NCBI RefSeq assembly: GCF_963921235.1 | Contig: NC_086108.1 | Location: 74,774,001 to 74,838,000, forward strand | Length of the DNA: 64,000 nt | Direction of reading: 5' to 3' | Source: Mobula hypostoma | Taxonomy: Eukaryota | In this document: piece after piece, positions 1 to 64,000 of the stretch | How the letters are laid out: every line of letters begins with the position of its first letter | Position numbering within the stretch: the first letter of the stretch is position 1 | Notes under the pieces: generated by a model | Databases searched by the model: none | Told to the model about the DNA's origin: nothing | Seen by the model: only the letters and a program-made list of their open reading frames with translations | Program-made: the position numbers and the translations under genes

Positions 1-175
1 AGATGCTGGAATATGGAGAAACACACAATGTGTTGGAGGGATTGAGTGGGTTGAGCAGCACCTGTGGAAGGGATGGAATTTTTGGCATTTTGGATCGGTG
101 TCAAGAATTCCTTTCCTCCCTCAGATGCTGCTTGACTCGCTGAGTTCCTCCAGCAGATTGCTTGCTGCTCAAGAA
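1..175. repeat. Palindromic Penelope-terminal-repeat (pLTR)-derived short element, truncated by the window start
   Basis: Arms of about 20-80 and 105-170 are imperfect inverted copies. Both match the 'agatgctgcctggcctgctg(a/c)gttc(c/a)ccagc' terminus of the Penelope elements at 38.2-39.1 kb and 42.9 kb. Confidence 0.65.
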
Positions 176-179
176 GCAC

Positions 180-535
180 ATCAAAGTTCAAAATTCAAAG
201 TAAATTTATTATCAAAATACATATATGTCACCATATATGATACTACCCTGAGATTCATTTTCTTGCAGGCATTCAGAGTAAATATAAAAGAACACAATAG
301 ATTCAATGAAAAAAATGCACACAACAAAGATGGACAAACAACCCAATGTGCAAAAGACAATAAACTGTGAAAATACAGTATACAAATGAAATAATAATGA
401 TGATAGTAACAAATAAGCAAATAATATCGAGGACCTGAGTTGAACAGTTCTAGAAAGTGAGTCCATGTGTTGTGGGATCAGTTCACTGTTGGGGTGAGTG
501 AGTGAAGTTATCCCCTCTGGTTCAAGAGCAGGAAC
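180..535 (-). mobile_element. 3' end of a Rex1/Babar-like LINE
   Basis: Reverse complement ends '...tttgataataaatttactttgaattttgaactttga', the same tail as the + strand copies at 27200-27393 and 45460-45525. Confidence 0.55.
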
Positions 536-559
536 TCAATGAGCACATTGTCTGAATTT

Positions 560-1600
560 GTGGGAGGTTCATATTCTGCATGGCGACGGTGGCCAATGGG
601 GTTCCACAGGGATCTGTTCTGGGACACCTCCTCCTTGTGATTTTTATAAGTGACCTGGATAAGGAAGTAGAAAGGTGGGTGAGTAAGTTTGTTGATGATA
701 CAAAAGTTGGCTGTGTTGTGGTTAGTCTGGAGGGTTGCCAGAGGTTACAGCGAGACATCGATAGGATGCAGAACTGGGCTGAGAAATGAAGGATGGGGTT
801 CAATCCAAGATAAGTGTGAAGTGGTTCATTTCAACAGGCCAAATTTGAAGACAGAATACAATATTAATGGTAAGACTCTTGGAAGTGTGGAAGATTAGTG
901 AAATATTGGGGTTCTTGTCCATAGGACATTCAAAGCTGCTGCGCAAGTTGACAGTGTTGTTAAGAAGGCAAATGGTATGTTGGCCTTCATCAACTGTGGG
1001 ATTGAACTCAAGGGTCATGAGGTAATGTTACAGCTATATAAGACCTTAGTTAGACCTCATTTGGAGTACAGTGTTCAGTTCTGGCCACCTCATTACAGAA
1101 AGGATGTGGATACTTTTGAGAGAGTGCAGAGGAGATTTACAAGGATGTTGCCTGGATTGGAGAGCAGGCCTTATGACAATAGGTTGAGTGAATTTGGCCT
1201 TTTCTCTCTGGAATGACAGAGGATGAGAGGTGACCTGATAGAGGTGTATAAAATGATGAGAGGCATTGACTGTGTGCATAGCCGAAGGTTTTTTCCCAGG
1301 GCTGAAATGGCTAGCAGCAAGGGGGCATAGTTTTAAGGTCTTGGAAGTAGGTACAAGGGGAATGTCAGAGGTACATTTTTCACACAGAGACTGGTGGGTG
1401 TGGTGAATGCACTGCCAGTGATAGTGGTAGAGGTAAATACAGTAGTGTTTTTTAAGAGACTCTTAGATAGGTACATGGAACTTGGAAAAATAGAGTGCTA
1501 TGCGGTAGGGGAATTCTAGGCAGCTTCTAGTATAGGTTACATGGTCAACACAATGTTGTGGGCTAAAGAGCCTGTAATGTGCTGTAGATTTTCTATGTTT
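560..1600 (+). mobile_element. CR1 LINE, 5'-truncated (RT plus 3' UTR), decayed
   Basis: GVPQGSVLG, SKFVDDTK, LYKTLVRPHLEY and ERVQRRFTRMLPG motifs across frameshifts; tail 'tttctatgttt'. Confidence 0.92.
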
Positions 1601-1954
1601 ATCCTGAGAGCCAACAGAAAAATCAAGACTATCCCAAATTTGGTTTTTCTAATAACCCGTAAAATTTTAAAGTATACTTCACTTTGAAATAATGAAATGT
1701 TTACAAATGCAGATTGAATTCCAATAGTCATAGTTAGTAATAACTTCACATTGATAGGGAAATGCTGTGAACAATATGCAGCAAGATGACAACACTTGCA
1801 TTTTTGCATTTCATAGTGTTAGCCTTCTCTTTGTAAAATGTTATAATCCTATGTGACAGTTTGCCTTAATCTCCACTCTTTTGCTTAACTGTTGATTGTC
1901 CTTTGCATACATCAGTGGTAGAGAAATTAACAGAGAGGGTTCTTAGTGATAAGA

Positions 1955-2432
1955 TTTGCTGACGTTTGGAAAGTATGGACTACAGGTGTATTGTAGAGAG
2001 CATTCTAAGTGTCTGGAATGGAAGGGCCACTGCACAGGATTGCAAAAAGTTGCAGAATTTTGTAAACTCAGTCAGCTTCATTATGGGCACTAGCCTCCCC
2101 AGCATCCAGGACACCTTCAAAAGATGGTGCCTCAGAAAGGATCTCCGTCACCAGGGCATGCCCCCTTCTCATTACCACCATCAAGGAACAGGTACAAGAG
2201 CCTGAAGACACACACTCAATGTTTCAGGAACAGCTTCTTCCCCTCCACCACCAGATGTCTGAATGGACAATGAACCCATGAACACTACCTCAGTATTATT
2301 TTGCATTGCTTACTTAATTTAATTATATATGTATTTCTTGTAATTTATAGTTTTTATTATGTATTGCAATGTACTGTTGTCGCAAAGCAACAAATTTAAT
2401 GATATATACCCATGATATTAAACCAGATTCAG
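1955..2432 (+). mobile_element. Rex1/Babar LINE 3' fragment
   Basis: YRCIVESIL...ATAQDCKKLQ C-terminal motif; 3' UTR ending 'attaaaccagattcagat'. Confidence 0.8.
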
Positions 2433-2435
2433 ATG

Positions 2436-3562
2436 GAGTATGGCTTTGTACAGGTCTTATCTCACAAATCGATTGAGTTTATTTGGAGAGTGACAACGAT
2501 GGCTGGTGTGGGTAGGGCAGTGATTGTTGTCTACATGGACTGTAAGAAAGCATTTTTCAAAGTTCCTCATATAGGGTCATCCAGAATATTAAGTAGCTTT
2601 GATCCACTGATCCATAGATAAATTGGATACAAAATGGGACAGTAGAGTGGAGGGCATTCTTCTCAATGGAGGTCTGTAACCAGTGGTGTTCAGTCTTGGG
2701 ACCTCTGTTGTATGTAATATATATAAACCATTTGGATAAAAATGTTAATGATCTGATTAGTGAGTTTGCAGATGACATGAAAAAGTAGTGGAAATGTGGC
2801 TAGTGAAGAAGTTTGTCAAAGGATACTGCAGATTTAGATCTATGGAAATTTGGGTAGAGATTTGGAAAATGGAGTTTAAATTAGACAAGTGTAACGTGAT
2901 GCATTTTGGGAAGTCAAATGCAAGGAGCAAGTATAAAATGAATGACAGAACCCTCAGGACATTGTTATACAGATAAATCTTGGGGTTCAAATCCATAGCT
3001 CCTGAAAGTGGTAACAAAAGTGGATAGGGTGGTAAAGAAGGCATATGGCACAGATTCCTTCATCATTTGGGGCATTGAATATAAAAGTTAGCAAGTCTGG
3101 TATTTGCAGAAAAATTTGCTTAGGTCACATCTTAAATATCCTGTCCAGTTCTGGTCACCCACACTGTGGGAAGGACATGTTCTTTTGAAGCTTCCGCCTA
3201 GGAGTTATTGGAGGGGGAACAGAAAAAATTAACTAGGATGTTGCTTGCATTAAAAGAGTATTATCTGAACAGAGAGATTGGATAGAACTTTCTCTGGAGT
3301 GTCAGAGGCTGAGGGGGTGACCTGATGGAAATATATAGGATTATGAGAGGCACGGATAGGACAGTTAGGCAGTCTTTTTCCCAGGGTAGAAATATCAAAT
3401 ACTCGAGAGCATAGGTTTAAGCTGAGAGGGGGAATGTTTAAAGGAAATCTGCGAAGGAAATTTTTTTTACAGACTATGTGCAGACAGATGGAATTAGTTA
3501 GATTTTCATCAGCATGGGTGCAGGCATAGTGGGTTGAATGGCCTGTTTCTGTGCTATATTCT
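2436..3562 (+). mobile_element. CR1 LINE RT and 3' UTR fragment, decayed
   Basis: VVYMDCKKAFFKVPH, 'gagtttgcagatgac' (FADD), MEFKLDKCNVMHFG; CR1 3' end 'ggcctgtttctgtgctata'. Confidence 0.88.
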
Positions 3563-5899
3563 ATCAGTATTACTTTTCATGCAGGTGCAGTCAACTATGA
3601 GGAGATTGAGATTGAGGAGTAATAATGCAATTGATTAATATTATATCTTGGATTACTCTTGCCCTGAAAAAACGACTAAGGACTGTAGAAATAGCCATCA
3701 AATTCACTTTAATATTTCACAAGACCAGCTGGCATTAGATGCATTTTATTGCATCCAGCCAAATATTCAATTCTCAGTCGTATGCCTTTCTAAACCAAGC
3801 ATCGATGTTTTTGATCCAACTCTGGGAGTGTGATATTTAAAAACATCTGGCTAAGGATTGATGCTGAATGTGAGTGAAGACTTTTGGAATGCAGATGCTT
3901 ACGGAGCAGAGCAGCTGGAGGCAGGATACAGGGGGGTAAGACTGTAAATTGCAAAATAGGTTGAGAGCTAAAGAAGGGAGACATCTGGAGGGTTAAGATG
4001 AATTCCCTATTATGTTTGTATTTTTGTAATCTCATCATTGGCCGTAGTATGCTGGTTCACTGAACTTTCAATAAGCAAATGCTTGACTCTATATTGAATA
4101 AATTTTTGGTATACGGGTACAGGACTTCAACACTGAGATGATTAAATTCTTAATAGCTTCTCTAGCAAACTTTATGTTATTAGTTTAGTGCAATTTGAAC
4201 AGCAGGTCCCTCAAAGATCTAGCTGTAAAACTTCAGCAGTCACATTGCTTCCGAGTCAATAGCTCTTCTGATCAATACTATTTTGATTTCTATTTGAAGT
4301 CCTTCTTCATTTCAACTAGCTCACACATCAGTAAATTAATGAATTTTACTTTTCTTTAAGAGCATATTAATAAGTGTTTTTTTGTGTAAAGACAGTTCAG
4401 AGGCAAGAAATTGCTGTTCATCTGACCTGGTCTTTGCCAACCCTTATATTGTTTTTGTTTTTTTATAATACCGAAACAGTATACTTCATTTGCCACCTTT
4501 CTATTAAGCTAATTGCTTGCACTGATCTTGCTCCTTTGTCCTTTAAAACTATTTCTGATGTGAGCTTGAATGCCATTAGTAAATACCATTTTAAAACAAA
4601 TAAAATGCTTAAGAATTTTTTTGTATAACGTCAGCCTCCTTGGGCCTAGCAAATGACAATGACATGGGCCTTATTTTTCACATAGTTTTGCTCAGTATTT
4701 CTGTAATACATATTGCATATGGTATTCATTGGCACAGATCATTAACAGAACCCAGTTTTTAAAAATGTTTTTGAACATCTCAGCTGCACTGATGAAAATG
4801 GATTTAAATAGCAGCTGGTACCACTGCTGTACTTAATGCATTAAAGCATTAATTATGAGATAATATTTGGAATCTTGTGTCTGTTTTAAGGTGGAAGTTC
4901 ACATGAAATAGATTGGCTCAGTCAGCCATATTCTTCACAATTTTGATGCTGCCTAACTTTCTAAGTTTCAAATGAATGTTACATTGAAACTCGGAACTGA
5001 CTTCTTAAATTATTGTAATCCATTTGCAAGATACAGTTCTTTGCTAGATAAAGACCACCACTCTTTATAATGATTTTGCTTGTACTGCCTGTGAGGGAGA
5101 AGTCTTGATGAATTCCTTATGTTGTCAGGGTGTAAAATTGTCATAGATATAAATATAGTGGGGGTATGTTCCATGGTGGAAGATCACCAGACACACCATA
5201 GATACAGTGCATATTGCTCCGTAATGCTAGGCATTTGTGATGGTCAGCTGTAGTAAGAGCAGGGATTACTTAAATGGAATTAGAGTTTTGTGATGGAGCC
5301 TTGCGTCTCTATAGAGCATAGAGCACCACAGCACAAGAATCTGCCCTTTGACCCATGACATTTATGCTGGCCACGCTTCCAATTTAAACTGCACATCTGC
5401 TTGTCCTTGATGTATATACCTCAATTCCTTGCCTATTCATGTGCCCATCTAAATGTCTCTTAAACATCACTATTATGGCCATTGACAAAATGCCACACAT
5501 GACGCTGTTTAACAAGATAAGAGCCCATGATATTCTAGGAAAGATACTACATGGGGAGAAAGTTGGCTGACTAGCAGGAAGCAAAGAGTGGGAATAGAAT
5601 AGGCCTTATGGGTTTTGCAAGGTGTGAGTAACTGTATTTACTTTCTTGAGAACCTTGAAGGATCTAATGAACTTGGGCGCCTACATTCTAGACGCTACCC
5701 AGAAAGGCAAATCCTGAGTAGACAGCCAGACCTGTTGCCCAGGCTGCAAAACTGGTTCCTGCCTTATCTTGCACTTAGCCTTTATTTCAGTCTTCTGGGT
5801 AAAAGCCAACAAAACCTCCCTTGCCCGAGTCCATTTTTCCTTGCAGTGTCAGATGAGATTTTTGGCCGCAGGAATCCCAATATCGGCCTCCTGCTTAGA

Positions 5900-7260
5900 G
5901 AACAATGGCGGCAGATACTCAAAATGGCATTTGAATGGAGACATCCCATGCACAGAATGTGGGTGTGGGTAACCTCACCCACATCAGTTGGTCGCCAGTC
6001 ATCTTAGGGTTCATTCCATTTCTTGGTTCAGCTGCTCCTTTTGGCCGTTGGACTGTGGGTGAAATCCTGAGGAAAGACACACTGTTGTTCCAATCAGTGT
6101 ACAGAACACCCTCCAAAAACATGATGTGAATTGAGGACCACAATCTGACATAAGGTCCACTGGAAATCCATGGATCATGAAGACCTGGTTCAGGGCAATT
6201 TTGGCCATTTCCACCGCAGATAGCAGTTTGTTCAAGGCAATGAATTTGCAGCCCTTTGTAAAAAGATTTACAAATACTATGATGTGATCTTCCGCTTGGA
6301 AGGCTGAAGACCCATGACAAAGTCCATGGGGATGTGTGCTCTAGAACAGGTCTAAAACAAGTAGAGGGTGAAGGAGCCCTTGCAGTTGGGTGCAGGGCCT
6401 CTCTCACCATTCCAGGCCACCAGTATCTTAATGAACTCCAGGGTTCTGGCAACACCTGGGTGAGCAGTCATTCTTGATGTGTGTCCCCATTGAAGTACCT
6501 AAGGCCGACAGAACTTGGGATGAGCAGACCATTCTTGGGAATCTCCGCTTGTGCCTGGGCTTTGCGAACAAGTGTGTTGGTTCCCCAACAAATTGGCGCT
6601 ATCACCTTAGTTTGTAGGGTAAAATGGCGGTAGGCTACTTCTCTCTTTCAGGTTCATTGAACTGATGAGACAAGGCATCTAGTTTCTGATTCTTTGACCC
6701 TGGTTGATAGGTCAGGATAAAATTGAAGTGGTTAAAGAAAAGAGACCACCTGGCCTACCTGGAATTCAATCTTTTGGCCTCTTGAATATAAGCCAGATTA
6801 TGGAGAGCATCCTTGAGCACGTTGTTTATAAAACCCTGGAAAACTGATGGAACATTCGCAAAGCCAAAGGGCATGACCAGGTACTCATAGTGCCCTGTTG
6901 TTGTGTTGAACGTAGTCTTCCACTCATCGCCTCCTTTATACAGACCAGATTATACACATTTTGGAAGTCCAGAGACCCTCTCTCTCTAGTTCCAGCGCAT
7001 CCCTGAATAGACAGGGCTGTGACTCACATGGTCATGTTGGCTGGAGCCAACCTGCGTGGCCTTAGAGGCAGGAATTAGTTCCCTGAAGGCTTCAGGTTAC
7101 CCTGAACAAAAGTCAGCCTCCTCACTGGTCATCACCAAGGCAAAAACATACAATCTAGCAATGACTGGACCATGCAATGATCCTCCCTTCCTTCCAGTTC
7201 ATGGAAGGGTTATGGTGGGACAGCCAGGGTGCCTGAGTATGTGAGGAGAATTGATGATCA
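5900..7260 (-). mobile_element. Internally deleted sushi-type Ty3/Gypsy pol relic (PR end, RT, RNase H, integrase)
   Basis: Minus strand: RT '[28 protein letters not shown]' (about 6850-6930); RNase H '[22 protein letters not shown]' (about 6690-6760); integrase 'HGFPVDLMSDCGPQFTS...SSGFHPQSNGQKE' (6011-6235). Domains are abutted by large deletions. Confidence 0.88.
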
Positions 7261-7261
7261 C

Positions 7262-8475
7262 TAGGTTCTGGGATATCTGGAAGACTGGAAAATTACAAAT
7301 GTCACTCCACTCTTCAAGAAGGGAGAGAGAAGAAGAGAGTAAATTATAGGCCAGTTAATCTGACCTCAGTGACTGGGAAGAATTTGGAGTCGATTATTGA
7401 GGATGAAGTCTTAGGGTATTTGGAAGTACATGATAAAATGGTTTCCTCTAGGGAAAATCTTGCCTGACAAATCTGTTGCAATTCTGTGAAGAAGTAACAA
7501 GCAGGATAGACAAAGGAGAATTAGTTGATTTTGTGTACTTGGATTTTCAGAAGGCCTTTGACAAGGTGCCACACATGAGGCTGCTTAACAAGCTAAAAGC
7601 CCATGGTATTACAGGAAAGATTCTAGCATGCATAAAGCAGTGGCTGATTGGCAGGAGGCAAAGAATGGGAACAAAAGGAACCTTTTCTGGTTGGCTACCA
7701 GAGACTAGGGGTGTTCCACAGGGGTCTGTGTTGGAACCGATTCTTTTTAAGTTATATGGCAATGATTTGGGTGATGGAATTGATGGCTTTGATGCAAAGT
7801 TTCTAGATGCTATGAAGATAGGTGGAGGGACAGGTAGTTTTGAGGAAGTAGAGAGGCTACAGAAGGACTTAGGCAGATTACGAGAATGGGCAAAGAAATG
7901 GCAGAGGGAATATATTGTTGGGAAGTGTATGGTCATGCACTTTGGTAGAAGAAATGAAAGGGCTGACTATTTTCTAAGTGGAGAGAAATTGCTAAAAAAC
8001 TGAGATGCAAGGGGAGTTGTCAGTCCTTGTGCAGGATTACCTAAAGGTTAATTTGCAGGTCGAGTCTGTGGTGGGGAAGGCAAATGCAATGTTAGCATTC
8101 ATTTCAAGAAGACCAGAATATAAAAGCAAGGATGTAACATTGAGAATTTATAAAGCACTGGTGAGGCCTCACTTGGAGTATTGTGAGCAGGTCTGGGCCT
8201 CTTATCTTAGAAATGATGTGCTGAAGCTGGAGAGAGTTCAAAGGAGGTTCATGGAAATGATTCTATGATTAAATGGCTTGTCATATGAAGACTGGTTGAT
8301 GGCTCTGGGCCTGTATTCACCGAAATTCAGAAGAATGAAGGGTGACCTCATTGAAACCTACCGAATGGTGAAAGGCTTGATAGAGTGGATGTGGAGAGGA
8401 TATTTCCTATGGTGGGAGAATCTAAGACCAGAGGACACAGCCTCAGAATCGAGGCGTGTCCTTATGAAATGAAGT
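7262..8475 (+). mobile_element. CR1 LINE ORF2 RT region
   Basis: YLDFQKAFDKVPH, GVPQGSVL and KALVRPHLEYC in ORFs 7476-8003 and 8005-8268. Confidence 0.93.
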
Positions 8476-8483
8476 TGGGGAGG

Positions 8484-8707
8484 ATGGGCTCGAGGAGGCA
8501 GCCACTAGGTGCTATACTAATTTTGCCTCAGACAATGACCAGCCTGTCAACAAAATGGAAATCAGCTGCACAAGATTCTCCACCAATGAGAAATTGCGGT
8601 GTCTGACTGGAGAGTCTTTGTACAGCTCGTTTGCATTTTGTTGACAGGCTGGTCATTGTCTGAGGTGAAGTTAGGATAGCGTCATGTGGCTGCCTCTTTG
8701 AGCCCAT
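8484..8707. repeat. Long inverted repeat with arms of about 100 bp and a loop of about 25 bp
   Basis: 8526-8557 'cctcagacaatgaccagcctgtcaacaaaatg' is the perfect reverse complement of 8634-8665. Imperfect pairing extends to atgggctc (8484) and gagcccat (8707). Confidence 0.95.
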
Positions 8708-9200
8708 TTGCAGAAACATCTTAAATCCCTTTCTTTAATATCACCTTTCTCCTCTTCAAGGTGGCTGGGGTTCTATTGAGGTCCTGATCTGCAAGTGGCA
8801 CTCAAACTTTTTAAATAGCGGAGAAGCTCCCATTCATGGAGCTCACCTGTCAACAGTTTTCCGACATTCTCCAGGCACGGCTTGGAAGATGGCTCCTCCA
8901 AGGAGCGGCCCTATGGGTGACTGATTCCAGGACGGTGTTGTTGATGGAGGAATGGTAGGAGATGGAACATCAGGATCTCCGTGCGGCAGTTCCTTGCACA
9001 CTTCCCGTCCTTGCTGGGTTGAGCGCCAAGCTAGCAACTCAGCCTCATAAAAACAGTCAAATGTTACAGAAATGGCAAAAAGGCTGCCCGATACTCCACA
9101 AGGCGTGAAAAGGAACAACAGGAACAACAATCTCAACCTAGTTAGCAAACCGGTAGCCAAGGAAAGTGTTGTTGTAGTTAGGTGGATTGAGTGCCATCTT
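8590..9200 (-). mobile_element. Possible 5' end and ORF1 remnant of an L1/Tx1-like LINE
   Basis: Minus strand begins 'caagatggca' (YY1-like L1 start), is relatively CpG-rich, and ends in 'agtcagacaccgcaatttc', which resembles a decayed RSRRxN ORF1 motif. Weak evidence. Confidence 0.3.
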
Positions 9201-9204
9201 GTAG

Positions 9205-9860
9205 AGGCTAGACAGTAGCTCTCAGTCTCCTACTCGTATCAACCCCTGGATCATGACTCCAGCAAAGAACCACCAGGCCTATCTCTGCATTGTGAAATAT
9301 CATTCTCCAAACTGATAGTGCCTCAACTCTGCACTTCCCACTTCTATCTTCTATTCAATATCCACAATGGCTGGACCATTGCATCTGCCTACTCTTTCCT
9401 TACTTTCTCTCCCTTTTCTAGATCTGCCTCCAACTCAGGAACAAACTATTCGCTGACTTTTACTATCAACCCATTGACTCCTACGGCTGTCAAGACTACA
9501 TCTCTTCCCACCCTGTCTGTTGTATGGATGCCAACTGTTTTTTTTTTCCAGTTTCTTCTTCTCCATGGCAAAATGGACACCCTCAAAATGAGGTCTTCCA
9601 TTTCAGGATATCTGACACCTCTTATTTCAGGAAACATGGCCTCCCTTCTGCTCTAGCTGATGGTGTGTTCTCATGCATTTCCACCATTTCCAAGATCTCT
9701 GTCCTCATGCCTCCACAACATTTCCCCCTCCCCTCAAACCAACCGTAGGCAGAGATACCCTGGTCTAGCCCTGATGCAAACTGTCAACCCAAAATGTCAA
9801 TAATTCTTCTCATCTTACAGATGCTGCTTGACCTACTGAGTTTTTATAACACATTTACTT
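9205..9860 (+). mobile_element. Old, multiply deleted Penelope-like element with a decayed pLTR
   Basis: Short blocks collinear with the 43-45 kb Penelope ORF (LDHDxxKEHQA, LIVP...FYLL..IH), followed by a terminal 'acagatgctgcttgacctactgagtt'. Confidence 0.75.
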
Positions 9861-9889
9861 TGGCTTTGTGAACTTTATATTGGCTTCAA

Positions 9890-10250
9890 GGTGTATAAGA
9901 TGATGAGGGGCGTTGATCATGTGGATAGTCAGAGGCTTTTTCCCAGGGCTGAAATAGCTAACATGAGAGGCCACAGTTTTAAGGTGCTTGGAAGTAGGTA
10001 CAGAGGGGATGTCAGGAGTAAGTTTTTTTATGCAGAGTGGTGAGTGCGTGAAATGGGCTGCTGGTGATGGTGGTGGAGACGGATATGATAGGGTCTTTTA
10101 AGAGACTCCTGGAAAGGTACATGGAGATTAGAAAAATAGAGGGCTATTGGTAACCCAAGGTAATTTCTAAAGTGAGTACATGTTTGACGCAGAATTGTGG
10201 GCCAAAGGGCCTGTATTGTGCTGTAGGTTTTCTATATTTGTATGTTTCTA
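9890..10250 (+). mobile_element. CR1 3' end
   Basis: Closely collinear with 1243-1600; ends 'tttctatatttgtatgtttcta'. Confidence 0.9.
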
Positions 10251-10732
10251 AATCTCTTTGGAACTTGCATTGCTCTCTCATTGTCACGCAAATGGAAATC
10301 AAAGAGAAAATAGAAAAGAGGCAGAAGCATTAGGACCTAAAAATTTCCAAGGTTTTAAACGCCATCATTTGAGAGGTGGAAACTCTGGCCACTCCTTAGA
10401 GGTTGAATGATGTTGGAGGATGTATCTATTGTGAGACTTAGTATGAGTGTTCTCATGCTAAGAGTTCCCATTTTTCAAGACCATTTGTGATCTAACAGCA
10501 GGACTCTGAGGCAATATGCTGCAGCAAACCATAGATATTCAGATCTGCATGCATGATCAGGAAGTGGCTTGGACCACCAACTGCTGAATGGTTGACCTAC
10601 CTACATTCTTCTTCCCACTAAATTAACATAGGCATTTATCCAACACAAATCATTAAAATAACTCTTAGCAAACTGCTAAATGTTTATTCATTCATATCAG
10701 GATTTCTAAGCTAATATGATAATGTTAGAAAT

Positions 10733-10815
10733 TTCTCGGCCCAAAATGTTGACTCTATATTTCTTTCAATAGCTGATGCCTGACCTGCTGAGTTCCCTCA
10801 GCATTTTTGTGTGTA
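10733..10815 (+). repeat. Penelope pLTR remnant
   Basis: 'tctcggcccaaaatgttgact...tgcctgacctgctgagttcc...gcatttttgtgtgt'. Confidence 0.7.
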
Positions 10816-11328
10816 TGTTACTTATGCTAGAAATTAAGATGGGAAAAACATCAAAGAATTAGGTATTGTATTGGATAGACAGAAATAGGAAGCCTCTTTG
10901 ATAATATTTGCTGAATGTTTCTTTTCCTCTTTAGGGCAAAATTTACTGATTCACAAGTAAATGTTTTCCAATTAGTAATGTAAAACTGTATATCATTAAA
11001 TTAATTTCAGAATATTTAAAAAAAATTAATAGACTGAATTTTAAAATAGAATCCATAATGAACATCGAAGAGACATTAGAGCTGGAGAGTTCAGCCAGTT
11101 TAAGAGGATTTCAAAGTTTTTTTTCAAGAAATATATCAGCTTAATTCCAAGTCCTGCATGATCAACACCTGAATAATGTTCTGTCCTGACTTCACACTCA
11201 GAGTGAACACTGCAGGGAAGGGCAATATATATTGCCCATACTCATTGCAGTTGAGGAGCTGAGGTGAGCCTAAATGAATTCCTAGTGTGGGTAGCGCAGC
11301 AAGTGAATTTGGTCCTTGTTGTACTTGT

Positions 11329-12380
11329 TGTGACATGCACACGACCACACCAGCCTCCAGGGCTTAGATGCTCTAACTGCCAGAATATGGACAGCTGGCA
11401 TGCTGTTTTGAAGATTCAGGCCCACCCCTGCTAATTGGCTGCCTTGTTTTGGCACCAGGATATTAATATTTAAAGAGCACCTGAACTGTGGTTCAGGGCT
11501 CATCATCAGCTCAACTTTGGATTTTCATCTAGCATCTAGTTTAGAACTGTCTTCGTTTCAGTCTCGTATCATGTCTCCATTCTAATCTCAGATACTCCAG
11601 CACTTGGATTCTAACCATCCTCGCCTAGGTCTCTTGTCACAGTACGATTGAGACCAACATGGACCCAGTGGGGCATCAGAGCTTCTCATCAGCTGTGTTC
11701 AGCCACAGCAGGAATATTTCTCGGCGGAGCCTGGAGATACACGACCTCCAGGTTGCCGTGTGCCAACTGTCAGAAAGACGAAGCCAGAGATGCTTGGGTG
11801 AGGCTGTTGGTCGTTCTGTGGCGCCAGACCATCTTCCGACCCTGGAGTTTCGGAGGTGACCCGGGATCTTGCCACAACTTCTCGCTCAATGTTCACTGGT
11901 ATTTGAACTTCAGCTGTTCAGGTTCCCTACAGAGTGCAGAAAGGGGGCCTTCATGATCTCCCTCTTGACTGGAAGAGCCCTATAGCCCAGGCCACCGCGC
12001 ATTGGGAGTGAAGGTCGGAGATTTGCTGAGATTCAGAGAAATTCATGGCCGCCATGAAGAGGGTGTTCCACCACCCTGCTGGAGCAAACTGTGCCTCAGA
12101 CTGTCTGATGAAGATGTGTCAGGGTAGTCAGTCAAGAGCCGACTACAGTATTGAGTTTCAGACTTTGGCTGAAGAGAGGGGCTAGAACTGGGTGGCCTTG
12201 GCCATTCTGTACCGCCACAGACTTCGAGGTGAACTAAAGGATGCCCTTGCTTTGGGAGAGCCGGTAGAGGACTAAGAGACTCTGATCAATCTGCCTCAAA
12301 AATCGACTGGCTGGCTGAGGGTGGGGCTACCTCAAGCCCAGCCTCAAGGCATTGCAGTTCCACTTGCTAACCTCAAACGG
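11329..12380 (+). mobile_element. Sushi-type Gypsy 5' LTR (11329-11641) plus decayed gag, 3'-truncated
   Basis: LTR has perfect 7-bp inverted ends TGTGACA...TGTCACA and a TATA-like sequence near 11465. ATG-GAC-CCA (MDP) at 11659. Gag motifs (GDPGSCHNF..QCSLVF, SLLTGRAL, DYSIEFQTLA) are homologous to the gag at 58.0-58.8 kb. Confidence 0.85.
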
Positions 12381-12486
12381 TTCAGTTTATTATCAGAGAA
12401 CGTATGCAGTATACAATCTGAAATACTTGTCTTTGCTGACAACCACAAAAAACAGAAGAGCTCCAAAAGAATGAATCCCAGAAAAG

Positions 12487-12836
12487 TGCAGAAAATTTGA
12501 AGTTAATAACTCATCAGGGGTGATTGATAAGTCCGTGGCCAAAAGTAGAAGGAGATGAGTTATTAACTTCAAACTTTCTGCATTATCACTCAAAGAGTTG
12601 AACTGTATGTGCATGTAACGAGAGCGGTACAACTAATTTCCTTCTACCTTAGGCCACGAACTTATCAATCACCCCTGCTGTGGACACTTTCTGGAGATCC
12701 AAGATCCGTATGCTCCATGACCACTGGACTAAGTGTGTAGATGTAGGAGGGGACTATGTTGAAAAATAAATGTGCTAGGCTTTCTAAACTTGACTCCTCC
12801 TTCTACCTTAGGCCACAAACTTATTGTCGCCCCCTG
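12487..12836 (+). mobile_element. Mariner-derived non-autonomous element (MITE), rearranged
   Basis: TIR 'caggggtgattgataag(t/c)cgtggcc' at 12515, with inverted copies ending at 12677 and 12836. Internal 'aagtgtgtagatgtaggaggggactatgttgaaaaataa' translates to the mariner C-terminus KCVDVGGDYVEK*. Confidence 0.85.
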
Positions 12837-12855
12837 TGTGTGTGTGTGTGTGTGT

Positions 12856-12965
12856 ACTTATTGTAATTCAGTTTTTACAATTGTATATTGCAATGTAGTG
12901 GTGCCGTAAAAACGACAAATTTCACAACGTATGCCAGTGATATTAAACCCGATTCTGATTCTGAT
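12856..12965 (+). mobile_element. Rex1/Babar 3' tail
   Basis: 'gccagtgatattaaacccgattctgattctga' tail. Confidence 0.75.
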
Positions 12966-14949
12966 CCTGTTCACCTAAACTAGGAAAATGTAAGGAAAGC
13001 AAATCTACTCTTTGTGAGCAAGTTCCCTTTTTGACTAAAGCTTGAAAAATTCTACTTGGCAAGATCTAAATGAAATACAACCTTGCAATGCATATTTAGG
13101 TAGCACAGTCACATGCACAAAAGGCTTGAAACACACATGATGTTTAGAAAATTACTTTATGTTATAAAATTATTTAGCCGATTCCCTACACAGTTTACTG
13201 TGATCAAATTATGAATTTTATTTTTCACTAAATGGAAAAAAAAAGTGTTGGAGTCCACAGCTTGAGCAGTGACTGTGGCAAATGTTCTGCATTGACTGTT
13301 AACAAAATGTATAAATGCATTCTGATGATCTCTGAACTAATATTAAGTTGCTGGAGAGCATGGAATGGTAGCTAATCAATTGCCTTTTGAAAACTGATGT
13401 GGGCAAGTGCTTACTTTTGAAGTGCATGGGTTACTCAAAGGAAGTGAAAATTTATGTCTGATCAACAGTGTCCATTTTACAATCTCCATATTCTCTTATT
13501 ATTATCCCAGTCTCTGCTATTTAATTTTTTATGTTATTTTAATATTATGATTTCCACAGAAGCCAACAGCTCTATGAATATAATAACCTGTTCTGTTCTT
13601 TGACAAAATGCACCAAAGGCCTACTATATTCATCCTCCAAACTTCATTCACTATTCGGTCTGTTGGATGGATCCTCTGGAGTAAAACAAGGATGATTTAG
13701 AAATTTTAATGTTGGCTACTATTCTGGAATGTATTTCTGGAAGGATGATGACAGGTACATTCCAAGATGTTCCACAGAATTTGTCCAAAGGCAGGGTTTA
13801 ATACCAGAGGGCATATAAGCACCTTGACTTATTAGGTGATGTAGTTGAAGGGTATTGCCAGCTCCCTGCTAGCTCTCAGTCACAGTTATTATTAATTGTT
13901 CTAGCTATAGAAACTAGCATGTGCCAGAGTACATTTGGCAGTCATCTGGGTAGTATAGTGCAAGGTATTATTGCCTTTAAACAGCAAAGACTGTGTAGAA
14001 CATACATTTTGCATCATTTAGAAGGTCACCAAGACTAGATACTGGACAAAACAAGGGCTTTGAGAAGGATTAAGAAAATTATAGCACTAAATTATATACT
14101 TGAGTCAGCATCTCTAGCTCTCTTCTACCATGCTTGAGGAATGTGGATTAAGCCAAAAATGAAACCCAACAAATCCCTTCGCGTAGAGAAGAAAGAGAAA
14201 TAGCAGTTGAAGCCACAGCTCTGCCAATTGCATGGATTTCTTTTTCTGACAGAATCATTAATTTTCTTTAGCTTCAGGAACCATTGACGTGATCATTGCT
14301 ACATAAAGTCTCCAGTGTTCTCAGAGCTGAACTCTTTTCTTCAGAAGTATAAATGTTGAAGGCATGCCATCTAATCAGCGGTCCATGTTCACTAATAAAG
14401 CACAGTGTTTCTTCACTTTTCTGGCTAACCTCTCATTGATTCCCAGAATTTAATAGTGTCAGTGCGTAAGAACAATCCAATTTGCTGATTGTATTCAGCA
14501 ATGATGTTTGTTAGTGTGATTTACTTTCATCATAATATTAAATTGACCTTTAGGATCTACCCAGAAGTAACAATCATTTCAGAATGCAGTAAGATAAATA
14601 TGCATCTTCTGAAATATAGTTAAATGAATTTTGTTTTCTTTGTTTATTTGTAATGTGTTTCTCCAGTGAATGCTGCTAAAAGCTGCACCTAATACATGTT
14701 ATGGAGAATGGATTAAAATGTAAACATAATTTATAAAGTTTCAGACATGCAGCATTTTCACCAGTATTAATCTGATCAGCCTAGTTGTACTTGTGTATTT
14801 CAGGTGTTGTAAGCAAGGCCAGCATTTATAGTGAATTCCAAAATGCCCTTGAGAAGGTGGAAGTGAGCCACCTTAAACTGATTGGGTTGCTGGGCTACTT
14901 CAGAGCGCTTTAGGACTCAACCATCTAGGAAGGATCTGGAATCACATGT

Positions 14950-17440
14950 GGACCATAAGACCAATTGACAGAGGAGCAGAATTAGGTCATTTAGCTGTCA
15001 TGGTCCAGATCAGGTTCCCTTTAAATTTACTTTGTTTGTGTTACGATCCGGACCGTTGACTCCCTGTTTCTCTTTAATTCCCTGTTTTTCCTTAATTCCC
15101 TGTTTTTCCGTGTCCCTCGGGCTTGGTGATTAAAGGCAATTTACTCTCGACTAAACCAGCAGTTTATAAGTCTCCAGCTTCAGCCGTTTGGCGCAAGAGC
15201 GTTATGGAGCGTTAACGAAATCACTGAAGCTAGTGCCAGCCAATGCCACTTGGCTGGAGCCAACTAAGTTTCTTGCCGGAGCAAGCCAAGTCTCCTCCCG
15301 AAGCAAGTGCCAGCAAGCTGCCCTCCCTTTCCAGAGCGGGTCCATCAAAGTTAACCTGCCGGAGTGAGTCAAGAGCTCGCTGCTGCTTGGAGTGCACCTG
15401 TGCCCAGTTATAGTACTGTCTATCGTTGTGTGGTCTCCGTATCCATGTCCTGTGTCTAAAAGGGGTCCCGGACCTGTGCCCTAGAAGGGTCCTGACCCTG
15501 TCTCAAGAGTCCCGACTCTGTCCTGTGTCTAAGGAGGATTCCCGGCTCAGTGTTTTTTGTCCTGCGTCTGAGTCTGTCTGATGAATAAGAAGGGTTCCGG
15601 CTCCATATCCTGCGTCGAAGGAGGAGTCCTGGCTCAGTGTTCTATGTCCTGTGTCTGAGTTCCAATTCCATGCTCTGAGTTCTAAGTACCAGTTCCATGT
15701 CTGGGTCCTGAGGTTCGAGGTTCAAGTATCAAGTCCTGGCTGCGAGGCCCATGTTCCGAGTCCTAGCCCAGACTCCAAGTCCCAGCCTTGTCCAGGGCCT
15801 GAGTCCTTGTCCATTACGCTTATTCTCGCTTCCACTTTGCTCTCTCTTTGATTTCTCTCTGTTCTATCCTTGCGTCATGGCTTTCCCTGTAATTATTAAT
15901 AAACTCTATTTAGTTAACCCTACAAAATGTGTTTGTGTCCTGCATTTGGGTCCACTCTTGCTCCGCATTTGCGACACCAGCCCATCGAGTCTGCTCCACC
16001 ATTCCCTCATGGCTGATCCCGGATCCCACTCAACCCCATACACCTGCTTTCTCGCCATATCCTTTGATGCCCTGACCAATTTGGAAATGACTTCTGCCTT
16101 AAATATATGCACGGTTAAATATACTCTCTGGTTTAAAAAATGCTTTTTACCTCTGTTCTAAAGGGTCACCCCTATATTTTGAGACTGTGCCCTCTAGTTC
16201 TGGATATCGCCACCACAGGAAACATCCTCTCCACATCCACCCTATCTAGTCCTTTCAACATTCAGTAGGTATCGATGAGATCCCCAATGAGACCTGCTTG
16301 TTACTTCCTCAAAGAAGTTTAACAGATTTGTCAGGTATGATTTTCCTTCACAGAAACCATGCTGACTTTGACTCATTAGTCTCCAAGCACCTTGAAATTT
16401 CATCCTTAATAATTGACTCCAACACTTTCCCAACCACTGAGGTTAGGCTAACTGGCCTATAATTTCCTTTCTTTTGCATTCCTCCCTTCTTGAAGAGTGG
16501 AGTGACATTTGCAATCTTCCAGTCCTCCGGGACCATGCCAGAATCAAGTGATTCTTGAAGGATCATGATAATGAATCTGTTAACTCTTCAGCAACCTTTC
16601 TCAGGACTCTGGAATGTAGTCTATCTGGTCCAGTTGACTTATCCACCTTAAAACCCTTGAGATGGCCTAGTATGTTTTCCTTTGTAATAGCTATATGGCA
16701 CTCATGGACCTCTGGCACACTGCTAGTGTCTTCCATGATGAAAACAGTTGCAAAGTACCCATTAAGTTCATCTGCCATTTCTTTGTCTGCCATTGCTAAA
16801 ATACCAGCATCATTTTCCAGTAGTCTAATATCAACTCTCATCTCCCTTTTACTCTTTATATAACTGAAAAAAACTTTTAGTATTCTGCTTTATATTATTG
16901 GCCAGTTTGTCCTCATTTCATCTTCTCCTTCTAATAGCTGTTTTAGTTGCCTTTTGTTAGATTTTGTAAGCTTCCCAATCATCCAACTTTCCACTCACTT
17001 CTGCTACCTTATTTGCCCTTTCCTTGGCTTTTATGCAGTCTTTAAATTTCTTTGTTAGCTATGCCTGCCATTTAAGAACATCTTCCTCTGTGGGACACAT
17101 TTATCCTGTGCCTTGTGAACTATTCCCAGAAACTCCAGCCATCTCTGCTCTGCCAACATCCCTGCCTGTATCCTCCTCCAATCCAACTGGGCAAGCTCCT
17201 CCCTCATGCGTCTGTAATTCCCTTCATTCCATTGCGATAGAAGTGATCATGTGAGTTATGCTTCTCCCTCAAATTCCAGTATGATTTCACTCATATCATG
17301 ATCACTGCCTCCTAAGGGTTCCCTTACATTAAGCTCCCTTATAAGTCTGCGTTTTTACGTTATACCCAATCTAAGATAGCCTTTCCTCAAGTAGATTCAA
17401 GCACAAACTGCTCTAAAAAGCCAGCCTGTAGGCATTCAAC
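14950..17440 (-). mobile_element. CR1 LINE, internally deleted and interrupted by a solo LTR
   Basis: Minus-strand PEDWKIANVTPLFKKG and NYRPVSLTSVVGK. The 3' UTR 'ggagcagaattaggtcatt...cagcccatcgagtctgctcc' is split at 14995/15977. Confidence 0.88.
14996..15976 (+). mobile_element. Solo LTR (Gypsy-like) with an internal degenerate tandem repeat
   Basis: TGTCA...CGACA termini; degenerate 5-bp TSD ttagc/ccagc; TATA 'tttataag' near 15163; AATAAA near 15898; repeats of 'gtcctgtgtc...ggagtcccggctc' at about 15445-15660. Confidence 0.8.
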
Positions 17441-18349
17441 ATATGTTGAAGGCCAGACTTCTTAAGGACAGTAAATTGCATTCCCTGAAAAACCTTGGGT
17501 GAACCAGATGTGATTGTAGTTATTGTTATTAAGATTAATGTTCTGGTCCAAATTACTAACAAAATTAAAATTCCTTAGCTGGCATGGAAAGATTTGACCC
17601 ATTCTCTGCACTGTTAGTCTAGGCAAACTTGGCCAATTTAGTTTTTATTTCAACTTGTATTCAGGACAAGCTGGCATGAGGGTGAGTGCCATTACAGCTG
17701 AATTTAACGGAGTGCTGCATCCAGTTAGGGTCTGTCCCAATGTTTCACACTGAAGTCTTTTCAAAAGGTCACTGACCTGAAAGATTAACATTATTTCTTA
17801 TTCCACAGGTAGTCACTGCTTGAGAATTCCCAGCGTTTTCTGCATTTATTTCTGACTTCCAGTAAGCACAATATTTTACTTTTATAATTGCTCTGTATTG
17901 GCATTCCATAAACATTATTTCTATTAATAATCTGCCTAATGGAAGTCCCACATCAATCACTCATCTTGGAGTTGTTGGTTTTACACAATCATTAAACCCC
18001 ATACTGTACTGTAAGCTTACACTGTTGAGAGTAATTGTCAGAGATCGAATATTGCTGGTCAATGACTAATTTTTAAACAGCACTTAATAGTCCAATATAG
18101 ATCTCTTAATCCATGAAGTGAATAAAATGAAGCTTATTCTATAATAGAGAAAACTTATTATTCTTAATTTGGGAAAGCAAATTCTGCAATGCATCTCATA
18201 CAATCTTATGAATCCACGACATGAACACAACAACATACAGATAGGAGCAGGAGTAAGTAATCTGGCCTTTGGTCTTGCTCTATAATACTTAAATCATAAC
18301 TAATCTTTTACCTCTTTTACCACAGCAATATTTTTCTATACTGTCCCAT

Positions 18350-18481
18350 AATGTCGACGTTTTGGGCTGAGACCCTTCATCAGGATTAATTTCCATAGAC
18401 GCTGCCTGACCTGCTGTGTTCCTCCAGCACTTTGTGTGTATTGCTCTGGATTTCCAGCATCTGCAGAATCTCTAGTGTTTA
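18350..18481. repeat. Penelope pLTR-derived short element with a hammerhead remnant on the minus strand
   Basis: Minus strand reads 'aatcCTGATGAagggtctcagcccAAAAcgtcgaca' and is fused to the opposite-orientation pLTR end. Confidence 0.75.
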
Positions 18482-20644
18482 GACCAACCATGCTATGCCT
18501 CTGTAAATCTGCTATTTTCAATCAGCAGCACTTACATTGCATTATTGTACAATGTGAAACAAAAGTGGAATAAAATCATAAACTATTCATGAAGAATAGC
18601 TTGTGATTATATTGCATGTTGCGCGCAAAGGAAAAGTATCCCTGATCACTTGTAGCTAACTTTTCCTTTGTAAAACCTAATCCTATGAAGAAAGTTGCTC
18701 TTACACCTCTGGGAGCAAACTTCACACAGGATCTCTGAGACTTTTAGAACATCAGGCCTTGCAGCATGGTAGAAATTGCTTTGTTAACTTGACTCTAATC
18801 ATTGTTATTCCACCTTCGTTTTCAGAAGTTAATTTGGATGGATATCCCTTTGCTGTTGATGCTGCCTTCACTGCCAAGGGCCACTTAGAAGATGGTCCAG
18901 TGTTACAATTTGTACGATACAGCTGAGGAAAACTTAACCAGTTGCAATTTAGCCTCAGGCTTCAGGAGGAGCAAAGGACGTTAGAACCATCAAGGTGGCT
19001 CAGTGAGAGAAAAGAAACCTGACCACAAGAATATGAAACCACTGAGAAACCATCCTCAATAATAAAATGGAGTGAAAAATGAGAAATATAACCAAAGGGA
19101 TGACTTCATCACTGAGGATCAGTATCACTTTAAAGGATTTTGACCCTCAATACCATATGGTAACAATAAGTCCCCAACTTATAAAATCCTGGAGAGTCCG
19201 TCAATTTTTTAGAGAGAACACTGAGAGCTTTTTACTCCATTCAAATCCCATGAATTTCAAACAAAAAATATTGGAAGTCCTCCAAATGACATGTCCAAAA
19301 CAGAAGAATTACATATGTTCTACAACTACCAGATTTATTAACACTGTTTTAAGGTTCCAAAATTTATCACATTATAGTTTTTATCAAATATGGCTAAAAT
19401 TTCAATGACAGATAAATATTCTGGACAATGTTTCATCTTTTTAGCATCTGGTGCTTCTTTTAATTCCAGTAGCCAAAAACAGCATAGTATTCTCACCAAA
19501 GCAGCGAAGGAAATCCTATAGGATTCAAAATATAAAATCCACTTTATAATGATTGGCAGTGGTTCTGGGCCAGTTAAATGACCAAATAAGTACGTGATGT
19601 TTCTGCTTATGAGTTTCCCCTGAACAGGATATAATCTAAATCCACAGATGCTTTCCTTTTTTCTCAAAATGATGAATCAAATCCAATTCTCTTACAATAA
19701 CTGTCTCAGTCAGTTGGAAGACTAATCCATATGGGATCTTTGATTACACTCTGATTACTTTGCATCAGTTTGGTCAGAAAAGACAGCACATAAAACTTGC
19801 TATTTCAAAAAGTGTTAAATATATAATTGGTGATGAGAATGCAATTAATACATGAGGAAAGATTTTGTTTAAAATGTCTTGAAAAGTGCAATTTGTAATA
19901 AATATTTTATAGGGAATTGTTGTGAAGCAGCATTGGTCTTATTGGGTAGATTTGTGTTTTAGATGAAACACTAAAGAACACTAAAGAACAGGTGAAAATC
20001 CAACACAGTTAATCAAAAGATTTTACTTGTGACAAATACTGAGTATCATAATTCTCGGCTTTGAATCATTTTTGAGAAATTTTACAACTATTTTAAAGTC
20101 CTCTATGTTGCACTTAGAGAAAGAGCTACTGATTTTGGATTAACCATTTTTTCCACAGTCTGGTGGACTTTGGCCATTTGCAATTCCACAAACTCACTCG
20201 CTTCTCACTTGGGTAGTCTTTCAAGAGTCCAAGTAAACATAAGCTTATGTGCTTTACAAATCCAATGCACGATTGACAGATTCTGTCGCAAAAGGTATAT
20301 GGAGCATAATGGTCTCAGTCGGTATGTATATCGTACTCCTGCTGTTTTCATTTGACATTCACTGCTCCTGTGGAAGAGACTTCATGTCATGCTGGATGCT
20401 GCTTTACTAGCTTGAGTGGTCTTGACATGGGATTCCCATGAGCTGGTGAGTATATTAAGTTTTATTTTCAAGGAAGCTTTTCGGATTTCTTTGAAGGGTT
20501 TTCTTTGTCCTCTTGGAAACATTTTTTTTTTCTGTGACATACTTTGGAACGAAATGCTTGCTTTTTTTTTCCAGAGAGAAGTGGTTTCTGATGTGCAATG
20601 AGAACTGGTTTGAGTGTGGTTAAAGCTTTAATGCAAAGAAGATT

Positions 20645-21110
20645 GTCACCTTGTTGTGGTGCAGAGAGGTCTGAGTTCTTGATATCCCGAGAGCAATGTC
20701 TTCTGGAGTTTAGCCATCTGGCACTTAGCTTTTGGTAGGGTCATCCATGGTGGTAAGGTCAAAGGGAGGTACCAGACAAAGAGTGATCTAACCAAGACCT
20801 CATTGGTGGGACTGGTGGTCGATGATGACAGCGAAGGTGGAGGAAGGCTGGAGTAGTGAAGGGTCCCTAGTCATCTTGCATCCCATGCCACTGGACCCTG
20901 ACCAGATCTGTCAAGGGCCGTGTGGCGGCTGCCTGTGTGTCAGCCTCCCCACGTTATACAAAGCCATGCCCAGGCATACTCAATGTATGTGGATCCTGGA
21001 TCAACCTCTACAGCCACCTGAAGACCCACCAATAAACAACAACTTAGGGGAACAACATACTCAACTCGAGCAACCGCATTACCGCTCACAAACGATGTGA
21101 GCATAGGAGA
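20645..21110 (+). mobile_element. RTE 5'-UTR-derived short element
   Basis: 'tcaccttgttgtggtg...ggtagggtcatccatgg...ggtaccagacaaagag' resembles, from recall, the 5' UTR of Expander/Rex3-type RTEs. Confidence 0.55.
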
Positions 21111-22190
21111 GGATGCTGATGTTGGTTGCTATTACTTGTTGATGGAGGTTGAGGATTTTGCAGAGACAGTGTTAGTGGTGCTAATGCAATAATTTCACTT
21201 GTTTATTATAAGCTGATTAAATCACCAAAGCATGTAAGAGGGAGGGATCACTACTCTGCAACAGACCTAGAGGTTGATGAAATATTGAGATATTGATCTT
21301 TGAAAACTCTTCTCCTCTCATGGCTGTTGATTTGCAGTGGTATATTTAATCACTGATGTATGCCCTCTCTGTGAGCAGGCTCCTGAGTTGGGGAAGCAAT
21401 TTATGTTTTCCATGGTTTCTTCATAGGTCTTGATTACCAGGAGATAATGTTGTGAAGTGGAGCATTTTTGGTGTCGAACTTTTGCCTTCTGGATATTATG
21501 ATAAAGCTCATACAGCCATACATTTCAGTGAAGGAATCAATATTGATTTTAAAGGTGGCCTCTGAGCATCCAAATTAGCAAGTTTATCGTAGTGTAATGA
21601 CTGAGCTTGGTTCTGGAGTGGAAGTAATGAAAGTTGAGTAGTTCATCACTTGTTTTGTAGAAAAATTCCACTTCGATGGAAATTTTTTGGAGATGAACTG
21701 ACATAATGCAGCAGCGGAGACTGAGGAAAGGATTGGAATGATGACACTACCTTGCTTAACCACAGTCCTAGGATTGGATCTATGGTGGGTCCATTGGTGA
21801 AAATGATGGCCTGCATCATCATTGAGCTTAAGGAGGATGCTGTCAATTTATCAGAATGGACAGATTTGAGAAGGATCCTCTGCCATCCCTTTCAGTTGGT
21901 GGGATGAAAGGCTTTTTATGGCATTGATGAAGGGTGTACGCAGAACCTGCTGTGCTTTTCTTGAAATGATCACACAGTAAGCAGCACAGCTATTGAACTT
22001 CTTTATGGATGAAATCTGCGCTTTGACTCTGGGAGGACCTCTTTGCAAGTTGGAAGGACACACTTGAGGTGAATCTTTGTGGTGACTTTATCAATCAAAG
22101 ACAGCAATTATCAAGTTCAAGTTTATTGTCGTTGACTGTACGTATATACAATTCTTCGAACCATGGTGGACCCAGAATACATATACCACA

Positions 22191-24160
22191 CTCAGAATCA
22201 GGTTTATTATCACTGGCATGTGACGTGAAATTTGTTAACTTAGCAGCAGCAGTTCAATGCAATACATAATATAGAAAAAAATGATAGATGAAATAAAAAA
22301 CTAATAAATAAATAAGAAAATGAATTACAGCATACGTATATTGAATAGATTAAAAAACATGCCAAAAAACCCCCAGAAATACTGTATATTAAAATAAAAG
22401 TGAGGTGGAGTCCATTTAGGAATTGGATGGCAGAGGGGAAGAAGCTGTTCCTGAATTGCTGAGTGTGTGCCTTCAGGCTTCTGTACTTTCTGCCTGATGG
22501 TAACAGTGAGAAAAGGGCATGCCCTGGGTGCTGGAGGTCCTTAATAATGGACGCTACCTTCTGAGACACTGCTTCCTGAAGATGTCCTGGGTACTTTGTA
22601 GGCTAGTACCCAAGATGGAGCTAACTAGATTTACAATCCTCTGCAGCTTCTTTTGGTCCTGTGCAGTAATCCCTCTCCCCCCCCCCCCCCCAACCACCAC
22701 CCCTCATACCAGACAGTGATGCAGCCTGTCGGAGTGCTCTCCATGGTACATCTATAGAAGTTTTTGAGTGTGTTTGTTGACATGCCAAATCTCTTCAAAC
22801 TCCTAATGAAGCATAGCTGCTGTCTTGCCTTCTTTATAACAACATCGATATGTTGGGACCAGGTTAGATCCTCAGAGATCTTGACACCCAGGAACTTGAA
22901 AATGCTCACTCTCTCCATTTCTGATCTCTCTGAGCATTGGTATGTGTTTCTTTATCTTACCCTTTCTGAAGTCCACAATCAGCTCTTTTGTCTTACTGAC
23001 GTTGAGTGCCAGGTTGTTGCTGCAGCACCACTCTGCTAGTTGGCGTATCTCACTCTTGTACACCCTCTCGTCACCACCTGAGATACTACCAACAATGGTT
23101 GTATTGTCAGCAAATTTGTAGGTGGTATTGAACTATGCCTAGCCACACAGTCATGTGTATATAGAGAGTAGAGCAGTGGGCTAAGCACACACCCCTGAGG
23201 TGTGCCACTGGTGATTGTCTGTGAGGAGGAGATGTTATCACCGATCCGCACAGATTGTGGTCTTCCGGTTAGGAAGTCGAGGATCCAATTGCAGAGGGAG
23301 GTACAGAGGCCCTGGTTCTGCAACTTCTCAATCAGGATTGTGGGAATGATGGTATTAAATGCTGAGCTATAGCCAATGAACAGCATCCTGTGGTTGTGTT
23401 GGTGGTTGTGTTGTCCAGGTGGTCTAAAGCCGTGAAAAGAGCCATTGAAGATTGTGTCTGCCGTTGACCTATTGTGGCGATAGGCAAATTGCAGTGGGTC
23501 CAGGTCCTTGCTGAGGCAGGAGTTCAGTCTAGTCATGACCAATCTCTCAAAGCATTTCATCACTGTACATGTGAGTGCTACTGGGTGATAGTCATTAAGG
23601 CAGCTCACATTATACTTCTTAGGCACTGGTATAATTGTTGCCTTTTTGAAGTAAGTGGGAACTTCCACCTGTAGCAGTGAGAGGTTGACAATATCCTTGA
23701 ATACTCTCACTAGTTGGTTGGCACAGGTTTTCAGAGCATTACCAGGTACTCCATTCGGATCTTCACTCTCTTTAAAGACAGCCTAACATCGCCCTCTAGG
23801 ACAGAGATCATAGGGCCATCAGATGCAGCAGGGATCTTCACAGCTGTAGTTGTGTTCTCCCTTTCAAAGCGGCATAGAAGGCGTTGAGTTCATCTGGTAG
23901 TGAAGCATCACTGCCGTTCATGCTATTGGGTTTTGCTTTGTAGGAAGTAATGTCTTGCAAACTCTGCCAGAGTTGCCGTGCATCTGATGTTGCTTACAAC
24001 CTCATTCAACATTGCCTCTTTGCCCTTGAAATAACCCTCTGCAAATTACACCTGGTTTTCTGGTACAGGCCTGGGTCATCAGGCTTGAATGCCACAGATC
24101 TAGCCTTCAGCAGACCACGTACCTCCTGGTTCATCCATGGCTTTTGGTTTGGGAATGTAC
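22191..24160 (-). mobile_element. Rex1/Babar LINE copy A, 5'-truncated, inserted in the 3' UTR of copy B
   Basis: [45 protein letters not shown] and FYRCTMES; tail 'aataaacctgattctga'. Confidence 0.92.
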
Positions 24161-24485
24161 ACATAAATCAAAATATTACCAGAAATAAGTTATTAAAATA
24201 TAAATCATAAAGCATATGAAGTGTGCAAGATAGATAAACAATAAACAGTAAACAGCTTGCTGTCCTAGTGATGAGTCTTTAATGGTGGCACAATATTCAT
24301 TAGACTCACAGTCTGGGGGAAGAAGCTGTTACTCCATCTGGCAGTCCTAGTCCTGATGCTCCTGTACCTCCTTCCTAATGGTAGAGGGTCAATGACATTG
24401 TGGGATGGGTGGTAGAGATAGTCAACAGTGCTTTGGGTCCTTCGTATACAACTCTCCTTTTAAACATTACGAATCGTGGGGAGAG

Positions 24486-24821
24486 GGCCGGCTGGTGGCG
24501 CAATGACATTGGCGCCGGACCCAGGAGCGGAGGTTCCCAGGTTCAAAACCAGTTGGGTCCATTCCCGAGTACGCTTTCCATCCATGCCGGGTTGAGTTTC
24601 GAGATTGCAACTCGACCTCGTTAAATAAAAGGGAAAAATACTGTGAAAATGTCTGTGTGGGGAGTGGCCCACACAGTCTCTCTCTCACTCCACGCCTTGT
24701 AAAAACCATGAAAAAAGACATCATCATGGACGCACACACATGCACAGACGCGCCCGCACGCACACGCAGACGCACTTGCACAGACTCGCATGCACGCAGG
24801 CACACACAAAAGAACAAAAAA
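24486..24821 (+). mobile_element. tRNA-derived SINE with a (GCAC/CA)n plus A-rich tail
   Basis: A box TGGCGCAATGAC near 24495 and B box GGTTCAAAACC at 24540; CpG-rich; imperfect TSD acgaatcgtggggagag (24469-24485) / acgaatggggggagag (24822-24837). Confidence 0.85.
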
Positions 24822-25057
24822 ACGAATGGGGGGAGAGAGACCCTGGTGAACCTCGCAAGAGTTTTTACTATCCTCTGTGAGGTCTTGCAGTCCGATACCT
24901 TGCAGCTTCCGTGTCACACAATGTTGCAGCCAGACGGGATGTTCTCGATGATGTTCCTGAAGAAAGTTGTTAGAATAGGGGCAGAAACCTTGCACAGCAG
25001 AATCTCCTCAGAAAGCATAGATGCTACTGTGTCTTTTTGATTAATAAGGTGTTTTGG

Positions 25058-25158
25058 GCAACACACAAAATGCTGGAGGAACTTAGCAGGCCAGGCAGCA
25101 GCTATGGAAAAAAGTACAGTTGACGTTTCGGGCTGAAGCCCTTTGGCAGGACTTCAGC
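25058..25158 (-). mobile_element. Minimal Penelope pLTR/hammerhead-only insertion
   Basis: About 100 bp of pLTR flanked by an 11-bp TSD, aggtgttttgg (25047-25057) / aggtgttgtgg (25159-25169). Confidence 0.8.
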
Positions 25159-27199
25159 AGGTGTTGTGGATCCAGGTTAGATTGTCCATTATGTACATAC
25201 CAAGGAACTTAGTGCTCTTCACTCTCTCCACAACAGATCCATAAATGTGCAGTGGAGAGTGGTTGATTTACAGCTTCCTGAAGTCTACAATCATCTCTTT
25301 TGTCCACATTGAGACTCCGGTTGTTGTTGTCAGACCATTTGACAAGTCTCTCTACCTGCTGTCTGTATGCCAACTCATCACTGCTGCTGATGAGGCCAAC
25401 CACTGCTGTATCATCAGCAAACTTGATGTTACAGTTTGTGCTGAATCTAGCAGTGCAGTCGTGAGTTAGTACTGTGAATATCAGAGGACTGAGCACACAG
25501 TCAAAGAAGCACCATTGCTTAGTGTGATGGAACTTGAGATGTTGCTGCCAACTCGGACTGGCTGGGGTCTTTCTGTTAAGAACTCCAAGATCCAGTTACA
25601 GAGAAGGGAGCTGAGCCCCAACGAGAAAAGTTTACCCACCAGCCTCTGAGGTGTGATTGTATTAAGTGCTGAGCTGGTCAGGAACAGTATCCTGGCATAT
25701 GAGGCATCATTTTCTTGGTGTGACAGGATGGAGTGGAGGGCCAAGGCTATGGCAACATCAGTGGACTGGTTTGAGCAATAGGTAAACTGGGAATGGTCCA
25801 ATGTAGCTGGAAGATGGAATTATAGATGATCCATTACCAGCCGCTCAAAGCACTTCATGAGTATTGAGGTCAGTGCTACTGGGCAGTAATTGTTATCAGG
25901 CATTCTCCTACATTTGGTCATGAAAGTGGCATCTCGGAGATCCCCTGGTATGCTCCTCCTTCCCATATGAAGAAGGTGTGGTTATGAATTGTGATTTAAA
26001 CTTTTCTTTGACTTGTTTTAGTAGTTTAACATGGATTTCAATTGCCCCAGTAGTTTGTTTCTTAATTTCTGGATGGCTGTTTCAGCCACTTGCTGGGCTG
26101 GGGTAATGTTGTGGTTGAGTCAAGAAGAGAATCAGCTTGGTTTTGGGAGTTCTTGTAGGGTGTACTGAACACCTCATGATCCTTGGTAATCTCTCCTCCA
26201 TTCTTGTATCTCTGGCTCTTAGCAGGACCCTTGGGAGTTTGGGTTGATGATAGTCTTGTCAGCATTGACAAGCCCACATATGCCTTGATTGTTGGCAAGT
26301 CGTTCAATATTCTGTGAATTTTTTTCATTCGCTCTTTAGATCAGGATGCTTTTTTGTTGCACCTCTGTTTTTAGATTCTTGGAGATTAGCTTCTTATTCT
26401 TGTGGGTTGTGATTATTTTTCAGGTTGAGAATAACTTGTGTTTATGAGCAATTAGATCCTGCATTACCTGGCTATTTTCGTCAAAGAAATCTCAGTGGTA
26501 GAGAAACTGAGAATCTTGTTACAGGTGTTAATTACGATGGGTTTCAGGGGAGTTAAGGAACTGTGGACTTGTTGCTGCTCGATTTTACATTGGTAAACTC
26601 AGCATGGGATTCGATCTTAGATCTCGGCTGCTCTGAAGCTGTTTCTTTCACTGACACTGTGCAGAGAGGGAGCTACAAGTATAAAAGAAACAAATATCTG
26701 CTGAACTGGAAAAACACATTATTATTTTCTGACAAGATACTGAACACAATATATTTAAGTGAGTTAGTTTAAGCATTTTGTTAAGTATGTATGCAAAAGG
26801 CTGAAACATAAATTTACTTCCTGTCTTTCAAGGTAAAAGATGATTTGCTTAACTAATTTACTATTAAGTAAAAAGACTCAGCAATGCTTATCATTCTGTG
26901 TGTCAATGAGAACATTGTAGGGATATCAAAGAAACATATCTTCCACAGGAAAGTAAGAACTTGGGCTTGATTTTGATGAACGCACAGAAAAAAGAATTAT
27001 TTGCAAAGTCAACTCGGGTAAAAAAAATGGAAAGAAAACAAATTGATGAAAAACCTTGATTTGATGACTTATTCAGTGAACTAATTAGGATTTTGCATGC
27101 TTAACTACCTGATAATTTCTCAAGGACATGCAGCGCAGATATGAGTGCAAATTCTACTGAATGTGAAGTAAGAAACTATAAAATAGATGCCTCATACAG

Positions 27200-27393
27200 T
27201 GTCACTTGATAAACCAACCAGTAGTCGTGTTATTTTTCAACACTGCACACATTTTTAACGATCCATTTACTGAATGGTTCATTTAAAATTGGTGCAGTTT
27301 TGTATCTACTGTGAATGACTGCAAGGAAATGAATCTTAGTGTTGCATGTGGTGACATATATGTACTTTGATAATAAGTTTACTTTGAACTTTG
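27200..27393 (+). mobile_element. Rex1/Babar-like 3' tail
   Basis: 'tgtactttgataataagtttactttgaactttga' tail. Confidence 0.65.
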
Positions 27394-27699
27394 AACACCC
27401 ATAGTCAGGAATTTATTCTGGGGGATAAAAAAGGAAGTATACTTAAAATCAGAGTGGGCTCTTGCAGAATATAAAGATAAAAGGAAAGTGTTCAAGCTGG
27501 TGATTAGGAAAGCCAAAAGGGGCCATGAAATGCCCTTGTCAAACAGGATCAAGGAGATTATCAAGGCTTTTTATACTTATTAAGAAAAAGAGGATAACTA
27601 AGGAGAGAATAGATCCACTTAATGATAAAGGAGGGAATTTATACTTCGAATCTTGGAATGGGACATACAAATATGCTGGGACATTTTGAGATTAAGAAC

Positions 27700-28930
27700 A
27701 AGATTGCTGTTTTTAGTCATCCTTCAACAATAATAACCTCAAAAATCCATCCTTAATGCTTTTGTCCTAGCAGACAGCTGTCCCACCTCCATTCCTCCTT
27801 CTCTAGAGCTTTAAATGTATTGTGACCACTTAAATGTATCCTTATCTTTCCAGACACTCCTTGTTTAAATCCCTTAGTCTGGTTATCATATCTGTCTTGT
27901 CCTGGAACAGCTCACTAGAAACAGTGAGAAAGTTAATATATCTCTCCTCATTCTCTCTGAAATGCATCCGTTGTTATAAGTTGATCATGCCCTCATCCTC
28001 CAACACTTCTCTATCATCCAATATGAAGAAGCGATGTTCTCCTAGTTGTATTATTATCCATCTTTTTATCCGCACTGCATTTCCAGGTCCCACTCCATTA
28101 CAACTATGTCCCATGGATCTATTCCTGCCCCTTTTCCTTCTCTTGCATCAGTTTCCGTGTACATGGGTGAATTCAGCTCATCTACCTTCACCTTTCTTCA
28201 TCGTCCATTGCCCTGAATTGTCATGCTTCTTGTTGGCCATCCAGTACTGCAGAAATCTTCCTGAATTAAATATTGACTTTGGTGCCTGAGACAGACTCCA
28301 TTCCTGAATCATTGGCCTCATTTATTTCCTTGCTGGATTGTTTGAAACAGATGGCTCACAATCTTGGTTTCATGTTTGACCCCAAGATGAGCTTGAGACC
28401 ATTTATCTGTGAGGATCATTCAGTTGCACTTTCATTTCTGCCATTGTAAACTTCTGGTGATTCCTAGTCAGCTTTTCTCATTGTACTGATTGCAAACTTG
28501 AGGGTTTTCAAATTCTGCAAGCCATGTCCTAACCTCTACTAGAAGCCAATCACCCATTGCCCCAATGCTTCCTGACAAATGTTGTGTCTGCATTAAGCAA
28601 CATCTTGACATTTAAATCGTCATCCTTGTTTTTTCGAACTCCTCCACTCCTCCCTTTCTCTATAATCTCCTCCGCATCTGCAATCCTTCAAAAAATTTGC
28701 TTCCACTTCTGATCGTTGCCAATGTTAATCACTTCTCTATCAACAGACATCAAGCTTTAGGCTTTAAGTTTCCCCCTAACTTTCTACCTTTCAGGCCCCT
28801 CTTTCCTCTTCTTTGAAACCTTAAGATTCTTCTCATAATTATGGAGTCATCTGTTGTATTATTTTTAAATGACAGTTGTTGTCAAACTTCTGTTTGATAG
28901 CCACTTGTAAAGCTCTTCATATTATATTAG
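27700..28930 (+). mobile_element. Old L2-clade LINE relic
   Basis: Pyrimidine-rich sense strand; decayed VP(Q)GSIL ('gtcccatggatctattc') and NLGFMFDPKMS ('aatcttggtttcatgtttgaccccaagatgagc'). Confidence 0.55.
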
Positions 28931-30317
28931 AAGCCATAAAAAGTTGCTGTGAATCATCAACTTTTATTAGCTTTGTGGTGGGTCAAGTCAGTTTACTGAT
29001 TGATTCAGAATATACACTCTAACCTGCCAATTTATATGTAATTCTGTAGGTTAATGCAGAGCTTTTGAAATTGAGAGGCATTTCATGCCTGTCATTAACA
29101 CGTGAAGAGAATGCCACTTATGACTCATTTGACAAGTAATTCTGCGATGTGAAGTTTTTCCAGTGGGGGTTCTGTAGCCCTCCTCTCACCCCACCTTAGG
29201 CTGATTTTACTCTCTAAATTTCAGACAGCCTCTGAAATAACCCAGCCTACAGATATCTTCAATACTCCTCAGTTTAAATGTGTTTCTTTTGTTTAGCAAG
29301 TTGTTTTGCTTCCAGCTTGTGCAGCATAAATTGTTTTTGGAAGTGCTCGCAACACCTAGGGTCCTCACCAATAAGGAGAAATAAATGAAAATGGATTTCC
29401 AGCATTTACAGAATCTCTTGTGTTTGTAAACAAAAGCAACCCCCCCTTCCGCAACCATTTCTCCCAAGATCCCGCAACCCCCGCTCTACACCCGCTACTC
29501 GGCTTGAATTTTTTTTAAAAGGTTTGTTGCCCTGAGTCCTGTAGCTCTGTGGAATGTCTGTGTTTTTCTATCCTTGCATCAAAGCACTCAGGAACCCTGG
29601 GGCCTTCTGATGCTGAGAGGAAACAGATAAATCGTTGTCTTTTAAAAGCTTGTCAGCCTCAAATATCACTTTCTTGCTCAGTGGTCAGCAAATTTCTGAA
29701 AAGTTTATTTTGCCCTGCTTGGAATTTGTGTGGCTGCTTGCTTGCTGTCATCTTCATGCAAAAATAAAATTAATAACCTGGATGTCAACATTTGAAGAAA
29801 ATAGGAGCCTTTATACATTTCAAAAGCAGCAAAACAATTCATTACTCCCTTTTAAGCTTCTAGGCAACATGACCACAGCATGTTGTTCTGTTGTTCTGTC
29901 TGTTCGGTGTCTGGAGTAGAGTAGGCGAAATGCATAGATGCCTTTAAAACAAAGCCAGGTAAATACATAAGGGATTGAAGTATAAAATATGCACCAGTAA
30001 GATTAAACAGGCTAGGGTGGGAGGAGCCTTGTCAATAGCAGAAATATTATTAACCAGCTTGGTGTGATGTTTGCTTTTGTGCAACAAATTTTTAAAAAAT
30101 GACCTAGAACTTGCAGTGAGAATAGTGATATCACTATCTATTTAAAATCTAACAATATCTCCATAGTTAAATTTATGATCTCTCAGTGATAACCTGTTCC
30201 TCCCCAGGGTAGAGTGTGGAAGCCTTATTCACTGCAATCAGCGGAAAGTACCTAAAATATGCAAATGATCTGCAAACTATTCCTGTTGAAAATGTTAATC
30301 TCATTGAATAAGATGTG

Positions 30318-32184
30318 CAGTGGTGCTAGAAAGTTTGTGGACCCTGCAGATTTTCTCTGTTTATGCATAGATATGACCTAAAGTGGGATCAGATCTTCAC
30401 CTGTCCTAAAACTAGATAAAGAGAACCTAGTTGAATAAATAACACAAAAAATATTATACTTGTTCATCTATTTATTGAAAAAAAAAGATCCAATATTACA
30501 TGTATTTGTTGGGAAAAGTATGTGAACATCTATGGTAATGCCTTCTACAAAAGCTATCTGGAGTCAGGTGTTCCAATCAACGAAGTGAGATTGGAGATGT
30601 GGGTTGTAGAGGTGCCTTGCCCTATAAAAAAAGACACAAAATCTGGTTACTGACAGGACATGTTCTTCTCAAGAAAGATCTGTTTATGTGCACTGTGCCT
30701 CAACCAAAACAACTTTCAGAGGACCTTAGAAGATTTGTAGAGATGCATGAAGCTGGAAAAGGCTACAAAAACTTTTCTAAAGACCTGAGTGTCCATCAGT
30801 CTACAGTAAGAAAAATTGTCTACCAATGGAGGAAACTGAGTACTGTTGCTATGCTCCCTAGGAGCGGGCGTCCCTCAAGTATAACACCAAGAGCACAACA
30901 TGTAATGCTGAAGGAGGTGGAAAAGAACCCAAGAGTAACAGCAACAGATCTGCAGAAATCTCTAGAAATTGCTAAAGTCTTTGTCCACTATAAGAAAAAC
31001 ACTGAACATGAATGGTGTTCATGGAAGACACCATGGAGCAAACCTTTGCTCTCCAAAATAAAACATTGCTGCATGTGTCAAATTTGCAAAAGGCCACCTG
31101 AATGTTCTGCCACACTTCTGTGGACGGATGAGATAAAAATTGAAAATTTTGGCAGAAATGACATTGCATGTTTGGAGGCAACAGGGTACTATACACCAAC
31201 ACCAAAACCTCATCACCACAACTGTGAAGCATGGTGGAAGGAACATCATGGTCTGGGGCTGCTTTGCTGCCTCAGGGCCTGAATAGCTTGCAATCATTGT
31301 GGGAACAATGAATTCAAAATCGTATCAAGATGTTTTACAGGAGAATATCAGAGTAGCGGTCCATTACCTGAAGCTTAATAGAAATTGGATAAAGCAAACA
31401 GACAATGATCCGAAAGACCAGAGTGAATCAACAACCGAATGGTTCAAATACACTCAAAAACTTCTATAGTTGTACCGTGGAGAGCATTCTGACAGGCTGC
31501 ATCACTGTCTGGTATGGAGGGGCTACCGCACAGGACCGAAAGAAGCTGCAGAAGGTTGTGAGTCTAGTCAGCTCCATCTTGGGCACTAGCTTACTAAGTA
31601 CCCAGAACATCTTTAGGGAGTGGTGTCTCAGAAAGACAGCATCCATTATTAGGACCTCCAGCACCTAAGTTAACAATATTCATGTCACATGCCAGTGATA
31701 ATAAACCTGATTCTGGTTCTGATTCTGGAAAAGAAGGTTTTAGAATGGCCAGTTCAAAATCCTGACTTTAATCCTATAGAAATGTTGTGGAAGGACCTGA
31801 AGCAAGCAGTTCATGCAAGGAAGCCCACCAACATCCCAGAGTTGAAGCAGTTTTCTAAGAAGGAATGGCTTATAATTCCTTCAAGCTAATGAGCAGGGCT
31901 GATCAACTGTTACCGGAAACATTTGGTTGAAGTTATTGCTATACAAGGGGATCAAACCAGTTACTGAAGGCAAAGGTTCACATACTTTTTCCAACAAATA
32001 CTTGTAATACTGGACCACTTTTCTCAATAAATAAATGAACAAGTATAATGTTTTTTGTGTTATTTATTTAATTGGATTCTTTTTGCCTAGTTTAGGACAT
32101 GTGAAGATCGGATCACACTTTAGGTCATATTTATACAGAACTACAGAAAATTCTACAGGGTTCACAAACTTTCTAGCACCACTG
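30318..32184 (+). mobile_element. Tc1-family DNA transposon with IR-DR TIRs of about 210 bp; transposase pseudogene
   Basis: CAGTGGTGCTAGAAAGTTTGTG at 30318 and its inverse ending at 32184, followed by TA (left flank is TG). Paired-like HTH GKGYK..SK.L.V..STV, GRP, LWTDE, DNDPK and WPVQNPDFNPIEMLW. Confidence 0.95.
31446..31727 (+). mobile_element. Rex1/Babar 3' fragment inserted in the Tc1 catalytic domain
   Basis: NTLKNFYSCTVESILTGCITVWYG and tail 'cctgattctggttctgattctg', lying between the Tc1 DNDPK and WPxQxPD motifs. Confidence 0.9.
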
Positions 32185-33561
32185 TAAGTAATATTTCAAT
32201 AGTTTACTGTTCCATAAATCTTATTGGCTTTAAAATACTTTTCTGTGTTTGGTGTCTAATTCCCTCAAATGCTCTTTAAACTTCATAGATTTAAGTAATT
32301 AAATTATGGTTTTCATTCAGTTTTCAAACTTTGGAATTTCCTAGCTTCTCTTTCTGTTCCTCTCTTTATTCTGGATTTTACTCTCAGGTTTGATGTTGAT
32401 GGAATTCCTTCAATGATACTGGGTGTTCCACCGCATTGATGACTATGATGTTATTGGACATCTGAGAAATCCACACTGCAGGGACTGGGAGCGGAACTGT
32501 TTTGTACAGATTGCTTCCAATCTTGCCTGTGTGTTATGTACAGAACGTAATATGAGAGGGGACATTGCAAGCAAAATAAACAGCTGCACTTTTGCTCCTC
32601 ACCTCTCTGTCCATCGTGTACGTTGCTAACAGCCAGGCGGTTTCCCAGTACCACAAACATCACAACTGGCGACGAGGTGACAAGTCCCCATGCGATATTT
32701 ATTGTTTTCTTCCCTTCAGCAAGAGAAGTCCATGAGCAATTCCAGCACGTGTGCTTTCTGAGGTGACCCCTACTGACAATTCAGTACTCAAGCCAACATC
32801 TATACATACATCACCAAGAGATAAAGTGACTTTGATGTCATCCCCAGGTCCACAGTTCCATCACAGGAACAGGCAGCCTCCAGAACAGATTGAAGACTAA
32901 CCCTCACCACACAGGGCAGAAAAATCCCCAATGTTATGTCTAGGAATAGAGACACTTTAACCTCTTTCCCTAGGTTAGAAAAAAATGTTTTTTTGTTGCT
33001 GTTTGGATTATATGATTACTCCATTGAATGTTAATAGTTCGGCAGCTGGACTGTGTATGGGAAATGGGGAGAAAGTTTTGAAATAAAGGGGAAGGGATAT
33101 GTTATGTATTCATGTATATTTTGACCCTTACCGTTTGCTCTCAAGCTTCCTTGAGGGTTACACATTGAACATAATGTGAGAGGGCATTCTGGGTAAATGA
33201 CTTACAAGGAAAATAAACAGCTGCTCTTTTGTCCCTCATCTCTCTGTCTCTTGAGTGTCCTATTCACGGCCACCCGGCTTCCCTGTATGACAAACAGAAC
33301 AGGAATATGGAGATCTTTGTTCACAGTCATAATCTGGATCTATGTAATTCTGCAAAGTCTATACTTGGCTTGCAAGTCTGAGGAAATGAGAGAAGCAGAA
33401 CTTATTCGTCATTGAATTTGTTTACCCAAATATAATTGTCAGGAAATTTATTACATCTGCTCACGCAGCTTTGTGCTTGAAAAAGGTGCAAAAAGGGATA
33501 TTGATGCCATTGCTGAAAAACACATCAATATCCCTGCAAGATAAGTAATTGAACTTCGTGA

Positions 33562-33564
<3 letters not shown>

Positions 33565-33595
<31 letters not shown>
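33565..33595. repeat. (AG)n microsatellite
   Basis: Direct inspection. Confidence 0.95.
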
Positions 33596-33599
<4 letters not shown>

Positions 33600-33861
33600 A
33601 GTCAGACTAACAGATTAAGGAGCCTGTAACTGGGCTAATAGGAAATAACAATAAATCAACAAACATTTATGAAATTAAAATTATGCTTGACAAATCTGTT
33701 AGATTTTGATGCCACTATTAACAGGATAGAAGAAAGTAAACAAATGATGAGGTGCGTTCAGTTATTTGGAAGGCCTTTGATAATTTCTACATTAGAGTTT
33801 ATATCATGCAACAAAATTAGAGCATAAAACTCAATATTTCAGAATTGTATGAATCTAACTT

Positions 33862-34711
33862 CTTATCCTGTTAAAATAACTGTAGTGGAAAGGGTTGTTA
33901 GAAAGGGTGAAGAAAAACTTGCAAATTCTTGTTATTGGCTAGCAGCTCTACCATCATGTGACCAGAACAGTTTTGAAGGAAATGAAGTGAAATTGAAGAG
34001 CACTTGAAGAGCACCAAAGCACAGAAGGCAAAGGAGCAAGTGCTGGTGAATAGAACTGGTATAGTTAGGTACCATTTGGTCGGCATGGACGTTCTGTGCC
34101 TCAGGGGCTATTTCTGTGCTATATGACACTGCCACTCTATAACTCTATTCCTGAGAATAACTATGAGCAACAGCATTAAAGAAATGCAGTCCTCCTGAGG
34201 GGAAAGAAAATCGTCCACAGGGAAGATGAAGACTATTACTGAACAGAAGTATCTGTGGTTGAGTGAAATAAAGGAAATGTCCAATTGTGACCCCAGCTGT
34301 GCTTCTTCATCAGCTCAGCTTCATGAAAGGTTAACTTTTTTTTTGCCTGGTTGCTCTTAGGGTCTAGTTCACATTTGAAAGCAGTCCAAGTCAGGCTGAG
34401 GAAAAAGGCAAATTCCACATCAGGGAACAATGAGATATTGCTGTTAAATTATTAACAGCAGTGTGAAGTTTTAAGGAGAAATTAGAACAAATTACTTAGC
34501 TATCAGATAAGCCTTAAACGTTTTCTCTGATGCACAGAAATCAATATTCTAGAAATGTCTGAAGCAAGCTACTTATCCTGTTAAAATAACTGTGTAGTGG
34601 AAAGGGTTGTTAGAAAGGATGAAAGAAAGCTTGTAAAACCTTGCCTTTGATTGTTAGTTGTTGCAAAGGTAGTGCACCATATGATCAGATAGCTTTGAAG
34701 GAAATGAAGTG
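33862..34711 (+). repeat. Dispersed direct repeat, two copies of about 130-140 bp (33862-33989 and 34572-34711)
   Basis: Both start 'cttatcctgttaaaataactgt(gt)agtggaaagggttgttagaaagg' and end 'tttgaaggaaatgaagtg'. Confidence 0.85.
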
Positions 34712-34935
34712 GATTCACTGGACAAAAGAAGGTATCTCCACTGAAGGAAACTTGGAAAGAGTTAGGGGCATTGAGTTGGGGGCATTATGGTGGGCTCTCA
34801 CTTCTTTCTTCAGTGCCTGGCTAGGATTCTAACACAAAATATCAATGGGCCACTCTGATGAGATGGATAATTATAACAATTAACTTGATATGAGGTAGAT
34901 TGGCCTCAAATCCTGGCAGAAACAAGGTCAACTGT

Positions 34936-35292
34936 GTGACACAGTGGCACAGCTAGTAGAGCCACTGTTTTACAGCACCACAGGACCAGAGTCAATCCTG
35001 ACCTTGGGTCCTGTCTGTGTGGAGTTTGCAAGTTCTTCCTGTGACTGTGTGGATTTCCTCCGGGTACCCTATTTTCCACCAGCATCTCAATGATGGGTTG
35101 GTGGGTAGGTTAATTAGCCATTGTAAATTGTCCATATTGTGTAAGTGACAGTGGGGAGGTATTGATAAAAATGGGGGAGAATAACAAATTGGCTTAATGT
35201 AGGGTAAGTATAAATGGGTAGCTGATGGTCAGTGCAGACCTGGTGGGCCAAAGAGTCTGCTTGTGTGCAGCATGTCTCTATCTCTTTATGAC
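34936..35292 (+). mobile_element. V-SINE (HE1-like) with a CR1-derived tail
   Basis: tRNA-like head 'tggcacagctagtagag...gtcaatcc'; V domain 'gtgtggagtttgcaagttcttcctgtgactgtgtggatttcctccggg'; CR1-type 3' end. Confidence 0.85.
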
Positions 35293-38220
35293 TTGGGCTA
35301 TCAAGAAAAATGGGTAGAATATTTAATTCTTCCTTTCTACTCTTATTTAGCCAACTTACTCCAAGCTATTGGAATTTTCGTAAGTGTATGAGTCTGATCA
35401 TGCTTTCAGAGCCTGATATGCTATTTAAACTTAAGGCCTAAGAGAAAAAAATATAACACCACTGGCAAACACTCCCCTCTTCAAATCTAAAGATGCTTGA
35501 AACAATTTTTTTTCTTTACCAGCTTGGTAAATTTATCAATACTCAAGATCAGCAGTTCCCGGACTGCAGACTAGGGTTGTGAGTGCAGTTCCTCTTTAAG
35601 AAAATGAAAGCGTGGAAAGCGCACGGGGCTACAGATACAATTGAAATGCAGAGACCTTAACCCCCCCCCTCCCCCCACTCCTGACTACCCTACGGGAGAA
35701 TGACGCACAGTCTCTGAAAAATAAAACTGCTGACCTTAGAGCAAAATCGCAGTACCAGAAGGACAGCAGGGACTACTGTGTACTTTGCTTCTTGGAAACC
35801 TGGCTCATGTCTACCATTTCAGACACAGTACTGCATCCCTATGGTTTTGCTACTCTCTGTAAAGACAGGACAACTGAGTGTTTCAAAGGTAGTGGAACAG
35901 AGAATTATTTATGACTAACTCATCATACTGCACAGGCATGGCAGTTCTGCCTCAATCCTGCTCACCCGATTTGGAGCATCCAGATGTCAAGTGTTGTCCA
36001 TTCTATTTGCTGAGGGAGTTTCCTGCCATCATCCTGGTTTTGGTGTACATCCCATCTCTGGGCAACATCAGGCAAGCACTAGAGGAGTTGAGCACAGTGA
36101 TCAGCAGTCACAAAACAATGTACCTGGATTGCATCCCTAGTACTGCGGGAGATTTCAGGCAGGTTAGCTTGAAGAAGTCTTGGAATAAGTACCACCTACG
36201 TGTCACCTATGGAACTAGAGGAACCAATGCACTTGACTACTCAAGAATGCTTACCAGCCATCTCCCTCTCACACTTCGGAAAGTCCAATTATCTGGCTGT
36301 ACATCTACTTCCAGTGTATTGGCAGAGACTAAAGACTGCAGCACCAGTGATGAGGACCAAGAAGGTATGGTCAAGGGAGGCAGAGATCACTTACAGGACT
36401 GCTTTGAGTCAGTGGACTGGACAATATGCAGGGATTTATCTTTGAACCTGAATAAATATGCCATAGTTGCCACTGACTTTATCAAGCCCTGGGTGGATGA
36501 GTGTGCGTGTTTGAGAACATACTGGACATACCCAAACCAAAAGCTGTGGATGAACCAGGAGATTTGTAGTCTGCTGAGGGTTAAGTCCATGGCATTCAAG
36601 TCTGGTGATCCAGAACTATACAAGAAGTCCGGGTATGACCTATGGAAGGCTATTTTAAAAGAGAAAAAATAAGTTCGATTGAATTTAGAGATGGAATTGT
36701 GCATCTCAGCCCTGACAGGGTCTGTAGGCCATTACTTCCTACAAGGAGAAACCTAACGTCATGAATGGCTGTGATACTTCACTCCCAGATGAGCTCAACA
36801 CCTCTTATGCATGCTTTGAAATTGAGAATAAAACTACATCTATGCAAATCCCGGCAGCATCTGATGACCTTGAGATCTGTTTTTTGGAGGCTGACATCAA
36901 TACATCTTTTGATGGATGAACCCTCACAAGATGTCTGCCCCTGATGGCTGTACCTGGCAGGGAGCTGAAACCCTGTTGCAACCAACTGGCGGGAGAAATC
37001 AAGGACACCTTCCATCTCTCACTGCTGCAGTCTAAGTTTCCCACCTGCTTCAAAAGGGCAACAATCATATCAGTGTCCAAGAAGAGCAGGGTAAGCTGCC
37101 ACAACAACTATCGACCAGTCGCACTCATACCTACTGTGATGAAGTGCTTTGAGAGGCTGGTCATGGCCAGAATCTGTTCCTGCCTAAGCAAGGACCTGGA
37201 CCTGCTGCATTTTGCCTATCACCACGATGTCTACAATGGATGCCATCTCACTGGCACTCCTTATGACAATAACAGGCTGTTGTTTATTGATTATAGCTCA
37301 GTGTTCTACACAATTATATGATCAATTCTAATCAACAAGCTCCAAAACCTGGGCTTCTGTACCTCTGCAACTGGATCCTTGACACCCTCACCGGGAGACC
37401 ACAGTCTGTGTGAATCCAAAGTAACATCTCCACTTCAATGACAATCAACACTGGCACACCTCAAGGATGTGTGCGTAGCCCACCGCTCCAGTCTCTCTTC
37501 AACCACGTCTTTGTGACTAGGCACAACACCATCTATAATTTTGCCAAAGTCACAGCTATCGTTTGCAGAATCTCAGATGGTGACGAAAAGGTGTACGGGA
37601 GCGAGACAGATCAGCTGATTGAGTGGTGTTATAACAGTAACCTTGTACTCAACATCAGAAGGACCAAAGAATTATTTATGGACTTCAGGAAGAGGAAGCT
37701 GAGGGAACATACACCTGTCCTCATTGAGAGATTATCAGTTTCAAGTTTTTGGGTTTCAACATGGCTGAAGGTCTATCCTAGGCACAATGTATTGATGCAA
37801 TTACAAAGAAGGCATGAGAGTGGCTATATTTCATTAGGAATTTGAGGAGACTTGCTATGTCAGCAAAGATTCTCTCAAATTTCTACAGATGTACCATGGA
37901 GAATATTCTAACTGGTTGCATCACCATCTGCTATGGGGGAGGGATCACTGCAAGGGCTGGAAGAAACTGCAGAAAATTGCACACTCAGCCAGCTCCATCA
38001 TGGGCACTAACTTCCCCAGTTGAAGATACTTTCAAAAGACAATGCCTCAAAAATGTGACATTCATCATTAAGGGCCCCCATCACCCAGGGCATGCCCTCT
38101 TCTCATTGCTACTATCAAGGAGGAGGTACAGGAGCTTAAAGATACACCCTCAACAGTTCGGGAACAGCTTCATCCACTCCGCCATCAGAATGGACAATGA
38201 ACCCAGGTACATTACCTTAA

Positions 38221-39103
38221 GCAACACACATAAAAATTGCTGGTGAACGCAGCAGGCCAGGCAGCATCTCTAGGAAGAGGTACAGTCGACGTTTTGGGCT
38301 GAGACCCTTCGTCAGGACTAACTGAAAGAAGAGCTAGTAAGAGATTTGAAAGGGGGAGGGGGAGATCCAAAATGATAGGAGAAGACAGGAGGGAGAGAGA
38401 TGGAGCCAAGAGCTGGACAGTTGATTGGCAAAGGGGATACGAGAGGGTCATGGGACAGGAGGCCTAGGGAGAAAGAAAGGGGGAGGGGGGAAGCTCAGAG
38501 GATGGGCAAGGGGTATAGTGAGAGGGACAGAGGGAGAAAAAGGAGAGAGAGAAAAAGGATGTGTGTATAAAAATAAATAACGGATGGGGTATGAGGGGGA
38601 GGTGGGGCATTAGCGGAAGTTTGAGAAGTCAATGTTCAGGCCATCAGGTTGGAGGCTACCCAGACGGAATATAAGGTGTTGTTCCTCCAACCTGAGTGTG
38701 GCTTCATCTTTACAGTAGAGGAGGCCCTGGATAGACATATCAGAATGGGAATGGGATGTGGAATTAAAATGTGTGGCCACTGGGTGATCCTGCTTTCTCC
38801 GGCGGACAGAACGTAGATGTTCAGCGAAATGATCTCCCAGACTGCATCGGGTCTCGCCAATATATAGAAGGCCACATCAGGAGCACTGGACGCAGTATAT
38901 CACCCCAGCCGACTCACAGGTGAAGTGTTTACTAGTAAGAGATAATCTCTTACTAGCTCTTCTTTCAGTTAGTCCTGACGAAGGGTCTCATCCCGAAACG
39001 TCGACTGTACCTCTTCCTAGAGATGCTGCCTGGCTTGCTGCGTTCACCAGCGACTTTTATGTGTGCTGCTTGAAATTCCAGCATCTGCAGACTTCCTCGT
39101 GTT
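38221..39103 (-). mobile_element. 5'-truncated Penelope-like element with an inverted second pLTR
   Basis: GIY-YIG C-terminal part on the minus strand (about 38610-38928); pLTRs in opposite orientation; 13-bp TSD tacattaccttaa (38208-38220 / 39104-39116). Confidence 0.93.
38971..39006 (+). ncRNA. Minimal type I hammerhead ribozyme motif with an intact core
   Basis: AGTC-CTGACGA-a-GGG(tctcat)CCC-GAAA-CG-TC-GACT. Stem I is AGTC/GACT, stem II is GGG/CCC, a palindromic ACGT replaces stem III, and the predicted cut is after C39002. Confidence 0.8.
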
Positions 39104-39329
39104 TACATTACCTTAATAATTTTTCTTTTTGTTTGCTCCCTTTTTGCACTGGCTATTTAATTTACTATATATTATTGTAATTTATAGTTTATTATTATTC
39201 TGTAATGCAATGAACTACTGCTGCAAAATAACAAATTTCACAACGTATTCCTCTGACTTTAAACCCAAGCCTGATGCTGATTCTGATGGAGCAGAACTGG
39301 AATTATGGTCATGGAAAATGTGGTACCTA

Positions 39330-39970
39330 CAGTATCTTTGACCTGCACAGCTGGAGTAAAGAGCGCCTGTTCCAACATTAGAAGATAATGTTACAGTCAT
39401 AGCTAGGGTCATTCTGGTTGGTGGAGCCACTGATGGAATTGTGCTTGGTTGTTGGGGTCACTCTTCTAAACAGGTGTACAGTGGTACTGGGGGTCGCAAC
39501 TGTATTGGCATATAGCCTGAAATGACACTAGTAGGCAAGTTACAGGTAGCTAGAGTTATAGCTGTTGGGCAGAATCAAACTAGTGGACAGGATACAGCTG
39601 GATGCTGGGGTCATACTAGTGGGTGGAGCCACATTAATAGGCAGTGGGTAGAACCACTATAGTGTACTGGATACAACTGGAGCCTGAGGTCACTCTAATG
39701 GGCAGGCTCATATCTTGTAGGTGGGATGGTAACTGCTTCATTGGGTCACTCTAGTGAGTAAGTTTATAGCTGATAGGAGGGGTCACAGCTGGTTGTTGGG
39801 GATCACGTTAATAGGCAGGGTTACCACTGAACGATGGTGCCACACAAGCAGGCAGGATTATAGCTGGTAGCTGGAATTATAGCTATAACTGGTGGCAAGG
39901 GTCAAACTTAGGGACAGGGTGGGTCATCGTTGGTGTGTGGGAAGGACATCATACGCTGTGGTTGGGATCA
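39330..39970. repeat. Degenerate G-rich minisatellite
   Basis: Recurrent subunits of about 16-18 nt: 'gggtcac(t/a)ctagtgggc' and 'aggatacagctgg'. Confidence 0.6.
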
Positions 39971-42913
39971 CAAGAGGATGGGGTTTCCTGCTGATGGAGC
40001 ATTTCATAACCTGATCTCCTGATTGCCTCCCACCTCTACAGCTCCTGAGTCATCCCACAGCAGCCATCCTAGTGGCTTTTTAGGTAGGTTTATCTCTTTA
40101 TCCACAACTTATTTCTGAGTTGAAAGGCAATATAATGCTATTGATGTTTTCTAGATGAGCATTGGATTAAAACTATTCAATACCACTTTACTTAGCAATG
40201 AACAGCTGTGAGCAAATGTGTCAATACTTCCATCAATCTGGCTGCGTTTAAACTTGGGTTGCATAGGTGAAAGGTCAATGTTCTCACTAACCGTGCCACC
40301 CAGTCTCCTGATGATTTATGAAGTGCTTTGGATGTGTGTTTTAATTGCTTTAGAATAAGTCTGGGATGCTTCTCTTGGTGATTAGCATACTGTTCTCACA
40401 ATAATCAACTTAGACTAGATTCTTAAAGCAAGGGAAAATGAGTTTAGAATTATAGTTCTAACAGTAAATTTTAAAGAATTATGACTTTCTTTAACCTAGG
40501 CAAATTTTGGACTTCTTGAATTTCTCTGGTTCATCAGAAGAAATGCAGTAACACTGAAGAGATGGGAAATTAGTTGCAAACAGTGGAACATGGTTTCACA
40601 ATGCAGTTTGGGCACAGGTTAAGAGATTTGAGAAAGAATGTTTGAAAATTCAGATTATCATTTCAAATTCTGCAAATCCTCCTCCCAGATGTTCTCGTGC
40701 CTACAATGAAGATTAATGCAAGTGATGGAAGAAAAATGCAGTATAACTTGATTTGATGGCAAAAGACCCAGTGAGTTGCCTAAGTGTCTTCATGCTTGCG
40801 ATGGAGATAAACACTCAAACACTGTAAACTATTTTTCTGTTGAGACTCTGTTGCACAGAATTAAGTTCATAAAAGAAAACCACAACCCAGTGTTTTATAT
40901 TGTTAATTATCATTATTTATTTCATAAGAACATTGTAATGCAATCCCTGTTTCGTGTACTATGACTGCAATGACCCCAAACTGGTCCTTTTTCCAGAGGA
41001 AATGTCATAACTAAAGAAAGTGCACCTGACAAAATATAACAGCAGCTGTAGTGCCCCACAACTTCACAGCAGTGAAGCACACAATTTAAAATACTTTTTA
41101 ATTCTCTATTTTGTCAACATCGATTTCTTGTTTCAGGTTTTGCAAAAATCCCAGTGGCTTATTTGGAACTTCGGTCCCCTGCTGCGTAATATATACAGAG
41201 AAAGCCATCTGCTTTCTCACTGAACACTATATCACTCTTCACACATTCCTGACTGACAGATTCGGGGTCCACCATAAACACTTTGCAATGAGCTATGGAA
41301 ATGGGTCTGTGGAGTTGGAGATCTGGAGCCCCAGATTCCTCATGCTGATGGGAAGTGCTGTCACTGTGATTACCAGATGTGGATGAAAGCAGCAGCATAT
41401 TTTATTATTGTTTTTCTAGGAACTAGAGAAGGATTTTTATTGAGAAATGTCCAGAAACCAAACAAGTCATGGGAGAAACTGCTGTGCCATGGGGATTTTT
41501 GGAGGTGCAAAAATGATACAGATTAGTCAGCTCATTACTTGAGAACTCCCTTGACACAATAAAGGGCAGGGCTTCAAAATTGCTTTAACCCCTGCAAGAA
41601 TCAATGTTTTGGAGACATGCAGGTTTTCTTTCATGTAACAATTGGAAAATGGAATTTAGTTTAAAGTAAATTGCTTACAATGAATTTCATAAAAATCAAG
41701 TCAAAGACCAAAATACATTCATCAGCTGCCCAGGGAATTTTCAGAGTACTACTGGCACTAGCTAAGTGCAAACTGCTATGTCTATGGTAAACTGTGATAC
41801 AATTCTAGATAAAATTTAGTTGTGGCTCGTGTGAGTTCTCTTTAATAGAGTAAAATAGTGAATCAGCAATGTGACGGCATTGCCTAGTAATACTGATAAA
41901 AGTGTGCAAATCTTTTTCTAATGGTTTTCTTTAATAGTTCAAGAATTACTTAATTTTTATTCTTTTTTGACACACCTTTGATTAACTTCATTCATGAAGT
42001 TTTTGTTTTGCAGGGAGGAATCTTGTAGAGCATGGAAAGGTTTTGGCTGTAGCGGCTCTATGTTCGGTAAATAATCAACTTGTATCCAAATATTCACTTT
42101 GCTCTCTCTCTGTTTAGAACACTATGTGCTGCACCACAAACCAATATAACGTAAGATTAAAATTTTATTCAGCAATATGATGGAGAATATGATACATCAA
42201 AGAAAGATGTGCCAGTGCCACGGACTAGACTTTTGTGAGACCACAGTTGAGCATTGTCTGCAGCTTCGACTTCCTTAGCTAAGAAAATATATGCTCTACG
42301 TGGAGTGCAACAGAGGTACAGAGGTCCACAGGCGTATTGCTGGGATGATAGGACTCTCATATGAGGAGAAAATGAATTGAATAAACCCATATACTTGTTG
42401 TCACAGAGTACTACAGCACAGAAACAGGCCCTTCAGCCCATCTAGTCCATGCCAAACTATTATTCTGCTTTGCCCCATCATTATACTCTAACGATTTAAA
42501 AGAAGGATAGTGATCTCCTTAAAATGTATGAAATTCTAACAGGGTTAAGATGGATTGGATGCAGAGAGAATATCGAAGGGATGCAGGGAATCAAAGTTTC
42601 AACATACATGGTAAGATATTTCAAATTTCTTTATTCAGAAGATGAAAAACGTGGAATTCTTGATCACAGAAGGCATTAGAGGACAGGCCAACTCTATTTT
42701 TAAGAAAGACTAGACTTTGCATTGACGAACTGTCTCAGTCATTTTGGAATCATGGTTGGAAATTTTGATTTCTCAATGCTTCTGCAATACCATATTCAAT
42801 GGTAAATCATATCCATATAGTTGAATGATTTATTCCTGCTCCTACTTTCAATAGTATGGAGGGAATTGTAGTATGCAATGTTTCAGCATCTAAGGCATCA
42901 CTGCTAATTTTAG

Positions 42914-45407
42914 CAACATACATCAAAGTTGCTGGTGAACGCAGCAGGCCAAGCAGCATCTATAGGAAGAGGCGCAGTCGACGTTTCAGGCCAAGACCCT
43001 TTGTCAGGACTAACTGAAGGAAGAGTGAGTAAGGGATTTGAAGGCTGGAGGGGGAGGGGGAGATGCAGAATGATAGGAGAAGACAGGAGGGGGAGGGATA
43101 GAGCCGAGAGCTGGACAGGTGATAGGCAAAAGGGGATACGAGAGGATCATGGGACAGGAGGTCCGGGAAGAAAGACAAGGGGGGGGGTGACCCAGAGGAT
43201 GGGCAAGAGGTATATTCAGAGGGACAGAGGGAGAAAAAGGAGAGTGAGAAAAAGGAGAGTGAGAGAAAGAATGTGTGCATAAAAATGAGTAACAGATGGG
43301 GTACGAGGGGGAGGTGGGGCCTTAGCGGAAGTTAGAGAAGTCGATGTTCATGCCATCAGGTTGGAGACTACCCAGACGGAATATAAGGTGTTGTTCCTCC
43401 AACCTGAGTGTGGCTTCATCTTTACAGTAGAGGAGGCCGTGGATAGACATGTCAGAATGGGAATGGGATGTGGAATTAAAATGTGTGGCCACTGGGAGAT
43501 CCTGCTTTCTCTGGCAGACAGAGCGTAGATGTTCAGCAAAGTGGTCTCCCAGTCTGCGTCGGGTCTCACCAATATATAAAAGGCCACATCGGGAGCACCG
43601 GACGCAGTATATCACCCCAGTCGACTCACAGGTGAAGTGACGCCTCACCTGGAAGGACTGTTTGGGGCCCTGAATGGTGGTAAGGGAGGAAGTGTAAGGG
43701 CATGTGTAGCACTTGTTCCGCTTACACGGATAAGTGCCAGGAGGGAGATCAGTGGGCAGGGATGGGGGGGATGAATGGACAAGGGAGTTGTGTAGGGAGC
43801 GATCCCTGTGGAATGCAGAGGGGGGGGGAGGGAAAGATGTGCTTAGTGGTGGGATCCCGTTGGAGGTGGCGGAAGTTACGGAGAATAATATGTTGGACCC
43901 GGAGGCTGGTGGGGTGGTAGGTGAGGACCAGGGGAACCCTATTCCTAGTGGGGTGGTGGGAGGATGGAGTGAGAGCAGATGTACGTGAAATGGGGGAGAT
44001 GCGTTTAAGAGCAGAGTTGATAGTGGAGGAAGGGAAGCCCCTTTCTTTAAAAAAGGAAGACATCTCCCTCGTCCTAGAATGAAAAGCCTCATCCTGAGAG
44101 CAGATGCGGCGGAGACGGAGGAATTGCGAGAAGGGGATGGCGTTTTTGCAAGAGACAGGGTGAGAAGAGGAATAGTCCAGATAGCTGTGAGAGTCAGTAG
44201 GCTTATAGTAGACATCAGTGGATCAGCTGTCTCCAGAGACAGAGACAGAAAGATCTAGAAAGGGGAGGGAGGTGTCGGAAATGGACCAGGTAAACTTGAG
44301 GGCAGGGTGAAAGTTGGAGGCAAAGTTAATAAAGTCAATGAGTTCTGCATGCGTGCAGGAAGCAGCGCCAATGCAGTCGTCGATGTAGCGAAGGAAAAGT
44401 GGGGGACAGATACCAGAATAGGCACAGAACATAGATTGTTCCACAAAGCCAACAAAAAGGCAGGCATAGCTAGGACCCATACGGGTGCCCATAGCTACAC
44501 CTTTAGTTTGGAGGAAATGGGAGGAGCCAAAGGAGAAATTATTAAGAGTAAGGACTAATTCCGCTAGACGGAGCAGAGTGGTGGTAGAGGGGAACTGATT
44601 AGGTCTGGAATCCAAAAAGAAGCATAGAGCTTTGAGACCTTCCTGATGGGGGATAGAAGTATATAAGGACTGGACATCCATGGTGAAATTAAAGCGGTGG
44701 GGGTCAGGGAACTTAAAATCATCGAAAAGTTTAAGAGCGTGAGAAGTGTCACGAACATAGGTCGGAAGGGATTGAACAAGGGGTGATAAAACAGTGTCGA
44801 GGTATGCAGGAATGAGTTCGGTGGGGCAGGAGCAAGCTGAGACAATAGGTCGGCCAGGACAGGCAGGTTTGTGGATCTTGGGTAGGAAGTAGAAACGGGA
44901 AGTGTGGGGTGTGGGAACTATAAGGTTGGTAGCAGTGGATGGGAGATCCCCTGAGCGGATAAAGTCGGTGATGGTGTGGGAGACAATGGCCTGGTGCTCC
45001 TTAGTGGGGTCATGATCGAGGGGTAAATAAGAGGAGGTATCCGCGAGTTGTTGCTGCGCTTCGGCAAGGTAGAGGTCAGTACGCCAGACTACAACAGCAC
45101 CCAGCTTATCAGCGGGTTTAATAATAAGGTTAGGATTAGTGCGGAGGGAGTGGAGAGCAGAGCGTTCCGAAGGAGTGAGGTTGGAATGGGAACCAGGTGC
45201 GGTGAAGTCGAGACGGTTGATGTCCCGTCGGCAGTTGGCAATAAAGAGATCCAGAGCAGGCAGAAGACCAGAGCGGGGTGTCCATGAAGAAGAGGAGGGT
45301 TGAAGACGGGAGAAGCGGTCATCGGTGGGGGTGGAAGAGTCCTGGCTGAAGAAGTAGGCTCGGAGACGGAGACGGCGGAAGAAAAGTTCCGCATCGTGGA
45401 AAAGTTC
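42914..45407 (-). mobile_element. Young 5'-truncated Penelope-like element (RT plus GIY-YIG endonuclease plus pLTR)
   Basis: Perfect 15-bp TSD cactgctaattttag (42899-42913 / 45408-45422); pLTR at about 42914-43035. Confidence 0.96.
43322..45400 (-). pseudogene. Penelope RT-GIY-YIG ORF with one premature stop (44223) and one frameshift (poly-G run near 43820)
   Basis: KPADK, LPKIHK...GRPIVS, DVQSLYT, GVAMG and RYIDD; CKRNKCYTC linker; VIYCVRCSRCGLLYIGET...EH and LEEQHLI...GMN. Confidence 0.95.
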
Positions 45408-48053
45408 CACTGCTAATTTTAGTTGAAGAGGCAACAAAAAGCTATTTTTATTAAAGGTGGAAATGAATCTCAGGGTTGTATATGGGAGATGTATATGTAG
45501 TTTGATAATAAATTTACTTTGAACTCTTGGGTTAGAAAAATAGAGTATTTAGGCTTGGGCATAGTGATGGTGATGGATGAATTTACAGATAGACACAATA
45601 ATGAGGTGATGGCTGAATGTAAGTAAGCAGATGAGTTTTTAAAAAAATAACTTTTGGAAGAGCATCACTTCAATTTGCATGTGTCTGATTCTTTCTGAAG
45701 AAAAAATTTTTTTGTTGTTGATGTCATTGAATCCATAGTTTGGTGTAACAGGGTTGGGAAATTGAAATATGAAACTAAAATTGGCTAGTTAATTGCATTC
45801 AAAATGATTGACATGGACAACTCAATTACTATTTTCACTGCATGTTATGCTAATAGGACTGGAATTTCCAATCCTTATTCTATATAATAACTATATAATA
45901 TTTACAGTAATTTCCAATCTACTGAATGCTTTCTCAATCCTATACTACATAGAAACTTCAATGATAGAGCCATAATTGTTCCGGGTAATTTCTGCTGTTA
46001 TACAAAAGGATGCGTTGGAATTTCATAACAGCTTTGACAATATCAGTGCAGAAAAATAACCTAATATTTTGCTTGAAATTTTAACTTTATTTTACAGATG
46101 CTGGTGGAGCTGTTGATCTATTTATTTGCGTCTGTCTTCAGTGTCGTTTACTATCTTTTAAAAATATATTAGGCTCTTTAAATGATCCATTAAGAACAAA
46201 GACAAAAAAAAATGTAATATGAGAAAAACATTAAACTTCTTGTGTTCCATGACTTAAGTCAAAAGATATTAACTGCAGACCACATCTCTACAAGTAACTG
46301 TCATGATCTGCTGTAAAAAGTTAAGCCTTCCCCAACCATTATAATGTACCAATAATAGGAGCTAACATCATTGGTAAGATATAATTGGATGATACTTTGT
46401 CACTTGCACTTTTGTGAGGTTAATATGACCCACCATAGTTAACTTTATTTCAAAATTATCATCAGTCCCTGTGATATGTAATATCGTTAATTATGAGAAT
46501 CTCAGTACCTTAGTACTCAAGGCTGTGATACATCTACACTCATGTAGCAAATAGATTATCATTGCTTAGGACTCATTTTGGAAAGCTCTGCAGGAATAAT
46601 TAAAGAGAAAAAAAAATTCGCTTGGTCTGATTCTAGGCAAATATTATAATCCACCGAGAAAATTTAGCCTTAATTAAAATTGCAGGCTAATTTTTAACAT
46701 TTTTGTGGCCACTCATTATTGTTGAAACATTGTTGGAAATTCCAGGGCTGACAGACCACCCATTGTTTAGAAGATTCGGATCTAGCAATCTTAGCTTATT
46801 TCACAGATGTGTTGGCATTGTTTTTTAAAGCAAAATCTTGATCTAATCAGCTCTCTGCGGTAGATAGGCAGATTATGCATGAAAATCTATTTCTTTGTTA
46901 TGGGGTGATTACTCTGACAGAGATCATGTACTCCATTGTTTCTTTGGTAGTCCACACACAGTCGATACCCTTAACAAGAGTCAAAAGTAGTATTTGAGAC
47001 ATTAGTGGATAATGTTTTGTGGTTTGGATATCTGTGATAGAGCATGGTAAATTTTTTGGGAAAATATAACCTGCCTCAACTTTACATTTCAATGATGATT
47101 TATCTTGCAGCCTCTCTACGTTAATTTCCTGTTAAAAAAACTTCATTGTTGCTTGTCAATTAGGCGAACTGGAACATTTTTATTAATTTAAAGATGTTAT
47201 ATATCTACTTCAAGCATTATTGCATGATTATGAATTACTTATGGCCACATTTTGCCATCGTAAGCATGTGTTTCTAATTGTCTATTTTTAACTGTCATAT
47301 TTTGTTAGATTGGTATTATTGGTATCTCGTTAAGGTATCTAATTGTCATTTGCTTTCATAGTAATTTTATGTGGACTTATTAATATTCTGAACCTGATAT
47401 TGAACCAGATATAATAGACCATACAGGAAATTCTCCCAGGGAAAGCAGAAGAAAACAATGAAGGTAGAGGTTTCCTTATACATTATTGAAATGTAAGCAA
47501 CATGAGTGCAACTGGGTGCATAATTATAACTTAGTAGAATGTTGAGCAAAATTTATTTGTTAAGCACCATGGCCAGCATTTATTATATTCTCAAACATAA
47601 ATGTACTTATGTTTTACAGATAAAATCATGTTTTAAGCAATTCTCTTATCCATTTGTTTTGGTATTGCTAGATTAAGTTATCTGCATCATTGTATTGATG
47701 TTCTCTGCTTAGGACTGTTTCCTTCTTTTCCACAGCCAATTACTTAACTTTCCTTTAGTTGTTTGCAAAGCTGAGTTGTCTAATGAAATAGGAAATGAAT
47801 ACAGAAAAGAATGAGAAAAAATCTGGAATCCAACTGGCCAAATTAGTGCATCTAGGCCATTTTTGCCTTCAAGTAGCCACCTAATGTTCTTCAGAAATTT
47901 TACAGCATTTTAGTCATTCTGTGTTCTATTCTCAACTCAATGCTATTCCAGGAAAGGCATTCCACAAATTCTCACCTTCCTCCTTAAAACATTAAATGTG
48001 AAATTCTGTAATTTGAGGACAAGAAGATCTGAGGACAATTCTGTGATTTGAGG

Positions 48054-48184
48054 ACTATTTTGCATGCCGCAGATCCCAAGGAGATACTGGACTGTGTAGA
48101 GGGAGAGATAATTTAAAAGAAGTGAACAGGGGCAATCAGCACTTTTTGCATGCCACAGTTCCCAAGGAGACACTGGATTGTGCA
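48054..48184 (+). repeat. Direct repeat pair of about 44 bp just upstream of the CR1 5' end
   Basis: actattttgcatgccgcagatcccaaggagatactggactgtgta (48054-48098) versus actttttgcatgccacagttcccaaggagacactggattgtgca (48141-48184). Confidence 0.85.
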
Positions 48185-48706
48185 TAATTAGGCAGTTGGC
48201 AAGTTCTAATAAAAAGATTTAAGTGGAGTGACCATTGTGTGAGCGGTCATTGTGCGAGTGGGCCAGTGTTAGAGTGGGGAGCTGAGGCTTTGGCTCATCA
48301 AGGCTTCAGCGAGGAGAGGCATAGATTACAGTCAGACTTGTTTTGTTATTTATTCTTTCTTTCTTATTCCACATTTAGAGCAGTGGGGATGCCAGGCGGG
48401 ATAGTGGAATGCTCCTCTTGTGGGATGTAGGAAGGCAGGAAGACCTCCAGTGCTCCTGATGAATACTTCTGCAAGAAGTGCATCTAGCTGCAGCTTCTAA
48501 CAGATCATGTTAAGGATGGTCTCTAGATCATTCAGGAGGCTGAGGGTTGATAGATAGGATATACAGTTGAGGGAAGTAGTTACAGACAAGGTGTAGACAT
48601 AGGTAACTGGGTGACTGTTGTGAGGGTGAAAGCAGATAGGCAGCCAGTGCAGAGTACCACTGTAGCCATTCCACTCAACAACAGGAATACCACTTTGGAT
48701 ACTGTT

Positions 48707-49640
48707 GACGCAACATCCACCGATTCTTCTTTGTCTATCTTGCTTGTTATTTCTTCAAAGAATTCTAACAGATTTATCAGGCAAGATTTTCTCTCCAGGA
48801 AACCATGCTGATCATGGCCTAGTTTATCATGTTCCTCCAAGTACTCCAAAACCACATCCTTAACAATCGACTCCAACATCTTCCCAGCCACTGAAGTCAG
48901 ACTAACTGGCCTATAATTTCCTAACTTCTGCTTCTCTCCCTTCTTGAAGAGTGGAGTGACATTTTTGCAATTTTCAGTCTTCCGGAACCATTCCAGAATC
49001 TAGTGATTCTTGAAAGATTATTACTAATGCCTCCACGATCTCTTCAGCCACCTCTTTAAGAAACCTTGGTGTAGACCATCTGGTCCAGGTGACTTAACTA
49101 CTTTCAGACCTTTCAGTCTCCCAAGAACCTTTTCCCTAGTAATGGCAACCTCACACTCTTCTGCCCCCAACACTCTCGAACTTCTGGCAACCTGCTAGTG
49201 TCTTCCATTGTGAAGACTGATGCAAAATACTTATTCTTTTCATCCACCATTTCCTTGTCCCCCATTACTATCTCTCCAGCATCATTTTCTAGCAGTCCAA
49301 TATATTCTGTTGCCTCTTTTTTACACTTTATATATTTGATGAAACTTTTGGTTTTCTCTTTAATATTATTGACTAGCTTACCTCCATATTCCATCTTTTC
49401 CTTCTTCATAACCTCTTAGTTGCCTTCTGTTTGTTTTTAAAAGCTTTCCAAGTCTCTGCCATAATCCCTGCTAGTGTTCCCTTCCAATCAATTTTGGCCA
49501 GTTCTTCTTTCATGCCTCTGTAATTCCCCTTTACGCCACTGTAATACTGATACATCTGACTTTAGTCTCTCCTCAAATTGTAGGGTGAATTGTATCATAT
49601 TATGAGCACTGTCCCCTAAGGACTCCTTTACCTTAAGCTA
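48707..49640 (-). mobile_element. Opposite-strand CR1 ORF2 fragment of the same family as 16.3-17.4 kb
   Basis: GKMLESIVKD...QHGFL...LLEFFEEITSKIDK and LENDAGEIVMGDKEM. Confidence 0.88.
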
Positions 49641-52344
49641 TAATGAAAACCCCATGACTATCGTAACATTGCCCTTCTGACATGTATTTTATACTTTATA
49701 CTTTATTGTCACCAAACAATTTATACTAGAGGGTACAATCATTACAGTGATATTTGATTTTGCTCTTTGTGCTCCCTGGAGTACAAATCGATAGTAAATA
49801 TTAAAAATTTAAATTATAAATCATAAATAGAAAATAGAAAAGGGAAAGTAAGGTAGTGCAAAAAAACTGAGAGGCAGGTCTGGATACTTGGAGGGTATGG
49901 CCCAGATCCTGGTCATTTTCTATCTACTGTTGTAATTTGTAGATCACATTTTATGATTGTTTGGAGGTCTATATATAACTCCCTTCAGGGTCTTTTTACC
50001 CTTGCTCCACCCACAATGATCCTACGCCTTAGTTGCAGGAGGGCCAGTTAATCGTTCTGGGGTTCTGTTGTTTTAGCTGTGATAGAGTGGGTGGGATTAA
50101 AAGGGGTGTGTTAGCATTACTAGTTAGGGAAAATGTCACTACAGTGCTCAGACAGGACAAACTGGAGAACTCATCTAATGAGGCTGAGAAATAAGAAAGG
50201 TATGACCACTTTAACGGAATTATATTATAGACGATTTAACAGTCTGCAGGACTTACAGGAGCAAATTGGTAGAGAGATTGCAGACATTTACAAGAAACAT
50301 AAGGTTGTGAAAGTAGGTGATTAACTTTCTGCATATTAACTGGGGCCCCCATACTGTAAAAGGGCTGAATGGGAAAGAGTTTGACAATGTGTTTTAGGAA
50401 ATTTTACTTCATCAGTACATAGAAGCCCCAACTAGAGAGAGTGCGATACAAGATCTCCTATTAGAGAATGAGACAGGGCAGGTAACAGAGGTTTGTGTAG
50501 GGGAACACTTTGCATCCAGTGATAATAATGTCATTAGTTTTAAGGTAATTATGGAAAAGGATAGGTTTGGTCTTCAGGTTGACATTCAAAATTAGAGAAA
50601 GGCCAGCTTTGATGGTATCAGAAAGGATCTGGGATGGGATAGGTCGTAAAGGTGTACTTGGTAAGTGGGAGGCCTTCAGAAGAGAAATCTTGAGTGTACA
50701 GATTTTTAATGTTCCTGTCAAAATAAAAGGCAAGGATAACAGATTTAGGAACCTTGGTTTTCAAGAGGTATTGAGGCTCTGGTTAAGAAAACAAAGGAGC
50801 TGAGTAGCAGGTATAGGAAGTTAGGAGCAAATGAGGTTCTTGAGGAGTATAAGAGATGCAAGAGAACACTTGAGAAGGAAATCAGGAGGGCAAACAGAAG
50901 GCATGAGGTTGCTGTAGTAGACAGGGTGAAGGAGAATTATGCACCACTTGTGCTGGCAGCTCATTTCACACTCTCACGACCCTCAGAGAGGAGAATGGAT
51001 GAGAGACTTCTATAGATATATTAAGAGCAAAAGGATAGTAAGGGACAAATTGATTTCTCTGGGAGTTCCGAGGTAATCTATGCATGGAGCTGAAAGAAAT
51101 GGGGGAAACTTTAAATAGCTTCTTTTGCATCTGCATTCACTTGGGAGACAGACACAGCATCTACAGAAGCAGCAATGAAGTCATGGAACCAGTACAGACT
51201 GCAGATGGGGGGTGTTTGCCGTCTTGAGGCAAATTAAGGTGGATAAATCCCCAGGGGCTGACAAGGTGTTCCCTTGGACCCTGTAGGAGGCTAGTGCAGA
51301 AATTGCAGGTGCCCTTGCAGAGGTATTTAAAATATCATTAGCCATGGGTGAGGTGCCAGAGGATTGAAGAATAGCTAATGCTTTTCCACTGTTTAAGAAA
51401 GGGTCTATGTATAATCCAGGAAATTATAGGTCACTGAGCCAGATATCAATAGTGGGATGGTTATTGGAAAGTATTCTAAGGGACTCGATATAAAAGTATT
51501 TGGATAGATAGAGACTTGGAATAGTCAACATGGCTTTGTGTGTGGTAGATTGTATCTAACCTTATAGAGTTTTTTGAGAAAGTTACCAAGAAAGTTGATG
51601 TAGGCAAGGCAGTGAATATTGTCTACATGGGCTTCAGCAAGGCTGTTGACAAGGTCCCACATGGGAAGTTAGTCAAGGAGGTTCAGTCGCTTGGCATTCA
51701 AGATGAGGTAGTAAATAGGATTGGTCATTGGCATCACAGAAGAAGCCAGAGATTGGTAGTAGATGATTGCCTCTGTCTGGCGGCCTGTGACTAGTGGTGT
51801 GCCACAGGGATCGGTTCTGCATTCATTGTTATTTGTCATCTAACACAACGATTGGGATGATAATGTGGTAAAATGGATCAGTAAATTTGAGAATGACTCC
51901 AAGATTGGGGGTGTAGTGAACTGCAAGGAAGACTATCAAAGCTTGCAGTGGGATCTGGACCAGCTGGAAAAATGGGCTGAAAATGTCAGATGGAATTTAG
52001 TGCAGACCTGTGTGATGTGTTACACTTTGGGAGGACCATCCAGGGTAGGTCGTATATGGTGAGTGGTAGGGCACTGAAGAGTGTGGTTTAAAAAAAAAAG
52101 GGATCTGAGAATGCAGATCTGAAATTCTTTGTAAGTGGCAACACAGGTAGATAGGGTCATAAAGAAACCTTTTGGCATATTGGCTTTCATAAATCAATGT
52201 ACAGGAGTTGGAATGTTATATTGAAATTATATTAGATGGGCTGGTGAGGCCTAATTTTGCCACGGTCCTGGCCGTCCCTCCCGTTTGTTCCTCATGATCT
52301 CCTAATTCCCTTTTCCCCCTGTTTCTCCTGCTCCCGTCCGTCTC

Positions 52345-52520
52345 TCTCTCTGTTTGTGTGTGTGTCTGTGTGTTTCTGTGTGTGTGTGTGCATGCGTGTG
52401 TGCGTCTGTGTGTGTATGTGTGTGTGTGTCTGTGTGTGCGCGTGGGTGTGTGTATGTGTCTCTATGTGTGTGTGTCTCTCTCTCTCTGTGTATGTGTCTG
52501 TGTGTGTGTGTGTGTGTGAG
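52345..52520. repeat. Compound (TG)n microsatellite inside the 5' LTR
   Basis: Direct inspection; absent from the 3' LTR. Confidence 0.95.
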
Positions 52521-53480
52521 AGAGCACGGTTGGCGTGGCGTTCCTTTTGTTCTCCTGGGCTTCCTGATTGCGGCGCACCTAAATCTCATCTAACCTGTGT
52601 TACGTAACCGGCAACAATGAATATTAATCGAGACAGGTTTTATGAAAACAACCAAACATTTATTAAACACATAAGCGATAAGGGGAAAAAAAACCACAAA
52701 GGAAAACTTTAACCGGAGGTTAAACAGGTACGCAGCCGTTCATCAACTCCACTCGGCTCTGGTTCCTAAAGTGTTAAATGCGGAAACTAGTTCTTAAAGC
52801 GATACAGTCAGATATAGTTCTTAAAGCGATAACTTCAAAAGTCCAACAGTTTTACGCATTCAATTGGGAGAGACTTCTCTGGAGTAGGATTTCTTCACCG
52901 ACGCACCTTTACTGCCGGTTCTGTCCATAGGATTCCCAATGCCAAAAATAAACAGTTTAAATCAACTGACCTTAAATTGTTTAGAGAGAGAGAGAGCCTT
53001 TGTGCATGAACTCATTGCACCATTGCAAGAGTTATCTCAATGCAGGTTCTCTTCAACGAAGACTCAATAAGGTCGATCCTTTATTAAACTGCCAAACAAT
53101 GCCGACTTTTCTCGATCCTTCACTTCGATGAATTCTTCACTCTCCCATCAAAACTGTCGGAATTGAGTAAATTGGCACTTCCAGCCACAAATTTCCAGTT
53201 CAAATACAATATCTTGTAAGAGAACGCACCTTCCGTTTTAAAAATGAAACTGTGTCACAAAAACAAACACGCAACAGAACCAGAGGCACAACATGTTCTA
53301 CCTGGAAATCTACAAACTCAAAAACCCACTGCGTCACCTGAGTCGACTCTTATATAGTCACAGGGCGCATGTCATCACGTGACCTCACATCGGCGGGAAA
53401 ATCACATCAGGTGACCTCCAAAAGACCATTACATCATTTTCACAGAAAAAAAACAGATCTCCCTCCAAAAGCATGTAATA

Positions 53481-53490
53481 CCTCCCTCCA
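53481..53490 (-). promoter_or_regulatory. Polypurine tract of the Gmr1-type element
   Basis: Minus strand (T)n-GGAGGGAGG directly abuts the 3' LTR. Confidence 0.8.
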
Positions 53491-53737
53491 AAAAAAAAAT
53501 TTTGGTCTCTTGAAGAACAAAAATTTAACAATTTATACAAAAAAAATACAAAGGTATAAAATTTACAAAATATACAATATATACAATCTTATCTTTCAGC
53601 CCTTTACAAACTAATGTACAGTAGGAGTGTTACAAATGATAAAATATCACTCCAAAAAAAAACAAATTTTCATTGTACATTTAACATCTAGACAACCAAT
53701 CAGCGATCACATTATCTTTACCCTTGATATGAGTGAC

Positions 53738-55276
53738 TTAAATATTGTACTCCTTTATATGACACAACTGTGTTGTCTTTCTCCTATCTGGGGTTTTTAC
53801 CACATAATCCACCTCATTTACTTTAGATTTAATCTCATAAGGACCATGGAATTTGGCTTGTAATGGGTTTGTTTGCACTGGGAAAAGAACCAACACCTTA
53901 TCTCCAGGCTTAAATGACCTCATCCTAGCTTCCTTATTATACCACGTCTTCATCTTCTCTTGAGCTAACTTTAAATTTTCTTTGGCCAAACTACAAGCTT
54001 TGAACAATCTGTCTTTAAATTTCAAAACATAATCTAACAAACTAGTGTGTACTTCTTTATTAATCCACTGTTCCTTCAACAAAGCCAAAGGTCCTCGAAC
54101 TCTATGTCCAAACACAAGTTCAAAAGGACTAAAACCTAACAATTCTTGTACTGCCTCACTGACTGCAAAAAGTAGTAAATGTATACCTTCATCCCAATCC
54201 TTCTCATTTTCTACACAATATGTCCTCATCGTAGTTTTTAGTGTAGAACGAAATCTCTCCAAGGCTCCTTGTGATTCTGGATGATAGGCTGAGGAAATAA
54301 TCTGCTTTGCTCCCAGTTTATAAACTATCTGCTGAAACAACCCAGACATAAAATTACTTCCTTGATCTGATTGTATTTCCTTAGGCAACCCAAAATAAGT
54401 GAAGAATTTTATAAGAGCTTTTCTCACAGTTTTGGCTGTTATATTCCTAAGAGGTACTGCCTCTGGAAACTTAGATGCTGTGCACATAATAGTTAATAAA
54501 TATTGATGTTCAGTTTTAGTTTTTGGCAAAGGACCTACACAGTCTACAATGATTTTTGAAAACGGCTCACCAAATACTGGAATTGGTTGCAGTGGAGCCA
54601 CTGGAGTAACCTGATTAGGTTTACCAACGATTTGACATGTATGACACGGTCTACAAAATGTTGCCACATCTTGTCTTAAACTAGGCCAATAAAAATGTTT
54701 AGAAACTTTGTTCATAGTTTTTTTTACCCCTAAATGACCACCCAAAGGAATACTATGAGCCATAGTCAAAATCTCATTTCGGTAAATTTTAGGAACAACA
54801 ACCTGATGATTAACTTCCCATTCCTCACTAGCAAGAATTGTAGGCGATCTCCACTTTCTCATTAATACCCCCTTTTCAAAATAATATCCAACTGGTACTT
54901 TTCCAATTTCACTATCTGGAAGAGCTTGTTCTTTTAATTTAACTATCTCAGGATCCCTACCCTGCTCTGCTATCATCTCCTTCCGAGATAAAGACAAATC
55001 TTCCTGGTCAAACTTACCACCAAAATCCTGATCAAATAAGGTAGGTAAGAAAGTTTCTGATACATCCTCAAAATTCAAATCTTGATTTGAACTGTCATGG
55101 GTAACAACCTCATCCTTTACATCAGTCTTTTTAGCCATAGCTCTTGTTACGACACAGGAAGAATCTGTGTTAGAATCCCTCTGTGGTTCCTCAGAATTTG
55201 AATTTATTGTCAAATGCACAGGAAAAACTTGTCCACCTGCTGAATCATTCCCTAACAAAAGAGAAACACCATTCAC
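53738..55276 (-). CDS. Gmr1 integrase ORF, uninterrupted for about 510 codons
   Basis: HHCC (AHSIPLGGHLG...CHTC); DDE (IVDCVGP, SDQGSNF, ESQGALE); GPY module (FHGPYEI). Confidence 0.9.
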   Translation of the reverse strand: MNGVSLLLGNDSAGGQVFPVHLTINSNSEEPQRDSNTDSSCVVTRAMAKKTDVKDEVVTHDSSNQDLNFEDVSETFLPTLFDQDFGGKFDQEDLSLSRKEMIAEQGRDPEIVKLKEQALPDSEIGKVPVGYYFEKGVLMRKWRSPTILASEEWEVNHQVVVPKIYRNEILTMAHSIPLGGHLGVKKTMNKVSKHFYWPSLRQDVATFCRPCHTCQIVGKPNQVTPVAPLQPIPVFGEPFSKIIVDCVGPLPKTKTEHQYLLTIMCTASKFPEAVPLRNITAKTVRKALIKFFTYFGLPKEIQSDQGSNFMSGLFQQIVYKLGAKQIISSAYHPESQGALERFRSTLKTTMRTYCVENEKDWDEGIHLLLFAVSEAVQELLGFSPFELVFGHRVRGPLALLKEQWINKEVHTSLLDYVLKFKDRLFKACSLAKENLKLAQEKMKTWYNKEARMRSFKPGDKVLVLFPVQTNPLQAKFHGPYEIKSKVNEVDYVVKTPDRRKTTQLCHIKEYNI

Positions 55277-55299
55277 AGATTAACTGGATTGTAGTCCTA

Positions 55300-56717
55300 C
55301 TTTAACAACCCCTGTAACTAATCCTGACCTTAAATTTACTCTATGTAAATGTACTAGCATAAGGCACTCCCTACTCCTCTTATATAATTTACCTCACCAA
55401 TGTCAGACTCATCACTAAACCTTAACACACTATCTAATATTAGTGATTGTGAAGCTCCAGTATCTCTAAGTATCCTTATCGGTACTGCATTGGATCCTTC
55501 TTTCAAGGATACAAATCCTTCTGTTATAAAAGCCTCATATCCCTTCTTAACTTGGTCAGACTCTGACACATCTTCATTAATATTTTCTAAACCCTGTGGT
55601 TTTACAGGTTTTCCAATATGCTGCACACAAGCATCTGGGGCCACTTTTTTCTCTTTCCGTTTCAATCAGAAGCAGTTAGCCACTATGTCCAGGTTTCTTA
55701 CAATAATTAGAAATAATACCAAAATGTCTTTCCTTCACGTCTCCCTTCATCCTTACTTTTCTCACTAACTTCAAGTTTAATGTCTGATTTACCTTGACTC
55801 TCCGTGCTAGTTTTCCTTTTAAAAAATTTTACCTGGAGAAAATGTATTCTTGTGAATTAAAACATACTCATCAACCAATTTAGCAATCTCCTGCAATGTA
55901 GCAGTGTCCCGCTCATTTTAGTATGTTCTCACTTCAACAGGAATGCTTCTTTTAAATTCCTCCTGCAAAATCAGCTCTTTCAATTTATTATACTCCCCAT
56001 TCACATTTTTAGAGGAAACCCATCTCTCAAAACATATAGATTTCTCATAGGCAAATTCCACATAAGTTTTTTCCACCGATTTTCTTTAAACTTCTAAATC
56101 TTTCTCTATACACTTCCAGAACCATCTCGTATGCGTTTAATATATTCTCTTTAACAATATCATAATCCGGTGCTTGCTCAGCATTTAAAGCTGTATAAAC
56201 TTGTTGTGCCTTGCCTTTAATTACACTTTGTAACATCACTGGCCATTGGTCCTTCGGCCACTTTAAACTCAGAGCAACTGTTTTGAAATGCTGAAAATAT
56301 GCATCCATATCAGTTTCATTAAATGGAGGAGCCAAAACGACCTCATGACTAGCAATGAATTGTTTTGTAGAACCAGAAGACTAATTCCCAGACCTCATTT
56401 TCTCCATCTCTAGCTCAAATTTCCTCTGGTTTTCAGCTTCTCTTTCTCTCATTTCCACTTTAAATTTTTCAAACTTTAACTGTTCAAGATGCAACTGCTT
56501 TTCCAGATTACTCATTGGAAACTTCTCTAACACCTCCTCCTCAAAACATTCCAAATTAATATAATGTTCAGCAATTTTCCTTTGTATGAAAACCTTGGTA
56601 GAATTTCTTGTAATCCCTTTAATATCCAAACTCTTATCAATCTCCAATACCACAGGTTTTCTCGCATTCTCTAAAAATCCCGAGTCGGGTGTCTTCAAAA
56701 ACTCGTCAATATCCATT
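55300..56717 (-). pseudogene. Gmr1 gag (with SCAN-like capsid CTD) and aspartic protease, disrupted
   Basis: PPFNETDMDAYFQHF...LKWPKDQW; SCAN-like LKELILQEEFKRSIPVEVRTY (about 55920-55985); protease ILRDTGASQSL. Confidence 0.85.
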
Positions 56718-56820
56718 GTTGCCGAATACAACACACACACCAATCAAACCAAAAAAAAATTGGGTATTCCCTTTCCAAATCAAAATGGCAATTACCAGCA
56801 CTTAAACTCAAAATCGGAAC

Positions 56821-56838
56821 ATCCCGGACAAGCCCCCA
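56821..56838 (-). promoter_or_regulatory. Primer binding site, tRNA-Pro type
   Basis: Minus strand TGGGGGCTTGTCCGGGAT is a 17/18 match to the canonical tRNA-Pro PBS TGGGGGCTCGTCCGGGAT, 8 nt inside the 5' LTR boundary. Confidence 0.9.
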
Positions 56839-58036
56839 CAAAATTATGTTATGTAACCGGCAACAATGAATATTAATCGAGACAGGTTTTATGAAAACAA
56901 CCAAACATTTATTAAACACATAAGTGATAAGGGAAAAAAAAAACACAAAGGAAAACTTTAACCGGAGGTTAAACAGGTATGCAGCCGTTCATCAACTCCA
57001 CTCGGCTCTGGTTCTTAAAGCGTTAAATGCGGAAACTAGTTCTTAAAACGATACAGTCAGATATAGTTCTTAAAGCGATAACTTCAAAAGTCCAACAGTT
57101 TTACGCATTCAATTAGGAGAGACTTCTCTGGAGTAGGATTTCTTCACCAACGCACCTTTACTGCTGGTTCTGTCCACAGGATTCCCGATGCCGAAAATAA
57201 ACAGTTTAAATCAACTGACCTTAAATTGTTTAGAGAGAGAGAGCCTTTGTGCATGAACTCATTGCGCCATTGCAAGAGTTATCTCAATGCAGGTTCTCTT
57301 CAATGAAGACTCAATAAGGTCGATCCTTTATTAAACTGCCAAACAATGCCGACTTCTCTCGATCCTTCACTTCGATGAATTCTTCACTCTCCCACCAAAA
57401 CTGTCGGAATTGAGTAAATTGGCACTTCCAGCCACAAATTTCCAGTTCAAATACCATATCTTGTAAGAGAACGCACCTTCCGTTTTAAAAATGAAACTGC
57501 ATCACAAAAACAAACACGCAACAGAAACGGAGGCACAACACGTTCTACCTGGAAATCTACAAACTCAAAAACTAACTGCGTCACCTGAGTCGACTCTTAT
57601 ATAGTCACAGGGCGCATGTCATCATGTGACCTCACATCAGCGGGAAAATCACATCAGGTGACCTCCAAAAGACCATTACATCACTTTCACAAGAAAAAAC
57701 AGATCTCCTTGAGCATGTAACACCTGCAGCATAAATACCTCAGCTTTCCATCTGCTCATCGCCAGATCATTGTTTCAGCCAGTGTAGTTATTCACGTTCC
57801 TGGTCACTTAGGATTATGTATTCTAAGTTTTGTTTCAGCACTGTGGTTTGCCTGTGTTAGCTCTGTCTCTCCATGTCAAGAGAAGCATTGTCTGCCGCCT
57901 GCCTTTCCATTCATCCTGCTGTTTGCCGTTCAGCTCCAGCCACGCTCACACCCTCGTCTGCATCCCAACTCTATCTCTGTGCCAGTGTCCTACGTTTGGG
58001 TTCACCCGTTCTCTACAACAGAACGATCTGACCACC

Positions 58037-59715
58037 ACGGACCCAGTGGACACAAACGCCATCCAACAACCCCTCGCCAGCCAGGGTTCCCTACTGGGAC
58101 AGCACGACCATCTCCTCCGGGAGGTCATGGAGAATCTCCGTTCCTTGTCTGCTCACGTCATGCAGATCGGTGACCAGGTGGACCCTATCTCCACTCATAT
58201 CACTCAACCCACTCCTGGAACCCAGCCCAGACCGCCTGTAGTGGCAACCCCCCATGCGTCACCAACACCCCCGCCCAGAGAGCCTCACGTCCCTGAGCCG
58301 GAGAACTATGCTGGAGATTTGGGGAAGTGCTGGGGTTTCCTCCTTCAGTGCTCCCTGGTGTTTGAACAGCAGTCGTCAATCTACTCCACAGATAAGTCTA
58401 AAATTGCTTATGTCATGGGGTTGCTACAGGGGAGTGCATTAGCGTGGGCCACAGCAGTTTGGGACAACCAACTTAATATCTGCTCCTCTTTCACCAGTTT
58501 CATCTCAGAGATGAGAAAAAGCTTCGATCACCCCATCCGTGGTAAAGACACCACCAAGCATCTATTCGTTCTCTGCCAGGGCTCCCGCAGTGTTGCTAAA
58601 TATTCAGTGGAGTTCCGGACGTTAGCAGCCGACTCGGGGTGGAACGATGAGTCACTCCAGGAGATTTTTCATAATGGACTCAACGACCTGGTGAAGGATG
58701 AGATGGCGGCGAGAGACGACTCCGACAGCCTGGATTCTCTGATGTCCCTGGCCACCAGGTTGGGCAATCACCTCCGGGAGTGCCGTAGAGAGAGAACTGG
58801 TCGTCCACCACCTTTGGCCACTTCTCAGCTCCCTTTTCCGCCTCCCACCAGAACAAGCCTCTCTCCTCCTCCTGCACCCTGAGTAGCTCCCAGCCCTGCC
58901 GTTTCCACCACCCCGGGAGAGGAACCCACGCAGCTGGGGTGGAACCACCTTACTCCCACAGAACGACTCCGGAGAACGAGAGCGGGCGAGTGCCTATATT
59001 ACGGTCAGTCCGGCCACTTCCTTGCCACCTGTGCCCTTCGGCCAGGAAGGGAGGGCTCACCAGCAGCAGGGGGGACCCTGGTGAGCCAGACAACCTTCCC
59101 TTTCGTCCCCTGACCCCGGATGCAGCTTCAAGCCACTTTGTGTCACAACCAACAGTCCTTGCCTCTGCTAGCACTAGTGGACTCCGGCGCAGAGGAAACT
59201 TCATGGATGAAAACCTAGCCCTCCAAGCCGGTATTTTTCATGAGCCTCTGTGTACCCTGCTGGACGCCAGGGTGCTAGGCAGTAGACTCCTGGCCTGGGT
59301 CACGCAGTGCACGGAACCCCCGCTTCTCCTTCTCTGTGGAAACCTTCGGGAACAGGTACGATTCAAACTAATCTCCTCTCCTCAGGCCCCTTTAGTTCTC
59401 GGCCACCCTTGGCTAAGCCGTCATAACCCCCACACCGACTGGTCCACCAGGAAGATAGTCAGCTGGAGCTCATCTCGTTCTGCCATTCCTCTTGCCTGCA
59501 ATCAGCCCTTCCCCCAGTGAAGGTCACCGCGACCTTGTCCGCCTCTGAACCCCCTGACTTGTCCACAGTCCCCGTATAATATCATGATCTTGGAGAGGTG
59601 CTCAGTAAGCAACGGGTCCTTTCTCTGCCTCCACATTGCCCTTACGATTGCCGATTGACTTTCTCCCCGGTGCCTCATTACCCACCAGTCGGCTGTATAG
59701 CCTGTCCTATCCAGA
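58037..59715 (+). pseudogene. Sushi-type gag (PEG10/RTL-like capsid, zinc knuckle), protease and pre-RT linker
   Basis: Start codon appears as ACG-GAC-CCA (58037); PENYAGDLGKCWGFLLQCSLVF; QGSRSVAKYSVEFRTLA; CLYYGQSGHFLATC (about 58990-59032); LVDSGA (about 59174); [21 protein letters not shown]. Confidence 0.9.
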
Positions 59716-59719
59716 AAGC

Positions 59720-60707
59720 ATGCAAGCAAAGTCCAGAGGTAAAGCACAAGGTGGTGAGAAAGGATCTGAAAAAGGTAATTTTGAAACAACTCAGTCATGT
59801 TCTAAGGCTGAAGTACCAGATCTGCTTTGTAATGAGTAATTCGAAGAGGAGATCAAGTTGCCAGCTGCTTTATCCAAGCCTAAAACAGATCATGAAGACG
59901 AACAAAGCAGAGACAAGAGTAATAAGCTGAAAAATGTTGCAGAGTATGTGGAGGAGGTGGAACTGACCAAAAGTAATGAAATACAAGAGAGTCATAAAGC
60001 AGAGTACGATCAGTACAGACCCAAAGCTGACCTGCATACAGATATTAAAAATGAAGAAATTGTAGAAGGGAAAAAAGATATTGTACATTTCGAGTTAAAG
60101 GAATGGCTTTTAGGAGAAAATGAAACAAATAGTACAGCAGAAAGATCTGAAAATACATTCTCAAAGTCAAGAGAAAAATTTGAAAATGATTAGTCTGATA
60201 ATGAAGGAACTGATATAGAAAATTCCCAGTTGTATTTAAAAGAAAGCAGACTGGTTACTCAGGAAGTTGCACACGCTTCTCCAGGAAACGTGGTGCAAAT
60301 TGAAAATTTGATAAAATCTGAAGACAAATTAGAGGAGAAATCTGCTGTAGTGGATAAACCTGTTGAAGCCACACCAGCTCAAGCACAAGAGGAGGAACAT
60401 CCAACACCATCGCAAGAGAAGACTACAAGGGTTGAAGATAAAGCAAGAAACCTGACCAGTGATGCAAGTAGCCAGAATAAACCAACCACTCGTGCAGCTA
60501 AGAAAGTAAGCAGTCCTGAGCATTTGTCTGTAACTGAGCAAGAAAAGTGTTCACTGACTTCCACAAAAGAGAAACCAACAACTGATTTAAAGTCGGGAAA
60601 ATCTCCAGCACCAGTATCAGTTACAGGATCAAGAAATCAACCATCTGCTGTGATTAAACAAGGGCGTAAAAGAGAAGCAAGTCCAGAATGCAAAAGATGA
60701 TAACATA
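59720..60707 (+). pseudogene. Captured host-like coding fragment (E/K/S-rich, disordered); BOD1L1 C-terminus tentatively suggested
   Basis: ORFs 59636-59839, 59858-60193 and 60230-60700 share one frame (about 325 codons, two internal stops). The segment is strongly A-rich against the C-rich element and has no TE motifs. Confidence 0.7.
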
Positions 60708-60710
60708 AAA

Positions 60711-60860
60711 CTCAAGCTACCCAGATCCATGTGCATTCATCCCACGTTCCACGTCTCCCAATTGAAACCTGTATCTGTCAGCCCTTGGTGCCCTCCTGCC
60801 GAACTCCCTCCACCCGCCTGGGTTGTCGACAATCCAGGCAAACCCAAGCCTGGAGACTCC
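60711..60860 (+). pseudogene. Integrase C-terminal remnant of the sushi-type element
   Basis: [20 protein letters not shown] motif. Confidence 0.85.
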
Positions 60861-62719
60861 CGTTGGGGGGGGGTGGGGGGTGGTTACTGTCCTGGTCCCG
60901 GCCATCCAGCTTTCCATCCGCTCATCGCCAGTGTGGTGATTCACGTTCCTGGCCGCTTAGGATTGTGCATTCTAAGTTTTGTTTCAGCACTGTGGTTTGC
61001 CTGTGTTAACTCTGTCTCTCCGTGTCAAGAGAAGCATTGTCTGCCGCCTGCCTTTCTGTTCATCCTCCTGTTTGCCGTTCAGCTCCAGCCACGCTCACAC
61101 CATCGTCTGCATCCCAACTCTAGCTCTGTGCTAGTGTCCTGCGTTTGGGTTCACCCATTCTTTGCAACAAATTTGGAGTATCATGTGCAATTTTGGTCAC
61201 CTACCTACAGGAAAGGTGCAAATACGATTGAAAGAATGCAGAGAAAATTTACAAGGATGTTACTGGGACTTGAGGACCTGAGTTATAGGGAAAATTTGAA
61301 TAGATTTATTTTCTTTATTCCCTAGAATGGAGAATGGAGAAGATTGAGGGGAGATTTGTTGGAGGTATAAAAATTATGAGGGGTATAGATAGGGCAAATG
61401 CCAGCAGACATTTTCCATTGAGTGAGACTGCAAGTAGAAGTCAGGATTAAGCGTGAAAATGTTTAAGTGGAACATGAGGGGGAGCTTCTTCCCTGAGAAG
61501 GTGATGAGAATGTAAAACAAGCTGTCAGCACAAGTGGTGGATGCAGGTTTGATTTCAACATTTAAAAAAAAATTGGATAGGTATATGGTGGGAAGGTTAT
61601 GAAGGGCTATGGCAGATTAATGGTTCAGTACAGGATAGATAGGCTGAAAGGCCTTTTTCTGTTCTGTAGTGTTCAATGACTCTATGACCAGGAGGTTAGA
61701 TTGTGTGGCTGGAACCCTAATCTTCTGTGCATCTGACATATTGAATAACAATTTGAAAACTAGAGTACTTCCAGTGATTCTTCCCTTTCCAAATACTTAG
61801 GCTCAAATTTCTTTCCGGGTATCAGCATCATGTCTTTGCAGGATTCCAGCTTTTCCCCTTTCATTTATGTCAACTCATGTGTCTCAGCCATTTGAAGAGG
61901 AGTCAGCACTCATCTCCATTCGTAGCTGACATCTCAGCTTTAATCCATCACCAAGGTTCTGCTCTGATGCACTTCCAGTTACTCATGGAAAGTTGAGGGC
62001 GTTCAATCTAAATCTGAGCCTGGATCTGTCAGTCTGGTGAATTTGCCTCTTTAAAAATGTTATGCAGATTGACAAAACAAAGTGAAAAATACCAAAAACA
62101 ATGTGGCAGAAATTGATGGGAATTGTGCTCAATTTTTGAGTAAAGTCACAGCTGTAAAACACACTGGTTTACCACCGGGGCAGCTGGTGCCTGATATGTG
62201 TTATATATGTGCTGTCTTTGCTCTATGGAGTCTTAAGTCAGAAGCTTCTTCATTGCTTATTGTCAACTCCAAAACTTTTACCACTGTTGGATGGTGTTTG
62301 TCAGGATTAACACCACATTCACAGAGCAACTGCCAGCAGGAGGTTCATATTGAGGAGAAGTGGATCAGGTTGTGCCTTTTTTCAACTGAAGACTGAAAGG
62401 AAAGATACCCTCAACTTTGGAGTTGCTGGAACCAAGAAAAGGAGATTTCTGAAAATTATGATGCCTATAAAAGAAGATGCTGAGAATGCATAGCAAATGC
62501 AAAATTTCAGCAGAGTCACTATATCGTGAAGTTTGTCAGTAATCTTTCTCTGCACTGCATTTGTTACTGGTACAGTACACCTAAAAGTTTAATTGAATTT
62601 GCTGTCCTCAGCTAATGCAGTCTATGTTTCATATCCAAGTAAAATAGTACATTATACAGAGCAAAGATTATCAGTGCTGATTTTTAAACTGTATTCTGAA
62701 TTAGTTAAGAAAACAGCAA

Positions 62720-62900
62720 GCTGGGTTCAAATTCGCTGATCTCTGTAAGGAGAGTCTGCATTCTCTCCATGACTGTACGGATTTCCCCGGGTCCTCCGGT
62801 TTCCTCCCATATTCCAAAGTCGTACAGGTTGGTAGGTTAATTGGACATGGGTGTAACTGAGCAGAAGAGTCTGTTACTCTACCTCTAAGCAAATTTACAA
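62720..62900 (+). mobile_element. V-SINE fragment
   Basis: B box 'gggttcaaattc' and V domain 'ggagagtctgcattctctccatgactgtacggatttccccgggtcctccggtttcctcccatattccaaag'. Confidence 0.8.
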
Positions 62901-63682
62901 ACAAACAAATAAATAAATAAACAAACAGATATATTTATAGATAGAATGATAAATAAATAAAACTCTCTATGCTTCACTAACTTTTCAGGGAAACTCAGGA
63001 TGGGCAGTAGATTCTGACTTTGGCAACACCACCCAAATCTTAAAAGCAAATTAAATTGAATTTTGTGTTCACTGATTCCCAGCTGCAGAAATGCTCACAG
63101 CATTTTGCTCGATTAACTCTTAAGTCTGACATGCCTTAGGTGCATTTTGTGTTCAAATGCAGGAAAATTGGAGCTGCAGTTCTACTCCTCATGATAAATT
63201 TTATAAGCTTGTGGGGGCCACAATGTACAGGGATATTCGAGATTGTTGGAGTGGAAATACAGCACAGAAGACTCCCATCTCAAACTTTCTCATCTTAATC
63301 TATAAACTTTAATACAAATGAGTTTCCTATTATTGGTGGAAATTCAAACATATGGCAATATATTTCCAAGTGAAATACGGTAATGATGATTTCCTGCTTG
63401 TCTCTCATCAAACCAGAGGTTTTGGTCATGTGTCATCTTGATCCGCTGATGTGACTTGACATCAGAGGCACACAGTTTTCCCCCGTGTAACACTCTTTTT
63501 CATCCATTGTGACCAAGCTTGGGCACTCCACGGGTAGCCTGGGTTTTCCCAGTTTAGCATTGCATGTGACATTATCACTTAATCCTTTATTTATTGTTCT
63601 GTCAAGAGGACAGCCATCACAGACTGTATTAATTCCCTCTCACTTCAGCATTCCTTGTCTTTTGATTCCCTTTTCCTGCACT

Positions 63683-64000
63683 CACAAGATCACAAGACAA
63701 AGGAGCAGAAGTAGGCCATTCGGCCCATCGAGTCTGCTCCGCCACTCCACCATGAGCTAAACTATTCTCCCATCTAGTTCCAATTTCCGTTTTTTTCCCC
63801 ATATCCCTTGATACCCTGACTAATTAGATACCTATAAATCTCCTCCTTAAACATCCTCAATGTTCGGGCCTCCACAGCTGTACGTGGCAACGAATTCCAT
63901 AAATCCACGACCCTCTGGCTAAAAAAATTTCTCCTAATCTCTGTTTTAAATGGGTACCCTCTAATTCTAAGATTGTGGCCTCTTGTCCTGGACTCACCCA
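63683..64000 (-). mobile_element. CR1 3' end, continuing beyond the window
   Basis: 'cacaagatcacaagacaaaggagcagaagtaggccattcggcccatcgagtctgctcc', the same 3' UTR as at 14950-16250. Confidence 0.85.

Follow-up and report, generated by a model that had tools for sequence, protein, structure and literature searches.

Introduction

Retroviral transduction of cellular oncogenes brings host coding sequence into a retroelement. Capture is also described for an endogenous element, HERV-K, which took up FAM8A1 (PMC5131818). In the LTR-mediated retroposition reported for animals, the internal ORFs of an LTR element are partly replaced by a partial spliced mRNA, the switch points show microsimilarity (median 6 bp), and the insert carries neither poly-A nor a target site duplication (TSD). 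Multi-gene chimeras, such as the mouse 'Super' retrocopy from four genes, and secondary retroposition of the non-autonomous products are described as well (Tan et al. 2016, Genome Res, PMC5131818; cited from extracts, as are the other sources). Maize Bs1 is a non-autonomous LTR element with pieces of three host genes, each captured separately (PMC13317346, PMC5131818), and it is reported to be a transcribed and translated chimeric gene (PMC13317346). Veju TRIM and BARE-2 are trans-mobilised, internally deleted and mosaic by template switching (PMC13317346). For cartilaginous fishes, the extracts of a Greenland shark preprint mention retrogenes flanked by LINEs or LTRs (10.1101/2024.09.09.611499), and some of these might be of the same kind as the captures described here. 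Among the records listed by a search of openly accessible literature, none reported BOD1L1 capture or gene-carrying LTR families in sharks or rays.

Here we analyse a 64,000-nt stretch of the Mobula hypostoma genome (the window), in which a first-pass annotation had proposed that an LTR retrotransposon captured a host mRNA. The capture reaches further than that annotation: the family to which the window copy belongs numbers at least 72 loci and has taken up ROCK1, CCDC93 and CUL1 as well.

Results

Architecture of the element in the window

The window contains a chimeric Ty3/gypsy element of the chromodomain type at positions 52258–61169, with the 5-bp TSD AATTT on both sides (Table 1). The first part of its 5' LTR, which resumes at 57727, aligns with the 3' LTR. 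The gag carries ACG at the start codon and a stop at 58880, ahead of a decayed zinc knuckle. The protease of the window copy gave no Pfam match, and its homologue in Mobula birostris gave a weak match to Asp_protease_2 (E 0.0097). Stops and frameshifts interrupt the pol frame upstream of the 5' junction, and therefore no fusion protein is possible from the window copy. The integrase tail matches SH3_Tf2-1 with E 5.6e-6, under Pfam's cut-off.

The in-frame passage from the pol linker, with SLSYPE at its end, into the insert, described in the first-pass annotation, was confirmed over 326 codons (59720–60697, with TAA at 59837 and TAG at 60191), but two further stops, TGA at 60698 and TAA at 60701, lie within the range that it had given. 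The integrase tail does follow the insert, but in another frame, and only the 5' junction is in phase.

Table 1. Features of the chimeric element and its flanks, in window coordinates.
Feature	Position	Strand	Details
Left TSD AATTT	52253..52257	+	Identical to 61170-61174
5' LTR, first part	52258..52597	+	Starts TG; contains TG microsatellite; interrupted by nested element
Nested, unrelated younger LTR element in 5' LTR	52598..57722	-	4-bp TSD CCTG; LTRs 97% alike
5' LTR, second part	57727..58020	+	Ends CA; 92.6% identity to 60927-61169 over 243 nt
gag	58038..59070	+	Pfam: Retrotrans_gag E 5e-14, DUF4939 E 1e-9, Ty3_capsid E 1.5e-7
Decayed, frameshifted protease region (LVDSGA motif) and pre-RT linker	59071..59713	+	
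5' switch point	59714..59718	+	GAAAG, present in host mRNA and element alike; in phase
BOD1L1 exon A, part (aa 1240-1445)	59719..60331	+	89.7% to C5:89736670-89737288
Internal deletion joint, exon A/exon D	60332..60340	+	9-nt repeat of host mRNA; in phase
BOD1L1 exon D	60341..60447	+	Without its downstream 806-nt GT-AG intron
BOD1L1 exon E	60448..60627	+	95.8%; without its downstream 1103-nt GT-AG intron
BOD1L1 last coding exon F	60628..60705	+	Stops about 8 codons ahead of host stop
3' switch point	60706..60716	+	Host and integrase agree at 8/11 letters; out of phase
Integrase tail, end of SH3 domain	60717..60864	+	Chromodomain of relatives deleted here
G-rich tract, polypurine-tract position	60865..60887	+	Adjoins 3' LTR; read from sequence
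3' LTR	60888..61169	+	TG...CA; shorter than 5' LTR
Right TSD AATTT	61170..61174	+	

The element nested in the 5' LTR contains a long integrase frame together with a gag of SCAN-like type; as no RT was found between its ends, it is itself non-autonomous. Its protease-integrase order and 4-bp TSD recall Gmr1-like elements, a label that we assume, and it is no part of the BOD1L1 capture. Other repeats also occupy the window. A long near-open RT frame followed by a CxxC-rich frame (RVT_1 E 0.0028), with direct and inverted terminal repeats, lies at 43322–45548 on the minus strand and near 38200–39070, and is presumably Penelope-like. A Tc1/Sleeping Beauty-like transposase remnant with inverted repeats occupies 30300–32200 (HTH_SB E 6e-13), and a decayed gypsy integrase fragment of another family, with weak H2C2 and SH3 matches, occupies 5400–6800 on the minus strand. 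The 64-kb window holds no tRNA gene.

The insert derives from a spliced BOD1L1 mRNA

When the insert was compared with longer proteins, all seven matches were to cartilaginous-fish BOD1L1 (best E 4e-139; E 2e-138 to a ray BOD1L1). The identity is 77–78% to the myliobatiform proteins (Hypanus and Mobula) and 61% to that of Pristis, which bears out the tentative naming of BOD1L1 in the first-pass annotation. At the nucleotide level, the insert is 92% identical to the host gene over 978 nt. A genome search gave 58 matches, and scoring covered 40 of 68 candidates; 30 loci were cut out, 29 of them inside the same LTR element and one, the single intron-containing locus, being the host gene. This gene (L018 on C5) is identical over 876 aa to the NCBI protein P0003 of M. 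hypostoma.

The corresponding stretch of host BOD1L1 is divided by five GT-AG introns of 668, 16714, 143, 806 and 1103 nt. Five long copies (L036, L038–L041) have all six exons, A–F, joined over about 1.7 kb; thus all five introns are missing from the long copies, and two are missing from the window copy. Because the introns of the host gene are missing in the copies, the source was spliced BOD1L1 mRNA; a parent gene with the segment spread over several exons is what the first-pass annotation had named as the sign of such a capture. The window copy is itself internally deleted and consists of part of exon A followed by D, E and F, joining BOD1L1 aa 1240–1445 to 1678–1800 (P0003 numbering). Cryptic splicing was ruled out as the cause of this exon A/D deletion: the upstream break lacks a GT, and the 9-nt repeat spans it. 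Shg1, the only known folded domain of BOD1L1 (aa 15–110), lies outside the insert. The junction microhomology that the first-pass annotation had advised looking for is present at both outer joints (Table 1). Together with both LTRs, the spliced-mRNA origin, the ORF replacement, the microsimilarity and the lack of poly-A and TSD at the insert assign the locus to the LTR-mediated retrocopy type.

The insert replaces the central part of pol

Comparison with related loci revealed what the insert has displaced. Of the 30 loci that match the linker best, 21 go on directly into RT and nine into BOD1L1 from the identical letter, which shows that the insert is not a normal accessory ORF. For the integrase tail, integrase precedes in five of the 30 best loci and BOD1L1 in 25. 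The two landmarks are 2.30–2.37 kb apart in 12 of 18 pol-bearing relatives with both of them; the reading as a replacement rather than an insertion was correct, but the missing part of pol amounts to about 2.3–2.4 kb and not to several kilobases. RT, RNase H and integrase domains occupy this gap, in decayed form, in all three relatives scanned, and against the relatives the window copy has lost about 2.33 kb of RT-RNase H-integrase.

The relatives have the order gag-PR-RT-RH-IN, and the best solved-structure match of their RT is Ty3 RT (E 1e-62). A chromodomain (PF00385; E 1e-11 in L115, 3e-10 in L039, weak in L122) stands at the end of the relatives and of one long copy, and is deleted in the window copy. 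Judged by these domains, the element is placed in the chromodomain clade of Ty3/gypsy; we take it to be of the 'sushi' type, a label that DUF4939 and the chromodomain back.

A family of mosaic elements carrying pieces of four host genes

Searched as a pattern, the 28 nt spanning the 3' joint recur at 41 loci, the reversed control at none, which answers in the affirmative the earlier question of whether the chimera had amplified. The union of our searches gave at least 72 loci on 22 contigs, a lower bound with at most 40 candidates scored per search. The 46 mapped stretches comprise nested deletion subfamilies and one group with gag-protease exchanged for other sequence. Sister subfamilies carry spliced pieces of ROCK1 (E 7e-19 against a ROCK1 fragment of solved structure), CCDC93 (Pfam E 2.5e-27) and CUL1 (E 2e-63). 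The host exons found for these pieces, four of CUL1 (C5), four of CCDC93 (C18) and one of ROCK1 (C1), are intron-flanked, and the copies read past their GT or AG borders. The homology at the gag-ROCK1 joint is 2 nt only. The BOD1L1, ROCK1, CCDC93 and CUL1 pieces are in sense orientation in all four cases. A protein search with the ROCK1-CCDC93 subfamily (108 matches) retrieved CCDC93 family members, none of them named from a ray.

Some members of the family lack BOD1L1. The smallest, L177 and L178, have about 300 nt between the LTRs, and this internal part is mostly host exon sequence (ROCK1, CCDC93, BOD1L1). Short matches covering the same ROCK1-CCDC93 span as in these TRIM-sized elements were also observed at C59:31.53 Mb, C96:9.015 Mb, C52:42.53 Mb and C2:233.88 Mb. 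Pieces of the family's own LTR lie between host-gene fragments inside the element in L146 (3920–4060) and L157 (4070–4450).

Distinct 5-bp TSDs occur at the LTR ends of the window copy, L039, L041, L049, L139, L146 and L149 (the scan also yields chance pairs, and those cited are the pairs at LTR ends), indicating separate integrations for at least these seven. Dispersed pol-less copies with their own TSDs thus stand beside pol-bearing relatives, as in a non-autonomous LTR family. Three loci, L136 (C21:143.62 Mb), L168 (C9:45.96 Mb) and L172 (C2:50.55 Mb), are tandem LTR-internal-LTR-internal-LTR arrays. Copies on the same contig have gag-protease sequence in common in L041/L139 (C1), L038/L135 (C2), L048/L149/L134/L136 (C21) and L044/L045 (C52); their inserts differ, L044/L045 excepted, and the TSDs of L041 and L139 differ. 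This sharing suggests ectopic gene conversion over 0.1–7 Mb. Since neighbours share gag sequence and three loci are tandem, the total of 72 may include a few local duplicates or converted copies.

The window copy has a helper-type backbone

In a tree of 44 gag-protease rows, the window copy groups with 11 pol-bearing copies (97/98). A single origin of the chimeric gag-protease region, with the 26 chimeric rows as one clade, was rejected (p-AU 0.0005); because the junctions are identical, we read this non-monophyly as recombination with helpers. At diagnostic sites, the window copy is helper-like at 10/12 in each LTR, 22/29 in gag and 8/11 in the protease-linker region, and chimera-like at 3/3 in the tail. 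Because the pol-bearing relatives were chosen by likeness to the window linker, the gag-protease result carries a bias to which the LTR sites are less subject. The window copy is a recombinant with a helper-type backbone; most simply, the cargo would have moved onto that backbone when the two RNAs were co-packaged.

Age and species range

The LTR pairs of the chimeric copies differ by a median K2P of 0.118 (range 0.058–0.172; 38 of 62 stretches gave a pair; CpG sites kept), and those of the pol-bearing relatives by 0.092 (14 of 19). Several NCBI models from other rays contain the chimera. In M. birostris, P0009 agrees with the window copy at the 5', deletion and 3' joints, and XP_072133820 is modelled as a 433-aa protease-BOD1L1-integrase-tail protein. 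In Hemitrygon akajei, P0011 has the same deletion joint after gag sequence. This exon A/D joint, at which about 232 codons are missing, is identical to that of the window copy in both P0011 and P0009. The isoform models P0010, P0012 and P0013 of M. birostris and H. akajei exit the BOD1L1 insert into LTR-like sequence, a possible sign that the cargo is spliced to the 3' LTR. The 23 runs listed included no holder recorded as RNA, a result that does not bear on expression. Among contigs of four putative RNA runs, X19 crosses the 5' joint, X8 the exon A/D joint, and X17 and X20 the 3' joint.

The age was further assessed at residues that distinguish mobulid from dasyatid BOD1L1, with Pristis used for polarisation. 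The five long copies have the ancestral residue at 14–19 of 19–21 Mobula-derived sites and at 12–14 of 15–16 dasyatid-derived sites, and the window copy has it at 11/13 and 9/12, respectively. On these residues and the deletion joint shared with H. akajei, the chimera is dated as older than the split between Mobulidae and Dasyatidae. The ancestral residues, the shared deletion joint and the insert identities together would place the capture and the first deletion on the myliobatiform stem. That stem is probably Cretaceous.

Proposed mechanism and alternative explanations

We hold it to be very probable that a spliced BOD1L1 mRNA was captured by template switching and then amplified as non-coding cargo in a helper-dependent element. 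In an early myliobatiform ray, a chromodomain-type Ty3/gypsy retrotransposon would have co-packaged the spliced mRNA; the RT would have quit the element RNA within the integrase tail, continued on the mRNA for about 1.7 kb and rejoined the element just ahead of the RT region. Both switches would have used short homologies; the structure is present in the copies, and from it we infer the switching itself. The product would have retained the LTRs and the purine tract, with RT, RNase H and integrase gone, and it would therefore have moved only with the enzymes of intact relatives. Amplification as non-coding cargo would then have followed, and later switches would have produced the nested deletions, the exchange of backbone with helper RNAs and the joining to spliced ROCK1, CCDC93 and CUL1 pieces. 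TRIM-sized elements, mostly of host sequence, would be the end point. The imperfect 3' homology, the 2-nt homology at the gag-ROCK1 joint and the excess of in-phase junctions described below speak against this explanation. All copies examined are decayed, and no intact helper was seen, the three relatives translated being all broken.

The phase of the junctions bears on an alternative that we judge unlikely, namely that recombinants spread only if ribosomes could read through them, whatever the amino acids, the RNA being selected for an open frame through escape from nonsense-mediated decay or translation-coupled packaging. A hand tally made post hoc, with the chromodomain deletion and the CCDC93 to exon D joint of L049 set aside, puts 18 of 27 junctions in phase where about 12 are expected (p about 0.014). 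By class, these are 8/10 retro-host (p about 0.007), 8/11 host-host (not significant) and 2/6 retro-retro junctions, with a null taken from identical k-mers, which are in phase in 0.30–0.40 of retro-host cases and, for k-mers of at least four letters, in 0.45–0.69 of host-host cases; the host-host null stands at 0.5–0.65. Such a filter would also fit one subfamily in which two frameshifting deletions jointly restore the phase of the gag start with ROCK1-CCDC93, as well as the somewhat rare shared stops in the BOD1L1 insert (2/162 vs 25/531, p 0.06). However, the gag start in the phase-restored subfamily is TTG and not ATG in 5/6 copies (6/7 with L156), many copies have in common deletions that shift the frame inside the first 100 nt of gag, and shared stops are enriched in the CUL1 pieces (6/70 vs 4/180, p 0.03). 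Shared small indels show no significant excess of multiples of three (5/13 vs 15/80, p 0.14). The in-phase excess is unexplained, and pure neutrality does not predict it. A broader proposal, which we likewise regard as unlikely, is that the ray chromodomain-type gypsy is a serial exon-collecting vector, the vertebrate LTR counterpart of Pack-MULEs, in which a filter acting on the RNA keeps each new host-derived junction in phase irrespective of protein function. If true, it would expose a translation-linked need of retrotransposon RNA, either decay escape or packaging, and the families would be a natural record of the germline mRNAs co-packaged in ancient virus-like particles.

End-joining repair also produces microhomology joints. 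In an origin at the DNA level, microhomology-mediated repair or gene conversion would have introduced a LINE-made processed BOD1L1 copy or a free cDNA into a genomic element, which retrotransposition amplified only afterwards, and the LINE RT remnants in the window and the conversion signs among neighbouring copies are compatible with such a course. We consider this origin improbable: the insert has no poly-A, 3' UTR or TSD and ends ahead of the host stop codon, no free-standing BOD1L1 retrocopy is among the 30 loci cut out, and the four genes are all in sense, as RNA co-packaging predicts. The same structure is credited to template switching in the extracts of Tan et al. (2016, PMC5131818).

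Selection was assessed by comparing private with shared changes as (N+stop):S, with CpG sites left out and the frame taken from the host gene or the window gag. The ratios are 402:129 private vs 94:27 shared in the BOD1L1 insert (53 copies, p 0.72), 189:66 vs 55:21 in the gag of BOD1L1 carriers (25 copies, p 0.77) and 137:43 vs 25:9 in the CUL1 pieces (23 copies, p 0.83). The positive control, the gag of 18 pol-bearing relatives, gave 240:81 vs 37:45 (p 9e-7), indicating strong purifying selection on shared changes. This test thus detected no purifying selection in the BOD1L1 insert, the CUL1 pieces or the chimeric gag, and in these parts the family does not have the character of a Bs1-like functional gene. 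As the chimeric gag is neutral whereas the helper gag is constrained, the chimera would have borrowed Gag as well as Pol; with neither insert nor gag under purifying selection, it was a passenger moved in trans.

These neutral ratios make it very improbable that the capture owes its persistence to a useful protein from a Gag/protease-BOD1L1 fusion or from a single domesticated copy, an idea to which the in-phase 5' junction, the 433-aa model XP_072133820 and the 268-codon open frame of L141 lend some appeal. L141 is the best match of the M. birostris model in this genome, and on that match we presume the two to be orthologous. The two are 94.8% alike, less than host BOD1L1 between M. hypostoma and M. 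birostris (97.8%), and L141 is therefore not unusually conserved. Furthermore, the insert excludes Shg1, and 7 of 49 copies of it are without stops, three of these spanning 24 aa or less. Finally, an assembly artefact or a chance low-complexity similarity, suggested by the E/K/S-rich composition of the insert, has a negligible probability given the 92% match of the insert to host BOD1L1 DNA along 978 nt, the 41 junction copies, the protein records in two other species and the contigs of independent runs that bridge the joints.

Discussion

The capture mechanism itself is already known from the cited extracts on animal LTR-mediated retroposition (Tan et al. 2016) and maize Bs1; what is new relative to them is the family scale and the four-gene mosaic. 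Known captures are mostly single young loci. In the ray, a single vertebrate genome preserves the whole life history of a captured sequence, from the first capture through amplification, nested deletions, the exchange of backbones with helpers and the joining of three further genes to decay to TRIM size. It supplies many dated template-switch junctions on which rules of homology and phase can be tested, and shared insertions are possible markers for myliobatiform phylogeny. Ray RefSeq annotates such copies as 'uncharacterized proteins' (P0009–P0013), which could be mistaken for gene duplications.

Comparison with retroviral transduction and the HERV-K capture of FAM8A1, as far as the extracts describe them, shows that both they and the ray family are defective and helper-dependent, with a spliced cellular insert in phase with a retroelement ORF. 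In contrast to retroviral transduction, the captured protein of the ray is not under selection; no env was noticed in its element. Bs1, as portrayed in the extracts, is likewise non-autonomous and multi-gene; the ray family differs in having no sign of protein-level selection, in holding four genes and in its vertebrate host. The closest likeness is to the type described in the extracts of Tan et al. (2016), with which the ray family shares ORF replacement, microsimilarity, inserts without poly-A or TSD, multi-gene chimeras and secondary spread, whereas the ray lineage adds at least 72 loci, many amplified subfamilies, helper-backbone exchange, an age preceding the family split and a cartilaginous-fish host. 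Like the TRIM and other non-autonomous LTR derivatives covered by the cited extracts, the ray family is mosaic and internally deleted, and its smallest members have about 300 nt between the LTRs; unlike them, the interior of these smallest members is mostly host exons, and the full deletion series from the gag-bearing form is visible.
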